Below are positions 1-64,000 of a stretch of 64,000 nt of DNA, in pieces. Both the position numbers and the translations under genes were made by a program. Within the stretch, counting starts at the first letter, position 1. The number at the start of each line of letters is the position of its first letter. The notes below the pieces were generated by a model. That model worked only from the letters and a program-made list of their open reading frames with translations. It was not told where the DNA came from and did not search any database. The stretch lies in assembly GCA_023480735.1 (NCBI GenBank), contig JAMCXB010000011.1, forward strand, positions 30,169 to 94,168, read 5' to 3'. The stretch comes from Bacteroidota bacterium (GTDB lineage Bacteria > Bacteroidota > Ignavibacteria > Kryptoniales > JAKASW01).

Positions 1-209
1 AGGCGATGGTCAAGGTGATCCGCTCGGAACCGGTGATGACGATTTGCGACCCGGCGAGCCTCGATATTTTCTGGCTGAAGGACGACAGTCTGGAAGACTC
101 AGCCAATCTTCCCGATTTGGATATCATTGCGCAGGACATTGCAGAGAATCTTGAGGCGGCGCTGGAGCAGTTCAGGAGTGTGAGGGAAGAGCTGGGGAAT
201 GGGAAGTGA
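1..209 (+). CDS. C-terminal fragment of a type I restriction-modification methyltransferase (HsdM-like), truncated by the window edge
   Basis: The frame is open from the window start to the stop at 207-209. The tail 'LDIFWLKDDSLEDSANLPDLDIIAQDIAENLEAALEQF' resembles the conserved HsdM C-terminal segment. Confidence 0.5.
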   Translation, partial: AMVKVIRSEPVMTICDPASLDIFWLKDDSLEDSANLPDLDIIAQDIAENLEAALEQFRSVREELGNGK

Positions 210-339
210 AGCATTTCGGATTGAAGCACTCGCAGATGCCGGGAAGTGGAACGACGATATGCCCACACCTGCTCGCTCCGTAACGGAATCCTGACCTTGC
301 GTCGGTAGCCAACAGTGGCTGGTCATTTCAATTTGTTCT

Positions 340-864
340 CTATCGTAAATACTTCTCTCTTATCACCCCCATATGGTGCACCTCGTGACCGGCGATGTGA
401 TACGCCAGAGCCCTGACCGTAAACCTGTTCCTGTTAGCGATCCCTCCTCTAAGGAATGCGTCATCTGGAAAGCCGTTCAGCATCGCAATCGTCGAATTGC
501 GGACAGCTTCATACTCGTCAAAGATATTCGAAATGTCCCTCTCGTTTGCGCCCGAGAATTTTGTATAGTCGTCCTGCTCAAAACCGGGGAGCTCTTTCTT
601 CTCATTTCTGGCAATACACAATGCACGATAGGCGTATATCCGCTCATCATCTACGATATGCACGAGTATTTCCTTAATTGTCCATTTCCCCTGAGCGTAT
701 CTGTAAAGCAGTTTGTCCGTCGGCAGAGAGAGGATCAGGCTTCTGACGGACTCGAAGTTCTCCAGCAGATGTTTCAGAAGAAGACCGTCATTCGGTAGAG
801 GGGTGATATACATGTCATCGTAGGGAGGGAATTCCCCGGCTATCGGTTTTTCGATTTGCCTCAT
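340..864 (-). CDS. DinB-family (DinB/YfiT-like) metal-dependent protein
   Basis: 174-aa ORF with the His pattern typical of the DinB four-helix family ('WTIKEILVHIVDDE', 'HIAGHEVHHMGVI'). Confidence 0.65.
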   Translation of the reverse strand: MRQIEKPIAGEFPPYDDMYITPLPNDGLLLKHLLENFESVRSLILSLPTDKLLYRYAQGKWTIKEILVHIVDDERIYAYRALCIARNEKKELPGFEQDDYTKFSGANERDISNIFDEYEAVRNSTIAMLNGFPDDAFLRGGIANRNRFTVRALAYHIAGHEVHHMGVIREKYLR

Positions 865-930
865 CGAAATAATTCTCCTTTCATTCCTAATTTAATCAAA
901 ACAACTTTCTCGTTTCTAACTCCAAATCGG

Positions 931-1080
931 AAACAGGAGACGGGAGGCGGGGGCAGGAAGCGATAAAGAGCGAGGATAAGAGAGGATGAGACAAGAAGCA
1001 AGAAGTCGGATGTCAGAGGCGGAAAGCGAGAGATCAGAAGCCAGAAGGAGGATGCAAGAGGCTGGATACAAGAAGAATGA
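931..1080 (+). repeat. Polypurine (A/G-rich) low-complexity tract
   Basis: About 150 nt of almost pure purine on the + strand (ggaaacaggagacgggaggcgggggcaggaagcgataaagagcgaggataagagagg...). The ORF 986-1309 it creates is low-complexity E/R/K/S. Confidence 0.5.
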
Positions 1081-1760
1081 AAACAGGATTCACGACAAAG
1101 GACCTAAGTACTACAAGACTACCATGAGTCTGTTGAAGCACAGAACACCGGACCGTGAACCAAGAACCTGCGAAGGGATATTTATCACCCAACGACACGA
1201 CTGCTCGTTGAGATCGACGATAAGTTGTTCGCATCGTGCAGCAATTGTCTCCAGCGCATCCTCGGCGTCCGGCGGATTCTTAGGATGGGAATCCCTTATG
1301 AGGCCTTAGAGTAACTCTCTCTCGTGACTTGTCCTCAAGATTCTTGAGCAGCCTCTGAAGTTGTCCAGCATCCATGACTCATGCTTCCGCTCCTGGAACT
1401 TCCTGATCGAGAATAAAAAGCCCGGGGAGCTTAGCTTCTGAGCCTAACCATGGTAGTAAGGTTGTTGATGCGCAGTTTGCTTTTCAACGGTTGAACTCGT
1501 AAAATCTTGACGGAAGACACAACAAACAGGTGCGTTGTCTTAAGAGATGCAGAGTGAACAACGATAGTCATAATTTAAACGAGTCTTTTCGCCTGATAAT
1601 CCCAGATGGCAGTTCATGTGCCTTGGGGTAGGCAGTAATAGAAGAGATCAAGAAGGTGCTTCCTGGCAATCCAGGCGTTATGCCGTTGAGAGATTGGCCG
1701 CGTAATAACGTATACATGAATGTCCTCACACCCATTTGTCGTTCTGAAAGGAGATGCCCT

Positions 1761-4133
1761 TTGACAAGAAGACTACACGCGTCTGTACTGAAATACGTCG
1801 TGGTTGCGATTATCGTCTGTGCCGGAATCGCTGACGCCCAGATGGTTAACCCATCAATAGACAACCCCAACGAGCCGTTTTCATACTTCAGTAAGCCGAC
1901 CGATGTAATTGGAGTGATGGACGGCAAGTGGGGGACGGAGGTGACGCCGAAAGGCTACCTGTATACGGGCTATGGCGAACTCATGTTTTTCACCGGAGAT
2001 CCGCCCGAACCTGTCAATCACAGAGTGAAGACGCTTCTCGACGGCTATTTGCCGGTAATATCGTACCGTTTTCAGAGAAGGGGTGTGGAGTATACAGTGA
2101 CTGCATTTGCGGCGACACTCGACGGCAACCCCGAAAGCCCGTTAATGAATTTTATCCGCGTAAAAATGAAGGATGTGGTAGAGCATCAGCGCGCCGCGTT
2201 TTTCGGAGTAGGAATCAGATATCAGGGGAATTCCAACATGGAAGGGGGAACGGCAGATCATTGTTTCATTCGCCCGATCAAAAGGGCTTATTTAGGAGGC
2301 CGTGAGCAAGCTGGTGTTGTATTTAATCCCGATTGGAAATATGGATTTGCGGGCGACACGTTCCTGCGTGAGGACAGCGTAATGTATGTCTTCCCGGATC
2401 ATCCATCGCCGAATCGGATGATGACTCTGGAAACCCTGTACAACTATCCGCAAAACCTCAAACCACGTAGGATGCTGGTGCTCCCGACAACCCCGGTCGG
2501 GATTGTTAACTATATGGTAATCTTGAAACCCGGACAGGAACGGATCCTTGACTTCAAGATGCCGTACACTCCTATACCGGCCGGGAGCCCGCTTGTAAAG
2601 GAGTTACGCGACGCGAGGTTCGACGACTATTTGAACAGGACTGTGACTTTCTGGCAGGATATTCTCTCGCAGGGAATCGACATTGGTGTGCCGGAGCCAA
2701 AGGTGGTCAATACATTTAAGACAAGCCTTGTCTATGATCTGATCGCCCGCAACAAGGAAGACGGCTACTACATTCAAAAGGTGAACGACTTCCAGTATCA
2801 TGCATTCTGGCTGCGCGACGCTTCTTTCATTACGCGGATGTACATACTCTCGGGGTACTTCAACATCGCACACCAGTGTCTCGATTTCTTCCCGCGCTGG
2901 CAGCAGCCCGACGGAAATTTCGTTTCGCAGGGCGGGCAGTTTGATGGATGGGGGCAGACGATGTGGATATATGGACAATACTACAGGTTCACGCACGACA
3001 ATGAATTTGCAGAGAAAGTTTATCCGTCGATATTGAAAGCCTTCGATTGGCTGGTTAAGGCTCGCGCATCGGACCCGCTTCATCTTATGCCGGAGACATC
3101 TCCCGGCGACAATGAAAACATCGAGGGACACATTACGGGACACAACTTCTGGGCGCTCGACGGGTTGAAAAATATGATTGCGGTTGCCGAAGGGCTCGGC
3201 GAGACGAATGATGCTGAAAAGTTTCAACGAGAGTACACCGATTTCTATGGGACCCTCATGAAGCGTCTGAAAGTCGTAACGGCGAAAACAGGTGGTTACA
3301 TTCCACCGGGGCTTGACGAAGCGAGGTATCCCGGACAGGATTGGGGAAACATGCTTACGCTGTATCCTGAAATGCTGTTCCCTCCGTTTAACCGGATGGT
3401 AACTGCGACTCTCGATTCGACCCGCGCCAAGTACAGGGAAGGGATCATGACGTATGGCAATGGCAAGTTCCTTCACGATTATCTCACAATACGGAATACC
3501 CAGGATGAACTGGTTCGCAACGAACAGGAGACGGCTTTGAAGGAATTCTACGCATTGCTCCTCCATACGAGCTCCACCAACGCCGGATTCGAGTTCGCGA
3601 TCCATCCGTGGGGGACGAGGGAATATGACGGCAATTTGGCGCCGCACGGATGGTATGCAGCCGAGATCCGTACACTCATAAGAAACATGATGGTACGCGA
3701 ACAGTCCGCAGGATCCCGACTGACGTCTGGACAGGGAGACCTCCATTTGCTTTCGTGTATCTCTCCTGATTGGGTGCGTGATGGCAAGGAAATATCCGTG
3801 CGCCGGGCCCCGACATATTTCGGCGAGGTGAATTTCGTCCTGGCTTTCAAGAAAGGCGGCGCGACTCTGACACTGAGCAACCATTTCACGACCGATCCGA
3901 AGCATTTGGTTCTCCACCTGCCGTGGTTCATGGAAGTGAAATCGGTAATGGCTGACGGGAAGGAGCTGAAGGTCAGCCATTCAGAGGTATATTTGCCTGT
4001 CGACTCCAGGAACGTTCAGATTGCCTGGGCATGGAAGTCCGGCAGACCAGCGCTGAGCTATGAAAATGCCGTCAAGAATTACGAAAGGAAATACAGGGAG
4101 AAGTACGAAGTGTTCCTGGAAACGGGGAAGTAG
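1761..4133 (+). CDS. Secreted (alpha/alpha)6-type glycosidase-like protein, family unresolved
   Basis: Long ORF 1656-4133. An in-frame TTG at 1761 follows GAAAGGAGA and gives a signal-peptide-like start (LKYVVVAIIVCAGIADAQ). 'YHAFWLRDASF' resembles the W-x-R-D region of GH15/GH63-like six-hairpin glycosidases. Confidence 0.5.
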   Translation: MTRRLHASVLKYVVVAIIVCAGIADAQMVNPSIDNPNEPFSYFSKPTDVIGVMDGKWGTEVTPKGYLYTGYGELMFFTGDPPEPVNHRVKTLLDGYLPVISYRFQRRGVEYTVTAFAATLDGNPESPLMNFIRVKMKDVVEHQRAAFFGVGIRYQGNSNMEGGTADHCFIRPIKRAYLGGREQAGVVFNPDWKYGFAGDTFLREDSVMYVFPDHPSPNRMMTLETLYNYPQNLKPRRMLVLPTTPVGIVNYMVILKPGQERILDFKMPYTPIPAGSPLVKELRDARFDDYLNRTVTFWQDILSQGIDIGVPEPKVVNTFKTSLVYDLIARNKEDGYYIQKVNDFQYHAFWLRDASFITRMYILSGYFNIAHQCLDFFPRWQQPDGNFVSQGGQFDGWGQTMWIYGQYYRFTHDNEFAEKVYPSILKAFDWLVKARASDPLHLMPETSPGDNENIEGHITGHNFWALDGLKNMIAVAEGLGETNDAEKFQREYTDFYGTLMKRLKVVTAKTGGYIPPGLDEARYPGQDWGNMLTLYPEMLFPPFNRMVTATLDSTRAKYREGIMTYGNGKFLHDYLTIRNTQDELVRNEQETALKEFYALLLHTSSTNAGFEFAIHPWGTREYDGNLAPHGWYAAEIRTLIRNMMVREQSAGSRLTSGQGDLHLLSCISPDWVRDGKEISVRRAPTYFGEVNFVLAFKKGGATLTLSNHFTTDPKHLVLHLPWFMEVKSVMADGKELKVSHSEVYLPVDSRNVQIAWAWKSGRPALSYENAVKNYERKYREKYEVFLETGK

Positions 4134-4411
4134 GCAGATTGAAGTCACGCTCCATGAACTTTCGCTCCTTGAGTCATTGCTCCGGCTGCAAAGTGTCATT
4201 TGCGCTTCCGAACGGCCTTGGATACATGTCAGCATAGAGAGAAGGGTTTCGGAATGTGATTTGAGCACGAGGTAGACGGAGGCGCTTTTTATAGGAGCTG
4301 CATCAGCCGCAGTCCCGCGCTTCATGCAATAAATGACCGGACATGTAACTTCACTAAAGGGAAATACGGATTAGTGCTATGATACGTTGAGTGCCCGGCG
4401 CTCTGCGAGGC

Positions 4412-5191
4412 TTACAAAATTTCAGCTGCGGAATCGGCGTCAAGGAACAGCGCAGCATTTTCATGCCGCCTCAGGATAGAGGCGGGACATCTCGTGCTTA
4501 TCTCGCCCTTTATGGTACGACGGACCGCTTCCGCCTTGGTTGCCGCCGGGACGACAGTGCACATGAAACGCGCCGAGAAGAGGCTGGGAATCGTCAAAGT
4601 TATGGCCTGTTTTGGCACTTCCGTTACCGAAGAAAAGCAGCCGTCGTTTACCTGCTGTTGTCTGGACCTGTTGTCGAGGTTGACAACCTTTACCCTTTGC
4701 GGGTCGTTGAAGTCGGCTGCGTCCGGATCGTTGAATGCGATATGACCGTTCTCGCCTATCCCGAGGCAGACTATGTCGATCGCGGCTTCCCCGAGGAGAG
4801 CAGAATATCTTTCGCACTCTTCACTTGGACTGTTGGGGTTGGGATTTATATAATGAACCCTCCCGAAATTCACCTTCGAGAAGATCTTTCGATTCAGGAA
4901 GGTTCCGAACGATTGTTCGGCGCCTTTCTTGAGGCCGACATATTCGTCCATATGGAAGGCCGTGACTCTCGACCAGTCTATCCCCTTGGCCGATGCAAGC
5001 TCCTCCAACAATTCGTTTTGAGATGGCGCGGCGGCGAATATCATCCTGACGTTTTCCTGGTCGGATAGAAGCTTCTTCAGGCGTTCGACGACTACCGATG
5101 CAGCTCGCGCACCCATCTCTTTGCGGTTTCTGTAAACCTCCACATTTAACTTGTCAATTCTAAGAGTCGATATAGCGTCGCTTGAACTCAA
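4412..5191 (-). CDS. nagB: Glucosamine-6-phosphate deaminase
   Basis: 259 aa with 'RMIFAAAPSQNELLEEL' and 'GIGENGHIAFNDP', both classic NagB/6-phosphogluconolactonase-fold motifs. Confidence 0.85.
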   Translation of the reverse strand: MSSSDAISTLRIDKLNVEVYRNRKEMGARAASVVVERLKKLLSDQENVRMIFAAAPSQNELLEELASAKGIDWSRVTAFHMDEYVGLKKGAEQSFGTFLNRKIFSKVNFGRVHYINPNPNSPSEECERYSALLGEAAIDIVCLGIGENGHIAFNDPDAADFNDPQRVKVVNLDNRSRQQQVNDGCFSSVTEVPKQAITLTIPSLFSARFMCTVVPAATKAEAVRRTIKGEISTRCPASILRRHENAALFLDADSAAEIL

Positions 5192-5238
5192 TTTTCTTCT
5201 CTCCAGTTTTTGGATTGATTTGTTATTCCCGCGGTTGT

Positions 5239-6591
5239 TCAGATGGAGCGTCCCTTGACGAATACTCTGTCGATTTTCACCCGTCGCTCGCCCCTGGTTT
5301 CCCCGATATCGGCAATCACTAAATCGGCACTTTTGCCTGTTTCGATACTTCCGGTACAGTCTCTCAGGTTATTCGCGCCGCTTGTTGCTTTCGGTTCGAA
5401 TATTCCGATAACTTTAGCCGGGTTCTTGCTGCACACGTCGGACGACTTCAACAATGCTTCTTCGAAACTTAGCGGCGCATGCAGCCTGTACCAGATTCCT
5501 TCAATAGGTTCGGTCAGCCAGTTCAGGATGTTTGAAAAAGCCGTATCCATCGTCAGCGTGCTTCCGAAGAGTGCATTCCCCCTGTCTGCAATCTGTAGAT
5601 ACTGACCGTTTGAGCTGACCCTTCCTTCAACGCCCAGTATGGAAAACGTCTGAAGCCCGTCAAGCAATGTGGGAAACATGCTGTCAGTAATCACAACGAC
5701 GTCGTCAAAACCTTTTCGCTTTATAGTGTCCATCACATAAGATTTGTCCACGTGGTAACCGTCGGCAATTATTTCAGTGCACACGTCGTCAGCCCGCAGC
5801 ACGCTCTCCACCGCTCCGCCGCCGTCAAATGGTTTTGTCGACGATCCGGTCGGCCCGTTGAGGAAATGGGTGGCAAGCCGCGTCCCGTTTGCCACCGCCT
5901 GAGAGTATTGAACTCCCGTAGCGCCCGAATGGCCCGCAGCACACACGATACCTTTTGAAGTCAGATATTTTATCAGGTCGAGTGCCGGCGTTCCCCATTC
6001 GGGAACGACGTTGACTATCCTGATGAGGCCGCCCGCTGCTCTTTGAAGTTCATCGAATAATTCCCTCGAAGGCTCATTGAAATAATCGGGGTTATGCGCA
6101 CCACGATACTCGACCTGTTTCATGAAGGTACCTTCGACATAGATCCCGGCAAGTATCTCGCTCCACGCCTGTCTGCGGGTATCATTTCTATATGTATTTA
6201 CATAACGAAAGACTCTAAGGAGGTCGGAAACCGGTGAAGCCAGGCTGGTCAGAACCGCACGCGTGACGCCCGTACCGGCATATTTCTTCAGCGCGTTGTC
6301 GAGGCCGTTCAGGTAGGTCTCTTCGCTTGATAAGAAATTACCGCTTTCAGCATCATAGACCCCCTTGGTCAGATCAAACCCTCCGATCCCGTTTGTGTGA
6401 ATGTCAATAAACCCGGGAAGCACATATTTTCCTTCGGCGTCAATTACGGCAGAGGATTCACCGGCAGGAATCCGACGACCTATGCGTGCAATTACTCCGT
6501 TACTCAATTCAATATCTGTCACCGTTAGCCCATCCGGAAGAAGGGCCGAACCATCCTTTATCACTATCTTCTCACACATCTCTATATCCAA
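5239..6591 (-). CDS. N-acetylglucosamine-6-phosphate deacetylase-like amidohydrolase
   Basis: 450 aa. 'PGFIDIHTNGIGGFD' is a metal-binding HxH-type amidohydrolase start as in NagA. It is adjacent to nagB and longer than a typical NagA. Confidence 0.6.
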   Translation of the reverse strand: MDIEMCEKIVIKDGSALLPDGLTVTDIELSNGVIARIGRRIPAGESSAVIDAEGKYVLPGFIDIHTNGIGGFDLTKGVYDAESGNFLSSEETYLNGLDNALKKYAGTGVTRAVLTSLASPVSDLLRVFRYVNTYRNDTRRQAWSEILAGIYVEGTFMKQVEYRGAHNPDYFNEPSRELFDELQRAAGGLIRIVNVVPEWGTPALDLIKYLTSKGIVCAAGHSGATGVQYSQAVANGTRLATHFLNGPTGSSTKPFDGGGAVESVLRADDVCTEIIADGYHVDKSYVMDTIKRKGFDDVVVITDSMFPTLLDGLQTFSILGVEGRVSSNGQYLQIADRGNALFGSTLTMDTAFSNILNWLTEPIEGIWYRLHAPLSFEEALLKSSDVCSKNPAKVIGIFEPKATSGANNLRDCTGSIETGKSADLVIADIGETRGERRVKIDRVFVKGRSI

Positions 6592-6597
6592 TTGAAA

Positions 6598-7890
6598 TTA
6601 TATTAGCTGCTTTTGCTTTAACAACTCCAAAATCAGAATCATATTTCTCAGAATATGATAGGGGTCTTTTACCGGGAGTGCAACCACTTTGTTTATCGGG
6701 TTTCCTCCTCTATCTCTGATCTGTACCCATTCTCCGGTCTTATTGTCATCGTCGGGAAAAGTGTTGAACGCATATTCGTGTGCCATGTTGTAAAGCGCAA
6801 TAAACTCCTCGTCCCTTGTAAGACTGTACGAAAGGAGTGTCGTATACAACATTTCGGAATGCGGCCACCAGAGCTTTGTGTCCCATGTATCCAATATCAG
6901 CGTCTCGTACAAATCCCCGGTTCTTTCGCCTTTAGGTTTTCCTCCATCAACATCCGCAAATCTCAGCAGACCTCCGAATTCATTGTCCCAACCCATTCTA
7001 ATCGCCGACTTTACTCCCCTCGCCGCCTTGTCGATGTAATCGACTCTGTTCTTCCTTCCGGCAAGATCCATTACAAACCACATATCTTCAATTGCGTGGC
7101 CGGGGTTAACATGCCTGCACAAAACGTTGTTGAGAATCACACCTTCAGGACCTATGGTCTCAATTACTCTACCTTCCTTATCATTATAAAACACCTCCAT
7201 TATTTCTTTCATGTAATAACAGCTATCCCTGTCGACTTCCTCACCCCTCTCGTCGCCCAGCTTCTCAAGCGTCAGCGCCAGTTCTTCGGTGACATTCAAC
7301 ATTATCATAGGGACAGAGTGAAACTTATATCCCTTCGGGATGGGATACGGCTCGCTCCGCAGGCTATTCTGCTTAACCCTTTTATCGATTTGCCTGTACG
7401 TCCGTAGGGCCAGCTCTGCATAATGTCTGTCTTCAAACACCTTTGCGTATGCCGAGAAGCCGAGTGCGATGAAACAGTCCGCATAGAAACTGGTGTCAAA
7501 TCCCTTCCCCGGGTTACTTTCTATCCAATTGCCCGTTTCATCCGTCAGGAAAACGCAATTGCCATTCTGCATGAAAACATGTTTCTCAAGAAAGCGGACC
7601 GTTCTCTCCAGATCCTCCTTGAGTTTATTCATATCAAGAGATAATACACGGCCTTCAGAGAGCTCATAAAGTTTACTCCAGACCCACACGAACCTTCCCT
7701 GGGACCAGGTATATTTGTTCCTGCTTACGAGTGTGGTCCCCGCATTGTTGAAGCAGTTGAATATCCCTCCGTTTTTCCTGTCTACGGCATTATTCCAGAA
7801 TCTGAAGAAGTTGTTTTGGATTTGATCTTTGTAAAACCGTACAAGTTCAGCGTTGTCTTTTCCTTTATCGTGCATGTTGCTTACCTCCAA
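6598..7890 (-). CDS. N-acylglucosamine 2-epimerase (AGE) family epimerase/isomerase
   Basis: 430 aa (alpha/alpha)6 protein. 'GGIFNCFNNAG', 'WSQGRFVWVW' and 'LWWPHSEMLYT' are typical of AGE-family proteins. It sits in an amino-sugar gene context. Confidence 0.7.
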   Translation of the reverse strand: MEVSNMHDKGKDNAELVRFYKDQIQNNFFRFWNNAVDRKNGGIFNCFNNAGTTLVSRNKYTWSQGRFVWVWSKLYELSEGRVLSLDMNKLKEDLERTVRFLEKHVFMQNGNCVFLTDETGNWIESNPGKGFDTSFYADCFIALGFSAYAKVFEDRHYAELALRTYRQIDKRVKQNSLRSEPYPIPKGYKFHSVPMIMLNVTEELALTLEKLGDERGEEVDRDSCYYMKEIMEVFYNDKEGRVIETIGPEGVILNNVLCRHVNPGHAIEDMWFVMDLAGRKNRVDYIDKAARGVKSAIRMGWDNEFGGLLRFADVDGGKPKGERTGDLYETLILDTWDTKLWWPHSEMLYTTLLSYSLTRDEEFIALYNMAHEYAFNTFPDDDNKTGEWVQIRDRGGNPINKVVALPVKDPYHILRNMILILELLKQKQLI

Positions 7891-7953
7891 ATAAAAACTC
7901 CACGCGCCGTGCTTCTTAGGTGACGCTTGTAAGCGGGACTCTCAGGCGCCTGA

Positions 7954-9450
7954 TCAATCAACTTTTTTACCGTTGACATTTGAGAGCGACAATCCACTAA
8001 GCAGGCGTTCAACCTCCTCCGGGACATTGCCGTTTCTGTTGATGAATCCCATCCCTAAGTACACAATTATGGATGTGAGTGTCGGCGAAGCTAGTATTAG
8101 CGCCTGGCTCCCCTCGTATCCGACCACTTTCATTATTATGAAGGTCAGAACACCCGCCACGATTGAAGCAATCGCGGCTTTAGAGCCGCTGTGTTTAAAC
8201 CTGGGCATCAATCCGAGAATCATCGGAATTGCAGTCGGGCCTACCAGCGCGCCAAACCATGTTATGATTAATCCTATGACTCCGCCGAAGTCCCGGTAAA
8301 AGGAAGTGATGATCAAGGTCATAAATACGAATGTGAACGTCGCCGTCCTTGCCAGTCGTAATTCTCTTTTAGGGTCCATTCTCTTGAACTTCCTCGACAT
8401 GAAGGGGATAATGTCCTTTGTTATAACGGCAGATATCGTATTCGCGTCGGAGGTGACCATAGACAGGGTGGCGGAAAATATGCCGGCCAGCACTAAGCCA
8501 ACAAGTCCTGCAGGGAGGAATTTCCTAACCATCAGCGCGTATGATTCGGTCGGATCGGCAAGGTGCGGCATGAACAACGGCGCAGCCCACATCGGAAAGA
8601 ACAAGATCAACGGCCAAACCAAGTATAATGTACCGGACAGAAGTCCGGATTTCCTGGCGCTTGCCGCGTTCGGAGAGGCTATGTACCTTGTGGCCAAGCT
8701 CCACGTTCCTCCATTGTAGCTGAACGCCGACATAAGCATGTATGCCAGGAAGAACGCAAATGTGTAAGGACCGCTGAATGCACTTCCATGACCCTTGGGC
8801 AGCCGATGCCACATTCCGATTATGCTCCCTGTGCCGCCCAGCTTAGTGATAACCGTTACGAACATCAGGATGCCCGCCACTATCTGGATTAAGAACTGTA
8901 CGAAATCCGTATAGAGATCTGCCCATAATCCTCCAATCGTCGTGTAGACCAACGCTATTGCAGCGGTCATTACTGCACCGGCCATTACAGGCAGGCCGGT
9001 AAAGACATTTAACAGTATTCCGATCGAAGCCCACTTTGCAGCGACATCGAACAGCTTCAGGAGCGTACCGCTGAAGGCGGTTATCAGTTGAGTCGCTACG
9101 CTGTACCTTAGCTGCAGATATTCCGTGGGTGATCCGATGTTCAATTTCTGTCTCAGCCTTGACCATCTTGGTGCTATCAGGTATGCTCCGCCGATTACGG
9201 CAACAGATATCGCTACTGCCCACCATACATATATAGTGAATCCGTACGTGTAGGCAACTCCGGCAAACGCGACAAATACAACTCCACTGTATCCGGATAC
9301 GTGATGAGATATTCCTGCCAGCCACCATGGTACTTTTCCGCCGGCCACGAAGAAGTCGTTCGAGTTCTTCACTTTCCTGGAAGAATAGAACCCTATCAGT
9401 ACCATTAGCCCGAAGAAAATGGCTATTACGACATAATCCGGGAATTTCAT
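7954..9450 (-). CDS. Sodium:solute symporter (SSS family) transporter
   Basis: 498 aa and highly hydrophobic with many TM segments. The N-terminal 'FFVAGGKVPWWLAGIS' is typical of SSS transporters. Confidence 0.8.
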   Translation of the reverse strand: MKFPDYVVIAIFFGLMVLIGFYSSRKVKNSNDFFVAGGKVPWWLAGISHHVSGYSGVVFVAFAGVAYTYGFTIYVWWAVAISVAVIGGAYLIAPRWSRLRQKLNIGSPTEYLQLRYSVATQLITAFSGTLLKLFDVAAKWASIGILLNVFTGLPVMAGAVMTAAIALVYTTIGGLWADLYTDFVQFLIQIVAGILMFVTVITKLGGTGSIIGMWHRLPKGHGSAFSGPYTFAFFLAYMLMSAFSYNGGTWSLATRYIASPNAASARKSGLLSGTLYLVWPLILFFPMWAAPLFMPHLADPTESYALMVRKFLPAGLVGLVLAGIFSATLSMVTSDANTISAVITKDIIPFMSRKFKRMDPKRELRLARTATFTFVFMTLIITSFYRDFGGVIGLIITWFGALVGPTAIPMILGLMPRFKHSGSKAAIASIVAGVLTFIIMKVVGYEGSQALILASPTLTSIIVYLGMGFINRNGNVPEEVERLLSGLSLSNVNGKKVD

Positions 9451-9607
9451 CTTCCTGCATCCATTCGTTCGTCACGAAACATGAACTTCAAACGGCCAGT
9501 CAATGATATGGAAATACTCGTCGGTGAAGTATCGGGCTGCCTCGTCCTTTGGGTGGTCACATGCAGGGCCGGGTACGAAACTCGCGGTTCAAACCCGATA
9601 TAAAAGG

Positions 9608-10306
9608 TCATCTGAATTCAACTTCTCCGAAGAATTCCGGCAGGTGAAAATTAGGGGTCGGGGAATTTATAGGCACCCAACTCATCCAGTGAGGATGTGA
9701 GTTGTTTTCTGCGCATTTGTAAAAGTTGGCTCTCCATTTCGTCCCGGGATCCGGTGACCGCATCGAGGAATAGCTTTTCAAGATTTCAAATGGTAACGCG
9801 ATTTCGAGGAACCAGATGACCGGCTCTTCGATCTCTCTCTCGATGATGCCGGGTAAAGAATGGCACACCATTATCTTATTTACATCTTCTTTTCTCGCGT
9901 GAACCACTTCGGTCTTCGGACCATTCCGATGACCCAATTTGATTGTTCCGCCACAATTTATTTCCAGGTTGAAGTAACCACGCGGAATGTTCTCGGTGGG
10001 TGAAAAGAAGAACTCAACGCACGCGTCCTTATGGACTTCTCCGTTTACGCTCGTTGTCAGGCATCGGACGAAACTGTCTTCCACGCGGTATATCAGATAA
10101 ACATATTTGTCGTTGTAGCAAAGCTTGACAGTGGTCTCCGGCTTAAACATCATGGGCCAGCTGTTGCTCCGGATGATTCTTAGAGGCTCCACTGCCGTCC
10201 ATTCTTCCTTCGACCAATTGCAGTCGATCGGCAATTCATGGTCAATCTTTCTGAGTTTGTAGACGAATGCGTTGTCATGGATCTCTGATGAAATAGACGG
10301 ACTCAA
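9608..10306 (-). CDS. Carbohydrate-binding family 9-like (DOMON-like) protein
   Basis: 232 aa with 'LCYNDKYVYLIYRVED', 'ACVEFFFSP' and 'KWRANFYKC', a pattern I associate with CBM9-like domains. It is in the sugar-utilisation context. Confidence 0.45.
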   Translation of the reverse strand: MSPSISSEIHDNAFVYKLRKIDHELPIDCNWSKEEWTAVEPLRIIRSNSWPMMFKPETTVKLCYNDKYVYLIYRVEDSFVRCLTTSVNGEVHKDACVEFFFSPTENIPRGYFNLEINCGGTIKLGHRNGPKTEVVHARKEDVNKIMVCHSLPGIIEREIEEPVIWFLEIALPFEILKSYSSMRSPDPGTKWRANFYKCAENNSHPHWMSWVPINSPTPNFHLPEFFGEVEFR

Positions 10307-10577
10307 ACTTGTGACACTCCTTTCTCATTGTGCAAGTCGGAAAACCGTATGCGGGTCCGTATTCCCAACTCACGTCGAGCGCGTTGGGGTTGAAGAACTT
10401 CAGTAATGTAAGATAATAGGATGATCTCCGCTCACCGGATGAGTGGCGTCTATCTCACCCTCGTGCTTCTTTGAACTATTTATATTAGGTGCTTGACAAA
10501 TGCCGTTCAAGAGGCTACCTTGTTGCAAACGCTGAAATAAGTAAAGCTTAACTATCGTCTATTTTTGAAGGATAAGT

Positions 10578-11807
10578 GTGACGAAGAGAATAACCGGCGT
10601 CCATCGGTCTCCATTACTTCGCCGATTCAATGCCTCCGCTATTTTTGCCAACATCTTTCATGATGGGCCGATCACCCAGAGAGAAATCTCAAGAGCAGTT
10701 GGTCTGAGTTTCGCCAGTGTAACGTCGGTGGTTTCAGCGTTGGAGAAAAAGGGGCTTATTCAGCGAAGTGTGGAGTCGTCCACTAACGGCGGACGTCCTG
10801 CAGCTCTTTATAAGTGTAATTCCACCTATCGGTACGTTATGGGGATCGAGGCCCGAAAAGACGAACTCTTTTTCGTCGTGTCCGATTTGGAAGGTCGCGT
10901 GTTAAGCCAAAGTACCACGCCGTTCGATAAGAAAATAGGAAGGGATGGCTTCCTTGATCTCCTGCTTCGGGGAGCAAACGATCAAATCAGTAATTTCAAG
11001 GGAAGAGAGACCAAGTTCCTTGGTATAGGAATCGGAGTTGCCGGACTGGTCAACCCGGAGGATGGGAGTGTTACTATCCTTTCTCATCTCTCCAATTGGG
11101 GAAACATTCCGCTTAAGCAGATTCTCGAAGAGAAATTAAGACTTAGAGTCGTTGTGCACAACCTTGCTGCCGCGGCTGCCCTTGGAGAATCGTGGTACGG
11201 CTTGGGCCGCGGCAAGAAGAATTTTCTGTTTCTTAGTGTGACGGACGGAGTCGGCGGGGGAATAGTCATAAACGGCCAGCTTTACACGGGGACCGCCGGC
11301 AGCGCTGGTGAGTTTGGACATATTACCGTAGACGATCATGGTCCGGTGTGCACATGCGGAAACGTCGGATGCCTTGAAACACTTATAAGCATACCGTCCA
11401 TTATCCAGAGTGCCAAGAATTTACTTGCCGACGGAGTCTCATCTGCCATCAGGGACATTGCGGGCGGCGATTTGGACACGATTACATTCTCTACTCTCGT
11501 CGAAGCCGCGAAACGAGAGGACAAGCTCGCGTATAAGCTGTTCACCGATGTGGCCCGATATCTCGGTGAAGGCATTGTTAGTTTGGTAAATCTACTCAAC
11601 CCTGAAATGATAGTTATCGGCGGAGATCTTGTCCAGGCGGGGAACCTCATACTCGATTCTGTGAATGATGTTTTGAAAAGACAGGCTCTCGAAGTTGCCC
11701 GGAAGTCGGTCGAGATTGTCTTTAGTGAACTCGGTGGCAGCGCATGTGCGCTTGGTTCAGTCGTTCCGCTCATTGAGGAGTTTGTGGCTTCGCCCATGCT
11801 CGATTAA
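10578..11807 (+). CDS. ROK-family transcriptional regulator (NagC/XylR-like)
   Basis: 409 aa with an N-terminal winged HTH ('ITQREISRAVGLSFASVTSVVSALEKKGLI'), a ROK sugar-kinase fold and the zinc motif 'CTCGNVGCLE'. It is divergent from the sugar genes. Confidence 0.8.
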   Translation: MTKRITGVHRSPLLRRFNASAIFANIFHDGPITQREISRAVGLSFASVTSVVSALEKKGLIQRSVESSTNGGRPAALYKCNSTYRYVMGIEARKDELFFVVSDLEGRVLSQSTTPFDKKIGRDGFLDLLLRGANDQISNFKGRETKFLGIGIGVAGLVNPEDGSVTILSHLSNWGNIPLKQILEEKLRLRVVVHNLAAAAALGESWYGLGRGKKNFLFLSVTDGVGGGIVINGQLYTGTAGSAGEFGHITVDDHGPVCTCGNVGCLETLISIPSIIQSAKNLLADGVSSAIRDIAGGDLDTITFSTLVEAAKREDKLAYKLFTDVARYLGEGIVSLVNLLNPEMIVIGGDLVQAGNLILDSVNDVLKRQALEVARKSVEIVFSELGGSACALGSVVPLIEEFVASPMLD

Positions 11808-11967
11808 AGGAGGACCAGTCAATGACATTGAGTCGACTTCGGAACTTGACCGCTTCTCTGTTCGTCGGTTTTGGTTCCCCCGCCTCTTCGTTTTGTCGGA
11901 TGACCGGTAATATTTCCGGAACAGAGTATACGGGCTGGAACTCGACTGGCAGACACATTTCTGGTGT

Positions 11968-12243
11968 TTGCCGGGGGTCTTGTCCGGATTGGTGCTTGAC
12001 GTTAACTACACGCACACGAAATCGATGGCCCAATATCCATACGTATATTCGGTGTCGACGGGTCGCGTCATCCAGTACATCGACACATCATTTACGGATC
12101 GGCTTGTCGATCAGCCTGACAATATATTCAACCTTTCTCTTGGTTTTGATTATAGAGGCTTTTCGGTCCCGGCCGCGATGGTCTATCAGTGGGAGTTCAT
12201 TGGAGATTACAGACAAGTGAAGCCACATTCACGATCAACCTGA
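11968..12243 (+). pseudogene. Probable C-terminal remnant of a TonB-dependent receptor / outer-membrane beta-barrel
   Basis: 'LSGLVLDVNYTHTKS...NIFNLSLGFDYRGFSV...' resembles the last beta-strands of TonB-dependent receptors. There is no matching N-terminal part upstream. Confidence 0.3.
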
Positions 12244-12331
12244 TTAACGAAACCCTTTCACGGAAAGAGAGATGCCATGAGAACATTCCTACTCACGATG
12301 TCGGTAAGTAAAAAGGACGGGCGTTGATAGA

Positions 12332-14869
12332 ATGAAGAAAGCCTGCTTGGTAGTGGCGTTACTGGCCACGGTTCTTGTGGGATTTGTTGCGGCGAAAGAT
12401 CTCCCCAATCCCGAAACCCAGGGCGTGTGGATCAGCGAAAACTATCTGACGGGTGGACCCACCGCAATTGAATCGATGATTGAAACTTTAAGCGCAGAAA
12501 ACGTCAACGTGATCTACGTTGAGGTCTACTCCCACGGCTCCACCATTTATCCAAGCACTGTAATGAGCAATGCGGGCGGCATTCTACAAAATCAGGCTTT
12601 CTCAGGGACTGATCCGCTTAAGACCGTCATTCAAATTGCCCACAGGTATGGAATAGAAGTCTTTGCCTGGTTTGCAAGTCCGTTTCTGTTGTCTCAAAGC
12701 GGCGATTCAACGCAGGTACCACCCATTCTGGTGAAACATCCAGACTGGGCAGCGGTGCAGCGTGACACGACGAAACACTTTTTCCCACCCCACGGAGCTT
12801 ATGGGTACTCATTTGAGGTCGATCCGTGTGTGCCAGCGGCGGCAGACTTCATAGTCAACCTCGAAACGGAGTGTGCCAGAAATTATCCTGACATTGACGG
12901 GATAGAAACCGATATAGAAAATGATACGACCGGCTGGTATGGAGATACTACGCGAGCCCTCTTCATGCAGGAGACAGGGAACCCGGACCCGTTGACACTG
13001 CCGGACACTAACTCAGCCTGGTTAGCATGGCGATCCCTTCAGGTAACAAACGTAGTGAAGAGGATCTACGAAGACGTGAAACAGGTAAATCCACAGTGCG
13101 TCCTGAGCGCCGCCGTTGATCCACCATACTATGGCGTGAAGTTGGAATCGTGGGGCGTGTGGGCCAAAGACAATTACGTCGACATTCTGGAACCTATGGT
13201 GTACCTGCCGACGGCTATCTTTGACTCGCAATGGGAATGGTGCTTAGGCAATGTTCCTCCAGGATTCCAGCTGTCTGCCGGCGTTGCGATCAATTCCGCC
13301 GGTTCAGTGGCTAATGCCATCTACGAAATGCAGGACGCCAGGCAAAGGGGCACTGCCGGAATTGTAGTGTGGTACTATGGATATTTGTTCTCTTATGCGG
13401 ATGCCCTGACGGATTTGAAGTCGCAGATTTTTACTCAAAAGACACTTCCAAGCTATGATGATCTTTTGATTGACAGCCAGAGCGAGGGACGGTTTCGTAC
13501 TACCGGTGCGTGGACCACTGAAAGCGGGGGATATGGTGGCGCTTTCCAATCGGCGTCCGCTGTCCAGGGCGACACGGCGATTTATTCGGTAAGGATTCTT
13601 CGAAGCGGTGATTACACTCTTTATGGTTATTGGGCCGGTGATTCGAGTTCCAATTGCCCAAACGCGATTGTCCAAACCAGCGCTGCCGGCTTCGTCAAAT
13701 CAGACACGATCAACGAGAAAGAGGATCCAAGTTCATGGTCGTATATCGACAAGTTCCAATTTGCCTCGGGGGACACGGTGACCATAAAGTTGGCTGGTGC
13801 AGCCGGCGGGAATTTGATTGCTGACGCCTTTCGGCTGCGGAGAGGTACTCCCTTTATTCTGAATGATTACGCGGTTCCCGACAGCCAATCAATCCTGTTA
13901 AAGTTCTCAGCTCCTCTACTCGCGCCGATGGCCTCGATAACTTCGATATCCGCCTCACCTGTGAGCGGCACTGTTACTTCGTTTGTCTACCCCCTTGACA
14001 ATACGATACTTCACGTCTCGGTACCGCCGATGCAACAAGGTGTTCCAGTTACCCTGAAAGTAACCGACCTGTTGGATGTCTCGCTTGATACGTTGAGCTT
14101 TTCGCAGGTGCTTGCGTACGATCCTGATAGCACTATGTTTGTCATCGACGATGGAACTCCCAATTCCTTCTGGAAACTGTCCGGCAACTGGCAGCCGGAT
14201 ACCGGGGGGTTGGCAGTTAACGGCAGCTATTGGGTGGCAAAGCAGGGGACACAGGTAGATCGGGTTCGATGGGGACCGCTCCAGGTAGAGAGTGATGGGT
14301 ATTATGACGTGTACGCACATATTCCCAAAACACAGGTGCCGCTATCGAGCAGATGCCTGTATGTCGTAACAGATGAGTTTGGGGCTGACTCGATTTACGC
14401 TTCGCAGGCATCCGGTATCGGTACATGGATGAAGCTCGGCAACTTACCATTCACTGCAGGAAGTCAGTTTGCTCCGACGTTATCCTCAATCGCGGGTTCA
14501 GACACGGGACAATATCTCGCGGCAGATGCGGTTATGCTGGTTAAATCTGTTGAGTTTACCACTGCGATAAAAAGTGCTCCACGGGCTGCAAGTAAGTTCA
14601 GGATTTATCAAAACTATCCCAATCCGTTTAATCCACAGACCATCATATCATTCGAACTTGGTGAGAGGGCTGATGTGAACGTAAGTGTTTACAACGTACT
14701 CGGTCAGCGAGTATCGGAATTGATTGACAACAAAACGTTGAATGCTGGAACATGGAATGTTCGATTTGGCGGCTCTTTGCTTCCAAGCGGCCTTTATTTT
14801 GGTTTGGTAACAATAAAAGGAAGCGCGTTCGAGAGTCGGAAAATTCTAAAGATGCTGCTTTTGAAATGA
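12332..14869 (+). CDS. Secreted glycoside-hydrolase-like (GHL10/DUF187-type) protein with a T9SS C-terminal sorting domain
   Basis: Signal peptide (MKKACLVVALLATVLVGFVAA). The N-terminal TIM-barrel-like region 'GVWISENYL...NVNVIYVEVYSHGSTIYPS' is GHL10-like. The C-terminus 'YQNYPNPFNPQTIISFEL...LYFGLV' is a Por/T9SS CTD. Confidence 0.6.
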   Translation: MKKACLVVALLATVLVGFVAAKDLPNPETQGVWISENYLTGGPTAIESMIETLSAENVNVIYVEVYSHGSTIYPSTVMSNAGGILQNQAFSGTDPLKTVIQIAHRYGIEVFAWFASPFLLSQSGDSTQVPPILVKHPDWAAVQRDTTKHFFPPHGAYGYSFEVDPCVPAAADFIVNLETECARNYPDIDGIETDIENDTTGWYGDTTRALFMQETGNPDPLTLPDTNSAWLAWRSLQVTNVVKRIYEDVKQVNPQCVLSAAVDPPYYGVKLESWGVWAKDNYVDILEPMVYLPTAIFDSQWEWCLGNVPPGFQLSAGVAINSAGSVANAIYEMQDARQRGTAGIVVWYYGYLFSYADALTDLKSQIFTQKTLPSYDDLLIDSQSEGRFRTTGAWTTESGGYGGAFQSASAVQGDTAIYSVRILRSGDYTLYGYWAGDSSSNCPNAIVQTSAAGFVKSDTINEKEDPSSWSYIDKFQFASGDTVTIKLAGAAGGNLIADAFRLRRGTPFILNDYAVPDSQSILLKFSAPLLAPMASITSISASPVSGTVTSFVYPLDNTILHVSVPPMQQGVPVTLKVTDLLDVSLDTLSFSQVLAYDPDSTMFVIDDGTPNSFWKLSGNWQPDTGGLAVNGSYWVAKQGTQVDRVRWGPLQVESDGYYDVYAHIPKTQVPLSSRCLYVVTDEFGADSIYASQASGIGTWMKLGNLPFTAGSQFAPTLSSIAGSDTGQYLAADAVMLVKSVEFTTAIKSAPRAASKFRIYQNYPNPFNPQTIISFELGERADVNVSVYNVLGQRVSELIDNKTLNAGTWNVRFGGSLLPSGLYFGLVTIKGSAFESRKILKMLLLK

Positions 14870-14930
14870 AAACACGGCTGCCGCTGTAGCCATTTGCAAC
14901 CTTGCCCGCACCAACAAAAATAGGAGAATA

Positions 14931-17078
14931 GTGATGAAAAGTTCTAATGTCTCTTTGAAGAGAGCTTCTTCTGCTCCCATCGCCACCTTTGTAGTAGTGC
15001 TTCTTTTCGGGATATTAGTGTATAATCCTGCATGGGCACAACAGATCCTGGCTGGACCGGACGGCTATTCCGCTTGTGCAATTGATGCAAACGGTAACCT
15101 TTATACATGGGGAATAGATCAATATTTCCATACTGTTGTCAGCACAACGAGCGGCAATGCACAGGATCTCACACCTGTACAGGTCGGATTTCCGAGCGGC
15201 GTAACCGCCTGGACCTCAGCGTCCGTCGGTTACCTTTTCACTTTAGCCATCGGTAACGACGGAAACATTTACGCGTGGGGTCTCAATACTTACGGCCAAT
15301 TGGGTGATAGCACGACGACAAATTCCGATGTACCTGTGTTGGTTAAGTTGCCAAACGGGGTGACAGCCAAGGCCGTTTCCGCTGGGACCTCGTTCGGTAT
15401 GGCTATTGGCAGTGATGGGAATGTCTACGCGTGGGGCCTGAACTCAAGCGGCGAATTAGGAGACAGCACGACCACAAATTCCACTGTGCCTGTGAAGGTT
15501 ACGTTGCCAGGCGGGGTGTTGGCCAAGTCGATCTTTGCCGCACCGGCTTTCGGTTTAGCCATAGGCAGCGACGGAAACCTATACGCCTGGGGAAGCAATT
15601 CTACCGGTCAACTGGGTGACAGCACGACGGTAACTTCCAACGTACCTGTGAGGGTAAGGCTGCCGATCGGGGTGACTGCGATTGCGATATCTGCCGGCTC
15701 ATCTTATAGTTTAGCTATTGGCAGCGATGGGAACGTCTATGCCTGGGGAGGCAATGGATTTGGTCAATTAGGCAACGGCACGAAAACAAATTCCAGCATC
15801 CCGGTGATGGTTAAAATGCCGAGCGGAGTAATCGGGAAGGCGATAGCAGGCGGAAGGCTCCATTCCTTAGCTATTGGCAGTGACGGAAAAGTTTATGCGT
15901 GGGGGAGCAACGTCTACGGCGAATTAGGCAGCGGCACTGTAAACGTACCCTCAACGGACAGTTTGCCTGTAGCGGTAGGCTTGCCGGGCGGGTTGACTGC
16001 GACCGGAGTGACTGCGATACGCTGGTCAACTTACGTTATCGGAAGTAACGATAGTGTTTATGCATGGGGGTACAATCAAGAGGGCGAACTCGGCGTAGGT
16101 GTTAAGACAGGCGGACCAAAGTACGGCATAGCGGCGCCCACCACGGTTCCGGATCTCATCCTGGCTTTACCGCAGGTGCCGACTCTCCTGTCACCTGTGA
16201 ATGGTGCTGCTAAACAACCAACTGCGATAGTCTTGAAGTGGAGTGAATCTCCTCATGCTATATCGTACCAGTGTCAACTGTCACTCGATCCGACGTTTGG
16301 GGCGAACTTTATTGTGGTCGACTCTTCCATGACAGACACCAGCGATACTGTGTCCGGCCTCGCGGCCGGTATGGTATATTACTGGCACGTTCGGTCGTTA
16401 AATGACGGAATCTTGAGTGCGTTCTCCCCTGTCGATTCCTTTACGACCATTACCACCGGCCCAGCAAAGCCGGTCCTCGCTTTGCCGTCTACGTCGGAAA
16501 CGGGAGTACCGCGTTTGACAATGTTTGAGTGGGATTCCTCTTCTTCTGCGACAAGATATTATCTCCAGATTGCGACGAGCGATCAGATCTACATTTCAGG
16601 AGATTCCGTCGGTGAATTCCTCTCCCAAAACGTCGTCTTCGACACTACTGTGACGGACACTTCTGTGCGGCTGCCCTCTCCGTTGGTAGCAACCACGAAG
16701 TACTATTGGCATGTAGCAGGCATAGATTCGGCTGGCATGGGAGGCTTCTCTGTTTCATCTGCCTTCACGACCGGAAGCGGACTCTTGGCCGTAAAGACGT
16801 TGGAAGGAACACCGAAGGAATTTGCGCTAATGCAAAATTATCCCAATCCCTTCAATCCCACGACGATCATCAGGTATAGCCTTCCGAAAGCTCAAATGGT
16901 AACGTTAAATGTTTACGATGTTCTGGGACAGGAAGTTGCCACGCTTGTCAATGCACGGCAGAATGCCGGATACTATGAGGTAAACTTCAACGCTGATCGT
17001 TTGGCAAGCGGGATTTACTTCTATGTCCTGAGGACCGACAAATTCACTTCAGCGCATAAGATGTTGCTCTTGAAATAA
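14931..17078 (+). CDS. Secreted RCC1-repeat beta-propeller protein with Fn3-like domains and a T9SS C-terminal domain
   Basis: About seven repeats of 'GNVYAWGxNxxGQLGDSTTTNSxVPV' (RCC1/ATS1 type). The C-terminus 'MQNYPNPFNPTTIIRYSL...GIYFYVL' is a T9SS CTD. Confidence 0.8.
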   Translation: MMKSSNVSLKRASSAPIATFVVVLLFGILVYNPAWAQQILAGPDGYSACAIDANGNLYTWGIDQYFHTVVSTTSGNAQDLTPVQVGFPSGVTAWTSASVGYLFTLAIGNDGNIYAWGLNTYGQLGDSTTTNSDVPVLVKLPNGVTAKAVSAGTSFGMAIGSDGNVYAWGLNSSGELGDSTTTNSTVPVKVTLPGGVLAKSIFAAPAFGLAIGSDGNLYAWGSNSTGQLGDSTTVTSNVPVRVRLPIGVTAIAISAGSSYSLAIGSDGNVYAWGGNGFGQLGNGTKTNSSIPVMVKMPSGVIGKAIAGGRLHSLAIGSDGKVYAWGSNVYGELGSGTVNVPSTDSLPVAVGLPGGLTATGVTAIRWSTYVIGSNDSVYAWGYNQEGELGVGVKTGGPKYGIAAPTTVPDLILALPQVPTLLSPVNGAAKQPTAIVLKWSESPHAISYQCQLSLDPTFGANFIVVDSSMTDTSDTVSGLAAGMVYYWHVRSLNDGILSAFSPVDSFTTITTGPAKPVLALPSTSETGVPRLTMFEWDSSSSATRYYLQIATSDQIYISGDSVGEFLSQNVVFDTTVTDTSVRLPSPLVATTKYYWHVAGIDSAGMGGFSVSSAFTTGSGLLAVKTLEGTPKEFALMQNYPNPFNPTTIIRYSLPKAQMVTLNVYDVLGQEVATLVNARQNAGYYEVNFNADRLASGIYFYVLRTDKFTSAHKMLLLK

Positions 17079-17104
17079 CGACATTTGTCGTATCTCCTTC
17101 ATCG

Positions 17105-17131
17105 GCGGGACTGTCCGCATGGCAGTCCCGC
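17105..17131 (+). terminator. Stem-loop downstream of the RCC1-repeat gene
   Basis: Perfect 9-bp stem GCGGGACTG / CAGTCCCGC with a 9-nt loop, 27 nt after the stop at 17078. There is no clear T tract. Confidence 0.35.
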
Positions 17132-17260
17132 ACGGTGCTTGTACGAAAACCTGTGAGCCGAATCCATTTTACCGACGGGTTCGCAGCTGGAGCACAGACT
17201 TTCTTGCCGCCACGTCGGTTCGATCAGGACCAGGTGGCGATAAAATCTAAGGATGAGCCA

Positions 17261-19144
17261 GTGAAAAAGTGTACACATTTTGTTTGGTTAATACTCTTTG
17301 TGTCAGCGAATGGTTTCTCAATGCAGCCGTCATCTTCCCGAATTTTACACTGCGACGTGTTGGTGGTAGGAGGCGGCACAGGCGGTACCGCTGCCGGAAT
17401 ACAGAGCGCACGATTGGGGGCGAAGACCATCATGGTGGATTCAACCCCCTGGTTGGGTGGAATGCTGACCGCCGCAGGAGTCAGCGCGACGGACGGCAAC
17501 AACAGGCTTCCGTCAGGAATCTGGCAGGAATTCAGAGAAGCAATATGGAAACGCTACCGCGGGCCGCGGGCAGTTTCTACCGGATGGGTGAGCAAGACTT
17601 GTTTCCAGCCCCGCGTCGCTGACAGCATCTTCAAATCCATGGCAGCGCAGGAGAAGAAGCTTAAGGTCATTTATAACTACTGGTTCCTCCACGTCCTGAA
17701 ATCCGGGGACAAGGTGACGGGAGCCATTTTCACCGACAACAAGAAATCGGTTCTGATCATTTATGCCAGAGTTATAATAGATGCAACGGAATTAGGCGAT
17801 GTGTTCAAAGATGCAGGAGCCGGTTATGACGTCGGTATGGAAGCAAGGTCATACACCGGAGAACCATGGGCGCTTGATTCGGGCAACGATATCATCCAGG
17901 ATATCACCTGGGTTGCGACCCTGAAAGACTACGGCCCGGGCACTGATAAGACTATACCCCGGCCAGCAACATATGATTCTTCGATGTTTTTCTGTTCCTG
18001 CAAAACCAAGTTGTGTCCAAATGCAGAATGGACTCCCCAGCAGATGCTCGATTACGGCCGATTGCCGGACCACGAGTACATGATCAACTGGCCGATCCAT
18101 GGCAACGATATGTACTTGAATGCCATTAATATGAATCATGAGCAACGTGATCAGGCATACAAGGCGGCAAAGGAGAAGACATTATGCTTCGTTTATTACA
18201 TACAACACGCGCTCGGCTACAAAAACCTGGGGCTGGCCGACGACGAATATCCTACCAATGACAAGCTCCCTTTTATTCCATATAATCGCGAGGGGCGGAG
18301 AGTAAAGGGAATAGTTCGGTTCACGATAAACGATATCCTGCATCCCTATTCGAAATCGAGAACACTGTATCGTACAGCCATTTCAGTTGGAGATTATCCT
18401 ATCGATCTGCATGTCACCGAGAACCCAAAGGCGCCGAAGAGAACATTTCCTCATATCCCGTCATTCGGGATACCGCTGGGTTGTCTGATCCCTGCAAGGG
18501 TAAATGGCCTGATAGTGGCTGATAAGGGTATTTCTGTCTCCAACATAGTCAACGGCGCCACGAGGGTTACGACATGCGTGATGCTGACCGGACAAGCCGC
18601 GGGCGTGTTGGCCTGGTATTGCTCGTACCATCATGTCGAACCAAGAGACGTAAACATACGAAAAATCCAGGAAGTCCTTTTGGACAAGAATACTTACCTG
18701 TTGCCTTTTATTGACGTGACACCCAGCGATCCGGATTTTAAGGCCATTCAAAGAATGGGAGTAACGGGCATTATACGGGGAGCGGGTGTCCCCTATAACG
18801 GAGCTAATCAAACCTGGTTCTATCCTGAGAGGCCTATTAGTCAGTATGAACTCGTTCAGGGTCTGAGGGATTACTATCCGACGCTAGATGATTACGATTT
18901 TGCGAGCGGGGAGACTTTAACTATGGATGCCCTCCTTAATATCTTCGCACTTACTGGCAACAAGATTCCATTATCAGAGGTAAGACAGGATTGGGGGAGG
19001 TTCGGATTTGGAAAACCGTTAAGCGGGGGGTTGCAATTAAACAGGAAAATGGTGGCTGTGCTGGTCGATTATTACTTGCACCCGTTTGACCGGCCTATCG
19101 ACTTTTCGGGAAAACTGAAATATGTGAATGACAAGCAGGGATGA
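17261..19144 (+). CDS. FAD-dependent oxidoreductase (secreted/periplasmic type)
   Basis: Dinucleotide-binding motif '[25 protein letters not shown]'. An in-frame GTG at 17261 follows AAGGATGAG and gives a signal-like start ([18 protein letters not shown]). The longer ORF from 17135 would overlap the upstream hairpin. Confidence 0.65.
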
Positions 19145-19220
19145 ACATCGTACCAAAGGGAATAATGAATCTAAGCACAAAAATGTGACAGATGAACGCA
19201 ACAGAAAAGGAGGGAATGGT

Positions 19221-20717
19221 ATGTCGAAGACTACAAGTGTCGATCTGAGTGGAGATGGATTACGCTCCCGGTTGCTGAATCGGATCATAGCATTGACCAT
19301 GACGGCGGCTGTTGGGTTTTGTATCCTTGGAGCAGGTATTGCAAATGCCCAGGTTGAGGGGATCCATAGAATCAAACATATCATAATCATCATGCAGGAG
19401 AACCGCTCACTCGACTCCTATTTTGGCACTTTTCCCGGCGCGGACGGGATCCCGATGAAGAACAGTGTCCCGACGGTCGGTGTGCGTGACCCAAAGACCG
19501 GCAAGATTGTAAGGCCGTACCACGACCCGGACGACCGTAACTTTGATGGACCACATATGGCTGTAGATGCGTTTTCCGACGTCGACGACGGAAGGATGGA
19601 CGGCTTTCTTGCACAGGCCGAGAAAGAGGACAAAAGATTTCAGGGGATGGCCGCTCTTAAGGATAGTTATAAGGAGCTCGGCTCTTCAAGTCTCAAGGGT
19701 TACAAGGAGATGATCTATACCGATAACGGAAGACCGGTCGCTAGACCGCCGTATCTAGATGTCATGGGATACCACGATCAGCGCGAGATACCCAACTACT
19801 GGGCCTATGCGAAGAACTTTGTTCTGCAGGACCATATGTTTGAACCGATATTGTCCTGGAGTTTTCCCACTCATCTTTGCATGGTCTCAGCATGGTCTGC
19901 AAACGCCGTCATCCCAGGCGACCCGATGTCCTGCGTGAGTGCACTCGAGGAAGTAAAAGACCGCACGGACGACGATCCCGTTCCATTCGCATGGACGGAC
20001 ATAACGTATCTCCTTCACAAGACGCACGTGAGCTGGGTATACTATCTTGATGAAGATTCCCTGCTGCGTAAACCTGAATACAACTGGATGGATATCCCCG
20101 ATAAGACAGTACCTACAATTTGGGACGTTCTTCCCGGCTTCACGACGGTTCATGAAGATAGCCAGGTAGCAAACGTCCAGGTGATTGCGAACTTCTTCAA
20201 GGCCGCCAAAGAAGGTAATCTGCCGGAAGTATCATGGGTGATTCCCAATTTTAAAGACTCCGAACATCCTCCCTCCCTTATCAGCGTCGGGCAAGCGTAT
20301 GTTACCAGGGTCATTAATGCCGTAATGAAGAGCCCCGACTGGAACAGCACTGCCATCTTCCTTTCGTGGGACGATTGGGGCGGATTCTATGACCACGTCG
20401 CGCCACCGCGGGTGGATGAACTCGGCTACGGAATCCGCGTTCCGGGGATCGTAATCAGTCCATATGCCAGGAAAGGCTACATCGACCATCAAATACTCAG
20501 CCATGATGCTTATCTGAAATTTATCGAGGATGATTTTCTCGGCGGACAGAGGATCGACCCGAAGACGGATGGTCGCCCCGACTCAAGACCCGACGTACGG
20601 GAGAACAACCCGCTGCTCGGAAATCTTGTTAACGACTTTGACTTTTCGCAGCCGCCGAGACCGCCGATGATCTTGCCGCCTTATCCCAAACAAAGCGAAT
20701 CAAATACGCAAAAGTAG
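19221..20717 (+). CDS. Phosphoesterase-family protein (phospholipase C / acid phosphatase family)
   Basis: '[22 protein letters not shown]' and '[17 protein letters not shown]' are hallmarks of the phosphoesterase (PLC/AcpA) family. The ATG at 19221 follows AAAGGAGGG. Confidence 0.75.
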
Positions 20718-21196
20718 GATGCTCAACTACGCGGTGCCGCAGACAATTAAGGTCATCTTTGGGAGCGAGACGATATGACTGCGTATAGAAACAGGGATAA
20801 ACCTCCACGGGCGAGTGTCGGCTAACCCCATCCGAGAAGATTGCCAGCCAATGATTGGCACTTCTTAAAGCGCACCCTCGTCAACGCGAATTTATACCCG
20901 GGTCTGAAAACGGATGGAATCAGATGCTGAAACCAGTTCGGTCCGCATGGCGCTCGGGCATGGCAACTTTTGTTATTCTTAGATACCGCCAGGCCTGACC
21001 GGATCAAAACGTACATGCCGATGAGTCCAGGGGTGTACATCTGGGGCAGTCTCTGCCGGGCGCTACCTGCCGTGGAGTGCTTCTTCGGACGATCGGTCCC
21101 GTTACCTTGGCATCTTGCTGATTATTTGCGGCTTTGCTCTGGGAGGTCCCTCAACTCGGCCGCTTACCTGCGAACAGGACTCCACCTCCAGACTGG

Positions 21197-21343
21197 TGTA
21201 AGGGGGAGGATTATTTAAACATTGCCGTTTTTGTTAAGTGTCGGAGTCACAGTGGGTTGAGTAGATTAGGGCGGACGAATTAAGTGAGCGAAATGAGAAA
21301 AAGTGGGAGCTTTTGAGAAATTACGGACGAATTATTTGAGCAT
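21197..21343 (+). repeat. Candidate prophage left end with three transposase-binding-like repeats
   Basis: It starts with TGTA. The motifs are GGATTATTTAAACAT (21208-21222), CGAATTAAGTGAGC (21276-21289) and CGAATTATTTGAGCAT (21328-21343). Their inverted counterparts lie at 57968-58007. Confidence 0.4.
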
Positions 21344-21465
21344 TACCCCGTAAAACGATCTAAATTTGGCGATTATGACCATTTGCCCCACAGAGAAAAT
21401 ATTGCGAAATTTAGACGGATTTAAGGTATTGATTTACCGATGACGAGTGACAAATTGACAAAAAA

Positions 21466-22443
21466 CTACTTTAAATGAGACTCAATCCAGTTATGGAGAT
21501 CGGGAGAGAGAGTGGAATATTTAGATATGAGCCAGTCGGCAGAATCCCGGTAATTATTAAAGCGGACTATCGGATCGCCGGTGTATAACTGTGGTGCGAG
21601 AGAACGAGTCTGCGTGTCGTAGACATGTAGATAGATTGCACTGCACCGGCAGTTGTAGTCGATCGGTGGTAATGGCCCCTCTCCCACGTTATAGACGTTT
21701 CCGTCGAGCGCCATATGGCTCGGTCGGGTGCGATAGTCGTGGATGGCCGAGTACTGCCACATCGGAAACCGATCCGGCATAGCGAGGACCTGGGAGAATT
21801 GACCCTGACTGTATGCACTCGCGAGGTTGGTACGGAAGACCGTCTGGAAATGTCCGGGATGGAGATCAGTGACGCCATAGGATTCGAAGAGACCATCGAC
21901 TTCTTTATTGAAGTCCGTCCAAGTCTCGTGGCTGTCAACCGCTTTAATAAGAGCGGCTTTGATCTCATCGAGTAATTGCTGCTGTTCGATACCCGAGATC
22001 ACGAGCGCTCTCCCACGAATTATCTTAAGTGCTTCCTCTGGAATAACACTGTAAGATAGTTTAACGGAGCTGTCGCATTCGATCCACTGCATCGCAGAGT
22101 AAGCGATGGCATTCTTGGCGATAATGGTACGTCCGGGCAGTTGACGAGCTTTATGGCTGAAGTGCGCGTCCTTCGCAATAATAAGACTTCTGCCGAGGGC
22201 ATCGCCAGTCTCGAGGCCATCCCGGAGAAGTTTCGATATACCACCGAGGAATTTCTCGTGCGGCGGATAGTTTGATAGTACCGCGAGTGCCGAATCGAAG
22301 GATCCCGCATCACGGACGTCACGCGAGACCGATCCCTTGAGACGCTTGTAAATGTCCGGAGCGGATTTAATCGAGTTATCGATGACGGTGTCGAGCTGAT
22401 TCTCGTATGCGTCATTATCTACCGGTGGCGGAGGAGTTTTTTT
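21466..22443 (-). CDS. MuF-like head morphogenesis protein (SPP1 gp7 / Mu F family); the N-terminal 117 codons lack a start codon
   Basis: The C-terminal region 'FRTNLASAYSQGQF...WQYSAIHDYRTRPSHMALDGNVY...PPIDYNCRCS' is the Phage_Mu_F motif. The first ATG/GTG/TTG is at 22092, but the same frame stays open and protein-like up to 22443, inside the end of the portal gene. Confidence 0.65.
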   Translation of the reverse strand, partial: KKTPPPPVDNDAYENQLDTVIDNSIKSAPDIYKRLKGSVSRDVRDAGSFDSALAVLSNYPPHEKFLGGISKLLRDGLETGDALGRSLIIAKDAHFSHKARQLPGRTIIAKNAIAYSAMQWIECDSSVKLSYSVIPEEALKIIRGRALVISGIEQQQLLDEIKAALIKAVDSHETWTDFNKEVDGLFESYGVTDLHPGHFQTVFRTNLASAYSQGQFSQVLAMPDRFPMWQYSAIHDYRTRPSHMALDGNVYNVGEGPLPPIDYNCRCSAIYLHVYDTQTRSLAPQLYTGDPIVRFNNYRDSADWLISKYSTLSPDLHNWIESHLK

Positions 22444-23843
22444 TTACCTTGCAGGCTCATGCCGGAATAATCGGACCCAAGCGTCGAGGGAGCGGACGGG
22501 GCAACAATCGGCGTCAGAACCTCATCGTCGGGACCGGGAAGCGGACGACCGTACTTATCGGCGACGTACTGTTTCGTGATAGGGAAGCCGATCGCTTGCA
22601 ACTCTCGATCAATCTTCACTTCCGTCAGGAGGTTAAGCGAACGCCCAACGTCGGTCTTCATGTAAGGATATACTTCCTGCGGGCCCCAGACGGCGTCGAC
22701 GTACACCCTTATAATGTCATCGTTAAATGTGGTATCAAGCGCCTTAGCGTCCGCTTCGACAATTTCGAGTTTGACCTCTTTTGCGGAATCTTCTGATCCG
22801 AGTTTGCCTGGAGTCGATTTCGACGAGCCGGTGTGACCCAATGCAACGACAGCGTACTGGTCGTCCACCCATTCCGCGACGTCGCCGTACACTTGATGCG
22901 TGGCGGCCTTCTGCATCCACTCAACAAATTCAATTTCAGAGTCCTTACTGATAACTGCTGCGGTATCCTGGCCCAACTTTCGGAGGGCTGAAACCAGCAG
23001 ATCCTTCTGGGTTGGATCGTTGGTATCATACTTCCCAATACGGATACCGAGGAGACGCTCGGCGAACATGACCCACCACTTCACGTCCCAGTTTTTGAAC
23101 AGCCACAGATATGCCAGAGTGCGAAGGAGCGACGTCCGGGCCGGATGTCCGGATCTTGCCTGGCAATAGCAGATCGCGAAGCGCTTCCTGATCCTCGGGT
23201 TGGATTCAAGCGAGATGCCATCGGTGGTGGCGTTCGCGAGTTCTTCATCCGAGACGATGCCGCGTAGCTGGTCGATCTGGCTGGGGTCGACGACGAACCT
23301 CAACTCTTCCGGATCACTCAGCGGGTCGCTGACTTTTCCGAAACGGAATTTCTTCTGGTGCTTCCATCGCACCCTGTCGAGCACGTATGTGGTGTCTCTC
23401 ACTTGCCAGAACAACTCGGAGACGGAGAAACCCTTCGGGACCGCGTCGAGGATGTCACCCTTCACCCTGTCGAGGTTCGGGATCGAGTCAATCAGTTTCT
23501 TCACATCGTCCGCGATCGCGAGTGACTTGTCGTCTTCGCCTCCGGCCACGATCTGGTAATTGCGACGAGTAACGGCGAGACGGCGATCTCCGAACACGCC
23601 TTGAAGCTTCCCGTCCTTCTCGAGCATCTCTTCGAAGAGTTCCGACTGGGCGTAGACATCGCCCGTGTCTGCCTGCTGCAAAAGAGACGCCAGGCGTTCG
23701 GGCGTCAGACCTTTGGATGGATAACTGGAGTACCGGTCGTTGATGCCGACGACCGCGACCTCGCGAGTCTCAGGGCGGTTAAGATCATCCTTCTTTGTGA
23801 TGCGAAGGGTGTCGGTGACTGATCGGAGAACATTCTTTACCAT
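22419..23843 (-). CDS. Portal protein (Mu gp29-like, DUF935)
   Basis: 'LTPERLASLLQQADTGDVYAQSELFEEMLEKDGKLQGVFGDRRLAV' matches the DUF935 portal signature. The ATG at 23843 follows TGAGGT, and the longer ORF to 23870 overlaps the upstream gene. Confidence 0.85.
   Translation of the reverse strand: MVKNVLRSVTDTLRITKKDDLNRPETREVAVVGINDRYSSYPSKGLTPERLASLLQQADTGDVYAQSELFEEMLEKDGKLQGVFGDRRLAVTRRNYQIVAGGEDDKSLAIADDVKKLIDSIPNLDRVKGDILDAVPKGFSVSELFWQVRDTTYVLDRVRWKHQKKFRFGKVSDPLSDPEELRFVVDPSQIDQLRGIVSDEELANATTDGISLESNPRIRKRFAICYCQARSGHPARTSLLRTLAYLWLFKNWDVKWWVMFAERLLGIRIGKYDTNDPTQKDLLVSALRKLGQDTAAVISKDSEIEFVEWMQKAATHQVYGDVAEWVDDQYAVVALGHTGSSKSTPGKLGSEDSAKEVKLEIVEADAKALDTTFNDDIIRVYVDAVWGPQEVYPYMKTDVGRSLNLLTEVKIDRELQAIGFPITKQYVADKYGRPLPGPDDEVLTPIVAPSAPSTLGSDYSGMSLQGKKKLLRHR
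22437..22445 (-). other. A9 homopolymer (T9 on + strand): candidate -1 frameshift or transcriptional-slippage site joining the portal and MuF frames
   Basis: The portal frame reads GGT AAA AAA AAA CTC ... TAG. The -1 frame reads (TAA) AAA AAA ACT CCT CCG CCA CCG = KKTPPPP and runs into MuF. Confidence 0.35.
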
Positions 23844-23850
23844 GATAACC

Positions 23851-24519
23851 TCAGAAATTGTAAGTGACAAAAAGTTTTATGCCGGGATGGAGGGTGCTGA
23901 GCGCATAGGGCAAAGCGCAGAGCGCGCCGACGGTGAATTCCTTAATGCGATAGCCAGCCCCGATACCGACGCCGTCGAGATCGGCGGCGAGGGTCGGTAG
24001 CTGGAAACGGCCGTCGAGCTGGAGGAATGAGACGGCGAGACAGGGGGACGGGAAGACACGGAGACTTGGGGACAGGGAGACCGCGAGACCAATCTGCCGG
24101 TAAACGCCGAATTGGAGCAGAGGCGGTAGATACTGCCATCTTTCGACTTTAAGAGAACGTGTGCCACCATGGGCGTAAATATGGTTGTCGCGGGAGAGGA
24201 TGATGACGGTGGTGTCGCCCTGGGGCTGACTGGGAGACTGGGGGACGGGGAGACGGGGAGAACCGATGATGCGGATCGCCTCTTTAATATCGGACTCTCT
24301 GAGGTCGGACGGGAGTTTCACTGGAGATTTTTGTCTCTCGAAAGGCGTGGAAGGCGGACGGTATTTTTTTTGCACAACCGGGGCGAACGTCGAATCTTTC
24401 GGCGTGAACAGTTCACTCACTCGCGAGTCGGTCGGCTGCGAGCATGAGCGCGGGAGCATGATGACAACGATGACGGCACAGATGGCGATAACGGCGATGC
24501 GGGTGAGGATGGATTTCAT
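23851..24519 (-). CDS. Membrane-anchored protein with a beta-rich C-terminus ending in Phe (outer-membrane-like); function unknown
   Basis: It has an N-terminal hydrophobic anchor (ILTRIAVIAICAVIVVIML), an alternating-polarity C-terminal region and a terminal '...KLFVTYNF'. It contains two in-frame G-rich repeat blocks. Confidence 0.3.
   Translation of the reverse strand: MKSILTRIAVIAICAVIVVIMLPRSCSQPTDSRVSELFTPKDSTFAPVVQKKYRPPSTPFERQKSPVKLPSDLRESDIKEAIRIIGSPRLPVPQSPSQPQGDTTVIILSRDNHIYAHGGTRSLKVERWQYLPPLLQFGVYRQIGLAVSLSPSLRVFPSPCLAVSFLQLDGRFQLPTLAADLDGVGIGAGYRIKEFTVGALCALPYALSTLHPGIKLFVTYNF
24029..24090 (+). repeat. G-rich GAGAC-type repeat block A
   Basis: gagacggcgagacagggggacgggaagacacggagacttggggacagggagaccgcgagacc, with reiterated GAGAC/GGGGAC units. 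Confidence 0.5.
24220..24264 (+). repeat. G-rich repeat block B (G-quadruplex motif; contains the 15-mer GAGACGGGGAGAACC)
   Basis: ctGGGGctgactGGGagactGGGGGacGGGGagacGGGGagaacc has five G3+ runs with loops of 2-6 nt. The 15-mer at 24250-24264 is identical to 28641-28655. Confidence 0.55.
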
Positions 24520-24680
24520 CTCGTGTATCTCTTCTTAATTCGCTTTTCGATTCGACGCTCCTCTTTGTTGTTGCGGAGCCACAAAAACACGCGGCCTTTT
24601 CTAGAAATTCTAACATCATAGAAGAAACCAAGGAATGCGACTCCAAGGGCTTTTAAAAAGCGTTTAAACCGTCGATTCAT
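24516..24680 (-). CDS. Small (54 aa) membrane protein, unknown function
   Basis: MNRRFKRFLKALGVAFLGFFYDVRISRKGRVFLWLRNNKEERRIEKRIKKRYTR. Its stop overlaps the next start as ATGA (translational coupling). It is below the ORF-track size cutoff. Confidence 0.35.
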   Translation of the reverse strand: MNRRFKRFLKALGVAFLGFFYDVRISRKGRVFLWLRNNKEERRIEKRIKKRYTR

Positions 24681-24768
24681 GCTTCATTACTTTCGTGATT
24701 TTGACCATATACGTTTTTCCTGCTGTTATACGCAATGCGCTCCATTATCTGTAAGCGGCGCACGGCGA

Positions 24769-24957
24769 TCATTTCTCGTGGTCTACCATTTCAATTACGT
24801 TTATATCTACACCGAAACTTTGCGCGTCGCCCAAGCTCTCGACAATCAAGACGGGTTCGCCTGTGTGAACAAATTCCTCGATATTTTCAGCATCATCTTC
24901 GATGCTGTCAATCTCGTAACCGTAAAATTTCCCACTCATCGCTGTAATGCGTATCAT
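24769..24957 (-). CDS. Small acidic hypothetical protein (62 aa)
   Basis: The ORF is on the operon strand and is strongly acidic (many D/E; 'EIDSIEDDAENIEEFVHTGEPVLIVE'). I recognise no motif. Confidence 0.3.
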   Translation of the reverse strand: MIRITAMSGKFYGYEIDSIEDDAENIEEFVHTGEPVLIVESLGDAQSFGVDINVIEMVDHEK

Positions 24958-25104
24958 ATTTATCCCTTCTTAGTTAAGCCGTGCGCCGCATGAGCGCACA
25001 GCGTATAACAAGGATGAAAAAGACGCTCATCCTTGAGTATGTTTCGAGTTCGCTTCATGGCTGAAACAGCCACGACTTTTTCATCTTGCCCGTTAGGCGA
25101 AATG

Positions 25105-25365
25105 TCAACCATTTGTACTCGTGCCTTTCGGCTCGCTCTCAAATTCAACGATGAAGCGCACAAACCGCCCATTGAAATGTTCCAGTATGTGTTCGATTTG
25201 CACCATAACATTTGAGGCGCCGTTGTTTCGTCGAGCAATCCCAACCAGATTCGATTGGATGTATTCTTTGCAGTTATGTTGACAGTCTAACGGAGGAATC
25301 GGTTTGATGCGCTTCATTTCGAGTGTTCCCTCGAATATTGTGGCTCTTTGTAGTTTCTTCCTCAT
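25105..25365 (-). CDS. Hypothetical protein (possibly continues by a frame change into ORF 24960-25244)
   Basis: The ORF is on the operon strand and overlaps a second same-strand ORF in another frame. Which frame is real cannot be decided by eye. Confidence 0.2.
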   Translation of the reverse strand: MRKKLQRATIFEGTLEMKRIKPIPPLDCQHNCKEYIQSNLVGIARRNNGASNVMVQIEHILEHFNGRFVRFIVEFESEPKGTSTNG

Positions 25366-25423
25366 CTTCAGCTTTCCGTGCCGAAAGGCACTTATAATTT
25401 TGTTTTGTCACATCGCCTAACAA

Positions 25424-25487
25424 ACAGAAAAAAGACGGAAGCCTTCATTGAGGCAACGACTTTTTTCTGTCCCACGTTAGATGCCAT
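25424..25487 (-). repeat. Hairpin direct repeat, copy 1 (just downstream of the PAPS-reductase-like gene)
   Basis: On the minus strand it reads ATGGCATCTAACGTGGGACAGAAAAAAGTCG...CGTCTTTTTTCTGT, with stem ACAGAAAAAAG/CTTTTTTCTGT. It resembles the 5' end of the gene at 26305-26372 and opens a 31-codon ORF that mimics that gene's N-terminus. Confidence 0.5.
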
Positions 25488-25493
25488 ATCGAC

Positions 25494-26378
25494 TCATGTC
25501 ATACAGTATCCAGACTCACAGTTGTCAAGCTCGAACGGTAACTCCGTTTGAGTGACGCTGAATACCTCGTCCAGAGGCTTACCAAACCTTGTGAGCCAAA
25601 CCGAATCTTTTCCTAAGCGGCGGCGTCGCTCATTGATGAACCTTTCGAGTTCCACTGCTTTCTGGAACAATTCTGGCTCTTCCCTTTGCAGGCGCTGCCA
25701 TTCGCTGGGACGATGGAAGGGGCAGAACCAGCATGCAGACTTCGGTGGTTCCGGAAGTCCGGCGTCTCTTATAATTCGAGCGCAGTCGCTTCGGCTCAAT
25801 CTCAATTTGAGGAGCGGATACTCCGTCCTTTCCCATGCGATAACGGTTCGGTTGTTGGCACGGTGCGCCTCATCCGTGCTTATACCGATCCCGACAATCC
25901 CGGGATTCTCTTTCGTCGCACCCATCTCCTTTAGTTCCTTGGCGATTACCTTGATCTTGAAGTCCGTCGTACACGTCCGATTACCGGGCGCACCGTTCTG
26001 CATCCTGATGGGAATTGAGATTGAGCTTTTCGTCCTTCGGAGTCGGCCGATAAGCGTCTCAGGTGTTCCATCCTTCATCCGTCGCCGGACTTCCCATAGA
26101 TGCAGCCCTTCCGATTCTGCGAATGGCAGCGCCACATGGCGAAAATACTCCAAAGTGCCCGGATATTCCGAATCGTCCCCGACGTTCGCAAATAGGAAGT
26201 GCTTATATGGAAGTTTCCCTTGAGCGGAGAGCACGAGGATTGCCACTGACTGGACGCCGCCGCCAAAGGACATCACCTGCACCGGCGATACGGCATCTAA
26301 CAGGCAAGAAAAAGACGAGGCTTCATCCGCCAAAAGGCGGACGACTTTTTCTTGCTTCACGTTATGCGCCATCACCAC
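25494..26378 (-). CDS. PAPS reductase / PP-loop ATP-pyrophosphatase family protein (phage type)
   Basis: It has the PP-loop-like 'VMSFGGGVQSVAILVL', 'NRTCTTDFKIKVI', a C-terminal 'CWFCPFH' Cys pair, and 'PEWQRLQREEPELFQKAVELE'. It lies between the terminase and portal genes. Confidence 0.7.
   Translation of the reverse strand: MVMAHNVKQEKVVRLLADEASSFSCLLDAVSPVQVMSFGGGVQSVAILVLSAQGKLPYKHFLFANVGDDSEYPGTLEYFRHVALPFAESEGLHLWEVRRRMKDGTPETLIGRLRRTKSSISIPIRMQNGAPGNRTCTTDFKIKVIAKELKEMGATKENPGIVGIGISTDEAHRANNRTVIAWERTEYPLLKLRLSRSDCARIIRDAGLPEPPKSACWFCPFHRPSEWQRLQREEPELFQKAVELERFINERRRRLGKDSVWLTRFGKPLDEVFSVTQTELPFELDNCESGYCMT
26305..26372 (-). repeat. Hairpin direct repeat, copy 2 (covers the start codon and first ~22 codons of the PAPS-reductase-like gene)
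   Basis: On the minus strand it reads ATGGCGCATAACGTGAAGCAAGAAAAAGTCG...CGTCTTTTTCTTG, with 12 of 13 stem pairs. It is homologous at the nucleotide level to 25424-25487. Confidence 0.5.
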
Positions 26379-28069
26379 GTTCCTCCTCCGAACTTCGATT
26401 GCTGGCTTGAGACGCTCTCGTATTCAAACCGTCCGGCGCCGCCCTGGAATTTTTCCGCGAGATCGACGGCACCCTCGAGGGCGTCGCTGCCATCATCGCC
26501 GATGCCGCCAGCACTCAATGATCCGGGGCTCGGCTCAGCCTTGAGTTGACGGATGACGATGTCCTGATCAGGATCATCGGGATCGAACGTAATCAGTCCC
26601 ATTTTAATGTATGGAGCAAGCCGAGCAATACGGGCGTGCTTGTTGCCGACCTGGTTCACCGGCCAGAAAGGAAGCGGCCTGTGATTCTTTGCCATGTAAC
26701 GGAGGTACTCGCGCTTAATGAAATCCTTATAGGAATTGTCGGCGACGCCGAGGGGATTCGATTTGAAACGGCTGACATGATCATAGGAAGTGTCAAGCAT
26801 CCAGTCGACGTCCGACTGCTGGACGTCCGCCTTCAGAAGTGGGATGTGAAGCCTTTTATTCTTGCCGTCATCGATAAGGCCTATTCCGACCGTGATCACA
26901 GCCTTCGCGTCGCCCGGTTCAGTTGAAGACGGATCAACAAAGGAGACTTTTACGTATTTTGACAGGTCGAGATCTCTGAGGCGGTGGTACTTGAACCATT
27001 CGTCTTTGAAGACCTGGTCTTTTCTCGACCGCGGGCGCATCATGCGTTCGGTGTCGAAGGTGTCGGGATCGTCTTTCTGCTCCTGCAGGAGCTCCAGAGT
27101 CGGGAAACGATATTCCCATGCGGACATTAAATTATCCGGAAAGCCATGGTCACGGCAGGCTTTCGCGATTCGTTTGCCCTCACCCAACCCTCTCCTCGAC
27201 GAGTCGAGTCGTCGACCGGAGGGAGAGGGCACGTTTGGTATGAGCGCACGGAAGATAACCTTGTTGAAATGCCCGGTATTCTTGCCGGTCATGAGTTCGT
27301 CTGTGATGGTTCCCTTCATGGTCCAGTTGCAGAGGTATATCGCGGACCATCGTGGGAAGTTGACTGCCTTGAGGTCGTCACCCTTAATAATATCGACGTA
27401 CTTCTGTACCAGCATCGGGCTATCGGGCGCGTTATTGGCGCTGACGTCGTCGAAGATTATATGATCGGGACGATGGCCGGAGTTTTCCTCTCCCGTCAAG
27501 ACCTGGTCGCGACCATAACCTTTGACCTTCCGGCCGGTCTTAGTAATGAAAGCCCCGAACTCCCACTCGACGCTACCCTGCAACTCTCCGAAATCGGAGA
27601 TGAGACGCCGGTTGTTTTCAAACTCAATCTTAAGCGGGACGACTTTGGATTCCGCCTTGTCTTCGGTGCGGGCGACGAACGGGATGAACCAGCGATCCTC
27701 AAAGACGATCTTGTAAATCGGATCAATCTTGCCAAGGAGGGTGCTCTTTGCTGACTCGCGGAAGCCCGCGACGATCGAGAATTTTTTCATGAGGTCGGCG
27801 ATCTCGAAAAGCTCACGATGGAAGGGAGCGAAGCCGGCGTCGATCCAGTCGTACTTGCCGTCGGGGTCCTTCCAGCATGTCCGATATTGTTCTTTGACCG
27901 TGATGTAGTGTGGGAAGTATGTCGCGGCGAAGAAGAACTTATCTACCTTCGCGCGCTTCTTCCGGGCTTCGCGCTTGGCGGTGGAATCGTTGGGAAACGG
28001 AGTCGACTGCTGCTGGATGCGGCTGAGTAGGTCGCCGAACTGGCGATCAAAGTCGCGCTGGGTTAGCAT
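26372..28069 (-). CDS. Terminase large subunit (Mu gp28-like)
   Basis: 565 aa, downstream of the DUF1804 gene and upstream of the portal. It has ATPase-like 'IVAGFRESAKSTL' and nuclease-half features, and it contains in-frame hairpin repeat R1. Confidence 0.75.
   Translation of the reverse strand: MLTQRDFDRQFGDLLSRIQQQSTPFPNDSTAKREARKKRAKVDKFFFAATYFPHYITVKEQYRTCWKDPDGKYDWIDAGFAPFHRELFEIADLMKKFSIVAGFRESAKSTLLGKIDPIYKIVFEDRWFIPFVARTEDKAESKVVPLKIEFENNRRLISDFGELQGSVEWEFGAFITKTGRKVKGYGRDQVLTGEENSGHRPDHIIFDDVSANNAPDSPMLVQKYVDIIKGDDLKAVNFPRWSAIYLCNWTMKGTITDELMTGKNTGHFNKVIFRALIPNVPSPSGRRLDSSRRGLGEGKRIAKACRDHGFPDNLMSAWEYRFPTLELLQEQKDDPDTFDTERMMRPRSRKDQVFKDEWFKYHRLRDLDLSKYVKVSFVDPSSTEPGDAKAVITVGIGLIDDGKNKRLHIPLLKADVQQSDVDWMLDTSYDHVSRFKSNPLGVADNSYKDFIKREYLRYMAKNHRPLPFWPVNQVGNKHARIARLAPYIKMGLITFDPDDPDQDIVIRQLKAEPSPGSLSAGGIGDDGSDALEGAVDLAEKFQGGAGRFEYESVSSQQSKFGGGTW
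27177..27229 (+). repeat. Prophage hairpin repeat R1 (composite, in frame inside TerL)
   Basis: ccctcacccaaccctctcc-tcgacgagtcgagtcgtcgaccgga-gggagaggg. The loop carries a second palindrome (tcgacga/tcgtcga). In TerL it is translated as 'PSPSGRRLDSSRRGLGEG'. Confidence 0.7.
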
Positions 28070-28073
28070 GCGA

Positions 28074-28106
28074 CCCTCACCCTGGCCCTCTCCCTTTGGG
28101 AGAGGG
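28074..28106 (+). repeat. Prophage hairpin repeat R2 (between the terS stop and terL start)
   Basis: ccctcaccctggccctctccc-ttt-gggagaggg. Confidence 0.75.
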
Positions 28107-28128
28107 AACGATTATCATGGCACACGGG

Positions 28129-28599
28129 TCATTTCCTCCTGTACTTTTTGCTCATGAGAGAGCCGAACTCAGATAAGAAGGGTTGGAGACGTTCAAGTTC
28201 TTCATGGTCGCGCTCGGCCATGAACTCAGTGAATTCGGTCATCGCCAGGATGATGTTGCCGTAGTTGTCGATCTCTTTCTGCAGAGACTTCGCAGAGAGG
28301 ATGAGCTGGCGCAGTGCATAGACTTCGGAGGGGTTGATTTTGTTCGTCGTCTGAATCTCCGTGACCATGCTGGCGAGTCGCGATGTTGCAGCCCGGAGCA
28401 TTTGTTTAACTGCGGAGAAGGACGTCGTCAATATCTCCTCGCGCTCCTTATCCCAATCGTTTCCAGCGGCACCGTCTTCGGATTTCCAGCGGCGGACGGT
28501 GGATTCGGGAACGTCGATGAGCTTGGCAATTTCTATGATGTCCTTATTTTCTTCGCAATAGAGGCGCTTGGCGTCGATGCGCTCCAGTTTATGTGCCAT
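28129..28599 (-). CDS. Mu gp27-like protein (DUF1804), putative small terminase subunit
   Basis: The N-terminal HTH-like 'AKRLYCEENKDIIEIAKLIDVPESTVRRWKSEDG...WDKERE' is typical of DUF1804. It lies directly upstream of terL. Confidence 0.6.
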   Translation of the reverse strand: MAHKLERIDAKRLYCEENKDIIEIAKLIDVPESTVRRWKSEDGAAGNDWDKEREEILTTSFSAVKQMLRAATSRLASMVTEIQTTNKINPSEVYALRQLILSAKSLQKEIDNYGNIILAMTEFTEFMAERDHEELERLQPFLSEFGSLMSKKYRRK

Positions 28600-28879
28600 T
28601 TTTCTTCTCCTTTAGGTTGTGCACGACCGAGGATGAATCGGAGACGGGGAGAACCGGGGAATCGGGGACTGGGTTGTCGGTTATATTAAATAATGTGTCG
28701 AGTTGGCAAGCGGATAGGCTGCCGACGGTAACGCCCCAGTAGAATTTACATCCGTCATAGTTGATCTCTATGTGCATTCGCTGTTTTTGCTGTGCCACTT
28801 TATCGAGGACTTCTTTCAGTGACGCTAGATGGTTCATTTGATTCTCCAGCATGTGACGACGAAGCCGGTGACGCGACAT
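28589..28879 (-). CDS. Hypothetical early/middle protein
   Basis: The ORF is on the operon strand. Its C-terminal part is encoded by G-rich block C ('DNPVPDSPVLPVSDSS'). Confidence 0.3.
   Translation of the reverse strand: MSRHRLRRHMLENQMNHLASLKEVLDKVAQQKQRMHIEINYDGCKFYWGVTVGSLSACQLDTLFNITDNPVPDSPVLPVSDSSSVVHNLKEKKNGT
28639..28673 (+). repeat. G-rich repeat block C (canonical G-quadruplex motif; 15-mer GAGACGGGGAGAACC)
   Basis: cggagacGGGGagaaccGGGGaatcGGGGactGGG has four G-runs with loops of 6, 4 and 3 nt. Confidence 0.55.
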
Positions 28880-29253
28880 TGGCGTTTGCCTGCGGCGGTG
28901 ATTCTACCGAGTTCACGGAGTCTCATGTTTCTGGCTGAGACGACATTCACCGGCAGCCCCGTTGCTTTCTCGATCTCCTTGTTAGTCGCGTTGCCATTAA
29001 GCTTGATGCATTCGTAGACTTTTTCCATCTGGGTATTAGCAATCCATGGGTCAAGATCGATAATTGTCTTTGCCAGGTTGCGGGTGTCGGTCGCGACCGG
29101 GATCGATTTCGGCATCGTCTCGGTGCCGATCGGCGCCGGGGATGCAGCTGCTCTCTGATCAAAAAGTGGCAGATCAACTCCGACGCCCTTTTCCTGGATG
29201 CGGGCGAAACGGGCAGCGTTGCGACGCCAGGCTGCGGAGTCGTGATGCTTCAT
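28834..29253 (-). CDS. Winged-helix DNA-binding-like protein
   Basis: From the ATG at 29253: 'MKHHDSAAWRRNAARF...ECIKLNGNATNKEIEKATGLPVNVVSARNMRLRELGRI', which is wHTH-like. The longer ORF from 29442 only reads through repeat R3. Confidence 0.4.
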   Translation of the reverse strand: MKHHDSAAWRRNAARFARIQEKGVGVDLPLFDQRAAASPAPIGTETMPKSIPVATDTRNLAKTIIDLDPWIANTQMEKVYECIKLNGNATNKEIEKATGLPVNVVSARNMRLRELGRITAAGKRQCRVTGFVVTCWRIK

Positions 29254-29255
29254 CG

Positions 29256-29288
29256 CCCTCACCCTTGCCCTCTCCCAGACGGAGAGGG
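29256..29288 (+). repeat. Prophage hairpin repeat R3
   Basis: ccctcacccttgccctctccc-agac-ggagaggg. It supplies the C-terminal '...PSPSGRGQG*' of ORF 29259-29498. Confidence 0.75.
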
Positions 29289-29498
29289 AATGCACTCCCC
29301 CGGCTTGAGTATTTCGCGTATCTTCTCGGCGGCGCGTTTCATCCAGTCCGGAGCATGGTCCATGCAGTAGTAGTCGTTCGCCGGGATAGGAGTGCGGACG
29401 TACGCAATGCCCTTGTCGATGACGCTGCCGCAGACCAGGCAAGTAGGTCGGAAGTACGTGATCGCGGAGATGTCGAACTCGAACGGGATGCCGATCAT
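29259..29498 (-). CDS. Hypothetical small protein (Cys-containing)
   Basis: 79-aa ORF on the operon strand with 'CLVCGSVID...YYCMDH'. Its tail is encoded by R3. Confidence 0.3.
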   Translation of the reverse strand: MIGIPFEFDISAITYFRPTCLVCGSVIDKGIAYVRTPIPANDYYCMDHAPDWMKRAAEKIREILKPGECIPSPSGRGQG

Positions 29499-30130
29499 GA
29501 CCTCACCCCTTTGTCGACCTCACCCTGACCCTCTCCTTGAGAAGGAGAGGGGTTATATAAAGAGGCGTCCGCGTCTGGGCATGCGAGTCGTGCTGTCGCG
29601 CCTTCGTCAGGGGGCTGTTGGGAAGGAGGACGCGGATCGCCTCTGGAACTCATGAATGTCTTGTAAAGCTCATGGATGTTAGGCGCGCCGCCGACGACCT
29701 TGTCTGTGCCGGACGGAGAAATCCAGCCGTGGACGCTCTGGCACTTCAGGTAGGTTATGAAGAGCGCGGCCTCCTGTTTATCCGTAAATGCCTTCTGGTC
29801 GCCCAGCTCCGCTGACGGATTGGAGGTCGCTTTCCGGACGTTAGCAACGTGGGTCTTCTTCTCCTCGGCAATTTTCTCAATCACGACGAGGAACCACCTT
29901 AGTGCCTTCTTCCCGCCACTTGTCGCCCATTTCCAGAGGATCCGTTCCACGTCGGTTGCGAGCAGCCTTTGGCTCTCGACCATCTTCGCTACTTCGTTCA
30001 GTGCCTGCTCCTCGACATAATTGATGCCCATGCCGGTGATCCACGTCGCATGCTGGCGAAGAGTGCCCTCCCGGCCGGCAACCTTGAGGACGAGTCTGTC
30101 GAGTGCTGCGAGTGGGGCAGATGGAGTCAT
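29495..30130 (-). CDS. Hypothetical early protein
   Basis: The ATG at 30130 (MTPSAPLAALDRL...) lies just downstream of repeat R5. The longer ORF to 30220 only reads through R5. Confidence 0.35.
   Translation of the reverse strand: MTPSAPLAALDRLVLKVAGREGTLRQHATWITGMGINYVEEQALNEVAKMVESQRLLATDVERILWKWATSGGKKALRWFLVVIEKIAEEKKTHVANVRKATSNPSAELGDQKAFTDKQEAALFITYLKCQSVHGWISPSGTDKVVGGAPNIHELYKTFMSSRGDPRPPSQQPPDEGATARLACPDADASLYNPSPSQGEGQGEVDKGVRS
29501..29552 (+). repeat. Prophage hairpin repeat R4 (double head)
   Basis: cctcacccctttgtcgacctcaccctgaccctctcc-ttgagaa-ggagagggg. It encodes '...PSPSQGEGQGEVDKG...' at the end of ORF 29495-30130. Confidence 0.75.
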
Positions 30131-30134
30131 AACG

Positions 30135-30185
30135 CCCTCACTCTGACTCTCTCCTCTACGAGGCCGTAGGCCCAGGGGGAGAGAG
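30135..30185 (+). repeat. Prophage hairpin repeat R5 (composite loop)
   Basis: ccctcactctgactctctcc-tctacgaggccgtaggccca-ggggagagag. The loop carries a small extra hairpin (ctacg/cgtag). Confidence 0.65.
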
Positions 30186-30200
30186 AAATAAAAGGAGTGG

Positions 30201-30395
30201 TCATTTGTCGAGCACCTCAATGGTTATTTTCACAGGGCGGGAATCAAGATCCGTTTTATGGCGGGTTATCGATAATGTCGGACGCAGCAGGTTAATGTTA
30301 TCGTAAGCAGGGACCTTCTTGAAGCGGAACACCTCAGATGACTTAACGCCCGGCGGGACGAATGCACGGATGATCTTTTTGTCAGTCCTAATCAT
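30201..30395 (-). CDS. Hypothetical small protein
   Basis: 64-aa ORF, tightly packed after gam on the operon strand. Confidence 0.3.
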   Translation of the reverse strand: MIRTDKKIIRAFVPPGVKSSEVFRFKKVPAYDNINLLRPTLSITRHKTDLDSRPVKITIEVLDK

Positions 30396-30909
30396 TCTGG
30401 ATGGTCTCCCAGTTTGGCTCGATGAAGAAGGTCTCGGCTTGGTCGATCTTAAGTCCGATCGATGCGAGGTTCTCGTCAGTCAACTCTTTCGCTGTGTAGT
30501 CGGCGAGGACTAGTTCTTTATCGATTTCCTCTTTTTGCCGGACGTACCTGCCCTTAAAAATTCGCTTAATCAGTTCCAGGGTAGTATTAATGTTATATTT
30601 CCGATTAAGCTGAGAAACTTTCGGCGGGTTTGTGCGAAAGCCAACCTCACCGTGGACGAAACTTCTTGTGCGGACTTTATCGAAGTCCGGTTTATGCACG
30701 AGACAATACTGCTCGATCTCCTTTTCAATCAACTCGGACTGACTGCAGGCATCCGCGGTTTTGTCGTTAAAGTCGGCGCGAATAGACTGGATGAGTTTAT
30801 TCATGTCCGCTTCGGCTTTTGCAATAAACACTTTGTGGCGTCCGAGCTCGAGCAACTGAGAATCGAGATCGTCGTAGTTGAAGACGTGTTTGGCTGTCAA
30901 TCTTGTCAT
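30388..30909 (-). CDS. gam: Host-nuclease inhibitor Gam (Mu Gam family)
   Basis: 173 aa. 'LGRHKVFIAKAEADMNKLIQSIRADF...EIEQYCLVHKPDF...RSFVHGEVGFRTNPPKV' matches the Mu Gam architecture. Confidence 0.7.
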   Translation of the reverse strand: MTRLTAKHVFNYDDLDSQLLELGRHKVFIAKAEADMNKLIQSIRADFNDKTADACSQSELIEKEIEQYCLVHKPDFDKVRTRSFVHGEVGFRTNPPKVSQLNRKYNINTTLELIKRIFKGRYVRQKEEIDKELVLADYTAKELTDENLASIGLKIDQAETFFIEPNWETIQND

Positions 30910-30910
30910 G

Positions 30911-31144
30911 TTACCTGTCCCTTAGATTTATGATTTGCGTTATATGCTCCACGTTCTCGATCGAGATCGAGATGCGGAGGTTAAAGATTTCGGCGCAGTT
31001 GCTACAGATGCCGGTGCCCTCACCCCGTCCCTCTCCGAAAGGGAGAGGGTGATACACGACGATCCAGTGGCACGCCTCACCCTTATCGCTGATGCAGGCA
31101 TCGTAATCGGTGCAGCCACAATAGAGGCATTTGGTGTCGTTCAT
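30911..31144 (-). CDS. Small Cys-rich (zinc-binding-like) phage protein interrupted in frame by repeat R6
   Basis: 'CLYCGCTDYDAC...GEACHW[IVVYHPLPFGEGRGEGTG]ICSNC'. The bracketed part is encoded by R6. Confidence 0.45.
   Translation of the reverse strand: MNDTKCLYCGCTDYDACISDKGEACHWIVVYHPLPFGEGRGEGTGICSNCAEIFNLRISISIENVEHITQIINLRDR
31017..31049 (+). repeat. Prophage hairpin repeat R6 (in frame inside the Cys-rich ORF)
   Basis: ccctcaccccgtccctctcc-gaaa-gggagaggg. Confidence 0.75.
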
Positions 31145-31392
31145 AGCTTCACGCCCTCACCTAAATCCTCTCCCAAGGGGGAGAGGACATGATGGAGAGG
31201 GGACGCGTGGAAGATGGTTCCGTCCAAGTGGAAATGGTCCGCGAATTCGAGGATGATCTCTATGGCGCGCTCCAGGTCAACCGCGACGGTCACACCTCCG
31301 GATTTCACGCGCATAAACTTACCCTCCGGGATCAGCTCGAGCTGAGCCGGGCAATTATTGCTGTCACACGCGCACTTGATTACCCTATCCAT
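31141..31392 (-). CDS. Hypothetical small protein
   Basis: 83-aa ORF on the operon strand. Its tail '...SPLGEDLGEGVKL*' is encoded by R7. Confidence 0.3.
   Translation of the reverse strand: MDRVIKCACDSNNCPAQLELIPEGKFMRVKSGGVTVAVDLERAIEIILEFADHFHLDGTIFHASPLHHVLSPLGEDLGEGVKL
31154..31203 (+). repeat. Prophage hairpin repeat R7 (long subfamily, shared with R15)
   Basis: ccctcacctaaatcctctccc-aag-ggggagagg-acatgatggagagggga. It is nearly identical in layout to 44376-44427. Confidence 0.75.
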
Positions 31393-31687
31393 GACGGAGC
31401 CTCCTTCCAGCTAGAATGCCAGCGGCGGTCCCGAGGAGGATAGCGGTAGAGATGAGTACGGGTATAATGTGCCGGACTTTCGGAGTTACGAATCCACGCA
31501 TCGCCTGGATGAGCTCGGCGCGGTAATCACCACGCGCCCAGACCTCGGCATCATGGCACTCCCGACAGAGCCAACTCGACCAGGCGCTAGACTTGGTGAG
31601 TCGGTGACGGCAACCAACGCAGATCGTGTCGGGATCAGAGAGAGCGTTAAAGATTGTCATTGTAGTATCCCCTGCATAAGGCACCAT
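31385..31687 (-). CDS. Hypothetical zinc-ribbon-like protein with a C-terminal TM segment
   Basis: It has 'CVGCRH...CRECH' and 'IIPVLISTAILLGTAAGILA'. The likely start is the internal MTIFNAL (31660). Confidence 0.3.
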   Translation of the reverse strand: MVPYAGDTTMTIFNALSDPDTICVGCRHRLTKSSAWSSWLCRECHDAEVWARGDYRAELIQAMRGFVTPKVRHIIPVLISTAILLGTAAGILAGRRLRHG

Positions 31688-31750
31688 ATCCCCACGGCAA
31701 GGAGGACGGAGGAGGCGAATAAGAACAAAACGGTGTCGACGTCGGGATAA

Positions 31751-32272
31751 TTACGCTGTGGCATATTCCGGCTCCGATCTGGTGCGTACCATGACCTCCG
31801 AAAGGCGATCGTGGTTCTGGTTTTCCTCGTAGACGACAAGGTCGTCGGACGTTTCGGCAGTCTTACTCCAATCGAAGCGCGAGAGCCAATCGACGAAATC
31901 CGAAGTGTGATGTGGAAGAAGTCGCTTACATCCTTCGATGAGTCGCAACTTGCCTGCGGGCGTAAGTGATCTTGTGAAGCCGTTGTCCTCGTATTTGAGT
32001 TCAAATAAGAGCGAGGCGAGGCGCGAAATCTTGTCGGGTTGGTTCGGATAAAGATCGTCGGCAAGATTCAAGGCGCGAAGTTCAGTCTGCTGGTTGACCG
32101 CGAGCTGCCGCCATCGGTTGACGGAATCGTGTTGGACCCGGAACTTTGATTCGAGGTCGCGATAGAAATATTCGGCGACTTCGGCGTCGTAGTCCTTGCC
32201 GGCGCGGAGCATTCCGACGATGACAATACCGATGACCATACCGACGGTCAACGCGACAATTACTGTGAGCAT
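31751..32272 (-). CDS. Membrane-anchored hypothetical protein
   Basis: The ATG at 32272 follows GGAGG, and the N-terminus is a TM segment (MLTVIVALTVGMVIGIVIVGML). The longer ORF to 32458 overlaps the GemA-like gene. Confidence 0.4.
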   Translation of the reverse strand: MLTVIVALTVGMVIGIVIVGMLRAGKDYDAEVAEYFYRDLESKFRVQHDSVNRWRQLAVNQQTELRALNLADDLYPNQPDKISRLASLLFELKYEDNGFTRSLTPAGKLRLIEGCKRLLPHHTSDFVDWLSRFDWSKTAETSDDLVVYEENQNHDRLSEVMVRTRSEPEYATA

Positions 32273-32273
32273 T

Positions 32274-32819
32274 TTAACCTCCTGACTTTTGAGTGTTTGG
32301 ATCGGAGGAGCGAACCCCTCCTTTGTCCTCCCCTTGGTAAGGGGAGGAAATGTTTTTGCGGAATTTCTTTGTATGCTTGAGATAGTCCTCTCGGTCTTCG
32401 TCGCTGAGTTTGAGTTTGCCTGACTTGATGTCGCCGTCGATGATGGCGACGAGGGCACGGATGATCAGTGACTGTTCGCGCGGCGTGCATTTGTCCGTGC
32501 GGGGCTTGCTGGTCATGCGGTAGCAGAGATGTGCGGTTTGCTTCCAGGACCAGTGAAGATAATCCATGAGGCGCGCGATCTGGCGGTTTTGCGCAGAGGG
32601 CATAGCGCGCGGCGCAGAGTGCGACGAAGATCGCTCGGCGGCACGACGGAGAGAGATAAGGATAAGGTTAGCGGTTTCGTCGTCGCAATGTGTGAGGTGT
32701 CCTTCCGATCGTGGCTCGGTGTTAAGGACGATCTGACGGAATACGTCATCGTCGATGACGAGGCGATGTTGGAGGGCTTTGATTTTCTGGTTGAACTTGC
32801 GGCGGTCAACGGGATTCAC
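32274..32819 (-). CDS. GemA / Mu gp16-like regulatory protein (DUF1018-like)
   Basis: 'KIKALQHRLVIDDDVFRQIVL...LTHCDDETANLILISL' and its position downstream of MuB fit gp16/GemA. The tail is encoded by R8. Confidence 0.45.
   Translation of the reverse strand: MNPVDRRKFNQKIKALQHRLVIDDDVFRQIVLNTEPRSEGHLTHCDDETANLILISLRRAAERSSSHSAPRAMPSAQNRQIARLMDYLHWSWKQTAHLCYRMTSKPRTDKCTPREQSLIIRALVAIIDGDIKSGKLKLSDEDREDYLKHTKKFRKNISSPYQGEDKGGVRSSDPNTQKSGG
32315..32348 (+). repeat. Prophage hairpin repeat R8 (divergent)
   Basis: cccctcctttgtcctcccc-ttggtaa-ggggagga. Confidence 0.6.
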
Positions 32820-33193
32820 GGGTGTAACTCGGTAGAGACAGGGAGACTCGGGGACTCAGAGACGGGGAGAGCATCAAAGAGTTCAGGAGGAGTCTTTAGT
32901 CTGATCGTCTCATCCAGCTCGCTGAGTTCATTTGCCAGGGCGCGGCGCTCTTTCTGCCATTCATCCCAGTGGAGTTCCTGGCGTTTCTGTAATTTGAGCA
33001 TCTCATTGTACTTATGTCCGAGGTCGCCAAGCTTTTGGGCATTGGACGGCGTCATCGGCTTATTCATGATCGTGTTGATCATGGTCCGGATGGTGAGTAT
33101 CTCGGTCTTTGGACTTGTGCTCAGGCTTTTATCGAGCGAGTTAAATCGTTTCGAGAGGATGACGCGGAATAATCGAAGGGTTGAGAGTCTCAT
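32816..33193 (-). CDS. Hypothetical coiled-coil protein
   Basis: 125-aa ORF on the operon strand. Its tail is encoded by G-rich block D. Confidence 0.3.
   Translation of the reverse strand: MRLSTLRLFRVILSKRFNSLDKSLSTSPKTEILTIRTMINTIMNKPMTPSNAQKLGDLGHKYNEMLKLQKRQELHWDEWQKERRALANELSELDETIRLKTPPELFDALPVSESPSLPVSTELHP
32831..32872 (+). repeat. G-rich repeat block D
   Basis: ggtagagacagggagactcggggactcagagacggggagagc. The core GAGACGGGGAGAGC matches 13 of 15 positions of the 15-mer in blocks B and C. Confidence 0.5.
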
Positions 33194-33507
33194 TTGCTTA
33201 CTCCTTTCTTGTTTAACTCACGTAGGGCGGACTTTCCCAAATCCGTGAGTGACCAGATTGATTCCGATCGCATTTTGATTTTTGCCACGAAGCCGTTCTG
33301 ACGCAACGACATGAGAAGATGACCGACCCTGAATATTGTCATATCGCATCCGCCCTTGCGGAGATGCGACCAAATTTCGCGCGTCGAGGCTTCATGGCAC
33401 GGCGGCGGAGTGAGCGTCGCGATGGCGGTGAGGACCTCCGGATAATGGTCGGAGGTCGACGAGAATTGACTCAGTCGATTAGCCACGAATACGCCTCCTT
33501 CAGGCAA
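33190..33507 (-). CDS. Winged-helix-like small protein
   Basis: 'STREIWSHLRKGGCDMTIFRVGHLLMSLRQNGFVAKI' is a MarR/wHTH-like pattern. Confidence 0.35.
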   Translation of the reverse strand: MPEGGVFVANRLSQFSSTSDHYPEVLTAIATLTPPPCHEASTREIWSHLRKGGCDMTIFRVGHLLMSLRQNGFVAKIKMRSESIWSLTDLGKSALRELNKKGVSK

Positions 33508-34418
33508 TCGCTGTCAATCTCTCCGAGGTCTTTCATCTGCATAATGTCGTACGCTCGTTTGAAGAGGTTGACGAACGACCGAATGCCGTCATGTTTCACC
33601 GACCAGTCCCACGCCTGTTTGATCTCCGCCTTGTCAAGGTCGTGAGGGAAACGGTCGGCGATCTGCTTTGCCTCACCGATGTCGATGTCACCGATTCGGC
33701 GCTTGATCGGGATTCGACTACGGAGATAACCGAGGTCGTCATTTTGCAGAAGCCTAAGCAGCCGATCGCTGGCGATGAGGACGATGGCACAGCGCTCCTG
33801 GTTGTCACCATGGATGTCACGGAGAAGTTTCAGGCTCTTCGGCTTGAGTTCGTCGGCTTCGTCGACGATGAGAAGCATCGGGTTGCGCTGCAGGTGACGG
33901 ATGATTGCAGCGAGGCGGTTGGCGGCGGGTCCGCTAATCTGGTCATTGATGTCGAGAGACTCGGCGATCTTGTTGAGCAGCTCCATGGGAGACGAAGCGC
34001 CTGATAACTCAATGAACCTGGCGTAGTCGGGGTGCTGCGCAACATACAGGAGAGCGGCTTCCGACTTTCCGCGTCCGAACCGTCCGACCACCATGCCGAT
34101 CTCTTTCCGCTTCCAGGTGAGTTCGATGACGGCTTCGATCTCGTCGACCGTCCTGGTACGGACAATCGTGTGACGTGCCACCCAGTAACGGTAGAAGCGG
34201 GCGATAGCGTCGAGGACCGTCGCGTCGTCAGCCTGGTATTTCCCACTGAGGACCTGAGAGACAGTGGACGTCTTGAAGCCAGTTGCCTTTTCGATGTCCT
34301 TTAGTTTGAGTTCCCCCGAGGAGACAAGCTCGGCGACTTTTTTCCGGATAGCCTGGGGATCATCGCCGGTGACGCGGAGATTTTCGACCAGATTAAGTTT
34401 GACTGCTGCTTGTGGCAT
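33471..34418 (-). CDS. MuB-like AAA+ ATPase (transposition target-DNA activator)
   Basis: The ATG at 34418 follows GAGGAGG. It has an N-terminal HTH ('IEKATGFKTSTVSQVLSG'), Walker A 'GRFGRGKSEA' and Walker B 'LLIVDEAD', and lies directly downstream of the transposase. Confidence 0.75.
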   Translation of the reverse strand: MPQAAVKLNLVENLRVTGDDPQAIRKKVAELVSSGELKLKDIEKATGFKTSTVSQVLSGKYQADDATVLDAIARFYRYWVARHTIVRTRTVDEIEAVIELTWKRKEIGMVVGRFGRGKSEAALLYVAQHPDYARFIELSGASSPMELLNKIAESLDINDQISGPAANRLAAIIRHLQRNPMLLIVDEADELKPKSLKLLRDIHGDNQERCAIVLIASDRLLRLLQNDDLGYLRSRIPIKRRIGDIDIGEAKQIADRFPHDLDKAEIKQAWDWSVKHDGIRSFVNLFKRAYDIMQMKDLGEIDSDCLKEAYSWLID

Positions 34419-34449
34419 GATTACGCCTCCTCTATAATGTGTGCCATGA

Positions 34450-34830
34450 TTACATTTCCCTGTCGAAGTGGCCGTCTTCGGGGTCATCACCCTCACCCTG
34501 TCCCTCTCCCTCCGGGAGAGGGGACGCCAGTTGACGGCCCTCAGGTATGTACGGGAGCGGTGAACGGTCATATTTCTCGCGGGCCATGTTGTACTTGCGG
34601 CACCATGCTTCAGTGGTTGGGGAGATGGAGAAGATCGCCTTCGGTCCGTAGAGGACCGAGTGAGAAAAGCCGGTCTCGCCTTTCGTGATGTCGATCTGGA
34701 GCATGACCTCCGTGCCGATTTTGCGGGTTGTCAAACGGCCAGCGCAAGTGGTGTGCCCCATGATCTCGAGAAAAGCCCAGGCGTCGATGTTCTCTTCCTG
34801 AATCGGGATTGTTGTGGCTTCGAAGTCCAT
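34450..34830 (-). CDS. Hypothetical protein between MuA and MuB
   Basis: 126-aa ORF. Its tail '...SPLPEGEGQGEGDDPEDGHFDREM*' is encoded by R9. Confidence 0.35.
   Translation of the reverse strand: MDFEATTIPIQEENIDAWAFLEIMGHTTCAGRLTTRKIGTEVMLQIDITKGETGFSHSVLYGPKAIFSISPTTEAWCRKYNMAREKYDRSPLPYIPEGRQLASPLPEGEGQGEGDDPEDGHFDREM
34486..34523 (+). repeat. Prophage hairpin repeat R9
   Basis: atcaccctcaccctgtccctctccc-tcc-gggagagggg. Confidence 0.75.
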
Positions 34831-34834
34831 TTTG

Positions 34835-36727
34835 CTACCTAATTTTGTTGACGGCTGCGATGGTAAGCTTTGTCGACTTCGCGAATGCCTTCGCAGTCTC
34901 TTCCAGCTCGACCATCTCTTTGTGTTTTTTGACTTGCTTGCTTTGTTCGATCGCTTCCTTCTCGATGCCGGTCATGACGACGACCTGGGGTGTTGACTTA
35001 GAGAGGAGTGCTTCCGGTACAGCTACGGCGGTTGAGAGCTTGCCTTCGAGCAGCAAGTACTTCGCGTCGGTGCGGGTAATGCCCTTGCGGACTTCCTGTA
35101 GTTCTTCTTTTAGGTCGCGCTCGTGGCGGCGGCGGTCTTTGAGTATTTTTACCCACCCACGGGCGTCCTTGCCGAACATGTCTTTGTTGGCGGCGGTCGC
35201 GATAAACTTTCCGTCGACGTAAATCGATACGACGCCGAGGTCCCGTAGGTCATAATAGATCTCCGCGCGCTTTCCGTTGTACTTAAACAATTCGTCGGAA
35301 TAGTATTCGCTTCCGAGGAGCGTGACCTGGCTGCGCTTGATCGGCCGCTTCTCGACGCGGTTCATTAAGAAGTCAAGGATGCGAACGTCGATCGTCCGGT
35401 TCTGGTGTTGGTTGGTGAGATAATATATGAGAGGCGATTGATCCTTGAGGGATCTGTGGATTTTGTTGTTGTAAACATTTACGGCAAGGGCAACGAGTTT
35501 GTCGAACGTCTCGACCTGCAGTATCTGTCCTGCCTTGATCTCTTCGCCGAGAGAATCCGGTTTGTTCAGGCGCATGTTGTTGCCCTTGTAGCCGGGCAGA
35601 TACTTGACCATACGCTGGATCGTACCGTACCATCTTTCCTGTTCGGCTTTACTCATACCGTGGTACGGCAGAGTGTAGTGGAGCCTGGTAATCCGGCTGA
35701 CGGAGAGGCGAGCCTGGTCGTTGAAGTCCACCTTCCCAAAGACCCTTTGAGTGTACTTTGAACGGTAGTCCTTGCCGTTATCGATCGTGACGTTTTCGGG
35801 GAGGCAATTGACATGGACGGGTTCGTAGTGGCCCTCACCGACCTCACCCCGACCCTCTCCTTCTAAAGGAGAGGAAGGCATCACAAACGCTTTGAGCTGG
35901 CCGCCCAGTACCGCGTTACGGAACGCCATAGCTATCGTGTCGGAGTTCGGCTGCCATGACAGGTAATAACCGACGATGAGGCGGGTCCGCATGTCGATGA
36001 ACGACGTAATCCACCGTCGGTCGAACTTTCCCTGCTCGTTCATGATGATGAAATCCAACTCGGTATGATCGCCGAACCACAGCTCGTTCACTGCGTACTG
36101 TTCCGGGTCACGGGTGACGAATGGCATCTGCTTGGCATCGAAGTCGTTCTTCCTAGAACGTCCGTAGCGGATGGAGATCTCCGATTCCCTCACTCGCCGG
36201 AGGTAGCGAACGACTGAGGAAAGTGCGGGTAGATCTCCAATCGCTGCGGGTGTACCATCATCGGTGACGACCTGGCCTGCGCGGGTCCTCGTTACGAGCG
36301 CCTTGTAGACGGCCTCCGCGTCGACGTTCTCGTGACTGTACAATGATTTCGCAAGGTCATCCAGCCCGATGCATTCGCCGGTCGTCGGCACGACAACAGA
36401 GAGATGCTTCGCCGAGCGGAGAGTCATCTTGTCGGAACGCTCGCTGCGTGCCACGACGTTTTCAATCGCGGCTCGAAGTTGCGGATGGTTGAGTACGGAT
36501 TCAAAGGACGAGCGGGGTTCGAGTCCGAAGATCTTCCGCAGTTTCGCTTTGTACCGGCGCTGCGTGCCAGCGGGAAGGCCGTGACTGGCGGCGATCGACT
36601 TCTCGAGCTCGCTCACGTTATCAGCGGTTGAGATTGAGAGCGTCATCGCGTCGATCTTGCGGATGACATCCGGGGTGAGCTTGTCGGCGGGGACGAGTTC
36701 GAGGTCTATGGATGATGGTACAGTCAC
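34835..36727 (-). CDS. MuA-type DDE transposase (rve core plus Mu transposase C-terminal region), carrying in-frame repeat R10
   Basis: 'WFGDHTELDFII' (D1), 'VTIDNGKDYRS' (D2) and 'PYHGMSKAEQERWYG' (E). The start is GTG at 36727. 'PSSPLEGEGRGEVGEG' between D1 and D2 is encoded by R10. Confidence 0.85.
   Translation of the reverse strand: MTVPSSIDLELVPADKLTPDVIRKIDAMTLSISTADNVSELEKSIAASHGLPAGTQRRYKAKLRKIFGLEPRSSFESVLNHPQLRAAIENVVARSERSDKMTLRSAKHLSVVVPTTGECIGLDDLAKSLYSHENVDAEAVYKALVTRTRAGQVVTDDGTPAAIGDLPALSSVVRYLRRVRESEISIRYGRSRKNDFDAKQMPFVTRDPEQYAVNELWFGDHTELDFIIMNEQGKFDRRWITSFIDMRTRLIVGYYLSWQPNSDTIAMAFRNAVLGGQLKAFVMPSSPLEGEGRGEVGEGHYEPVHVNCLPENVTIDNGKDYRSKYTQRVFGKVDFNDQARLSVSRITRLHYTLPYHGMSKAEQERWYGTIQRMVKYLPGYKGNNMRLNKPDSLGEEIKAGQILQVETFDKLVALAVNVYNNKIHRSLKDQSPLIYYLTNQHQNRTIDVRILDFLMNRVEKRPIKRSQVTLLGSEYYSDELFKYNGKRAEIYYDLRDLGVVSIYVDGKFIATAANKDMFGKDARGWVKILKDRRRHERDLKEELQEVRKGITRTDAKYLLLEGKLSTAVAVPEALLSKSTPQVVVMTGIEKEAIEQSKQVKKHKEMVELEETAKAFAKSTKLTIAAVNKIR
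35832..35874 (+). repeat. Prophage hairpin repeat R10 (double head, in frame inside the MuA catalytic core)
   Basis: ccctcaccgacctcaccccgaccctctcc-ttctaaa-ggagagg. Confidence 0.75.
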
Positions 36728-37131
36728 GATTGTTTCCCCTTTGGAGATGAGGAGGCAGGAGGCAGGAGACAGGAGGAAGAGGGATGTTTCCTCGTGGGGT
36801 ATGGTTCGCCGCAGTTCCTGCAGACTGGCGGTTTGCGGTTGGGTCGCGTGAGCCAGCCATGCTCCACGAAGAACTCCCAGATTCGACGGCGCGTCTTCTT
36901 GCCGATCTTGTCATAACGACCATCGAGGAACATATAAATGGCGACTCTCGTGAGGCCAAGCTCATCGGCGACAGCGGTGACGCAAAACTTGTCGTTATGC
37001 ATCTTTCTCAGGAGGGCCGTCCTTCTCTGCCCCCCACTGATGCCGGAATTTCCGGCAGGGCTGGAAGGTGCCTTAGAATCGATTTTATGAGGGGCGGACG
37101 AATTTACTGCGGTTGAACGGGAGATCGTCAT
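36724..37131 (-). CDS. Ner-like HTH DNA-binding protein
   Basis: It has 'VTAVADELGLTRVAIYMFLDG' and lies immediately upstream of the transposase, as in Mu. Its C-terminal tail is encoded by G-rich block E. Confidence 0.45.
   Translation of the reverse strand: MTISRSTAVNSSAPHKIDSKAPSSPAGNSGISGGQRRTALLRKMHNDKFCVTAVADELGLTRVAIYMFLDGRYDKIGKKTRRRIWEFFVEHGWLTRPNRKPPVCRNCGEPYPTRKHPSSSCLLPPASSSPKGKQS
36743..36783 (+). repeat. Purine-rich repeat block E
   Basis: ggagatgaggaggcaggaggcaggagacaggaggaagaggg, just upstream (in the minus sense) of the MuA start. Confidence 0.45.
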
Positions 37132-37334
37132 TTCTCTACCTCTTTCGGGATGGAGACTTCAACGGTGAGTTTGAGATCGACCAGGTAATTACCGGCGTCA
37201 TCGCGTTTGACTTGTTCGGGTGTTCCACCGAAGGAAATAAGCTGGACGTCTCCAGTAAGGAGTTTATTATGAATCTTCTCCATTGCTTCGAGAGAGAGTG
37301 CAATAGCAGTCCTCTTTGTCGCGCTCTCATTCAT
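37128..37334 (-). CDS. Hypothetical small protein
   Basis: 68-aa ORF on the operon strand whose stop and start overlap the neighbouring genes. Confidence 0.3.
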   Translation of the reverse strand: MNESATKRTAIALSLEAMEKIHNKLLTGDVQLISFGGTPEQVKRDDAGNYLVDLKLTVEVSIPKEVEK

Positions 37335-37714
37335 TTGCCGGCCTCCGGTTTGATGGTGCGGAGAGGTTCAGAGAATAAATCGAGTTGTGAAGCCCTGGAC
37401 TGCGACTGTAGTAGCTCTTCTTCGAGCCACGCGAGGAGACGGTAATCGTTCGTGCGTTTCATGATCGTCATCGCATCGGTGAAGCCGAGCTTCGCGGTGT
37501 TGCTCTCGCTGCGACGCTCGCACATTTTGCGGAGACTAGACGACGATTTGTATCCGAGGGAAGCCGAGAGGTCGGTGAACGCATCGTAGGTGAGGTCGTT
37601 TCTCTTGAGACGTTCCCTAAGTTCGTATTGGGTGATCGTTGCGTAGAGGATTAATCCGAGTTCCATCAGTGTTCCACATTTACGGATTGAGTTTGGAATT
37701 GACGACTGGAACAC
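37331..37714 (-). CDS. Hypothetical early protein (possible HTH)
   Basis: ORF on the operon strand. The likely start is the internal MELGLILYATITQYEL (37666). Confidence 0.3.
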   Translation of the reverse strand: MFQSSIPNSIRKCGTLMELGLILYATITQYELRERLKRNDLTYDAFTDLSASLGYKSSSSLRKMCERRSESNTAKLGFTDAMTIMKRTNDYRLLAWLEEELLQSQSRASQLDLFSEPLRTIKPEAGK

Positions 37715-37753
37715 GCGGGTAATATATTAAAGCGCAAAATGTGTACCATGATG

Positions 37754-38008
37754 TTAAGCTCTGCCCTTCAGTTCGGCGTCGGCGATAAGCCGATCGAGTC
37801 GTTGGATTATTTTTTCAAGGGAGGATCGGGAGATGTGGGCAACCTCGGAGAGGACGATCTGCCGGATCTCTTTGAGTTTGCTGACATTGGACCGTTCTCC
37901 ATGCAGGAGGTATCGGACGTAATGTGGAGTGACGCCTAGTCGGCTGGCCAGTTCGGCGTAATCGAGCTCGACGCGAAGCACGTTGTTTTTCAGTTTCGTT
38001 TTGCCCAT
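37754..38008 (-). CDS. Cro/Ner-like HTH regulator, first gene of the leftward operon
   Basis: It has 'DYAELASRLGVTPHYVRYLLHGER'. The ATG at 38008 follows AAAAGGAAA, and the gene is divergent from the repressor-like gene. Confidence 0.5.
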   Translation of the reverse strand: MGKTKLKNNVLRVELDYAELASRLGVTPHYVRYLLHGERSNVSKLKEIRQIVLSEVAHISRSSLEKIIQRLDRLIADAELKGRA

Positions 38009-38070
38009 TTTCCTTTTGTTATCCTGACGTAACAAAACTAATAAAATCTTCTGTGTGTGTCAAGGGAAAA
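38009..38070. promoter_or_regulatory. Divergent early control region with a palindromic operator candidate
   Basis: 62-bp AT-rich spacer between the divergent HTH genes. It holds the inverted repeat TTGTTA-N8-TAACAA at 38016-38035. Confidence 0.35.
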
Positions 38071-38832
38071 ATGAGAAAATTTTCTGTGGATGAAAAAAAG
38101 AGAATTGGAGGCGAATTAAAGGCTTTTGCATTGAAGAAGTTCGGCTCCCTGACGGGTTTGGCGAAAGCGCTTGGGAAGAAATCGATTCAGGAGATGCAGC
38201 CGTATTACGAGGGGAGGTCATTGCCGGGCTTTGAGTTGCTGAGGGAGCTATCGGTCTTAGGAATGGATGTCGCGGAATTAATTTCACCCACGGAAGCGAA
38301 ATCGCCAGCGGTCGCCGAGAAGAGTGACACTAACGGCGGGGAGTTCCAAGTTGCGTTCAGGTCGGACGAAGAACGGCGGGCCGTCGAGACCGCCGTGAGC
38401 GCGTTGGTGCAACTGGCGTATTCTTACTTTGAATTCGCGGACGAGAAATTGCGCGCGGATGTACGGAGGCTTTTCACGGAGGCAGAGCTAATTCGCTATC
38501 GTCGTCGGGCGGAGAGAAAGGAAGAGGTATTGACAAAGAAAACCAGCGAGAGTATCTTGGTCGAGCAGGGCATGCGAAGACCTAAAGAAAAAATTGACAT
38601 CGAAAGAATCATCGCCGATGCAATCAAGGAGGCGGGCCCTCTCCCACGCAAGCGCTTCAAGCCAGATTGGGACGCGAGGAAGAGCGTGGAGACGGCCGTC
38701 GATAACTGGATACGCAGGCACGATTATAGTGTCTCGCAGCGGGATAGGCAGAGGCTGATCGATGCGCTCGTCTTGATGAGCGAGCGGGAATATTCCCGCA
38801 TACTGGATCCCGAAAAACCCGGTAAGAAGTGA
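38071..38832 (+). CDS. Repressor-like XRE-family HTH protein (Mu c analogue)
   Basis: The N-terminus 'IGGELKAFALKKFGSLTGLAKALGKKSIQEMQPYYEGRSLP' is HTH_XRE-like. It is divergent from the ner/A/B operon. The ATG at 38071 follows AAGGGAAAA. Confidence 0.55.
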   Translation: MRKFSVDEKKRIGGELKAFALKKFGSLTGLAKALGKKSIQEMQPYYEGRSLPGFELLRELSVLGMDVAELISPTEAKSPAVAEKSDTNGGEFQVAFRSDEERRAVETAVSALVQLAYSYFEFADEKLRADVRRLFTEAELIRYRRRAERKEEVLTKKTSESILVEQGMRRPKEKIDIERIIADAIKEAGPLPRKRFKPDWDARKSVETAVDNWIRRHDYSVSQRDRQRLIDALVLMSEREYSRILDPEKPGKK

Positions 38833-38836
38833 ACCA

Positions 38837-39034
38837 TTGCAGAAGAGCGGGAACTTGGACATCAGGTTTCAGGAGCGGGACATCGAGGGCTGGCTGGAGG
38901 AAGAGGGCGTGAGGCAAGATGAGAGGGATAGTGCAGGCGCTCTACGGGCGGCGAAGGAGCTGGTTAGGATGATGGCCCAGCTGCAGGTGATAATTGGGGC
39001 GCTTATCGAAACTGCAAACGGGGCGGGAGGCTAA
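38837..39034 (+). CDS. Hypothetical small protein
   Basis: 65-aa ORF directly after the repressor-like gene. No motif recognised. Confidence 0.2.
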   Translation: MQKSGNLDIRFQERDIEGWLEEEGVRQDERDSAGALRAAKELVRMMAQLQVIIGALIETANGAGG

Positions 39035-39035
39035 G

Positions 39036-39518
39036 ATGGACAATCGATTTCCACCATTGTTCGACACGAGCAGGTTCCGAACCGACGTAAAAGGCAAAAG
39101 ACCAGTCTCGAAGGCCTTGATCGCTGCCGTTATCGTGGCTTTGGCGTGCTTTATATACGTAGTTAACGGGCTGATCTCTAACGGGACGCTAAACTGGTAC
39201 GTGAACGATAGGGCATCACTGAACTCCGGAGGCGGCGCAGTAAGGGAAGGCGACATGGTGACGATAAGCGTGCCCAGCCAGAAATTTACGTTTATGGCAA
39301 CGACACTGGATAAAGAGGAAGAGCTTGTCGGACACATTGTGGCCAAAGAAGCAACCGAGGTAACGGGGATGATTTTGAGGGGCGACGCTTTTACTGTCCC
39401 GAGCGGGACAGCCGCGAGGGTGTTGGAGCAGAGAGGCGACTACTACCATGTGGAGATCGTCGGCGGCGACCAGGGTGGCATGGATGGGTATATACCGAAG
39501 GGATTCGTAAAGAAGTAA
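39036..39518 (+). CDS. Membrane-anchored protein with an SH3b-like C-terminal domain
   Basis: The ATG at 39036 follows GGGAGG. It has the TM segment 'ALIAAVIVALACFIYVV' and the SH3-like C-terminus 'RGDYYHVEIVGGDQGGMDGYIPKGFV'. Confidence 0.4.
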   Translation: MDNRFPPLFDTSRFRTDVKGKRPVSKALIAAVIVALACFIYVVNGLISNGTLNWYVNDRASLNSGGGAVREGDMVTISVPSQKFTFMATTLDKEEELVGHIVAKEATEVTGMILRGDAFTVPSGTAARVLEQRGDYYHVEIVGGDQGGMDGYIPKGFVKK

Positions 39519-39546
39519 GAAATCAGGAGGCTGAGGTGAAATAGTC

Positions 39547-39627
39547 ATGGTTTCTGCTCTCGTAAGCGGAGCGCTATCTGGCTGCGCTGGAACCCTCGTC
39601 TTTGAGGATTCCGGCGGAATTTATTAA
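39547..39627 (+). CDS. 26-codon lipoprotein-like mini-ORF
   Basis: MVSALVSGALSGCAGTLVFEDSGGIY has a lipobox-like 'LSGC'. AGGAGG and GAGGTG lie upstream. It is below the ORF-track cutoff. Confidence 0.2.
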   Translation: MVSALVSGALSGCAGTLVFEDSGGIY

Positions 39628-39645
39628 TTAAATAGTATTTTTTTC

Positions 39646-39674
39646 TTGACATTTAATTTTCTTTTCCTTATGTT
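39646..39674 (+). promoter_or_regulatory. Candidate promoter of the rightward (lysis/head/tail) operon
   Basis: TTGACA (39646-39651), 17 nt, then TATGTT (39669-39674). The TATGTTTT stretch also resembles the Bacteroidota-type TAnnTTTG -7 element. Confidence 0.4.
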
Positions 39675-39860
39675 TTCACGTCTACGACTCGGACGAGTCG
39701 CAGACTCGTTGAGACAAGTTTGATATGTAGCCGCGAAGCCCTGGAGGATTAGCGGAAGATCGGTTAGCGATTTAAGGAGCGCCGACACTTTGGTTCGTGA
39801 GTAGATTCCCGATAAGATCGGGAACGACAAACTCACAACCATGGTGTCGGCGCTTTTTTA
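39675..39860 (+). ncRNA. Structured ~185-nt leader / short transcript ending at an intrinsic terminator
   Basis: There is no credible ORF. It contains the hairpin CGACTCG-ga-CGAGTCG (39685-39700) and a long nested hairpin at 39778-39854. Confidence 0.35.
39778..39860 (+). terminator. Intrinsic terminator: long nested hairpin followed by a T tract
   Basis: Outer stem AGCGCCGACAC/GTGTCGGCGCT, middle stem TCGTGAGT/ACTCACA, inner stem TTCCCGAT-aag-ATCGGGAA, then TTTTTT at 39854-39859. It ends 28 nt before the endolysin start. Confidence 0.55.
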
Positions 39861-39887
39861 TTTATTAATGTCAGGAACGAACTAGGT

Positions 39888-40595
39888 ATGCAAAGCGATC
39901 AGACATATCCCCGCTGGAACAACTGGCTCTTCTGGGCCTGCGTGCTCATTGCCGCCGGATTCTCATTTGTAATCGGGCTAAGTGAAGGATATGACAGCGC
40001 AAAACGCTTGGAGCCGAACGCATTTGCCGACAGGCAGAGCAGGACAGAGAAAGTTCTCGACGACATTATAGCTTCGTGGATCCCCGGCCGGGTGGTCAGC
40101 AATGAGGCCGGGGTGACAGCCGAGCCATTCACCACCCGGTTCGGATTCTTCCCGGACACCGTGGTACACCTCGCCATCATGGTACAGGATTCGTTCAGAG
40201 TTCCGGCACCGGTGACGCTTGCTCAGTGGGCATTGGAGTCGGGTTTTGGCAAAAACAGTTTAGGTGATCATAACTACTTCGGACACACATTTGCGGCCGT
40301 GAAAGAGTTCATGGCGCATCCGGCGTATGTAGTGGCGTACGACCGGAGACGCGGGGACAATGGGACTTGGAGAAGAGTCGCAGTGAGATTTGCGAAGTAT
40401 CGATCTATCGAAGAATGTTTCGTGGTACACGGCGAATACTTGTCCTCGTCGGTCTACTATCGCAAAGCGCGAACGGCAAAGAGCATAGGGCAATATGTCA
40501 GGAAGTTATCGAAGTATTACGCGGAGGATCCCGGATATGCCGTGAAACTCATGGCGATTATCGAGCGGTACAATCTTGAGGAGAAATGTAAATGA
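39888..40595 (+). CDS. Endolysin: N-acetylglucosaminidase (mannosyl-glycoprotein endo-beta-N-acetylglucosaminidase family) with an N-terminal signal-anchor
   Basis: It has the TM segment 'WLFWACVLIAAGFSFVIGL' and 'LAQWALESGFGKNSLGDHNYFGHTF', which is typical of the glucosaminidase domain. Confidence 0.7.
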   Translation: MQSDQTYPRWNNWLFWACVLIAAGFSFVIGLSEGYDSAKRLEPNAFADRQSRTEKVLDDIIASWIPGRVVSNEAGVTAEPFTTRFGFFPDTVVHLAIMVQDSFRVPAPVTLAQWALESGFGKNSLGDHNYFGHTFAAVKEFMAHPAYVVAYDRRRGDNGTWRRVAVRFAKYRSIEECFVVHGEYLSSSVYYRKARTAKSIGQYVRKLSKYYAEDPGYAVKLMAIIERYNLEEKCK

Positions 40596-40861
40596 GTGTG
40601 GATCAGCGCACGATCAATTTAGGGCGGAAGGTTGAGTTAGAGGATAGAATTAAAGCCCTCTCACTTCGGATTCATTCAGAAGTGCAAACATTGAAAGATC
40701 TCTTCGAGCCGCGCACAATGGACTTGTCATACATCAAGGACGTCGACCCGGACCGCGTGAGGGTTTATTCGGTTGACATTGCGAAAAACGTGAAGAAGTA
40801 CAAACTACTCCTCGAGGAAATAAAGGCGCTGAAACGCGAGCTAGGAATAGAGGAGGAATAA
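40592..40861 (+). CDS. Hypothetical coiled-coil protein in the lysis cassette
   Basis: 89-aa ORF that overlaps the endolysin stop. Confidence 0.3.
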   Translation: MSVDQRTINLGRKVELEDRIKALSLRIHSEVQTLKDLFEPRTMDLSYIKDVDPDRVRVYSVDIAKNVKKYKLLLEEIKALKRELGIEEE

Positions 40862-40862
40862 G

Positions 40863-41123
40863 GTGTCGGTCAAGGGTTATGTCGTTACGAATGCGAGTTT
40901 AGTTGCTGCGATATTCGCGACGTCCTTGGACCCGCAGCTCAAGGCGCTGGCGTTTGCGGTGATTGCGGTTGTTTCGCTCATCGCAAACCTGTTATGGATC
41001 GGCGAAAAATTCAGAGAAGCAATAATCAGGAGATTGATGCGTGACGTGGAGGACGAGATTATTAGACTCGATTATCTGAGACATCCGACTGCGAAGGTTG
41101 ATGTGCCCAAGGATAAGAAGTGA
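40863..41123 (+). CDS. Holin-like two-TM small membrane protein
   Basis: 86 aa with two hydrophobic segments ('ASLVAAIFATSL', 'ALAFAVIAVVSLIANLLWI') and a charged C-terminus, next to the endolysin. Confidence 0.35.
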   Translation: MSVKGYVVTNASLVAAIFATSLDPQLKALAFAVIAVVSLIANLLWIGEKFREAIIRRLMRDVEDEIIRLDYLRHPTAKVDVPKDKK

Positions 41124-41202
41124 ATTATTCTAACCCCATAACGAAGTGGCTCCGGCGTGGTACGATGGCTAGCGAACTCCGTACCACGCCGTCCCGAGTA
41201 AT

Positions 41203-41242
41203 CCCTCACCTGAATCCTCTCCCCGATAGAATTGGGGCGAGG
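41203..41242 (+). repeat. Prophage hairpin repeat R11 (intergenic, upstream of gpI)
   Basis: ccctcacctgaatcctctcccc-gatagaatt-ggggcgagg (one stem mismatch). Confidence 0.65.
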
Positions 41243-41253
41243 CCACGAAAGAG

Positions 41254-42711
41254 TTGCGGAGGTTTGTAGTGGCTTTGAAAGTAAATCAAAAGGCGGTCGA
41301 ACATCTGAGATCTCTGGTCAGCCAGGGAAAAGTCGATCGGAATTCTAACTGGAGTTTTTCAGCCGAGGATGGCAATGCCCTCCTTGGCGCGGCCGGCAGC
41401 GACTGGTCAAACTATTCCCAAAATCACTTAGCGGTAGATACCAGTGCTGCCGAGAATACTAAGGCGCGTTTCCATTATCCGGCGGGCAAGGACGGAAAGG
41501 TCTATCGTAGCGGAGTTATCGCGGCGAAGCAGAGAGCGGCGGCGCAGGGCGAGAAAGATATAGAGAACGCCGCGGACGATCTACTGCAGTTGATAGATCG
41601 CAAAGCGCAGAGCGCAAAGGGTGAAGTGAAAGCGAAGAGAGTGGTCTTCTGCCAGGTAGATTTAGGAGTAATAGCGGGAGACGAATTGCCGACCCGGATT
41701 AACCTCCTTCCGCTCGGCGAATGGAAGGGTTACCCTTCGGTTGATCAGAGTGGTAAACCCGTACTACTTTCTTTCAAAGTCACCCCGGATCGCGTAAAGC
41801 AAGCCATCGCTTACCTAAAGAGACTCAGGTCACGAAATTCAAACCTCGATCTCGTGATCGACAATGACCACTTAACTCACGCGGACACCTATGCGCCTGC
41901 CTTCGGTTGGATCAAAGATCTAATTGACGCGGGCGAGAAAGGACTGGACGCGGTGGTCGAGTGGACGGCGCTGGGTGCGGAAGCGTTGAAGAATAAACTC
42001 TACAGGTATATCTCGCCCGTGCTGGCGTTCGACCTGCCGGACAGCGCGACGGGAGAGATAATTCCCTTTGCCGTGACCGATGCGGGACTGACTAATCAAC
42101 CGTTTATAGAGTCTTTGCCTGCGGTAATGGCAAAGAAGATAATTGAAACAACAAACAACGCCCCGATGGGGCAAGGAGAAATCAAGATGGACAAAATCTT
42201 AGCACTGCTTCAGACGTGGCTTAAGCTCCCCGATGCGGCGACGCCGGACGAGGTGGCTACCGGTCTCGAGGCAAAACTAAAAGAAGAGAACGCCGAACCA
42301 GACGAGGTGCAGGCAAAGAAATTGCTTACCGTTATCGGCTTTGATGAGGGCACTACCGTTGAACAGGCCAAGGCCACCGTCATCATGGCAAAGCAGCACC
42401 AGAGCCAAACATTGAACGTCGCCCAGGAGCTGGCCGCGATGAAGGCCGCACAGCTCGAGCGGGACGTCAATGAATTAGTTGACGGTGCGATCCGCGAGGG
42501 GAAGGTGTTCCCTGTGAACCGCGAAGACTTCGTGGTGATGGCGAAAAAAGACTTCGCGGGGATCAAGACGTTCCTGTCCAAGGCGCCCGTCGTAGGTCCA
42601 TTGAATCCGATGCCGGCCGGCCGGGAGAGCGGCGGAGTAAAGGCTCCGAGCGACACCGACAAGGAGGTCGCGGCGGCGCTCGGCATAGATGCGGCGAAGA
42701 TGGTGGAATAA
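41254..42711 (+). CDS. Mu gpI-like head protease / scaffold protein
   Basis: 'INLLPLGEWKGYP', 'DLVIDNDHLTHADTYAPAFGWIKDL' and 'YISPVLAF' fit the Mu-like prophage I protein family. The Ala/Glu-rich C-terminal half is scaffold-like. Confidence 0.7.
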   Translation: MRRFVVALKVNQKAVEHLRSLVSQGKVDRNSNWSFSAEDGNALLGAAGSDWSNYSQNHLAVDTSAAENTKARFHYPAGKDGKVYRSGVIAAKQRAAAQGEKDIENAADDLLQLIDRKAQSAKGEVKAKRVVFCQVDLGVIAGDELPTRINLLPLGEWKGYPSVDQSGKPVLLSFKVTPDRVKQAIAYLKRLRSRNSNLDLVIDNDHLTHADTYAPAFGWIKDLIDAGEKGLDAVVEWTALGAEALKNKLYRYISPVLAFDLPDSATGEIIPFAVTDAGLTNQPFIESLPAVMAKKIIETTNNAPMGQGEIKMDKILALLQTWLKLPDAATPDEVATGLEAKLKEENAEPDEVQAKKLLTVIGFDEGTTVEQAKATVIMAKQHQSQTLNVAQELAAMKAAQLERDVNELVDGAIREGKVFPVNREDFVVMAKKDFAGIKTFLSKAPVVGPLNPMPAGRESGGVKAPSDTDKEVAAALGIDAAKMVE

Positions 42712-42712
42712 A

Positions 42713-42744
42713 CTCACCTGAATCCTCTCCTCGAAGAGGAGAGG
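42713..42744 (+). repeat. Prophage hairpin repeat R12 (starts 2 nt after the gpI stop)
   Basis: ctcacctgaatcctctcctc-gaa-gaggagagg. Confidence 0.75.
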
Positions 42745-42791
42745 CCACGTAGAGATGAGATGTTTGGAATATTAAAAGGAGGATGAAGTAA

Positions 42792-43208
42792 ATGGCAGCA
42801 GCAACACAAGGACGCGACACGACAGCCCGAAACCTATTCGGTCTCTTGCCGATGGCCGTCGCGGCGGCGAAACACATTTTTGCAGGCACACAAGTCGTAA
42901 AGAACGCGGCCGGATATGCAGAGCCGGCAACTACAGCGCTGGCTAAGGTCGCGCTCGGACGCGCGAAGCATGAGGTTGATAACACGCTCGGCGCAGACGG
43001 CGACCTGTCGATCACCGTGGAAGAAGGCGAGTTCAAGTTTGACAATTCCGCGGCGGCCGACGCGATCACGATTGCCGACATCGGCAGCCCCTGCTACGCG
43101 GTTGACGACCAGACCGTCGCAAAAACCGACGGCGTAGGTACGCGCTCGAAAGCGGGAATCGTGACCGGCGTCGATAGCGACGGCGTCTGGGTGAAGATGG
43201 GTCTCTAA
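42792..43208 (+). CDS. Putative head decoration / DUF2190-like protein
   Basis: 138 aa, located between the protease-scaffold and major capsid genes. 'IFAGTQVVKNAAGYAEPA' and 'KAGIVTGVDSDGVWVKMG' fit the beta-rich DUF2190 pattern. Confidence 0.3.
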   Translation: MAAATQGRDTTARNLFGLLPMAVAAAKHIFAGTQVVKNAAGYAEPATTALAKVALGRAKHEVDNTLGADGDLSITVEEGEFKFDNSAAADAITIADIGSPCYAVDDQTVAKTDGVGTRSKAGIVTGVDSDGVWVKMGL

Positions 43209-43212
43209 CATT

Positions 43213-43246
43213 CCCTCACCCCGATCCTCTCCCTTAAGGGAGAGGG
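43213..43246 (+). repeat. Prophage hairpin repeat R13 (4 nt after the stop of 42792-43208)
   Basis: ccctcaccccgatcctctccc-ttaa-gggagaggg. Confidence 0.75.
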
Positions 43247-43278
43247 AGTGTGGCGGAGGAACTATTCAACTTTAAAAA

Positions 43279-44289
43279 GTGAGGATGAAAGTGATTAAGA
43301 AAAGCTTAAAAGTAGTTATCGGGCTGGCGCTACTCGTCGGCACGATAGCGATTGTTAATTCGTGGACTGCCGCCTCTGGTATCAGTATGGCGCTGTTGAT
43401 CGGGCCGTCGACATCCGACTCGCTCTATCGCGGGTTCAAGGTAATTTTTAATGATGCGTTCAATAAAGCGCAGCCGAGTTATAATCGGATTGCGATGACG
43501 ATCCCGTCGAACACTAAGCAGGAAACCTATGCGTGGCTCGGCGCATTTCCGCGAATGAAAGAATGGATCGGGCCACGGAACGTCAAGAACTTAGCCGCGT
43601 CCGATTGGACAATTAAGAACAAGAAGTTCGAGGTCACGATCGAGATACCATCCGAGGACATCGAAGACGACACCTATAACCTGTTCAACCCCATGATCGG
43701 CGGAATGGGTATGAGTGCCAGGATGCATCCGGATGAGCTTGTGTTCTCGCTGCTCAATGCCGGCTTTACGCAGAAATGCTACGACGGCAAGAATTTCTTC
43801 GATACCACTCACGCGTTCGGCTCGAACAAGAGCACAAAAATATTAAACGCGACCTACTACGGGGCGGCACTTGCAGCGATTGGGCGCATTAAAGATTCGA
43901 CAGGCAATCCACTTTTTAACGGATCCGAAAAGCTTACACTCGTGACCGGGCCTGAACTGGAAGAAACCGCAAAGCAAATGTTGAATGCCGACTTTATTTC
44001 CGTTGGCGGCGGGTCGACGCAGAATAACGTCTGGAAGGGCACCGCGGATTACCTGAAGAGTCCGCAGGTCACCAGCCCGACAGCGTGGTTCATTATCGTG
44101 GACTTTATGGGATTGCGTCCGCTGATCTTTCAAGAACGGAAGGCACCGAGATTTATTACGAAGAATAACCCGCAGGATTCCGACTACGTATTTATGAACG
44201 ATAAATACGTTTACGGCGTAGATTCGCGGGACAACGCCGGCTACGGGCTGCCGCAATTGGCCTACGGTTCCGACGGAACGGTGGCGTGA
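43279..44289 (+). CDS. Major capsid protein (Mu gpT family)
   Basis: 'ETYAWLGAFPRMKEWIGPRNVKNLAASDWTIKNKKFEVTIEIPSEDIEDDTYNLF' matches the Mu-like gpT signature. The start is uncertain (43279, 43285 or 43387). Confidence 0.8.
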   Translation: MRMKVIKKSLKVVIGLALLVGTIAIVNSWTAASGISMALLIGPSTSDSLYRGFKVIFNDAFNKAQPSYNRIAMTIPSNTKQETYAWLGAFPRMKEWIGPRNVKNLAASDWTIKNKKFEVTIEIPSEDIEDDTYNLFNPMIGGMGMSARMHPDELVFSLLNAGFTQKCYDGKNFFDTTHAFGSNKSTKILNATYYGAALAAIGRIKDSTGNPLFNGSEKLTLVTGPELEETAKQMLNADFISVGGGSTQNNVWKGTADYLKSPQVTSPTAWFIIVDFMGLRPLIFQERKAPRFITKNNPQDSDYVFMNDKYVYGVDSRDNAGYGLPQLAYGSDGTVA

Positions 44290-44295
44290 TTAACT

Positions 44296-44326
44296 CGCAC
44301 TTAGTCCCTCTCCTTTTAGGGAGGGC
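44296..44326 (+). repeat. Prophage hairpin repeat R14 (degenerate, after the capsid stop)
   Basis: cgcacttagtccctctcc-tttta-gggaggg. Confidence 0.5.
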
Positions 44327-44352
44327 GAATTTGTTCTACCTGACAGCGGCGA

Positions 44353-44427
44353 CCTCAGCCCTGACCCCTCTTCAACCTCACCTAAATCCTCTCCTAAGCG
44401 GAGAGGACATGATGGCGGGAGAGGGGA
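44353..44427 (+). repeat. Prophage hairpin repeat R15 (extra partial head plus the long subfamily copy)
   Basis: cctcagccctgacccctcttcaa + cctcacctaaatcctctcc-taagc-ggagagg-acatgatggcgggagagggga. Confidence 0.7.
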
Positions 44428-44445
44428 ACGGGGCGGAGGTGGATT

Positions 44446-44898
44446 ATGTATAGTACCTACGCAGACATCGCCGTTAAGCGGATTTCGTTGGCTGACTTAC
44501 AGCAACTGCTCTGCGACGACCCGGCGAATCCATTCACCGATGTGCAGCTTCAAGCGGCTGTCGAAGCACTGATACCCGACGCTGATTCGATGATCGACAG
44601 TTACGCGACAAGATGGTACGTCGTCCCGATGGACCCGATTCCGGCGATAGTAAAAAAGTCCAGCGCAGACATGGTGTGTCACTCGATCTACCAGCGGCGC
44701 CCGTTTCTTTTCGAAGGCGCTGCAAAGACCTGGGCGGATGCCTACACCGCGGCAATGTCGTGGCTGAAGGACATTGCGGCGGGTAAGGCTATAATCGAGG
44801 GCGCGTCGCGGAAACTCCCGGCGACCACTCCGAATTCAGGAGGTGTCGTTATATCGACCGATCCGACGTTCACTAAAGACAGTTTGAAAGGGCTTTGA
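44446..44898 (+). CDS. Mu gp36-like head-tail connector protein (DUF1320)
   Basis: 'YADIAVKRISLADLQQLLCDD...AVEALIPDADSMIDSYATRWYVVPM' follows the DUF1320 pattern. Confidence 0.55.
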   Translation: MYSTYADIAVKRISLADLQQLLCDDPANPFTDVQLQAAVEALIPDADSMIDSYATRWYVVPMDPIPAIVKKSSADMVCHSIYQRRPFLFEGAAKTWADAYTAAMSWLKDIAAGKAIIEGASRKLPATTPNSGGVVISTDPTFTKDSLKGL

Positions 44899-44937
44899 GA
44901 ATGGCGCAAAACGCAAAGGGCATAGCGCGGGGGACCG

Positions 44938-45468
44938 ATGCCGGCTGATCCATTAATGGAGGTGAACGGCAGACTGGCGGCGATACTGCAAAATGCGGTG
45001 AATCTACGGCCGCTGTATGAGGAGATCGGGATGTTCTTAGTTGGCGTCGTTCGACAGAACTTCATCGCCCAGGGACGACCGGAGAGATGGGCGGCGTCAG
45101 TGCGCGCGAAGGTAACTGGCGGCCAGACGCTTAGGGACACTGGAGCTTTAATGAACTCTATTGTTTCTGAATCAACAGACAAAGGCGTCAATGTCGGGCC
45201 GAGCGGTCCGGCGGGAAAGTATGCAGCCGTGATGGGTGAAGGCGCAACGATTACGGCGAAGAACGCGCCCTACCTCACATTCCGCATGCCTATAGGGATG
45301 CGCAGAACGAACAAGACTGGTAAAGATCTGAAGAAACCGGCGGCAAGTTACGGCTGGTTTCGTGTCAAAAGTGTTACGATCCCCGCAAGGCCGTACCTCT
45401 ATATTCCACCGGCCGAGGAAGATAAGGTGGCACAGATTGCCGCAGACTTTTTGCGAGGCGAAAAGTGA
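44938..45468 (+). CDS. Phage virion morphogenesis protein (Mu G-like)
   Basis: 'LRPLYEEIGMFLVGVVRQNFIAQGRPERW...GQTLRDTGALMNSI...VGPSGPAGKYAAVM' follows the Mu G / tail-completion family pattern. Confidence 0.55.
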   Translation: MPADPLMEVNGRLAAILQNAVNLRPLYEEIGMFLVGVVRQNFIAQGRPERWAASVRAKVTGGQTLRDTGALMNSIVSESTDKGVNVGPSGPAGKYAAVMGEGATITAKNAPYLTFRMPIGMRRTNKTGKDLKKPAASYGWFRVKSVTIPARPYLYIPPAEEDKVAQIAADFLRGEK

Positions 45469-45896
45469 TCAACCTCTCGCTGCCCGAAGACGCGATCATA
45501 GGCGCAATTAAAACCGCGGCGCCGTACGCGCGAACCGTGGATACACACGCAGGTCAAATTGATGCATCCGTGTTCGCCGGTGCGGATGGGTTAATTACCC
45601 TCGCTCCGTTCGCGCTTATTGAGTTTAGCAGAATTGAACCTGTCGTGGTTGACAATGAGGGCGCGGTCATCAGGGCTAACCTGGAGTTTAACGTGTTCGT
45701 CGGGGACAGGAGCCTGCGCTCGGCGAAAGAGGCGAGTCGTGGAGCTTACGGTCTTATCAACGATATAGACGCCGCGCTTAACGGTAAAATGCTCGGCGGA
45801 TACAATGTTGGGCTTACGGGCTTAACGATAATTTTGCATCAACGTGGTATTGTTATCTATCAGGCGACATACAGTCTTTTTTCAGTTTTAATTTAA
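45465..45896 (+). CDS. Mu gp37-like protein (DUF1834-like)
   Basis: Called from its position after the G-like gene and from 'ANLEFNVFVGDRSLRSAKEASRGAYGLINDIDAALNG'. Confidence 0.4.
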   Translation: MINLSLPEDAIIGAIKTAAPYARTVDTHAGQIDASVFAGADGLITLAPFALIEFSRIEPVVVDNEGAVIRANLEFNVFVGDRSLRSAKEASRGAYGLINDIDAALNGKMLGGYNVGLTGLTIILHQRGIVIYQATYSLFSVLI

Positions 45897-45908
45897 CAGG
45901 AGAATAAT

Positions 45909-46385
45909 ATGGGACTCGACAAAACAAAAGTATACGCGGACATCTATGAGGTATTTATCGCGGCACGCGTATCACCAGACACGCAGGTGGCGCAGCCTAC
46001 GCAAGCGACTCTCGACGCGTACGGTGACGCGACGTGGAAACATGTCGGGATGATGGCGGAGAAAAGCCCCTCAGGCGGCTCGACGCCGAACACGAATGTC
46101 CTGCATGATGGTACAGCGAAACAACTGAATCAGGTGTGGAAGCTTCAGCTTGACGCCGTCCAGACCGACGCAGCTAACATCACCTTACTCGAATCATTTC
46201 TGGATACCTACAATGATGCGATTTTCCGAGTCCGCGGCAGCAGCCGGGCGTATCGGTTCGACCGATGTTCCGTGACGACTTCGTACAAACACGGCGATTC
46301 CAAGACCGCAAACGCGGTCACTGTGACGTTCGAGAAGATCTCGAAGAATATCTCCGACGGACGGACAGAAATAACACTCGTTTAA
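45909..46385 (+). CDS. Putative major tail (tube) protein
   Basis: 158 aa with a strong RBS (AGGAGA). It sits after the head-tail joining genes and before the chaperone and tape measure genes. It is a paralogue of the N-terminus of the DGR target. Confidence 0.45.
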   Translation: MGLDKTKVYADIYEVFIAARVSPDTQVAQPTQATLDAYGDATWKHVGMMAEKSPSGGSTPNTNVLHDGTAKQLNQVWKLQLDAVQTDAANITLLESFLDTYNDAIFRVRGSSRAYRFDRCSVTTSYKHGDSKTANAVTVTFEKISKNISDGRTEITLV

Positions 46386-46395
46386 GGAGGTTAAC

Positions 46396-46683
46396 ATGAC
46401 TGACACAGAGTATACGCTTCTCGGTAAGTTGACGGAAGCGGAGGCAGAGGCGTCGCAATTAGAAGGCAAACTCCGCAGCGACGCGGAGGAACTTAAAACG
46501 GCCATTGAATCCACCCAAGCGGCATTCTTCACGGATAATCCGAGTGGGATCGGAAACATGGCGGCAACCTTGGTATCAAATATCGCCGTCCTGCAAACAG
46601 CGAGGACGTCCGCGGCGACGTTGCGGGCGCAACTTTATCCGCCACCGGCCGACCCCACGGCGGCAACGACTGGAGTAGTGTGA
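46396..46683 (+). CDS. Hypothetical coiled-coil tail-module protein
   Basis: 95-aa ORF following AAGGAGG. Confidence 0.3.
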   Translation: MTDTEYTLLGKLTEAEAEASQLEGKLRSDAEELKTAIESTQAAFFTDNPSGIGNMAATLVSNIAVLQTARTSAATLRAQLYPPPADPTAATTGVV

Positions 46684-46684
46684 C

Positions 46685-48124
46685 ATGATTTCGCGACAAA
46701 AGGTTTTTTCGGGACGTATAAAAAAGGTAATTATCCACGACCCGAGTTCACCAGGCACGCAGATCGAACTTGGCGCACTTGCGGACACACAGACGATCAC
46801 GGCTGAGAGCGACGGAGTTTTGTTTCACGATGGCACCGCAAAGCAAGTGCAGGCGCGGGTGAACGCGCAACTCAAGCTACTGCAGACCTCAGCCGGTGAT
46901 GTTACAAACTACGAGACCCTACAAGGTAAAGGGTGCGACATACTTATCGCCGGGGAAGAGAAAAATCTTGCGTTTTATGACGTGGACTTCACCTTAAAGC
47001 ACGACGCAGGTAATTCGAAGGATGCCAGCGCGGTAACGTTATCGTTCAGCGTTGCCACAAGGAAGGTTTCTGACGCCGCAGGAATTGTCTCGACTCTCAT
47101 CGCCGACAAGGACGGCAATTTAAACGAGATGGTATTCATCCCTCAATTCAACTGGGATCCAACGAACGGGTTCGCCTCAACGATAATTCATCCCGCATTT
47201 GTGGTCGATGGCAAGAGAATCGCGGGCTTCTACGTCGGAAAATATCAAGCGTGCTTGGTCGATGCTCTTGGGGTCATCCAAAACCCGGTCACGGCGCGGA
47301 ACACCGATGCACTCATTACGGCTTCGGGGCTTCGCGCGTTCTCGCGAAGACTGGTCGAACCGCAGGTCAATATCGACTTCGATAGAGCGCGCCTAGCTTG
47401 CTCGCAAATGAATGGTGGAAACGTAAGCGGCTATCATTTAGTAACAAACGCCGAATGGGCGGCCGTGGCGTTGTGGTTCAAACAAAATATTACAACCCCA
47501 CCGCGCGGGAATAACAATAATAATTTCGGTGATTCGGATGATGGTACGGTTATCGGGACTGCGGCGCTAAACTCCGACGCCGGGAAGCGCTGGCTGACCG
47601 GCAGTGGTGGAAACGCGACGGCACACAACAGGCGAAGCTCTGGGATATTCGACCTGAACGGCAACGTCTGGGAATGGTGCGACGGGATAAAATTGGTGGA
47701 CGGTAAGATTCTCGTGGCGGGCAACAAAAATCTCGCGCCGACTGACGGCGGCAACGGCTTCGGAATAACCGAGGCCAACTATTACGATACGGGATGGTGG
47801 TACAACTGGGACGGCGTGTCCGCGGCACCTACACTGAGTAATGTTGGTGCTGGCACAGCTGGTGTAAAGGATTGTGCATTCGGCGACATGGCGGGCGGCG
47901 GAAGTGACCTGATTAAGAAGTTGACGCTCGGTCCACTCGCGGGAGGAGCGGCTGCTTACACGAACGACCATTTTTGGGTGAATAATTCTGGCGAGCGGAT
48001 TCCGATCCGCGGTGGCGCCTGGGGCGTTGGGTCCAGCGCCGGTTTGTTCGCGCTGTACCTGAGGGATCCGCGCTCCGGCGTGGACTACAGCATCGGTTTC
48101 CGTCCCGCTTTTATACGGACATAA
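46685..48124 (+). CDS. DGR target protein: tube-protein-like N-terminal domain plus C-terminal FGE-sulfatase / C-type-lectin-fold domain carrying the VR
   Basis: 'GYHLVTNAEWAAVALW', 'GNVWEWCDG' and the C-terminal '...RGGAWGVGSSAGLFALYLRDPRSGVDYSIGFRPA' have CLec/FGE-type architecture. The last ~37 codons are the VR. Confidence 0.85.
   Translation: MISRQKVFSGRIKKVIIHDPSSPGTQIELGALADTQTITAESDGVLFHDGTAKQVQARVNAQLKLLQTSAGDVTNYETLQGKGCDILIAGEEKNLAFYDVDFTLKHDAGNSKDASAVTLSFSVATRKVSDAAGIVSTLIADKDGNLNEMVFIPQFNWDPTNGFASTIIHPAFVVDGKRIAGFYVGKYQACLVDALGVIQNPVTARNTDALITASGLRAFSRRLVEPQVNIDFDRARLACSQMNGGNVSGYHLVTNAEWAAVALWFKQNITTPPRGNNNNNFGDSDDGTVIGTAALNSDAGKRWLTGSGGNATAHNRRSSGIFDLNGNVWEWCDGIKLVDGKILVAGNKNLAPTDGGNGFGITEANYYDTGWWYNWDGVSAAPTLSNVGAGTAGVKDCAFGDMAGGGSDLIKKLTLGPLAGGAAAYTNDHFWVNNSGERIPIRGGAWGVGSSAGLFALYLRDPRSGVDYSIGFRPAFIRT
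47999..48109 (+). repeat. DGR variable repeat (VR)
   Basis: It aligns without gaps to 48367-48477 over 111 nt. I count 15 mismatches, 14 of them opposite TR adenines. Confidence 0.9.
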
Positions 48125-48132
48125 AACACTCG

Positions 48133-48351
48133 ATGCTCACCTTACTGCAACTCATAGTCCGTGCGAACAAGAGTCGATCTAAGTCGCAGTTTTTCGACGC
48201 GATCGACGTTGAATTAGATACACTACGGATTCTTGTCCGCCTTTCAATGCAACTAAAATTCTTGTCATTCAAAAAATACGAAGTCTGGTCGCAATATCTT
48301 GTCGAAATCGGCAAGATGCACGGCGGCTGGATTAAAAGTGTAAAGGGATAG
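48133..48351 (+). CDS. avd: Avd-like accessory variability determinant, unusually short (72 aa)
   Basis: It occupies the position between VR and TR. The helical, basic protein ends 'YLVEIGKMHGGWIKSVKG' and resembles the C-terminal half of four-helix-bundle Avd proteins. Confidence 0.5.
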   Translation: MLTLLQLIVRANKSRSKSQFFDAIDVELDTLRILVRLSMQLKFLSFKKYEVWSQYLVEIGKMHGGWIKSVKG

Positions 48352-48366
48352 AGTCGTATGTGGCAG

Positions 48367-48477
48367 ATTCCGATCCGCGGTGGCAACTGGGACAATGGGT
48401 CCAACGCCGGTTTGTTCGCGCTGAACCTGAATAATCCGCGCTCCAACGTGAACAACAACATCGGTTTCCGTCCCGCT
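48367..48477 (+). repeat. DGR template repeat (TR)
   Basis: It is rich in AAC/AAT (aac tgg gac aat ggg tcc aac ... aac ctg aat aat ... aac gtg aac aac aac) and is the invariant counterpart of the VR. ORF 48358-48630 over it is not considered coding. Confidence 0.9.
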
Positions 48478-48622
48478 CTCGATTTTGCCAGATGCCGTCA
48501 ACTCATCGGGTTGGCGGCCAGTGCATTTACAAAAGGGATTCTATTCCTCTCCGAAAGGAGAAATAGTCCGACTTGGGCTGGCCTCTTACGGGTCCCGAAA
48601 GGGATTGGTCGGAGGCGATACT
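48478..48622 (+). ncRNA. DGR spacer RNA region between TR and RT (part of the TR-containing template/primer RNA)
   Basis: 145-nt segment between the TR and the RT start codon, with hairpins such as CTATTCCTCTCC-gaaa-GGAGAAATAG. This position corresponds to the Sp region of characterised DGR RNAs. Confidence 0.4.
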
Positions 48623-49600
48623 GTGTTTAAACAGATTTATAGCTTCGAAAATCTTTATGACGCATACAAGAAGGCTTCACGAAACAAACGTTATGAATTA
48701 GAAGCCTTAAGGTTTAGGCAGAACTTAGAGGAGAACTTAATCGTAATTCAGAATGAACTTATTTGGAAAAAGTGGACGCCGAGGGCGTTCACATCCTTCT
48801 TCGTCTGCGACCCCAAGAAGCGTCTTGTAATGGCTCCAGCTTTCCGGGACCGAGTGGCGCATCACGCGCTTTGTAATATAATCGAGCCTCTGTTCGAGAG
48901 GCGTTTTATATTCGACAGTTATGCTTGTCGTGTAGGTAAGGGAACGCATGCGGCTGTTCGCCGCGCCTCGCAAATGGCAATCCGCGATGGGTATGTTCTG
49001 AAGGCCGACATATCAAAATATTTTCCATCCGTGAGTAACGAGGTTTTAATGGGTGTGATCAGGCAGACAGTCAATAATTCGGACACGCTCTGGCTTATCG
49101 AGCGCATCTTGGCGATAACAGAAGGACTTCCTATTGGTGCACTTACGTCGCAATTATTCGCAAATGTGTATTTAGATCAACTCGATCACTATTTAAAGGA
49201 TGAATTAGGAGTGAAACGTTACGTAAGGTATATGGACGACTTTGTAATCTTTCACGAAGACAAAAATTATCTACGCGAATTGCTCGAGATCATCCGTGAC
49301 TTCTTGTTGACTAAGTTGAAATTATCGTTTAACCACAAGACCCAGATATTACCCTCCCGGCACGGGCTGGATTTTTGCGGTTACAGATTATTTGAAACAC
49401 ATATAAAGATGAGGAAGAGAAATGTGAGGCGGGCAAAAAATAGATTTAAGCAACTCAGTGCAGACTACGCCAACGGTGCAATTTCCTTGGCGCAAGTTAG
49501 GTCGTGCGCGATGTCTTTTCTCGGCTATGCCGGCCACACGAACGAAAAGCGGAGCGTAGAAAGCACACTTAATCGCTTGAACCTTGCAACCGGAGAATAA
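48623..49600 (+). CDS. DGR reverse transcriptase
   Basis: GTG at 48623 follows GGAGG. It has 'FRDRVAHHAL', 'LKADISKYFPSV', 'LPIGALTSQLFANVYL' (DGR-type SQ motif) and 'YVRYMDDFVIF' (YxDD box). Confidence 0.9.
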   Translation: MFKQIYSFENLYDAYKKASRNKRYELEALRFRQNLEENLIVIQNELIWKKWTPRAFTSFFVCDPKKRLVMAPAFRDRVAHHALCNIIEPLFERRFIFDSYACRVGKGTHAAVRRASQMAIRDGYVLKADISKYFPSVSNEVLMGVIRQTVNNSDTLWLIERILAITEGLPIGALTSQLFANVYLDQLDHYLKDELGVKRYVRYMDDFVIFHEDKNYLRELLEIIRDFLLTKLKLSFNHKTQILPSRHGLDFCGYRLFETHIKMRKRNVRRAKNRFKQLSADYANGAISLAQVRSCAMSFLGYAGHTNEKRSVESTLNRLNLATGE

Positions 49601-49601
49601 T

Positions 49602-50126
49602 GTGGAAGAAGACCAAAAAAAATACGCGATCGGACGTAGAAAGTATACCCTTGGAAAACTAACGTGGGCACAGTACAAGGCTATCCGCAAGATCGGAAAG
49701 TTGATACAATTACCGCTTGAAGCAACCGTCTCCGATAGTGAGCACGTGATTGCGGTGGCGCTCAATGTCATGGACGTGATCGTTCAAAAGGACGTCGTCG
49801 CGGAGCTGCTCGCTGCCATTTTGTCGCGGCAAGGAAGTGATTGGAAGCCACTGCCGAAGTGGTTAGCGAGACGGCGGTTTGCAAAAATCAAAGAGGATAC
49901 CCTCGCGGAGATTCTGAAGGATTTTTTTACGCAAAGTCCATCCGCGACGCTTACGTTGATGGCCTCTTCAAAGAACTTAGCGCCGCTGATGCAAAGTATG
50001 ATGACGACCTTGAGTCAGAGTTCAATCGCATCGGGCGTCCAAGACCCGATGAATTCTACCGCCCCGACATCGACGCAGACGAGCTCCTCGAAATCAGAAT
50101 CGCAGACGGCAAGCCAAGCGAAATAA
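49602..50126 (+). CDS. Tail assembly chaperone (lambda gpG analogue)
   Basis: It lies immediately upstream of the tape measure gene. GTG at 49602 follows GGAG. It contains the T7 slippery run leading into the overlapping -1 ORF. Confidence 0.5.
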   Translation: MEEDQKKYAIGRRKYTLGKLTWAQYKAIRKIGKLIQLPLEATVSDSEHVIAVALNVMDVIVQKDVVAELLAAILSRQGSDWKPLPKWLARRRFAKIKEDTLAEILKDFFTQSPSATLTLMASSKNLAPLMQSMMTTLSQSSIASGVQDPMNSTAPTSTQTSSSKSESQTASQAK

Positions 50127-50248
50127 GTAGACTACAAACTATGTACGTTCTTGACGTTTTTAAACTCGCATACATCCAGAGAGTCGATGCGTTGAACGCA
50201 AAAATAAATCTCGTCAACGACCTAAAGAACATTCCCGACCCGCAATGA
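49841..50248 (+). CDS. -1 frame extension of the tail assembly chaperone (gpT-like part of the GT fusion)
   Basis: The overlapping ORF is in the -1 frame relative to 49602-50126 and ends 4 nt into the tape measure gene. It has the canonical G/GT arrangement. Confidence 0.45.
   Translation: MEATAEVVSETAVCKNQRGYPRGDSEGFFYAKSIRDAYVDGLFKELSAADAKYDDDLESEFNRIGRPRPDEFYRPDIDADELLEIRIADGKPSEISRLQTMYVLDVFKLAYIQRVDALNAKINLVNDLKNIPDPQ
49922..49928 (+). other. Slippery heptamer T TTT TTT for the -1 frameshift (G to GT product)
   Basis: The zero frame reads gaT TTT TTT acg (..KDFFTQ..). The -1 frame reads ttt ttt tac gca aag (..FFYAKSIRDAY..) and stays open to 50248. Confidence 0.5.
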
Positions 50249-52746
50249 GTGACAAAGACTATAAATTAATTTTCTCGATCGACTTGGCGCCTTACGTCGA
50301 TGGACTGAAGGCAATGTTAAACATGACCCGCGAGGCATCGCAGCAACTCTCGGGTCTCCTCAGTCTGAAAATAACCACTCCGAACTTCTCGGGCATCGAT
50401 GCCGAGCTGCAGCGCGTCACGCAAACGACCGACGCATACATCGCTAGCCAGCAGGGTGCTGCGGCGGCAAGTCAAAAGACAGCCGAGAGCGAGGCGCAGG
50501 TCGAGAAGTCCTCGGTCGCGATGGCGGGTGGGATGAAGACAGCACAAGTATCGACGACGGGCTTCCGCGAAGCGAGCGAGGCGCTGTTCTTCAGACTAAG
50601 TGCATTAAGCATCGGTATGCAGGCGCTAAAGGGGACGTTTGGGGAATGGATACAAAAATCTAACGAGGCAACAGCGGCGGAGAGTGCCTACGCACAGGCA
50701 CTGAAGAACCGGGGAATATATACCGAGGAGGCGGTCAAAGACGCAAAAGAGTTTGCCGACCAACTGCAGAATTTAACCGGAGCCGACAACGACGTCGTAC
50801 TCAAGACCATGGCACAGTTGGCGGCGATGGGATTGCAGGGCGAGAAACTTAAAGAGGCCACGAAGTTGACGGCGGACCTTTCGATTTTAATGGGCCGCGA
50901 CATGGCGGGCGCAGCGCGTGTCATGGCGGATGCGTTCAACGGCAACACCGGTATGCTGGGGCGCTACATAAAGGGATTAGACGAGGCCGATATAAAGCAG
51001 CGCGGTGCGGTGTCCATCATTGAGCAGGTAAGGAGAGCGGTCGGTGGGCAGGGCGAAGCATTCGGGAGGGACACAGCGGGGCAACTCGAGATATATAAGC
51101 GTCAGGTTGATGACACGCAGAAGGTTTTAGGCAGGCTCCTCACCGAAGGGATCGTCCCGATCACGAACGCCGCGAAGCCATTTCTCCAGGCATTTCAGGA
51201 TGCCCCGGAACCGATTCGAGACACCGCCGCGGCGGTCGGGTTGCTCGGTATCGGCATCGGAGTTTTGAAGATCGGCATGGGTGTAGATATTCCCGCAGCC
51301 GCAGCCAGGGCTGCCGCGGCTCTCTATACAACGCTCATCCCCGCGGTGGAAGCGGCAGGGACGGCAGTTGTTGTTGCGACGGGCGGTTTATCTCTCATCG
51401 CGGGGGAACTTGTTTATTTAGCTAAAATTATTTATGACACATTTGAATTGAGATCGAAGGCAGCTAAGGCGGAGCTTGCCTCGGACGCTAAGTCTATCGC
51501 AGACACCTACGCTGCGGAGATCGACCGGATCTCGAAGTTACCACCGGCGAAAGCAAAGGTCGAATGGGTTTGGGAGATGCAAGATCTCGACAAGCAGATC
51601 GCTGCGGTACAAGAGCGCATACACACTTTAAATGCGAAGGGCGTGACGAGCGGGAAGGATATAGATGAGCTCAAGACGAAACTAAAAGCGTTAATCGACG
51701 CATACGAAAACCTCAAGAAGCTGCCTGCCACAATCGCCGAGAACGAGAAGAAGGCGGCGAAGGCGCAATTAGAAAATCTTGACAACCTAATCACAACGGA
51801 CACCGCGTACCGGCAGAAGCTCGATGAGATCAACGCCGCACTAAAAATCACGACGCTCTCGGAGCGTGAGCGGAACGAACTCCTGAAGCAGCGTGCGGAC
51901 ATCGAGGCGAAATTAGCGGGTCCGGAGAAGTACAAGCCATTCCAGGGCAAAGCTGAAGTAGCGCCTTTAACAATCACGACGCCGGATCTGTCGGCAAAAC
52001 TCGAAGAGGCTGGAATGTCCATTGCGGACGAGGAGGCAAAAATCGCGTCCATCGAGGACGCCTACCGGAATGCGAAAACGGACAAAGAGCGTGCGGCGGC
52101 ATACGAACAACTGCAGATCGAAAAGCAAAAGCTTGATGCGATCGAATCGATGCAGAGGCAGCACGACCAGGATTACGACAACTGGAGGCGGATAAAAGAG
52201 GAGGCGTGGAATGCAGCGGAACGGGCGGGAGCGGGCGCGACGGCGGGTTATTTTGTGAGAGCTTTTGATGAGGCGTGGACGAAAGCATTCGGGCAGGCAC
52301 ATTCGCTGCTGCAAAGATTTTTGCATGATGTTCTGTCCGCACTGGTACAAATCGCTGCGCAGGAAGCCGCTATGGCGGTGTTTGGATTTATTGCTAATCT
52401 AGCGACCGGAGGTGCGTACAGCGCAGGAGCGAACTTACTGTCGACGGTCTCACATCTCGGTTTACCTGCCCACGCTGAGGGCGGAATAACGACGAAACCC
52501 CACGTTGCGTTCGTTGGTGAAGTGCCGGAAGTGATAATGCCGCTGTCGAAACTGCCAGTATACATGCCTATGTTTGCCAACAGGGATGATTCCGCGATAA
52601 TCGGACGGCTAGACAGACTCGAGAGGGCGATACTTGGACTGCCTGCGCCGGTTGTGGAGCTGCATAATCACGCCGAGTTTAATGAGGTCGCGTTCCGGAC
52701 CAAAATAGTGGAATACAAACGAGGGGAGCAACGGCGTGTCGGCTAA
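50245..52746 (+). CDS. Tail tape measure protein
   Basis: 833 aa, Ala-rich and helical. 'LQNLTGADNDVVLKTMAQLAAMGLQGEKLKEATKLTADLSILMGRDMAGAARVMADAFNG' is a TMP core motif. It also has TM-like Gly/Ala segments. Confidence 0.85.
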   Translation: MSDKDYKLIFSIDLAPYVDGLKAMLNMTREASQQLSGLLSLKITTPNFSGIDAELQRVTQTTDAYIASQQGAAAASQKTAESEAQVEKSSVAMAGGMKTAQVSTTGFREASEALFFRLSALSIGMQALKGTFGEWIQKSNEATAAESAYAQALKNRGIYTEEAVKDAKEFADQLQNLTGADNDVVLKTMAQLAAMGLQGEKLKEATKLTADLSILMGRDMAGAARVMADAFNGNTGMLGRYIKGLDEADIKQRGAVSIIEQVRRAVGGQGEAFGRDTAGQLEIYKRQVDDTQKVLGRLLTEGIVPITNAAKPFLQAFQDAPEPIRDTAAAVGLLGIGIGVLKIGMGVDIPAAAARAAAALYTTLIPAVEAAGTAVVVATGGLSLIAGELVYLAKIIYDTFELRSKAAKAELASDAKSIADTYAAEIDRISKLPPAKAKVEWVWEMQDLDKQIAAVQERIHTLNAKGVTSGKDIDELKTKLKALIDAYENLKKLPATIAENEKKAAKAQLENLDNLITTDTAYRQKLDEINAALKITTLSERERNELLKQRADIEAKLAGPEKYKPFQGKAEVAPLTITTPDLSAKLEEAGMSIADEEAKIASIEDAYRNAKTDKERAAAYEQLQIEKQKLDAIESMQRQHDQDYDNWRRIKEEAWNAAERAGAGATAGYFVRAFDEAWTKAFGQAHSLLQRFLHDVLSALVQIAAQEAAMAVFGFIANLATGGAYSAGANLLSTVSHLGLPAHAEGGITTKPHVAFVGEVPEVIMPLSKLPVYMPMFANRDDSAIIGRLDRLERAILGLPAPVVELHNHAEFNEVAFRTKIVEYKRGEQRRVG

Positions 52747-53932
52747 GAGACAGATTGTCGCCTACAGTGTTGACAGCAATGCGCCCGAGCAAATAGATTT
52801 TACGTCCGAGCTCGCCGAGGTGGGTTGGGCGGAGTTGCAGGTCGAACGTGACCAATACGAGTTCTCTGGCGGCGACGCCAAATTTACCGTTAAGGATGAT
52901 CATGGGCTTTACGGCTTGTTGAAGGATCGGCGGCAACTGAAGGTAGATGTTATCTTCGACGATAATCTAATTTACAGAGGGGTGGCGTACGCGGACCAGA
53001 CCACGTGGGACCCGGCTGCTCAAAAGTATATGTTCAATTCATACCAACTGACGAAGCCGTTCCGAGACGCGGCAAAGAAGCAGCTCGTCAACGTCGGCGC
53101 GCTCAATTTACAAAGCGTCCTCGTTAATTCTGGACTTGTCTCGTCGGTTCTTGGCAACCTGAAGGACGCCCCACTTATCATCAAGCAGGATTTTACAAAG
53201 CAAGATGGCACGACGTTGAAGAATGGCAGCTTGACGGACTTTGCGAAAGAGTATAACTATTCGGTTTATGATTTTCTTCTCGACGCAATGAAATACAATT
53301 CGGGTGCGTACTGGATCGATAACGAAGGCGTCCTTCACGTTGGGCGTCGGTATGTCGTCAACACGTACACGTCGGGATTGGACGATCGCATCGTTGAATA
53401 TAAAGAAACGTTGAGAGAGAGTAGCTTCGATTGGATTACAGTCTCGGTGAATGACGGCGGATCTTTCTACTCCGCGATCGCGCTCGGACGGCAGGGTGAG
53501 CTTTGGTATCGTATATACACAATTATCGCCACGTCTGGCGTGCGGCTGCGAGATTTTGGTGAGACACGATATGGCGCGGGGTGGATGCGGCAATTTGTCT
53601 GGAAGGACAGTAAGAGCCGTAACATCATGGCATCACTTCAGGGCAATATATTGAACGTCGACGCGCCGAGCGTATATCCGCAAGGCGGAGTACTCTTCTT
53701 CCCGATGCGTAGCACGAAGGAAGCGGTCGATAACCTGTCGCCGATTCTGGCAACCGCGACACAGAAGCGGGTGAAGCTCAGTGAGATCATCCAACTGAAT
53801 CCGCTTGACGGCATCGTACTCCGCGGCACGAATAACGTCATAACCGGAGTACTTTACAACCTCGCCGAGGAGTCGACGACGGTGACGCTCGAGGATTTCA
53901 ACACGACGCAATACCCGAACCCGTTTGGATGA
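52736..53932 (+). CDS. Putative distal tail protein
   Basis: It is the first ORF after the tape measure and overlaps its stop. Confidence 0.35.
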   Translation: MSAKRQIVAYSVDSNAPEQIDFTSELAEVGWAELQVERDQYEFSGGDAKFTVKDDHGLYGLLKDRRQLKVDVIFDDNLIYRGVAYADQTTWDPAAQKYMFNSYQLTKPFRDAAKKQLVNVGALNLQSVLVNSGLVSSVLGNLKDAPLIIKQDFTKQDGTTLKNGSLTDFAKEYNYSVYDFLLDAMKYNSGAYWIDNEGVLHVGRRYVVNTYTSGLDDRIVEYKETLRESSFDWITVSVNDGGSFYSAIALGRQGELWYRIYTIIATSGVRLRDFGETRYGAGWMRQFVWKDSKSRNIMASLQGNILNVDAPSVYPQGGVLFFPMRSTKEAVDNLSPILATATQKRVKLSEIIQLNPLDGIVLRGTNNVITGVLYNLAEESTTVTLEDFNTTQYPNPFG

Positions 53933-54882
53933 TCATGGGCCAGCCGAAAGTTACATATAACCTGATGGGACAGGGTTTCACGTTAAGCTTCGAGTCCTTA
54001 CATTATTCGAGTCTCAAACAGGGTTGGAAGCCGGATATTGTCGAGTTCACGAATCCGTTTAATGGCAAAAAAACACGCAATCGGCGCGGGTGGTACTATC
54101 ATGCAGAGATTTTTTACGAGGCGATAAAGGACACGGACTTCTTGTTACTTAGAGATTTATTCAACAAAAACACAACAAATACTGTCTTCTACCCGGACGA
54201 CATTGAGGTTAGAAAGTTTCCGTGCGACGTACAAGTGGTCGGGTTGGACTTTGAGGACTTGTATCCCGATCACGAAAAAGGCGTAAGGATCACTTTCGAT
54301 TCACTAGATCGTTATGATTCCGCGCTTGACTATCCGACCAATTATTGGGGATGCAGAACTTTACGTTTCCAGGACGATGTCACGTGGAGCGGGCATAAGG
54401 ACGCACTGAACCTGGCGGACTCAAACGATCTCGCGTCCTTTAACACCCTTAACACAAACTTCGGAAACCATCTTGCGGCGGCGAATCCGCATGGAGCGAC
54501 CTACTACACAAAAGCGGAAGTCGATTCGTTGATAGTTAGCAAGATTAAGTATGCCCCGATTGTCCTCGCGGCGAATCTGACCGGGGCGGGAGATTTCTTT
54601 AATAGTCAGGGCGGATTTATAACCTACACGATCACCGGTTGCGACAAGCCGATTCCGCGAGATGGGTCATTGGTCGCGCTCACAAGTCGTGTCGGCACGG
54701 TCTTGCAATCAGACGCCCTGAATATAAGTGTTAAAGCGGGAGACCGACTTGCGGCGTTCAGCATCTACGACACCGCGCTCAGAATATACATCCTCGTGAA
54801 TAAAGTCCAGGCATACAAACAAACCGTTGCGGGCGCGACAGTACCCAACCTAGCTGTGCTTATGATCGATCTAAAACTGTGA
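53929..54882 (+). CDS. Tail tip/baseplate-associated protein
   Basis: Called by position. It shares the motif 'H..TYYTKAEVD' with the next ORF. Confidence 0.3.
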   Translation: MIMGQPKVTYNLMGQGFTLSFESLHYSSLKQGWKPDIVEFTNPFNGKKTRNRRGWYYHAEIFYEAIKDTDFLLLRDLFNKNTTNTVFYPDDIEVRKFPCDVQVVGLDFEDLYPDHEKGVRITFDSLDRYDSALDYPTNYWGCRTLRFQDDVTWSGHKDALNLADSNDLASFNTLNTNFGNHLAAANPHGATYYTKAEVDSLIVSKIKYAPIVLAANLTGAGDFFNSQGGFITYTITGCDKPIPRDGSLVALTSRVGTVLQSDALNISVKAGDRLAAFSIYDTALRIYILVNKVQAYKQTVAGATVPNLAVLMIDLKL

Positions 54883-54883
54883 G

Positions 54884-55438
54884 GTGTTTATGGCAATAAT
54901 TATTCAAACCGTTAGCCCCGAAGACCTAATTGATCAGGGACGCACGAAATTCAACTCGAACGACACCGCTGTGGCGAACGCGGTAACCGCCACGCAAACC
55001 CAATTGGACACGCATAACCATAACTCTATTTACTATACAAAACCTGAGGTGGATGCCAAAGTCAATCCGTCCGACCAAGGACAAAAGAAATCTTATATTG
55101 AGTTTGGTGTCAACGCTTCAAACCAGACTCTCGTAGCTGGAGTCGTTGTTGACACCATCCCGCTCGGACGTGCGGGCAGCGTGACGGGATTAAGGGCGGC
55201 GCATAGTAGTGGCAGTAAATACAATGTTGATTACGGTTACGGCATAAAGACATTTCTCGCGGGCGATTACCTAACATTATCGTTTAACAATACGATACCC
55301 GGGGACGAAGTGACTCCGTTGCAGTGGGGTTTTATACTCTCACTTGTACGCGGAGGTGTTACGCAGTCGCAGGTCATTGTCGTGACCAAAGAGAGCGCGG
55401 GGCCGTTTGCGGTCTCCGTTGAGTTAGAGTTCTCATGA
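54884..55438 (+). CDS. Tail fibre-associated protein
   Basis: Called by position. It has the motif 'HNHNSIYYTKPEVD'. Confidence 0.3.
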   Translation: MFMAIIIQTVSPEDLIDQGRTKFNSNDTAVANAVTATQTQLDTHNHNSIYYTKPEVDAKVNPSDQGQKKSYIEFGVNASNQTLVAGVVVDTIPLGRAGSVTGLRAAHSSGSKYNVDYGYGIKTFLAGDYLTLSFNNTIPGDEVTPLQWGFILSLVRGGVTQSQVIVVTKESAGPFAVSVELEFS

Positions 55439-57261
55439 TAGGTACGGAGCGCGAAGCAGATAAGTCGTATATCGTATTCCAAGGGAAGCGAATTCTATCC
55501 GTGGATGATAACGGCGCTATTGCACTCGACCCGTCGGTGCGGCTACCGCAACTACGACTGAAATCCACAATGATTGAGCCGACTTTTCTCAGCGACACGG
55601 TTATTGAAGGCAACCTTTGGATGGAGGGATCGGGAATCGCGCGCATCAAGAGGGTCGTGGCTAGCGAGACAACAACGCAGTTAATCGTCGAGACTGGGCA
55701 TGGACTAAAGGGGAACGATCTTATCCGCGCACGCGCGTTCTATTACGACGCCGCTGCTAATCGTCTCACGCGGTACGATGTTACAGCTACAGTACAGAGT
55801 GTTGCAGCCAGTGGCGATTTAACGGTTACAAATGTCTCCTCAATTACCGATCTAGTTAAATATCAGAAAGGTATGGAGTTCGTGCGAATCGGGAACACCA
55901 CTGATGTGACCCGCCAATCCGCGATACAGATGCGCACGGATACAACCTCGCCAAGGCTTACGGTGTACGGCGGGGTAAACTCTGTTGCAGCGCTCGATGA
56001 TATTAGTAAGATGCGGGTCGTGTTCGGCGGCCTCGATGGTCTAACCGATCCCGACTTCGGCGCGCTGGCCGGGTTTGGTATGTATGCTCAAGACAACATC
56101 TACCTTAAGGGCGCACTAATCACCAAGGCGGGGTCGATAGTTGACGGCGGGTATCTTATTGATTCAACCGTCGTATCAAAAAAAATCACCGCCGCCTCGC
56201 GCGGGATGACGACGGATATATTTTTTTCTTCGGTAAATGACGCCACCGTTCAATGGACTGCCGGGCATATTAAGCTTGCAGGAACCACAGGGGCAGGCTA
56301 TCCGATTTCAGCAGGACAAGTGGGTGGGTTGACAACCACAACAACCTACCTTTATTGTAATTTCGCGGGCGGCATTATGGCAACGACTGATCAGTCTGTC
56401 GCCACGTCGGAAGAGTCTGTGGTGCTCTGTCTCGTTAGATCGGCAATGACTGCCGGGGCTGGTGTTGTGATAATTCCAACGGCTGGCATCGCGGATATTG
56501 CAAGCACGAGCTGGATCCATGCCACATACGCATCGTTCGACTACGTAAACACAAGTTTTATTTATGTCGGCGGAGCGGCTGGCGACGTGAACAGTGGCGT
56601 GACGACCATTAATGGAGGAAAGATAACAACAGGCACGATTGCGTTGAGCCAGTTAAACTTTACACCGGTGCAAACGAGTGATGTGGTCGCAAAGATAAAC
56701 GCAAGCGCGGAAGGCTTAACGATAGACGCCGCAAGGTTAAATCTCACAGGCGTCCTTGCGGTGGGTGGCGCGGCTGGTGACGTGAACAGTGGCGTGACGA
56801 CGATTAACGGTGGAAAGATAACGGCGGGAACAATTACGTCTCTCGGCGCGGTTACGGCAGGAACGTTCAACCTTGGAAGTGGGAAGTTTAGTGTCGATGT
56901 AAATGGTTACTTGATGGCGACGGGGGTAAACATATCAGGGACAATTACCGATAGCACGCTGACTACCGGCAGCGGTTATCCCTATGAGGTTAACGTTGGG
57001 CATGGGACAATTACCTTCACCGAAATCGCCACTGGGGTCACGGGAACCGTTGCCTTCGGAAGTAACCTCGACCTATCGACAAGTAATGTGAACTACAAGG
57101 TGACAGTAGGCGGTAACGAAATTTGGCATGCTGGTAATGATCCGCTGGGTAAGGGTGGCACGATTAGTTTCACGGACGCCAATGCGGACAACTGGGCGAT
57201 TACATTCTCTAAGGGGCGTTGTACGAGCGCAAAGAAAAACGGTACAGAGCAGTTAACATGA
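55435..57261 (+). CDS. Tail fibre / receptor-binding-like protein with an internal 65-aa repeat
   Basis: 608 aa, Gly/Thr-rich, the last large ORF of the tail module. It contains the duplicated 'VGGAAGDVNSGVTTINGGKIT(T/A)GTI'. Confidence 0.45.
   Translation: MIGTEREADKSYIVFQGKRILSVDDNGAIALDPSVRLPQLRLKSTMIEPTFLSDTVIEGNLWMEGSGIARIKRVVASETTTQLIVETGHGLKGNDLIRARAFYYDAAANRLTRYDVTATVQSVAASGDLTVTNVSSITDLVKYQKGMEFVRIGNTTDVTRQSAIQMRTDTTSPRLTVYGGVNSVAALDDISKMRVVFGGLDGLTDPDFGALAGFGMYAQDNIYLKGALITKAGSIVDGGYLIDSTVVSKKITAASRGMTTDIFFSSVNDATVQWTAGHIKLAGTTGAGYPISAGQVGGLTTTTTYLYCNFAGGIMATTDQSVATSEESVVLCLVRSAMTAGAGVVIIPTAGIADIASTSWIHATYASFDYVNTSFIYVGGAAGDVNSGVTTINGGKITTGTIALSQLNFTPVQTSDVVAKINASAEGLTIDAARLNLTGVLAVGGAAGDVNSGVTTINGGKITAGTITSLGAVTAGTFNLGSGKFSVDVNGYLMATGVNISGTITDSTLTTGSGYPYEVNVGHGTITFTEIATGVTGTVAFGSNLDLSTSNVNYKVTVGGNEIWHAGNDPLGKGGTISFTDANADNWAITFSKGRCTSAKKNGTEQLT
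56566..56640 (+). repeat. Tail-fibre internal direct repeat, copy 1
   Basis: gtcggcggagcggctggcgacgtgaacagtggcgtgacgaccattaatggaggaaagataacaacaggcacgatt. Confidence 0.7.
56761..56835 (+). repeat. Tail-fibre internal direct repeat, copy 2
   Basis: gtgggtggcgcggctggtgacgtgaacagtggcgtgacgacgattaacggtggaaagataacggcgggaacaatt, offset by 195 nt (65 codons) from copy 1. Confidence 0.7.
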
Positions 57262-57271
57262 GGACGGAAAG

Positions 57272-57643
57272 ATGAGCTTAAAGTTTGATAAATTTCGTTG
57301 GGCTTCACATAACTGGACACATGCAGACACAGCGCCGGGTGAGATGCTCCACGCTGTCTTTTTTGGGCTCTGGGCGTATTTTGGATTTCTCTCCATTGGA
57401 GGCGTCGGACTGATTCTGGCGATCGGCGGGGCGCTGCTGTGGGAAATAAAAGACGCCTTTTTGCCCTGGGAAGAGAACGGCTGGTGGGGAGGAGACGGGT
57501 TTTCTTTAGTTGACGTTGCGGCTGATCTTGCCGGGATTATGTTTTTTCTCGTCGTCCCCGCATGGATAATTTTTGTCCTGCCAATCGCGACGGTGGCTGT
57601 TGCGTACATATATTTACTGAGTAAAAGAGGAGCGCGCTTATGA
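57272..57643 (+). CDS. Integral membrane protein (3-4 TM), unknown function, at the right-end accessory position
   Basis: It has the hydrophobic segments 'LHAVFFGLWAYFGFLSIGGVGLILAIGGALLW' and 'LAGIMFFLVVPAWIIFVLPIATVAVAYIYLL'. Confidence 0.35.
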   Translation: MSLKFDKFRWASHNWTHADTAPGEMLHAVFFGLWAYFGFLSIGGVGLILAIGGALLWEIKDAFLPWEENGWWGGDGFSLVDVAADLAGIMFFLVVPAWIIFVLPIATVAVAYIYLLSKRGARL

Positions 57644-57900
57644 ACTGGAAGAAGTCGATGCCGCGACAGGTCAAGATGTCAGAGATTGACAGAATCACTT
57701 GCGAAAATCTCATCCTTAAACGGCAGCAACTCGAGCAGCAAATAACGCCGATACAGAGAGCTGTTTCTGCCCTGGTTGGTCGCTATGCGAGGGGACTACC
57801 CGTGCTTGAAGTGAATTTAGACACGGGCCTCATCCGACTGGGCCAGCCGGACAAAAAGGAAAGTAACAGCACTGCTGAAACGCCGAAAAACCTAGAATAG
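57640..57900 (+). CDS. Hypothetical small protein, last prophage ORF
   Basis: 86-aa ORF that overlaps the stop of the previous gene. Confidence 0.3.
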   Translation: MNWKKSMPRQVKMSEIDRITCENLILKRQQLEQQITPIQRAVSALVGRYARGLPVLEVNLDTGLIRLGQPDKKESNSTAETPKNLE

Positions 57901-57930
57901 TATACTTCAAGACGCGTGACAAAATGGCAA

Positions 57931-57953
57931 AAGGCGCTGGGGCATAACGCCTT
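57931..57953 (+). terminator. Weak stem-loop after the last late gene
   Basis: AAGGCG-ctggggcataa-CGCCTT followed by cttgttg. The stem is short and there is no clean T tract. Confidence 0.25.
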
Positions 57954-57967
57954 CTTGTTGCGATTCG

Positions 57968-58015
57968 ATGTTCAAATAATTAGTGCTTTTTGCTCATTTA
58001 ATTAGCGCGCGTACA
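57968..58015 (-). repeat. Candidate prophage right end with two transposase-binding-like repeats
   Basis: The reverse complement reads TGTACGCGCGCTAATTAAATGAGCAAAAAGCACTAATTATTTGAACAT. The motifs CTAATTAAATGAGC and CTAATTATTTGAACAT mirror the left-end motifs. Confidence 0.4.
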
Positions 58016-58076
58016 CTGGCCAATTCCTTCAGGATATGGCAATTTTCGGCCAAAAGCGATGGCGTTTTCTGGGAAC

Positions 58077-58105
58077 TTGACAATCGACTTCCCGTGTTAT
58101 ATATT
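58077..58105 (+). promoter_or_regulatory. Candidate promoter of the TetR/efflux operon
   Basis: TTGACA (58077-58082), 17 nt, then TATATT (58100-58105), 45 nt upstream of the tetR-like ATG. Confidence 0.35.
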
Positions 58106-58150
58106 TCGACGCAATTACTGAAACAGTCGAATGGTCACAAGGTCGAAAAA

Positions 58151-58762
58151 ATGACAGAACAACTTTCAACGGAAAAACAGGCGGTTATATTGAATGCCGC
58201 CAGGAAGCGGTTTGCCTATTACGGGTTCTCAAAAGTCACGATGGACGAAATAGCCGCCGATATTGGTATGGGCAAGGCTTCGCTTTATTACTATTTCCCG
58301 ACGAAGGAAAGCCTTTTTCAGGAAGTCATCAAGCAGGAGTCCGACCAGTTTCTCGACGATATACAGTCGATGATAGACGAGAAAATCTCTCCCTGCGATA
58401 TGCTCCGGAAGTATGCCGCGAAGCGGATTGAGCATTTTAGGAATCTTGCCAATTTGAGAGCGCTCCAGTTTCAACAGACCGCGGAATTGAGATTACCTTT
58501 TCTTGAACTCTTCAAGGACTTCCAGAAGCAAGAGGTAAGCCTCCTTCAGCAGATACTCTTGATTGGGAAGAATGCCGGCGAGTTTTCGATTTCGGATCCG
58601 CAGCAGTCCGCGGAAATCATGATCCAGATGCTTTACGGACCCCGTGCATGGTTCCTGCATAAACGCGGTAACAGCCTGGATGAAGAGACGTACGCGATAC
58701 TCGAACAATCGTCGAAGGAAATTGTCGAAATAATTTTGAACGGAATCAGAAAAAGAAAATAA
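58151..58762 (+). CDS. TetR/AcrR-family transcriptional regulator
   Basis: From the ATG at 58151: 'ILNAARKRFAYYGFSKVTMDEIAADIGMGKASLYYYFPTKESLF', a canonical TetR_N HTH. Confidence 0.8.
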   Translation: MTEQLSTEKQAVILNAARKRFAYYGFSKVTMDEIAADIGMGKASLYYYFPTKESLFQEVIKQESDQFLDDIQSMIDEKISPCDMLRKYAAKRIEHFRNLANLRALQFQQTAELRLPFLELFKDFQKQEVSLLQQILLIGKNAGEFSISDPQQSAEIMIQMLYGPRAWFLHKRGNSLDEETYAILEQSSKEIVEIILNGIRKRK

Positions 58763-58777
58763 AGAGGAAATAAATTA

Positions 58778-59788
58778 ATGGAGACCAAGGATAAAATTAA
58801 CAAAGACCTCGGGCAGGCAGCCATTAAGACCGCAAGGTCCGCCGAGAACGGGGAATCGGATGAGGACATAGAGGACGTCCCCCTCTTCCGAAAGAAGCGG
58901 GTTATCGTTCCGATACTTGTGGTTCTGATAGGGATTGCGGTTGCCGGTTATTACTGGTATGTGAACATGCAGGATTTCGTGGCAACCGACGACGCTTATG
59001 TGGACGCGAACAGCGTTTCTATCAGCACGAAGATGCTGGGCAGGATAATTTATCTCGGCACGGACGAGGGAGACACGGTTAAAGCCGGCCAAGTTCTTGT
59101 CAGGCTCGACGACAGAGACCTTCGCGCCGAAGAAGCTTCTGCACAAGCCGGACTTCAGCTCGCGGAGCAGAGTGTGCCGCTCGCACAGGTCCAGGTTAAC
59201 CGTGCAGAGGATGATTTCAACCGAGCAGAAATGCAATACAAAGGAGGCATCACCACGAAGGAGCAATACCAGCATGCACAGCAGGCCCTGCAGGCCGCCC
59301 GCGCTGAATTGACAATTGCTCAATCGAGAATCCCCACGGCTCGCGCTCAAGTCGGCGTTATCAAAGCGCAACTCCTGAACACGGTCGTGACATCTCCGAT
59401 TGACGGAGTCGTCGCGAAGAGATGGGTGTTGACCGGCGACGTCGTACAGCCGGGTCAGCCGGTATTCACGATCTACGATATGAAAAATGTTTGGGTAACC
59501 GCGAACTTAGAAGAAACCAAGTTAGGCTACGTTCATTTAGGCGATCCTGTGGATATCAACGTAGACACGTACCCGGGTGTCAAATTCTTTGGAAGGGTGT
59601 TCGAGATGGGGGGGTACACTGCGTCCGAGTTCTCGCTCATCCCGCCGGACAACGCATCGGGCAATTTCACCAAGGTCACGCAGCGTGTGCCAATCAAGAT
59701 TTCAATAGACGATCCTAAGATGCCCGGCGGATTGAAACCAGTCCTGCGTCCTGGCATGTCCGTGGAAGTCTCGGTCAGGGTGAAGTAG
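58778..59788 (+). CDS. HlyD-family membrane fusion protein (EmrA-like)
   Basis: It has an N-terminal TM, 'ATDDAYVDANSVSISTKMLGRI', a coiled-coil hairpin and 'VTSPIDGVVAKRWVLTGDVVQPGQPVF'. Confidence 0.8.
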   Translation: METKDKINKDLGQAAIKTARSAENGESDEDIEDVPLFRKKRVIVPILVVLIGIAVAGYYWYVNMQDFVATDDAYVDANSVSISTKMLGRIIYLGTDEGDTVKAGQVLVRLDDRDLRAEEASAQAGLQLAEQSVPLAQVQVNRAEDDFNRAEMQYKGGITTKEQYQHAQQALQAARAELTIAQSRIPTARAQVGVIKAQLLNTVVTSPIDGVVAKRWVLTGDVVQPGQPVFTIYDMKNVWVTANLEETKLGYVHLGDPVDINVDTYPGVKFFGRVFEMGGYTASEFSLIPPDNASGNFTKVTQRVPIKISIDDPKMPGGLKPVLRPGMSVEVSVRVK

Positions 59789-59798
59789 GGATAGGATA

Positions 59799-61421
59799 AT
59801 GTCGCTAGCGTCCACGGGATCCTTCGGACTCGACACGGGCCGCGGCCATGCCTCGGTTCTTCATCAGAGCCATCGCATGTATAAATGGCTGGTGCTGGGG
59901 AACGTAATGATAGGGACATTCATGGCGGTGCTCGACTCGACAATAGTCAACGTCGGACTCCCGAAGATCATGGCGACGTTCGGAGTGACGATCGATAAGA
60001 TCGAATGGGTCATGACCGCGTACTTACTTGTGCTGGCGGTGATGCTTCCGACCTCCGGCTGGGTGGCGGATCACTTTGGATACAAACGCACGTATGGTTT
60101 CGCGCTGTTTGTTTTCACTCTCGGGTCGTTTCTCTGCGGGATGGCGTGGAACGAAAACACGCTGATTGCATTCCGAATCATTCAGGGTGCCGGTGCAGGC
60201 TTCCTGATGCCCGTCGGCATGGCGATAGTCACGCGCGAATTTCCCCCTGAAAGGCGTGGAATCGCGCTAGGATTCTGGTCAATCGCCGCCGCTGCGTCGG
60301 TGTCCTTCGGACCGCTCATCGGTGGCTATCTGATCGACAACTTCTCCTGGCACACGATATTTTATGTCAATGTGCCCGTGGGAATAATCGGTATTTTCGC
60401 AACAATGGTTATCCAGCGTGAGTACAAGACCGAGCATACACGTGGTTTCGATTTCATAGGCTTCGCTTCGGTAACCGTCTTCCTGACATTTCTTCTGCTT
60501 GCACTGACGGATGGCAACTCATCATGGAACACCGGAGGTTGGACATCGACGTTTATTCTGACTTGCTTCGCCTTGTCTTTCGCAGCTCTTGTAATCTTCC
60601 TGGTCGCCGAATTTAACGCGAAGCATCCGCTGATTGAGCTGCGGCTGCTCAAAGACTTCAACTTCGGAATTACAAATATTGTCCTGTTTATCTTTGGACT
60701 CGGCATGTTTGGGAGCACGTTCCTCATGCCTCTCTATCTTCAGAACTCCTTGAACTACACGCCGTTCCAAGCGGGACTCGTGTTCCTCCCAACGGGGATT
60801 TTGCAGGGAGCCATGGCGCCCGTCGCCGGTTTTATGTCAGACAGGGTTGATGCGAGGATCCCGGCTGCCGCGGGAATAGTCGTCCTCGGAATAAGCATGT
60901 ATCTCAACTATTTCCTCTCCCTTTTCTCGATGCACTCTCAGATAATGCTTCCCCTGTACCTGAGAGGGTTTGCCATGGGATTGATGTTTACCCCGCTGAG
61001 CACGCTTGCGCTTGCGAATATTCCCAGGCACAGGATGGCACAGGCGTCGGGGCTGTTCAACGTTATCAGGCAGGTAGGCGGAAGCTTCGGTGTGGCGCTA
61101 TTCGGCACGCTGCTGACACGCAGGGTTATGTTTCACACCGCATCTTACGGCATTGCGGTCAATGAGCACTCTGCCGCATTCCAGAAGATACTGCATGGAC
61201 TTGAACACTTCTCGCAGCATGCGGTTGGCGGCTCAACCGCACAATCTTCGCTCCGTGGCAGGGGCTTGATCATTGCCCACGTGATGAAACAGGCGTTCGT
61301 TTCCGCAGTTAACGATGATTTTCTTGTCGCCGGCGCGATTACGATAATATGTCTTGTGCCGATATTCTTCCTGCGCAGGAAAAGATCCCCCGCCGGAGTC
61401 AGAGCCGCGACGATGGAATGA
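59799..61421 (+). CDS. MFS DHA2-family (EmrB/QacA-type, 14-TMS) efflux transporter, paralogue 1
   Basis: It has 'MIGTFMAVLDSTIVNVGLPKIMATF', 'LPTSGWVADHFGYKRTY' and 'RIIQGAGAGFLMPVGMAIV'. Confidence 0.85.
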   Translation: MSLASTGSFGLDTGRGHASVLHQSHRMYKWLVLGNVMIGTFMAVLDSTIVNVGLPKIMATFGVTIDKIEWVMTAYLLVLAVMLPTSGWVADHFGYKRTYGFALFVFTLGSFLCGMAWNENTLIAFRIIQGAGAGFLMPVGMAIVTREFPPERRGIALGFWSIAAAASVSFGPLIGGYLIDNFSWHTIFYVNVPVGIIGIFATMVIQREYKTEHTRGFDFIGFASVTVFLTFLLLALTDGNSSWNTGGWTSTFILTCFALSFAALVIFLVAEFNAKHPLIELRLLKDFNFGITNIVLFIFGLGMFGSTFLMPLYLQNSLNYTPFQAGLVFLPTGILQGAMAPVAGFMSDRVDARIPAAAGIVVLGISMYLNYFLSLFSMHSQIMLPLYLRGFAMGLMFTPLSTLALANIPRHRMAQASGLFNVIRQVGGSFGVALFGTLLTRRVMFHTASYGIAVNEHSAAFQKILHGLEHFSQHAVGGSTAQSSLRGRGLIIAHVMKQAFVSAVNDDFLVAGAITIICLVPIFFLRRKRSPAGVRAATME

Positions 61422-61495
61422 AACACGCTCCGGTGGAAGATCCAGAGTTATTAAACAATCTTTTGTGAGACATTTTTCACATAGAAAGACACCTA

Positions 61496-63127
61496 ATGAA
61501 GAGTAATGGAATTTCTCAAAATAGATCGAACGGCTCCGGGCTATCCGGCAGCATGGGCGTCCCGCATCACGAGCATCCCTCATACAAGTGGTGGGTCCTC
61601 GCGAACGTCATGATGGGAACGTTTATGGTGGTTCTCGATTCGACAATAGTGGATGTGTCGCTCGCGAAGGTTATGGCGACATTCGGCGTCGGAATCGACA
61701 CGGTAAAATGGATTGCGACTGGTTACCTCCTGGCTTTCGCGATCTTTCTTCCGACGTCCGGCTGGATTGCCGATCATTTCGGTTTCAGGAAGACTTACAG
61801 CCTCGGACTGGCGCTCTTCACGGCAGGTTCGCTGCTCTGCTCGATTTCATGGAACATGACCGCATTGATCATATTCCGGGTCATCCAGGGTGCAGGCGGC
61901 GGCCTGTTGATGCCCGTCGGTATGGCTATAGTGGTCCGTGAGTTCCCTCCCGATAAACGGGGGATGGCTCTCGGTTTCTGGGCAATTGCTGCCGCGGCGT
62001 CCATATCTCTCGGCCCGACCTTGGGCGGGTATCTCATCGACAACTTCGCGTGGCATTCGATATTTGACATAAATGTGCCGGTTGGTATCCTCGGTGTCTT
62101 CGCAACCATGGTGATACAGCGTGAATACAAGATTCAATCCGGTCGGTCTTTCGATATTGTGGGTTTTCTCTCTGTGGTATTGTTTCTTGCACCTCTGCTC
62201 ATCGCTCTTTCGGACGGCAACGCATCGTGGAACACGGGAGGCTGGACTTCGCCCTTTATCTTAAGCTGTTTCGCACTCTCCCTGATCGGGCTGGTCGTAT
62301 TCCTTTCCGTTGAATTCAATGTCCGCGATCCTCTGATAGAATTGAGGCTGCTGAAGAATCTCAACTTCGGCATGTCAAATCTTGTCCTGTTTATATTTGG
62401 GATGGGAATGTTTGGAAGTACGTTTCTCCTTCCGCTTTACCTGCAGAACGGTCTGGGCTACACCGCTTTTCAGGCCGGCTCGCTGTTCCTGCCTCTTGGA
62501 TTGATAATGGCGGTGATGGGTCCGATATCGGGTGTGCTTTCAGATAAGGTAAACCCCAAGATCATTGCTACGTTAGGTATCGCATTCCTGGCGCTGAGCC
62601 TCTTTGTTAATCATTACCTTTCTCTCTTTTCAATGACATCGGATATTATGGTTTCGCTTTACCTCCGCGGCTTCGGGATGGCATTTATATTTACGCCGCT
62701 CAACACTCTTTCGCTCTCCGACATCCCCCGGGAGCGTATGGCGCAAGCATCCGGGCTCTTTAATGTTATCAGGCAGATAGGCGGAAGCTTTGGCGTGGCA
62801 ATAATGGGAACCCTCCTGACTGACCGGACCATCTTTCATACTACAGTGTACGGCCAGGCAGTCAGCAAGGCGTCGCCGGTTACACAAAGTGTTTTGCTTG
62901 GACTTCAAGGCTTTGCCCAGCAAGCGCTGGGAAGCACCGTTTCGCTTGCTTCCACGCGTGCAGACGCGCTCCTGGCATATAACATAAGCCAACAGGCTTT
63001 CGTCTCGGCTGTGGATGATGACTTTCTTGTCGCAGCCATGATAACGGTCCTGTGTGTCGTTCCCATCCTCTTCCTGCGGTACAAGAAGCCGGTAGGCGAG
63101 CGGGTCAAAGTCGTGGCGATGGATTAA
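61496..63127 (+). CDS. MFS DHA2-family efflux transporter, paralogue 2
   Basis: It is collinear with paralogue 1 along its whole length ('MMGTFMVVLDSTIVDVSLAKVMATF...'). Confidence 0.85.
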   Translation: MKSNGISQNRSNGSGLSGSMGVPHHEHPSYKWWVLANVMMGTFMVVLDSTIVDVSLAKVMATFGVGIDTVKWIATGYLLAFAIFLPTSGWIADHFGFRKTYSLGLALFTAGSLLCSISWNMTALIIFRVIQGAGGGLLMPVGMAIVVREFPPDKRGMALGFWAIAAAASISLGPTLGGYLIDNFAWHSIFDINVPVGILGVFATMVIQREYKIQSGRSFDIVGFLSVVLFLAPLLIALSDGNASWNTGGWTSPFILSCFALSLIGLVVFLSVEFNVRDPLIELRLLKNLNFGMSNLVLFIFGMGMFGSTFLLPLYLQNGLGYTAFQAGSLFLPLGLIMAVMGPISGVLSDKVNPKIIATLGIAFLALSLFVNHYLSLFSMTSDIMVSLYLRGFGMAFIFTPLNTLSLSDIPRERMAQASGLFNVIRQIGGSFGVAIMGTLLTDRTIFHTTVYGQAVSKASPVTQSVLLGLQGFAQQALGSTVSLASTRADALLAYNISQQAFVSAVDDDFLVAAMITVLCVVPILFLRYKKPVGERVKVVAMD

Positions 63128-63216
63128 CTAGCACTCGGCGTTCAGCAGTCAGCGTTTGGCTGATAGCTGATCGCTGTAGGCCGACAGCTCTATTGGAGTA
63201 TTTGAAGCACTGAAGA

Positions 63217-64000
63217 ATGAATAACAATAATCACAGTTCAAATCATAATTCAAATGGGAACGGAAAGTCCCTGTCTTCTGCAATAGGAATTCCTCATCAT
63301 CAGCATCCGTCATATAAATGGTGGGTGCTGGTTAATGTCATGTTCGGGACATTCATGGTCGTTCTCGATTCGAGCATAGTCGATGTTTCGATGCCTACCA
63401 TAATGGCAACTTTCGGTGTCAGCGTGGATACCGCGAAATGGGTGGCGACGGCATATTTGCTGGCTCTCGCGGTAATGCTGCCGACCTCGGGGTGGATCGC
63501 CGACAGGTTCGGCTACAAAAAGACTTACGCCACCGCACTTACTCTTTTTACCGCAGGGTCTTTACTATGTTCACTGTCGTGGAGCATTACGGCACTCATA
63601 GCGTTTCGCGTGCTCCAGGGTATCGGCGGAGGACTCCTGATGCCCGTAGGCATGGCCATTGTTATGAGGGAATTCCCTCCGGAAAAGCGCGGCACTGCCA
63701 TCGGGTTCTGGTCGGTCGCATCCGCCGCATCGGTCTCTCTCGGTCCGACGCTGGGCGGTTATCTCATCGATAATTTTGCCTGGCATTCGATATACGACAT
63801 AAACGTACCGATCGGAATCGTGGCCATCTTCGCCACGCTGGTTATACAGCGCGAATACCAGTCGCAGAAGACACGTTCCTTTGACTTAGCGGGCTTCATC
63901 TCGATGGCACTGTTTCTCACTACTCTTCTTCTTGCATTATCAGATGGAGACGCGAACTGGAACACAGGCGGCTGGACATCGCCGTTCATTTTATCGTGCT
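63217..64000 (+). CDS. MFS DHA2-family efflux transporter, paralogue 3 (3' truncated by the window edge)
   Basis: My own translation from the ATG at 63217: MNNNNHSSNHNSNGNGKSLSSAIGIPHHQHPSYKWWVLVNVMFGTFMVVLDSSIVDVSMPTIMATF... The frame is open to the window end. It is not in the ORF track because no stop falls inside the window. Confidence 0.8.
   Translation, partial: MNNNNHSSNHNSNGNGKSLSSAIGIPHHQHPSYKWWVLVNVMFGTFMVVLDSSIVDVSMPTIMATFGVSVDTAKWVATAYLLALAVMLPTSGWIADRFGYKKTYATALTLFTAGSLLCSLSWSITALIAFRVLQGIGGGLLMPVGMAIVMREFPPEKRGTAIGFWSVASAASVSLGPTLGGYLIDNFAWHSIYDINVPIGIVAIFATLVIQREYQSQKTRSFDLAGFISMALFLTTLLLALSDGDANWNTGGWTSPFILSC

Follow-up and report, generated by a model that had tools for sequence, protein, structure and literature searches.

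A DGR-diversified lectin fused to a paralogue of the predicted tail-tube protein in a Mu-like siphovirus prophage

Introduction

The variable proteins of phage diversity-generating retroelements (DGRs) are usually taken to be tail fibres, by analogy with Mtd of phage BPP-1. In the largest survey of DGRs, 71% of the targets had no recognisable domain outside the region of the variable repeat (VR) (PMC8144416). The locus described here raises the question of where on the virion such a protein would be displayed when its N-terminus resembles the phage's own tail-tube protein. It lies in a 64-kb window (the whole stretch of DNA that was analysed), in an element that is a Mu-like siphovirus prophage and may be defective. 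One group of these unannotated N-termini can now be identified as a copy of the predicted tube protein of the same phage, which implies a place of display other than the fibre.

The tail module and its DGR cassette

The features on which the argument draws are the following, by position in the window:

44446 to 44898, + strand: Mu Gp36-like head-tail joining protein (Pfam PF07030, E=2.9e-20)
44938 to 45468, + strand: Phage_tail_S / Mu gpG-like virion morphogenesis protein (Pfam PF05069, E=6.9e-13)
45465 to 45896, + strand: Mu Gp37-like protein in the neck/terminator position (Pfam PF08873, E=2.5e-7)
45909 to 46385, + strand: X, a 158-aa predicted major tail (tube) protein (AF2 fold, Foldseek, gene position)
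46396 to 46683, + strand: 95-aa protein with a Pro/Thr-rich C-terminal tail (open reading frame, helical in appearance by eye)
46685 to 47089, + strand: putative tube-like N-terminal domain of the DGR target, residues 1 to ~135, an X paralogue (BLASTP, independent profile, alignments)
47060 to 48124, + strand: TaqVP-like C-type-lectin (CLec) module of the FGE-sulfatase subtype, target residues ~126-479 (5VF4, PF03781, phrog_2889)
47995 to 48109, + strand: VR, target residues ~438-475 (115-nt repeat, 86% identical to TR)
48133 to 48351, + strand: Avd, N-terminally truncated, 72 aa (matching only positions 37-107 of the bAvd profile)
48363 to 48477, + strand: template repeat (TR), from comparison of the 115-nt repeat with VR
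48485 to 49600, + strand: DGR reverse transcriptase (RT; Pfam RVT_1, E=2.4e-18; YMDD and SQLFANVYL motifs)
49584 to 50248, + strand: tail assembly chaperones G (to 50126) and G-T (-1 frame, to 50248), as overlapping reading frames (0/-1)
50245 to 52746, + strand: tape measure protein, 833 aa (phrog_1272, E=2.5e-4; its position fits)

A preliminary description of this DNA had singled out two open reading frames, X (45909-46385) and the 479-aa DGR target (46685-48124), and had placed the whole DGR cassette between X and the chaperones. Both statements stood, the second by coordinates and domain matches alike: the order runs Gp36, gpG, Gp37, X, the 95-aa gene, target, Avd, TR, RT, G/GT and tape measure. 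The synteny that it had invoked for X was likewise recovered, with Mu Gp36, Phage_tail_S and Mu Gp37 homologues upstream and the G/GT pair and tape measure downstream. The chaperone pair carries an in-phase slippery heptamer, T TTT TTT, at 49922-49928, from which the -1 reading goes on as YAKSIRDAY. Homologues of the Gp37-like protein also lie directly 5' of X homologues in loci L004, L006 and L003 (related loci are given by L number throughout), and a separate tip module encoding proteins of 398, 317, 184 and 608 aa occupies 52736-57261 of the window. By eye, the N-terminus of the tape measure protein resembles the post-chaperone protein of L004, with no significant BLAST match between the two.

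The 95-aa protein had no Pfam or PHROG match. Its gene belongs to the structural operon and ends with a stop codon 1 nt ahead of the target ATG. A programmed frameshift fusing this reading frame to the target was considered and rejected on two counts, as a stop codon closes the target frame 9 nt before its ATG and the frame relation of the gene pair is +1 in the window and in L009 and -1 in L002.

X as the predicted tail-tube protein

An AF2 model of X built from a 24-sequence alignment reached a pLDDT of 85.6 and a pTM of 0.75; a shallower alignment of 4 sequences gave a pLDDT of 55, and that model was set aside. The accepted model has strands at residues 13-19, 55-64, 70-83, 102-108, 113-127 and 136-145 and a helix at 88-96, which together make up the beta-sandwich, single flanking helix and long beta-hairpin of the tube/Hcp fold. 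Its best Foldseek matches in the PDB are the tubes of mycobacteriophages Douge and Bxb1, the Sf11 tail and the YDC107 tail core, followed by the lambda tube 8k36, the monocin and T1 tubes and Hcp. Almost all matches are tube proteins or Hcp, 5 of them in the PDB at E<1e-3, and 63 further matches in BFVD pass the same threshold, many of them labelled major tail protein. The likeness to solved tubes is clear in kind and modest in degree, with TM scores of 0.4-0.57 in the PDB and at most 0.68 in BFVD.

X reaches the threshold of no curated tube family. X itself had no match in Pfam or PHROG, and weak matches appeared only among its relatives, to PF25681 (Phage_TTP_17, E=0.0022) in 2 of the 24 family members and to phrog_117 (E=0.0075) in one. 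A sequence-profile search of the PDB with the X family returned chance-level matches only. A word-index homologue search recovered X itself alone and nothing for the target N-domain, 50,697 phage records searched with X by tblastn gave no match, and locus searches with X or the family alignments found no relatives in IMG/VR or GTDB genomes. About 20 stand-alone relatives of 152-170 aa were found among 1.84 billion representatives; within this analysis X stands as the founder of a small, uncurated family.

X is predicted to be the major tail-tube protein because its model has the tube fold and its gene lies between the Mu Gp36-, gpG- and Gp37-like neck and terminator genes and G/GT with the tape measure, an order also seen in L006 and L044. 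This agrees with the preliminary description, which had proposed X as the siphovirus tube protein and had named the tail terminator as another candidate role; the terminator position is already held by the Gp37-like protein.

A tube-like domain at the N-terminus of the target

The same description had called for a pairwise comparison of the two proteins, and this returned significant similarity: by BLASTP, X residues 64-150 and target residues 46-130 are 32% identical over 87 aa (E=1e-10), with an identical HDGTAKQ heptapeptide inside the aligned span. MAFFT carries the alignment to both N-termini, where KVYAD-IYEVFIAARVSPDTQV in X faces KVFSGRIKKVIIHDPSSPGTQI in the target, and leaves a 17-residue insertion in X only, so that the target N-domain is without X residues ~29-45. 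A profile of 10 stand-alone relatives, built without any sequence from the window, recognises target residues 15-134 over 120 columns (hhalign probability 91%, E=9.5e-7). Over the 64-kb window, a family HMM found X and the target as the sole members, scoring the target N-domain at E=2.4e-32; this HMM contains the target sequence itself. The homology of X and target residues 1 to ~135, proposed from the outset as paralogy, is thus confirmed at the level of sequence, and through it the target N-domain would share the tube fold predicted for X.

In a neighbour-joining tree, the fused N-domains are set apart from the stand-alone clade. The window target N-domain is 32% identical to its closest relative, the fused N-domain of P0003, 26% to its own X, and only 21% to the fused N-domains of P0143/P0144. 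Tree and identities fit either one ancient duplication or repeated duplications, and the fused N-domains may have arisen by either route.

At the tip of the long beta-hairpin, the two proteins of one genome tend to carry the same motif and different genomes carry different ones: the window pair has HDGTAKQ, the L003 pair LQDGSEQQL and the L006 pair EHLQDGTP(K/N)Q. Between the two L009 proteins the motif is common only as far as DGT. Recent gene conversion was rejected as the source of the shared HDGTAKQ, since X and the target encode 5 of its 7 residues with different, synonymous codons. The L003 pair, too, uses partly different synonymous codons for its shared peptide; the two L006 genes have almost the same DNA sequence, and gene conversion is conceivable there. 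This co-variation within genomes argues that X and the fused protein would contact the same partner in one virion.

The lectin module and its diversification

The C-terminal module of the target belongs to a known class of variable proteins. Its closest solved relative is TaqVP (PDB 5VF4, E=1.4e-27, residues 126-349), and it matches Pfam PF03781 as well as phrog_2889 (E=6.9e-66 over target residues 108-478); the target thus has the CLec-fold variable domain expected of a DGR. No Mtd chain appeared among its PDB matches at E<=1. The earlier view that the target departs from the Mtd type therefore gains weight, as the match for its C-terminal 350 aa is TaqVP, a monomer with a single domain.

The DGR is real. 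VR lies near the 3' end of the target gene, 15 nt ahead of the stop codon, and differs from TR at 16 positions, of which 15 are TR adenines. All 15 fall at codon positions 1-2, and the lone non-A mismatch at codon position 3. The RT reading frame starts 8 nt beyond TR. Full-length Avd is a four-helix bundle of about 107-135 aa; the window copy aligns to residues 40-111 of the 135-aa L002 Avd at 50% identity, and no coding potential was found upstream of it in any frame. Downstream of VR there is only an AT-rich 6-nt inverted repeat (48109-48126) and no GC-rich hairpin, an element that is required in BPP-1 and is not known to be required in all DGRs. Because of the truncated Avd and the missing hairpin, the window copy may no longer be diversifying. 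A programmable ligand-binding surface had been suggested for this protein; the truncation of Avd weakens the word programmable for this particular copy.

Recurrence of the architecture

Similar arrangements recur in other loci, and two metagenomic ones repeat the order of X, a gene of ~100 aa and a tube-like N-domain joined to CLec. In L009, X and a 103-aa gene are followed by a 483-aa protein joining a tube-like N-domain to CLec, and L002 together with an 11.5-kb contig has a 160-aa gene, a 96-aa gene, a 446-aa fusion of the same type, Avd and RT, with all 20 VR/TR mismatches at adenines. A gene of about 95-103 aa thus separates X from the fused gene in all three CLec-bearing loci, window included, and is absent from that place in loci of the LamG type; the window protein has detectable similarity only to the L002 copy (E=4e-6), its likeness to the L009 copy being one of position and composition. 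In L006/7 and L003/L044, X precedes a tube-like N-domain fused to a LamG/CBM-type domain, ahead of chaperone and tape measure. The fusion can also be broken at its domain boundary, as in L040, where a 124-aa tube-like gene abuts a separate CLec DGR target. In L039, an unrelated HK97-type phage, a Phage_tube_2 major tail protein, a paralogue of it and a homologous CLec protein precede the chaperones and tape measure. L004 has stand-alone tube-family genes only (X and a 170-aa paralogue) before chaperone and tape measure, and L042 and L043, both short contigs, have X with no second family member beside it.

From L004, without a fused form, and from L042 and L043, with X alone, the comparison suggests an essential role in the tube for X and an accessory one for the fused form. 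The roles could in principle be exchanged, with the 479-aa protein as the true major tube protein, every subunit of it decorated, and X as a minor terminator or adaptor. Both proteins carry the tube domain, and the tubes of lambda (gpV) and T5 (pb6) demonstrate that full decoration is possible. This exchange is nonetheless very unlikely: stand-alone X-type proteins outnumber fused ones by about 20 to 5 among representatives, and L004 has no fused form before chaperone and tape measure. In addition, the fused form's C-terminal domain can be swapped for another and is even split off in L040, which marks it as accessory, and the terminator place is taken.

A further reading would deny the target any place in the virion and treat its N-terminal similarity as a remnant of the local duplication or recombination event through which the DGR cassette arrived. 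The low G+C of Avd and RT (0.43-0.46, against 0.51-0.57 in their neighbours) is consistent with a mobile cassette, and the truncated Avd also speaks for this reading. Yet the target gene itself has a backbone-like G+C and starts directly behind the 95-aa gene of the structural operon; the fused architecture is conserved over loci with N-domain identities of only about 20-30%, and with the whole domain retained; and the motif identity within genomes would be maintained by selection. We regard an N-domain of no structural role as extremely improbable.

Display of the lectin on the tail

Taken together, it is fairly likely that the target is an accessory tube-like subunit, in or on the tube, displaying a diversifiable lectin. 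The variable lectin would then probably be shown on the tail tube itself and not on a tail fibre; that the protein enters the virion, faces its lectin outward and takes part in adhesion or host recognition is what we infer. Residues 1 to ~135, a diverged copy of X, would insert into the X tube or stack on it through X-type contacts, and the C-terminal ~350 residues would project outward as a monomeric lectin module of the TaqVP type, with a linker that starts behind the K(V/I)SD motif. Since TaqVP is monomeric and single-domain, a trimeric fibre is a poorer fit than a single lectin on each tube subunit. The ligand-binding face (VR) would be rewritten from TR by adenine-specific mutagenic retrohoming through the adjacent RT. 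The virion would thereby bear a diversifiable adhesin on its tube as well as a conventional tip apparatus from genes beyond the tape measure, with the fused subunits either scattered among X subunits or gathered in one dedicated ring. The loop at X residues ~29-45 is missing from all five fused N-domains and present in most stand-alone members; one surface or more is therefore different, and the fused protein may not co-polymerise freely with X.

That same loop bears on a narrower placement, in which the fused protein would form one specialised ring at either end of the tube, next to the distal tail protein as an initiator or adaptor or else under the terminator as a cap, and the lectin would act like a receptor-binding protein of the tip instead of decorating the tube along its length. 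The fused N-domains keep the hairpin tip of their cognate X and drop the beta1-beta2 insertion loop, and one stacking face kept with the other changed is what such a ring leads one to expect. Two or three tube paralogues stand in tandem in L003/L044, L004 and L040, and tube-like initiator proteins exist in contractile systems. Moreover, L044 encodes only a 504-aa and a 135-aa protein after the tape measure, so that the principal adhesin of that phage could be the fused paralogue. Against this, the fused gene sits with the tube gene upstream of the chaperones and not among the tip genes behind the tape measure, and the window has a tip module of its own. We consider confinement to one end of the tube rather unlikely.

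Beyond this locus, the accessory subunit would join two ideas: tube decorations such as the Ig-like domains of gpV and SPP1 gp17.1* as weak accessory adhesion, and DGRs as devices that reprogramme binding. If so, lateral adhesion by the tail would itself be under diversifying selection. It is possible, if doubtful, that the paralogous tube subunit serves more generally as a socket for interchangeable ligand-binding modules in this Mu-like and some unrelated siphophage lineages, accepting DGR-diversified CLec, LamG or CBM domains either fused or as an abutting gene. The shared hairpin tip would then be a specificity code matching the adaptor to its own tube, and the tube, not only the tip, would be a primary adsorption organ, a programmable one in the DGR versions. 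A practical rule for annotation follows, namely to check whether the variable protein is fused to, or lies beside, a major-tail-protein paralogue. For display engineering, a tube anchor with a monomeric CLec offers a naturally modular scaffold.

Comparison with known systems

In literature on DGRs together with the tail tube or major tail protein, we found no description of a tube-anchored target, and the nearest parallels come from tubes and from DGRs separately. SPP1 (gp17.1/gp17.1*) and Listeria phage PSA (Tsh/Tsh-L) combine a plain tube subunit with a longer accessory form that carries an outward, binding-type domain, and the window, too, has a plain tube protein and a longer form with an added domain. 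The long forms of SPP1 and PSA, however, come from the same gene by programmed frameshifting and add an FN3/Ig-like domain, whereas that of the window is a separate gene, about 300 nt from X and ~30% identical to it, leaves no frameshift route open because of the stop 9 nt before its ATG, and adds a DGR-diversified CLec. The tubes of lambda (gpV), T5 (pb6), Bxb1 and Douge would share with the target an N-terminal tube fold and a C-terminal surface decoration. In those phages every subunit is decorated and the decoration is invariant, in contrast to the plain tube protein and decorated paralogue found here.

Among DGR targets, BPP-1 Mtd resembles the window protein in its C-terminal CLec with VR, its cassette of Avd, TR and RT and its adenine-specific changes. 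Mtd is obligately trimeric, has N-terminal domains of the beta-prism and beta-sandwich kinds and sits where tail fibres end (PMC6328139), whereas the window target has no sequence match to Mtd and begins with a tube paralogue. TaqVP, the variable protein of a Thermus aquaticus prophage DGR, is monomeric and consists of a single domain (PMC6328139). Its 385 aa share the FGE-subtype CLec fold, matching target residues 126-479, to which the window protein adds a tube-like anchor of ~125 residues. Tentaclins have an N-terminal CLec followed by Ig domains (PMC10743442), unlike the topology of the target. Finally, ORF35 of Vibrio phage VHML and other members of phrog_2889 carry a homologous CLec module adjoining an RT. 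In VHML, a myovirus, the gene lies in the baseplate/fibre block behind a fibre fragment resembling P2 gpH, which suggests the same lectin module mounted on a different anchor.

Prophage layout and gene order

The 158-aa protein X and the neighboring diversity-generating retroelement (DGR) belong to the late operon of a Mu-like prophage occupying roughly 21-58 kb of the window. Its main features are as follows.

22419-23870, minus strand: Mu portal
34835-36727, minus strand: MuA
Minus strand: MuB-like AAA protein
Plus strand: glucosaminidase
41254-42711, plus strand: Mu I protease
43279-44289, plus strand: gpT capsid protein
44446-44898: Mu Gp36-like protein
44938-45468: Phage_tail_S / gpG-like protein
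45465-45896: Mu Gp37-like protein
45909-46385: X, 158 aa
46396-46683: 95-aa ORF
46685-48124: DGR target, 479 aa
48133-48351: accessory protein Avd, 72 aa
48363-48477: template repeat (TR)
48485-49600: reverse transcriptase (RT)
49584-50126 and 49841-50248: overlapping ORFs, the G/GT chaperone pair
50245-52746: tape measure protein, 833 aa
Up to 57261: four tip genes after the tape measure

The synteny put forward in the preliminary description holds, as X lies between the Gp36-, gpG- and Gp37-like genes on one side and the G/GT pair and tape measure on the other, with the DGR cassette wedged between X and the chaperones. A heptamer, T TTT TTT (49922-49928), is in the phase that fits a -1 slip from the first chaperone ORF into the second. 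Because no sheath gene is present in the window prophage, its tail is of the siphovirus type. A flanking host gene has its closest relatives, at 85-88% amino-acid identity, in MAGs labeled Bacteroidetes, Kryptoniota and Ignavibacteriota, which makes the host an uncultured member of the FCB group.

The prophage (21466-57261) consists of two divergent arms. The minus arm carries a ner-like gene, MuA, MuB, a 565-aa ORF (26372-28069) without a match in a Pfam search, and the portal; the plus arm carries a repressor-like HTH gene, lysis genes, protease I, gpT and the tail genes. In Mu, all genes after c are transcribed in one direction. Portal_Mu and the Mu-like protease also diverge in locus L040, and the arrangement therefore looks like a lineage feature, not a misassembly. 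A 35-nt direct repeat, 77% identical between copies at 45895-45929 (AACAGGAGAATAATATGG...) and 49588-49622 (AACCGGAGAATAATGTGG...), spans the ribosome binding site and start of both X and the G chaperone and therefore brackets the entire X-to-RT block; it may reflect chance or a common translation signal. The G+C content of Avd and RT (48133-49600) is 0.43-0.46 versus 0.51-0.57 for the surrounding structural genes, the target gene being backbone-like. Among the tip genes, a 608-aa protein (55435-57261) without a family match contains an internal repeat of ~20 residues in two copies (GGAAGDVNSGVTTINGGKIT) and is probably a conventional tail fiber or central fiber.

X as a tail tube protein and paralog of the DGR target

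X has no match in Pfam, PHROGs or PDB sequences, and a word-index homolog search returned X itself only. HMMER was run exhaustively against 1.84 billion cluster representatives with a profile combining X and the target N-domain, and recovered a small family: ~20 stand-alone members of 152-170 aa, plus a handful of longer proteins bearing the domain at their N-terminus. Two members give sub-threshold matches to Pfam Phage_TTP_17. An AlphaFold model of X built from a 24-sequence family alignment (pLDDT 85.6, pTM 0.75) was compared with the PDB by Foldseek, and nearly all matches are tail-tube or Hcp proteins, including the Douge and Bxb1 tube subunits of mycobacteriophages, the Sf11 tail, the YDC107 tail core, the lambda tube (8k36), the monocin and T1 tubes and T6SS Hcp, with moderate TM-scores against solved tubes. 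In BFVD, the model has 63 matches at E<1e-3, many labeled major tail protein. On fold and gene position combined, X is the major tail protein, from an uncurated family.

The target N-terminus had been proposed to be a paralog of X on the strength of aligned segments with an identical HDGTAKQ heptapeptide and conserved spacing, and this observation stands. BLASTP aligns X and the target over 87 residues at 32% identity (E=1e-10), with the heptapeptide inside the alignment. MAFFT aligns them from residue 1 to a K(N/V)(I/V)SD motif close to where X ends, with a single large gap, a 17-residue insertion in X at ~residues 29-45. To avoid circularity, an independent profile was built from ten stand-alone relatives, excluding the window sequences; it matches target residues 15-134 (hhalign probability 91%, E=9.5e-7). 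Across the whole window, the family HMM matches the X and target ORFs only. By these alignments, the paralogy is genuine.

A lectin carried on a tube-like anchor

The window DGR is real. Its variable repeat (VR; 47995-48109) differs from TR at 16 positions, 15 of which are TR adenines; all 15 fall at codon position 1 or 2 and the lone non-adenine mismatch at position 3. Target residues 126-349 match TaqVP (PDB 5VF4; E=1.4e-27), a monomeric single-domain C-type lectin (CLec) variable protein from a Thermus aquaticus prophage DGR (PMC6328139), and phrog_2889 spans residues 108-478; a PDB sequence search gave no match between the target and Mtd. The target is thus predicted to combine a tube-like anchor of ~135 residues with a complete TaqVP-type lectin. 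Related lectin modules are found on other anchors: among 120 relatives, N-termini include fiber-like repeats, signal peptides or nothing, and in the myovirus VHML the homologous gene is placed after a P2 gpH-like fiber fragment. The location of the lectin module is set by the anchor, not by the lectin.

The VR has clearly undergone past diversification. This DGR copy may since have lost activity: the N-terminally truncated Avd covers positions 37-107 of the bAvd profile and aligns with residues 40-111 of a relative of 135 aa, the gap between the target stop codon and its start is just 8 nt, and a search 3' of the window VR gave no GC-rich hairpin.

Recurrence in other loci

The window layout is not a one-off and recurs in other loci. 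In L009, the X homolog P0134 is followed by a 103-aa gene and P0004, a 483-aa protein joining a tube-like N-terminal domain to CLec. An 11.5-kb contig and L002 share the order 160-aa gene, 96-aa gene, 446-aa fusion of the same type (P0143), 135-aa Avd and RT, with 20 of 20 VR/TR mismatches at adenines. L006/L007 encode Gp36, Phage_tail_S, a Gp37-like protein, the X homolog P0129 and a 664-aa protein with a tube-like N-terminus (hhalign E=3.6e-17) and a C-terminal Laminin_G_3/CBM_4_9 region. In L003/L044, a Gp37-like gene precedes the stand-alone P0125 and P0135, the 659-aa fused P0144, a chaperone and an 896-aa tape measure, with three tube paralogs in a row.

L003 359-3421 and L044 408-3470: tube paralogs of 162 aa, 160 aa and 659 aa (fused)

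L004 (752-1816) has two stand-alone paralogs, mutually 48% identical, ahead of a chaperone and tape measure. In L040 (8625-10053), a 124-aa tube-like gene is followed, 1 nt after its stop, by the 350-aa CLec DGR target as a gene of its own in another frame. The break falls precisely where the two domains of the fused proteins meet, and it could be a natural fission of the gene, a case of recoding or an error in the assembly. Farther downstream (12758-14064), tube-like proteins of 137 and 293 aa lie side by side ahead of the tape measure. An unrelated HK97-type siphophage, L039 (6859-10239), encodes, in order, a major tail protein of the Phage_tube_2 type, its 387-aa paralog (E=2e-8), the homologous CLec protein P0007, and then chaperones and tape measure, with no RT visible in the 17-kb locus.

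Overall, a further tube paralog occurs in seven of the nine loci with a visible downstream region (adjacent in six), and in six of the nine a tube-like paralog has a binding-type domain either joined to it as a fusion or abutting it. The tandem paralogs of L003/L044, L004 and L040 suggest heteromeric or specialized tube rings. After its tape measure, the LamG-type relative L044 (4420-9032) encodes only 504-aa (Ig-like) and 135-aa proteins before apparent host genes, a tip module so small that the decorated tube paralog could be the main adhesin.

All three loci with a tube gene and a tube-CLec fusion carry a small gene (95-103 aa) between them.

Window 46396-46683: small intervening gene
L002 38-328: small intervening gene
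L009 565-876: small intervening gene

The products have no family match, appear helical by eye and end in a Pro/Thr/Ser-rich tail; the L002 and window proteins are weakly similar (E=4e-6). LamG-type loci have no small gene at that position. The protein could serve the lectin-bearing subunit as a chaperone or as a linker.

Possible mounting on the tube

In the model of X, HDGTAKQ forms the turn of a long hairpin (strands 55-64 and 70-83). Conservation within the family peaks at this turn, with G68 invariant; the exact sequence of the turn varies between genomes while being common to both members of each genome's pair: HDGTAKQ in X and the target, LQDGSEQQL in P0135 and P0144, and EHLQDGTP(K/N)Q in P0129 and its fused neighbor. 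For the window and L003, the peptide common to each pair is coded with synonymous differences (in the window, at 5 of 7 codons), which rules out recent gene conversion there and argues that selection has kept the motif. The DNA of the L006 pair is almost identical, and recent gene conversion is possible in that case.

In solved siphophage tubes (lambda gpV, SPP1 gp17.1, T5 pb6), the long hairpin presumably makes inter-ring contacts. The simplest reading would be that the fused protein and X make the same hairpin contact in the same particle. The beta1-beta2 insertion (X residues ~29-45), present in most stand-alone members, is missing from all five fused N-domains, so one of their surfaces differs from that of X. 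Possibly, the fused protein co-polymerizes substoichiometrically in the tube, by analogy with SPP1 gp17.1*; it is also possible that it forms a single ring at one tube end.

Comparison with known systems

In a large DGR survey, 71% of targets lacked any annotatable domain beyond the VR region, and viral targets were treated as fiber-like (PMC8144416); the hankyphage DGR target is named a tail fiber (PMC12135933). Tentaclins differ in topology from the window target (PMC10743442). Full-text literature searches turned up no earlier description of a DGR target anchored to a tube. The frameshift-extended tube class, of the SPP1 gp17.1* type, is ruled out for the target because X and the target come from two different genes, with the frame upstream closed. 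Nor is the target Mtd-like, judging from the PDB sequence search. By analogy, the window system would work as a cross between decorated tube proteins, as in lambda gpV, SPP1 gp17.1* and PSA Tsh-L, and DGR variable proteins, as in TaqVP and Mtd.

Follow-up and report, generated by a model that had tools for sequence, protein, structure and literature searches.

We consider it most likely (probability about 0.7) that the stretch of DNA analysed here (64,000 nucleotides, hereafter the window) holds a genuine Avd-type diversity-generating retroelement (DGR) in a Mu-like prophage, which was formerly active and whose avd gene was cut by a deletion, leaving a recently disabled copy that would now be inactive or severely crippled. 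A first-pass annotation had described the DGR as complete, with a short avd, and as intact and historically active. Its historical activity is borne out by adenine changes in the variable repeat (VR). Completeness and intactness are not: avd lacks roughly its first 32–36 codons, a state unique among the 85 loci examined, and the prophage is rearranged relative to all relatives examined. The statistics of the VR and the template repeat (TR) alone would call the DGR complete and active, and a gene-level look reveals the broken essential part, which calls for caution with automated DGR catalogues. DGRs in temperate phages are common, and the element class, being already known, teaches nothing new. 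Positions below refer to the window, and features lie on the + strand unless stated otherwise.

Variable and template repeats

The VR (core 47999–48109) and the TR (core 48367–48477) align without gaps over 111 nt. Tabulated by TR base, 14 of the 15 mismatches are opposite adenines and one is opposite a thymine, T48432 (AAT to AGG, third base). Since the TR holds 24 adenines in 111 nt, the hypergeometric probability that at least 14 of 15 mismatches fall on A is 1.3e-10. The adenine substitutions are found exclusively at codon positions 1 or 2 and alter 11 codons, and the final 19 nt (CATCGGTTTCCGTCCCGCT) are the same in both repeats. The first-pass annotation had given the same alignment, counts and identical 3' end, which are confirmed base for base, and every one of its 11 codon changes is correct. 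The homology reaches 4 nt farther 5', so that the full repeats span 47995–48109 and 48363–48477; with one additional A to G difference this gives 16 mismatches, 15 of them at TR adenines. The 10 AAY codons of the TR would make about 1.5e14 protein variants possible. No TR-like copies beyond this pair occur in the 64-kb window.

In a set of 77 related DGRs the median VR length is 111 nt (112 here), the median number of VR/TR mismatches is 11 (15 here) and the TR has 23 adenines (24 here). Pooled over these relatives, 95.6% of mismatches are at A and 4.4% are non-adenine. The present element is typical of the set in all these values. The VR thus carries the trace of past adenine mutagenesis, and because 11 of its codons have changed opposite TR adenines, the element worked formerly.

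Target-site elements 3' of a VR comprise a GC-rich IMH and a 7–10-bp GC hairpin with a GRNA loop located 4–34 bp downstream (PMC3240598), although in BPP-1 the hairpin is not strictly required (PMC12875486). Here the VR 3' end is GC-rich, and no 7–10-bp GC hairpin with a GRNA loop was found up to 75 nt downstream. It is also missing in 42 of 65 related loci and in the closest RT relatives, so its absence was rejected as an informative sign.

The 90%-identity cluster of the target protein contains one sequence, on two contigs. No further copy of the element turned up: a search of GTDB representative genomes gave no target relative, and an exact 57-mer had no match in JGI metagenome contigs. Exact look-ups of the avd and target proteins gave no match, and DNA matches in the phage collection were confined to the TR core of other DGRs.

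Reverse transcriptase

The DGR reverse transcriptase (RT; 48623–49600, 325 aa) is apparently intact. It starts at GTG 48623, which is preceded by a GGAGG Shine–Dalgarno sequence; TTG 48485 is only the start of the open reading frame. The protein matches BPP-1 bRT (PDB 8ub7) with an E value of 3e-59, whereas group II intron RTs reach about 1e-19 and the retron Ec86 RT 6e-5. In an alignment of 17 RT sequences it keeps the residues of all 58 invariant columns, including IGxLTSQ (LPIGALTSQ) and YMDD, and the motifs pointed out in the earlier reading (LPIGALTSQLFANVYL, YMDD and, in the target, GNVWEWCDG) are all present. The best annotated phage matches are DGR RTs with 40–45% identity. In NCBIfam, which contains no DGR RT model, the top score, 139 bits, is to a group II RT/maturase model and falls far short of that model's cutoff of 300. 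By these comparisons the enzyme groups with DGR RTs and not with group II intron or retron RTs.

Truncated avd and deletion junction

The avd open reading frame (48133–48351) encodes 72 aa, comprising part of helix 2 and helices 3 and 4. It matches positions 37–107 of 107 of Pfam bAvd (E 3e-17) and positions 37–104 of 104 of NCBIfam DivGenRetAVD, where its 72.8 bits remain below the cutoff of 80. The HMM alignment covers only profile positions 33–110 of 111 and starts at 48112, and alignment with seven relatives shows that helix 1 and the FPKSEKF motif are missing. Avd homology is thus upheld, but the gene does not encode a full-length four-helix-bundle Avd; it is short, as had been noticed, through truncation and not as a small variant. 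Of the related loci, 84 extend far enough upstream for a comparison, and in every one of them Avd starts at profile position 1–6, as compared to position 33 here.

No in-frame ATG, GTG or TTG precedes the avd frame, and tblastn with Avd N-termini detected neither an N-terminal fragment nor a second avd in the 64-kb window. A hidden N-terminus was ruled out by reading all three frames 5' of 48133; in that region the avd frame is the out-of-frame VR, with no start codon and no homology. The string FP...F..DIK found there is encoded by the TR-templated GFRPA codons and was treated as a coincidence. The start of the Avd remnant (MLTLLQ) resembles that of the gene following the target in the related locus L184 (MELTLGDLQ), but kinship was rejected because MLTLLQLIVRANK aligns gaplessly to Avd helix 2 of several relatives.

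VR/TR homology stops at 48109 and Avd homology restarts at 48112–48133, with the tblastn match beginning at 48118. The junction therefore lies somewhere within 48110–48132, a stretch that includes the target stop codon (48122–48124). Avd position 1 lies at least +24 nt (median 76) from the target stop in 77 relatives, as compared to −108 nt here. The target tail AFIRT* is weakly like AYIGNI*, the native tail of its closest relatives. From the sequence comparison we infer a deletion of about 130–180 nt, which would have taken the target–avd intergenic region together with the first 32–36 avd codons, encoding helix 1 and the FPKSEKF motif.

RNA elements around the TR

The 5' strand of a TR-closing duplex (GGGAUAGAGUC, 48345–48355) spans the avd stop codon and can pair at 11 of 11 positions with a 3' strand (GAUUCUAUUCC, 48537–48547) at positions 60–70 of the spacer (Sp). 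It corresponds to the 'cPRT stop' avd:Sp duplex of BPP-1, which involves Sp 59–70 (bioRxiv 10.1101/2023.10.23.563531), and it is present in the minimum free energy (MFE) fold, which has a z score of −2.5. Among 66 related loci, 60 pair at 10 or all 11 positions, as compared to 16.5% of cross-locus controls, and columns 4–11 show all four Watson–Crick pair types across these loci, indicating covariation. The duplex lies at Sp 55–65 in nearly all of them. A near-fixed, covarying avd-stop:spacer duplex in about 60 distant phage DGRs supports the BPP-1 RNA architecture as a general one.

The spacer between TR and RT (48478–48622, 145 nt) belongs to the same length class as the BPP-1 spacer of 140 nt (bioRxiv 10.1101/2023.10.23.563531). 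Three further elements appear in its MFE fold. An 11-bp stem-loop at Sp 17–41 (48494–48518) is by position a candidate Avd-binding stem-loop, its BPP-1 counterpart being located at Sp 19–34 (PMC6182149). A short stem-loop, CUCC-GAAA-GGAG followed by AAAUAG (48549–48566), is analogous to the BPP-1 Sp 71–78 stem-loop and the A-minor adenosines A80/A81; a stem-loop and A-run after the duplex recur in relatives. A long interrupted stem with a GAAA cap (48582–48615) contains the RT Shine–Dalgarno sequence and is, again by positional analogy, a candidate RT-binding element. For a template:primer duplex, covarying helices occur in about 20 loci, with a weak difference between own and cross-locus pairing (5.74 vs 5.24 bp); pairing in the window is ambiguous and suggestive at most. 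No tRNA or Rfam family, including intron RNA, was detected in the 64-kb window.

Possible mechanism and present state of the element

Homology with BPP-1 suggests how the element would have functioned. An RNA that includes the 3' end of avd, the TR and all 145 nt of the spacer would fold such that the avd-stop region pairs with Sp 60–70. A complex of RT and Avd could then prime cDNA synthesis from a spacer adenosine and copy the TR, with misincorporation opposite adenines, after which the cDNA would replace the VR and with it the final 37 structured codons of the target. In BPP-1, bRT alone has no RT activity and Avd is essential for cDNA synthesis (PMC6182149); avd nonsense mutations reduce retrohoming to about 1e-9, again indicating that Avd is essential (PMC12875486). 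Because Avd is indispensable in BPP-1, the element in the window is probably no longer active.

The remaining 72 avd codons and the whole RT reading frame contain no stops or frameshifts and keep conserved residues, and VR and TR show a single non-adenine mismatch. An undamaged avd remnant and RT, with one such mismatch, suggest that the deletion is recent or that the short Avd is still under selection.

The DGR could instead be fully functional, either using the 72-aa protein as a minimal Avd or receiving full-length Avd in trans from another DGR of the same genome, but we consider this unlikely. It would agree with the lack of damage to the RT, to every RNA cis-element and to what is left of avd, with retention of the candidate Avd-binding stem-loop, and with a non-adenine share of mismatches (1 of 15) that is not above that of the relatives. 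However, none of the 84 related loci has so short an Avd, and the lost part is a whole helix of the four-helix bundle plus the most conserved motif of the family. Furthermore, the Avd score is under the NCBIfam equivalog cutoff, the source's own protein set apparently lacks such a 72-aa product, and a second avd is absent from the 64 kb. Some natural DGRs have no recognisable Avd. The specific proposal that the RT is still activated by an Avd that has lost helix 1 and some of helix 2, or through domain complementation, is decidedly improbable; if it were true, helix 1 and the conserved FPKSEKF motif would be dispensable.

An assembly or consensus artefact beside the VR/TR repeat, with a full-length avd in the true genome, is very unlikely. 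The junction does adjoin a 111-nt repeat, where short-read assemblers can err, and a search for an independent contig with the locus gave none. Yet a VR/TR collapse would fuse the VR to sequence 3' of the TR and delete all of avd, not just its 5' third. Moreover, neither side of the junction past 48109 is repeated in the window, and the target and RT proteins are each present on two contigs. An origin of the repeat pair by ordinary duplication and divergence, or with an RT of group II intron, retron or defence type, as the top NCBIfam match might suggest, has virtually no probability left in view of the adenine bias, the RT match to bRT over group II intron and retron enzymes, the Avd homology, the TaqVP-type target, the DGR-type RNA duplex and the absence of intron RNA or another Rfam family.

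Target protein and prophage context

The target gene (46685–48124) encodes 479 aa, with an N-terminal beta domain (about residues 1–130) and a C-type-lectin domain like that of Thermus aquaticus TaqVP, in which the VR corresponds to residues 439–475. The suggested FGE-sulfatase/C-type-lectin-like nature of the target is supported by Pfam FGE-sulfatase (E 9.6e-7) and by homology of residues ~126–479 to TaqVP (PDB 5VF4) in sequence (E 1.4e-27). An AF2 model (pLDDT 78.9) matches TaqVP in Foldseek (E 4e-24, TM 0.72), with weaker matches to TvpA and Mtd (E 2e-3 for Mtd). Tail-tube fold matches for the N-terminal domain are weak (prob 0.5–0.8, TM 0.38).

A 158-aa protein (45909–46385) is a paralog of this N-terminal domain, matching target residues 46–130 (BLASTP E 9e-12). 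Its gene sits 3' of the head–tail adaptor and tail-completion genes and 5' of the tape-measure gene, and it is probably the major tail protein. It has no family annotation in Pfam, PHROG, the phage collection or PDB sequences, even with a 19-sequence profile, and a single-sequence AF2 model was unusable (pLDDT 41). The related locus L184 shows the same paralogy of a tail-position protein and the target N-domain. Between the tail-protein paralog and the target lies a conserved 95-aa protein (46396–46683), homologous to a 103-aa gene at the same L184 position (E 2e-5). Between L184 and L185, which share 87% identity, the VR-equivalent region is only mildly enriched in differences. The target would thus combine an N-domain paralogous to the presumed major tail protein with a TaqVP-like lectin domain whose VR forms the ligand-binding face. 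From this combination one may suspect that in this Mu-like phage, from an FCB lineage that has been sampled poorly, the variable lectin is displayed on the tail shaft or at its tip and not on a fibre, a tentative reading that we consider somewhat doubtful.

Mu-like phage genes in the window include Mu-transpos_C (MuA-type transposase), AAA_22 (MuB-type ATPase), Portal_Mu, Mu-like_Pro and Mu-like_gpT, together with gpF-like phrog_220 and TerL phrog_38. By gene content the prophage is Mu-like and of siphovirus type, with the DGR in its tail module, in line with the placement originally proposed. Its host is an FCB-group bacterium, kin to Kryptoniota and Ignavibacteria. The capsid protein is at most 48% identical to its relatives. 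The order TerL, portal, gpF, protease, capsid, all on one strand, is seen in every relative found to have these genes (up to 9 of 15 loci). The window differs: its − strand carries TerL, portal and gpF (21.5–28.1 kb), and its + strand carries protease, capsid and the tail genes, starting at 41.3 kb. The prophage is therefore rearranged, the former group being inverted relative to the latter; no inverted repeats were found at the breakpoints.

Comparison with known systems

The order target–avd–TR–RT is that of BPP-1 (mtd–avd–TR–brt), as had been recognized. The two systems also share adenine-specific VR/TR differences mainly in AAY codons, a VR that ends a C-type-lectin fold, a spacer of ~140 nt, and an avd:Sp duplex at Sp ~60–70 followed by a short stem-loop and A-run (bioRxiv 10.1101/2023.10.23.563531); the present RT is 40% identical to that of BPP-1 over 84% of its length. 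Unlike in BPP-1, Avd lacks its N-terminal third and the GC-rich GRNA hairpin 3' of the VR is missing. The target is TaqVP-like and not Mtd-like, nor is it a homolog of the tail-fibre trimer, and the phage is Mu-like in contrast to the BPP-1-type podovirus.

In TaqVP the VR occupies the equivalent C-terminal segment (...GERIPIRGG.W..G..AG...L.L..PR.....IGFRPAF). TaqVP is chromosomal, whereas the present target is phage-encoded and carries ~125 additional residues at its N-terminus, a domain with a paralog in the phage tail module. TaqVP-like phage targets were noted by Benler et al. 2018.

Hankyphage, correctly cited in the first-pass annotation, is a DGR-carrying transposable phage of Bacteroides (PMC6199706, PMC12135933). 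Like the present prophage it is a Mu-type siphovirus, temperate and transposable, whose host belongs to the FCB group, and its DGR has ~14 adenine mismatches in a repeat of ~115 nt (PMC6199706). However, no DNA similarity was found in the phage collection, and no annotated phage RT exceeds ~45% identity to the present one. The Hankyphage target has 2,225 aa and an unknown function, as compared to the TaqVP-like target of 479 aa, and the host is Bacteroides instead of a Kryptoniota/Ignavibacteria-like lineage. The truncated avd and the rearranged prophage are further differences, and the two are not close relatives.

The closest uncultivated relatives are the IMG/VR and Logan contigs L005–L009, with 60–62% RT identity, the same RT subclade and the same TR core. 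Their VR/TR homology stops at the same ...CCCGCT point, the avd-stop:Sp duplex and the gene order target–avd–TR–RT are the same, and they also lack the GC hairpin 3' of the VR. Unlike the window, they have an Avd of 109–111 aa and a target–avd spacer of 30–35 nt. Their cassette follows P2-like baseplate and tail-fibre genes on myovirus-type contigs, whereas here it lies in a Mu-like phage, with the tail-tube position on one side and the tape-measure gene on the other.

Core components of the element

The element in the window belongs to the common phage type of DGR, with a TaqVP-like target, an Avd-type accessory gene and a BPP-1-like RNA. Its RT, repeats, target and RNA show the defining properties of such systems; a full-length Avd is the exception. 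The region was read directly and the repeats were compared by script and by a repeat finder: VR (47999-48109) and TR (48367-48477) align gaplessly over 111 nt with 15 differences. Fourteen of these are at TR adenines, of which there are 24, and the remaining one is at T48432, adjoining a substituted A. The first-pass annotation, made from the sequence alone, had reported the same figures and was right in each detail. Tabulation of the mismatches by TR base confirms the adenine bias (P = 1.3e-10 for 14 or more of 15 randomly placed mismatches landing on A). In the target frame every adenine substitution hits the first or second base of a codon, and 11 codons are altered (seven AAC, three AAT and one GAC), and the shared 3' end noted earlier is identical over the last 19 nt. 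The homology reaches 4 nt further upstream (47995/48363), which adds one A-to-G difference, and stops at ...CCCGCT, the same place as in L005, an uncultivated contig with a closely related RT. The TR can encode about 1.5e14 protein variants without a stop codon. A further TR-like copy was not found within the 64-kb window.

The RT (48623-49600, 325 aa, protein P0124) starts with GTG, ahead of which stands GGAGG. Among solved structures it is closest to the BPP-1 DGR RT (8ub7, E 3e-59), as compared to E ~1e-19 for group II intron RTs and 6e-5 for the retron Ec86 RT, which upholds its earlier assignment to the DGR type. The top matches among annotated phages are all DGR RTs, at 40-45% identity, from Vibrio, Aeromonas and Pseudoalteromonas phages, Bacillus BalMu-1 and BPP-1. 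In an alignment with 16 relatives the enzyme keeps 58 of 58 invariant columns, including LPIGALTSQ and YMDD.

Truncation of avd

The avd ORF (48133-48351) encodes only 72 aa. It matches the Pfam bAvd profile over positions 37-107 of 107 and NCBIfam DivGenRetAVD over positions 37-104 of 104, where the score of 72.8 bits is below the cutoff of 80. When aligned with seven relatives, the protein lacks helix 1 and FPKSEKF, the most conserved motif of the family, and homology starts at ...DIKHS-MLTLLQLIVRANK (tblastn start 48118). With an HMM built from full-length relatives, Avd begins at profile position 1-6 in each of the 84 related loci with sequence upstream, but at position 33 in the window. 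The description of the DGR as complete and intact in the first-pass annotation is thus not supported. No in-frame ATG, GTG or TTG occurs upstream of the ORF back to a stop at ~47983, the upstream stretch in this frame being the VR read out of frame, and an N-terminal Avd fragment was not found elsewhere in the window.

In 77 non-redundant relatives Avd position 1 lies +24 nt or more from the target stop (median 76), whereas in the window the value is -108 nt. A deletion of about 130-180 nt, joined somewhere within 48110-48132, would explain this most simply; the intergenic spacer and some 32-36 avd codons would have gone with it. Around the junction, the target tail AFIRT* weakly resembles AYIGNI* of the target's closest relatives, while TDIKHS matches Avd. 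In several close RT relatives (L001, L005 and L008) the target-avd spacer, the part lost from the window, carries tandem short repeats of the ATCTGA type. These replace a GC-rich GRNA hairpin that is present in 23 of 65 other relatives.

RNA elements around the TR

In BPP-1 the RT-Avd complex depends on some 20 nt from the 3' end of avd together with a 140-nt spacer (Sp); the avd end pairs with Sp 59-70 (the 'cPRT stop'), followed by a short stem-loop and two A-minor adenosines, and Sp A56 is the priming nucleotide (bioRxiv 10.1101/2023.10.23.563531; PMC6182149). In the window, GGGAUAGAGUC (48345-48355, across the avd stop codon) pairs 11/11 with GAUUCUAUUCC (48537-48547, Sp 60-70), and CUCC-GAAA-GGAG and then AAAUAG follow 3' of the duplex. 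This pairing is part of the MFE fold of the whole RNA, as are a stem-loop of 11 bp (Sp 17-41) and a long stem in which the ribosome-binding site of the RT is sequestered. Related DGR loci, 88 in all, were gathered via the RT; in 60 of 66 non-redundant ones the equivalent duplex is paired at 10 or more of 11 positions, against 16.5% in cross-locus controls. Its position is Sp 55-65 in almost every locus, and all four Watson-Crick pair types occur in columns 4-11. Because the duplex and stem-loops are present in the window and the duplex covaries across related loci, the cis-acting RNA is intact and of the BPP-1 type. The DGR would work in the manner of BPP-1. That covariation supports the cPRT-stop duplex so widely is one point of modest value here.

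Consequences for activity

The BPP-1 enzyme bRT has no reverse-transcriptase activity by itself (PMC6182149), and avd nonsense mutations reduce retrohoming to ~1e-9 (PMC12875486). Without one helix of its four-helix bundle, an Avd would hardly be expected to assemble into the pentameric barrel, and the DGR is therefore probably disabled. The damage to avd seems to be of recent date; neither the avd remnant nor the RT shows any other defect, and the non-adenine share of VR/TR mismatches (1/15) is in line with that of relatives (4.4% pooled). That the remnant is a functional minimal Avd, or that Avd is supplied in trans, is rather unlikely. That the truncation is a misassembly is very improbable, as a VR/TR collapse would not give this particular junction. 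The locus calls for caution, as a textbook VR/TR signature can stand beside a broken accessory gene.

Target protein and tail module

The target (46685-48124, 479 aa) has a Pfam FGE-sulfatase match and resembles PDB 5VF4, the Thermus aquaticus DGR variable protein TaqVP, both by sequence (E 1.4e-27) and as an AlphaFold model (pLDDT 78.9; E 4e-24, TM 0.72), with weaker structural matches to the DGR variable proteins TvpA and Mtd. Upstream of the cassette are the Mu-like major head gpT (43279-44289), a head-tail adaptor, a tail-completion protein and proteins of 158 aa (45909-46385) and 95 aa (46396-46683). Downstream, ORFs 49602-50126 and 49841-50248 overlap, the latter lying in the -1 frame with its end at the start of the tape-measure gene (50245-52746). 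They resemble a tail assembly chaperone pair of the G/GT type; no slippery site was identified. Because it is flanked by these genes, the cassette sits in the tail module, as the first reading had proposed.

The N-terminal domain of the target (46685-47080) is paralogous to the adjacent 158-aa protein (E 9e-12). The same paralog pair and gene order occur in L184 and L185, the only relatives sharing this domain; in L184, where downstream sequence is present, the target is followed by a gene other than avd. Sequence profiles gave no match for the 158-aa protein, whose family (21 representatives at 50% clustering) is without annotation in Pfam, PHROGs or PDB. Its position and weak tail-tube fold matches of the paralogous domain suggest that it is presumably the major tail (tube) protein. 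This tail-protein-paralog architecture, also of modest value, hints that the variable lectin may be displayed on the tail shaft.

In L184 (2150-2341) and L185 (1650-1826) a non-avd gene starting MELTLGD lies 8 nt after the target stop, its full product being seen in L184 only. The target homologs of these two short contigs, the closest to the target, are 87% identical, with differences somewhat denser in the VR-equivalent region, and may be DGR targets whose cassette is elsewhere.

Prophage and host

The prophage is Mu-like and has two divergent arms. The leftward arm (21466-37714, minus strand) carries a MuA-type transposase (34835-36727), a MuB-type ATPase (33471-34571), TerL (26372-28069), the Mu portal (22419-23870) and a gpF-like protein (21466-22092); the rightward arm (38053-57643, plus strand) carries lysis genes, protease I (41254-42711), capsid gpT and the tail genes. 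TerL, portal, gpF, protease and capsid are colinear on one strand in each capsid relative where these genes were found. Because they are split over two strands in the window, the gene order indicates that the prophage carries a large inversion, at the breakpoints of which inverted repeats were not detected. In the inverted arm TerL is followed directly by a PAPS-reductase-like gene (25494-26378, minus strand; phrog_424, E 8e-34).

An FCB-group host, as proposed earlier, is corroborated by a flanking oxidoreductase with 80% identity to a Candidatus Kryptoniota MAG and 65% to an Ignavibacteriaceae MAG. The likeness to Hankyphage, which was named earlier, is limited to both being Mu-like temperate phages of FCB-group hosts that carry a DGR (PMC6199706, PMC12135933); it does not extend to a close sequence relationship, and the targets are quite different. 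The left host flank encodes, at 12332-14869 and 14931-17078, a pair of large secreted proteins that each carry a T9SS C-terminal sorting domain; GHL10 and Golvesin_C domains occur in one of them and RCC1 repeats in the other.

A REP-like element, CCCTCACCC(Y)GNCCCTCTCC-loop-GGAGAGGG, is present in at least eight copies in the window (28073, 29255, 29516, 30134, 31016, 34489, 35840 and 43212; 0 expected by chance), with hairpin-only copies at 31166, 43225 and 44306. Most of them lie between genes, such as those immediately upstream of TerL and on either side of the capsid gene, but one is inside the MuA ORF. All are within the prophage and in one absolute orientation, though the genes of the two arms run oppositely.
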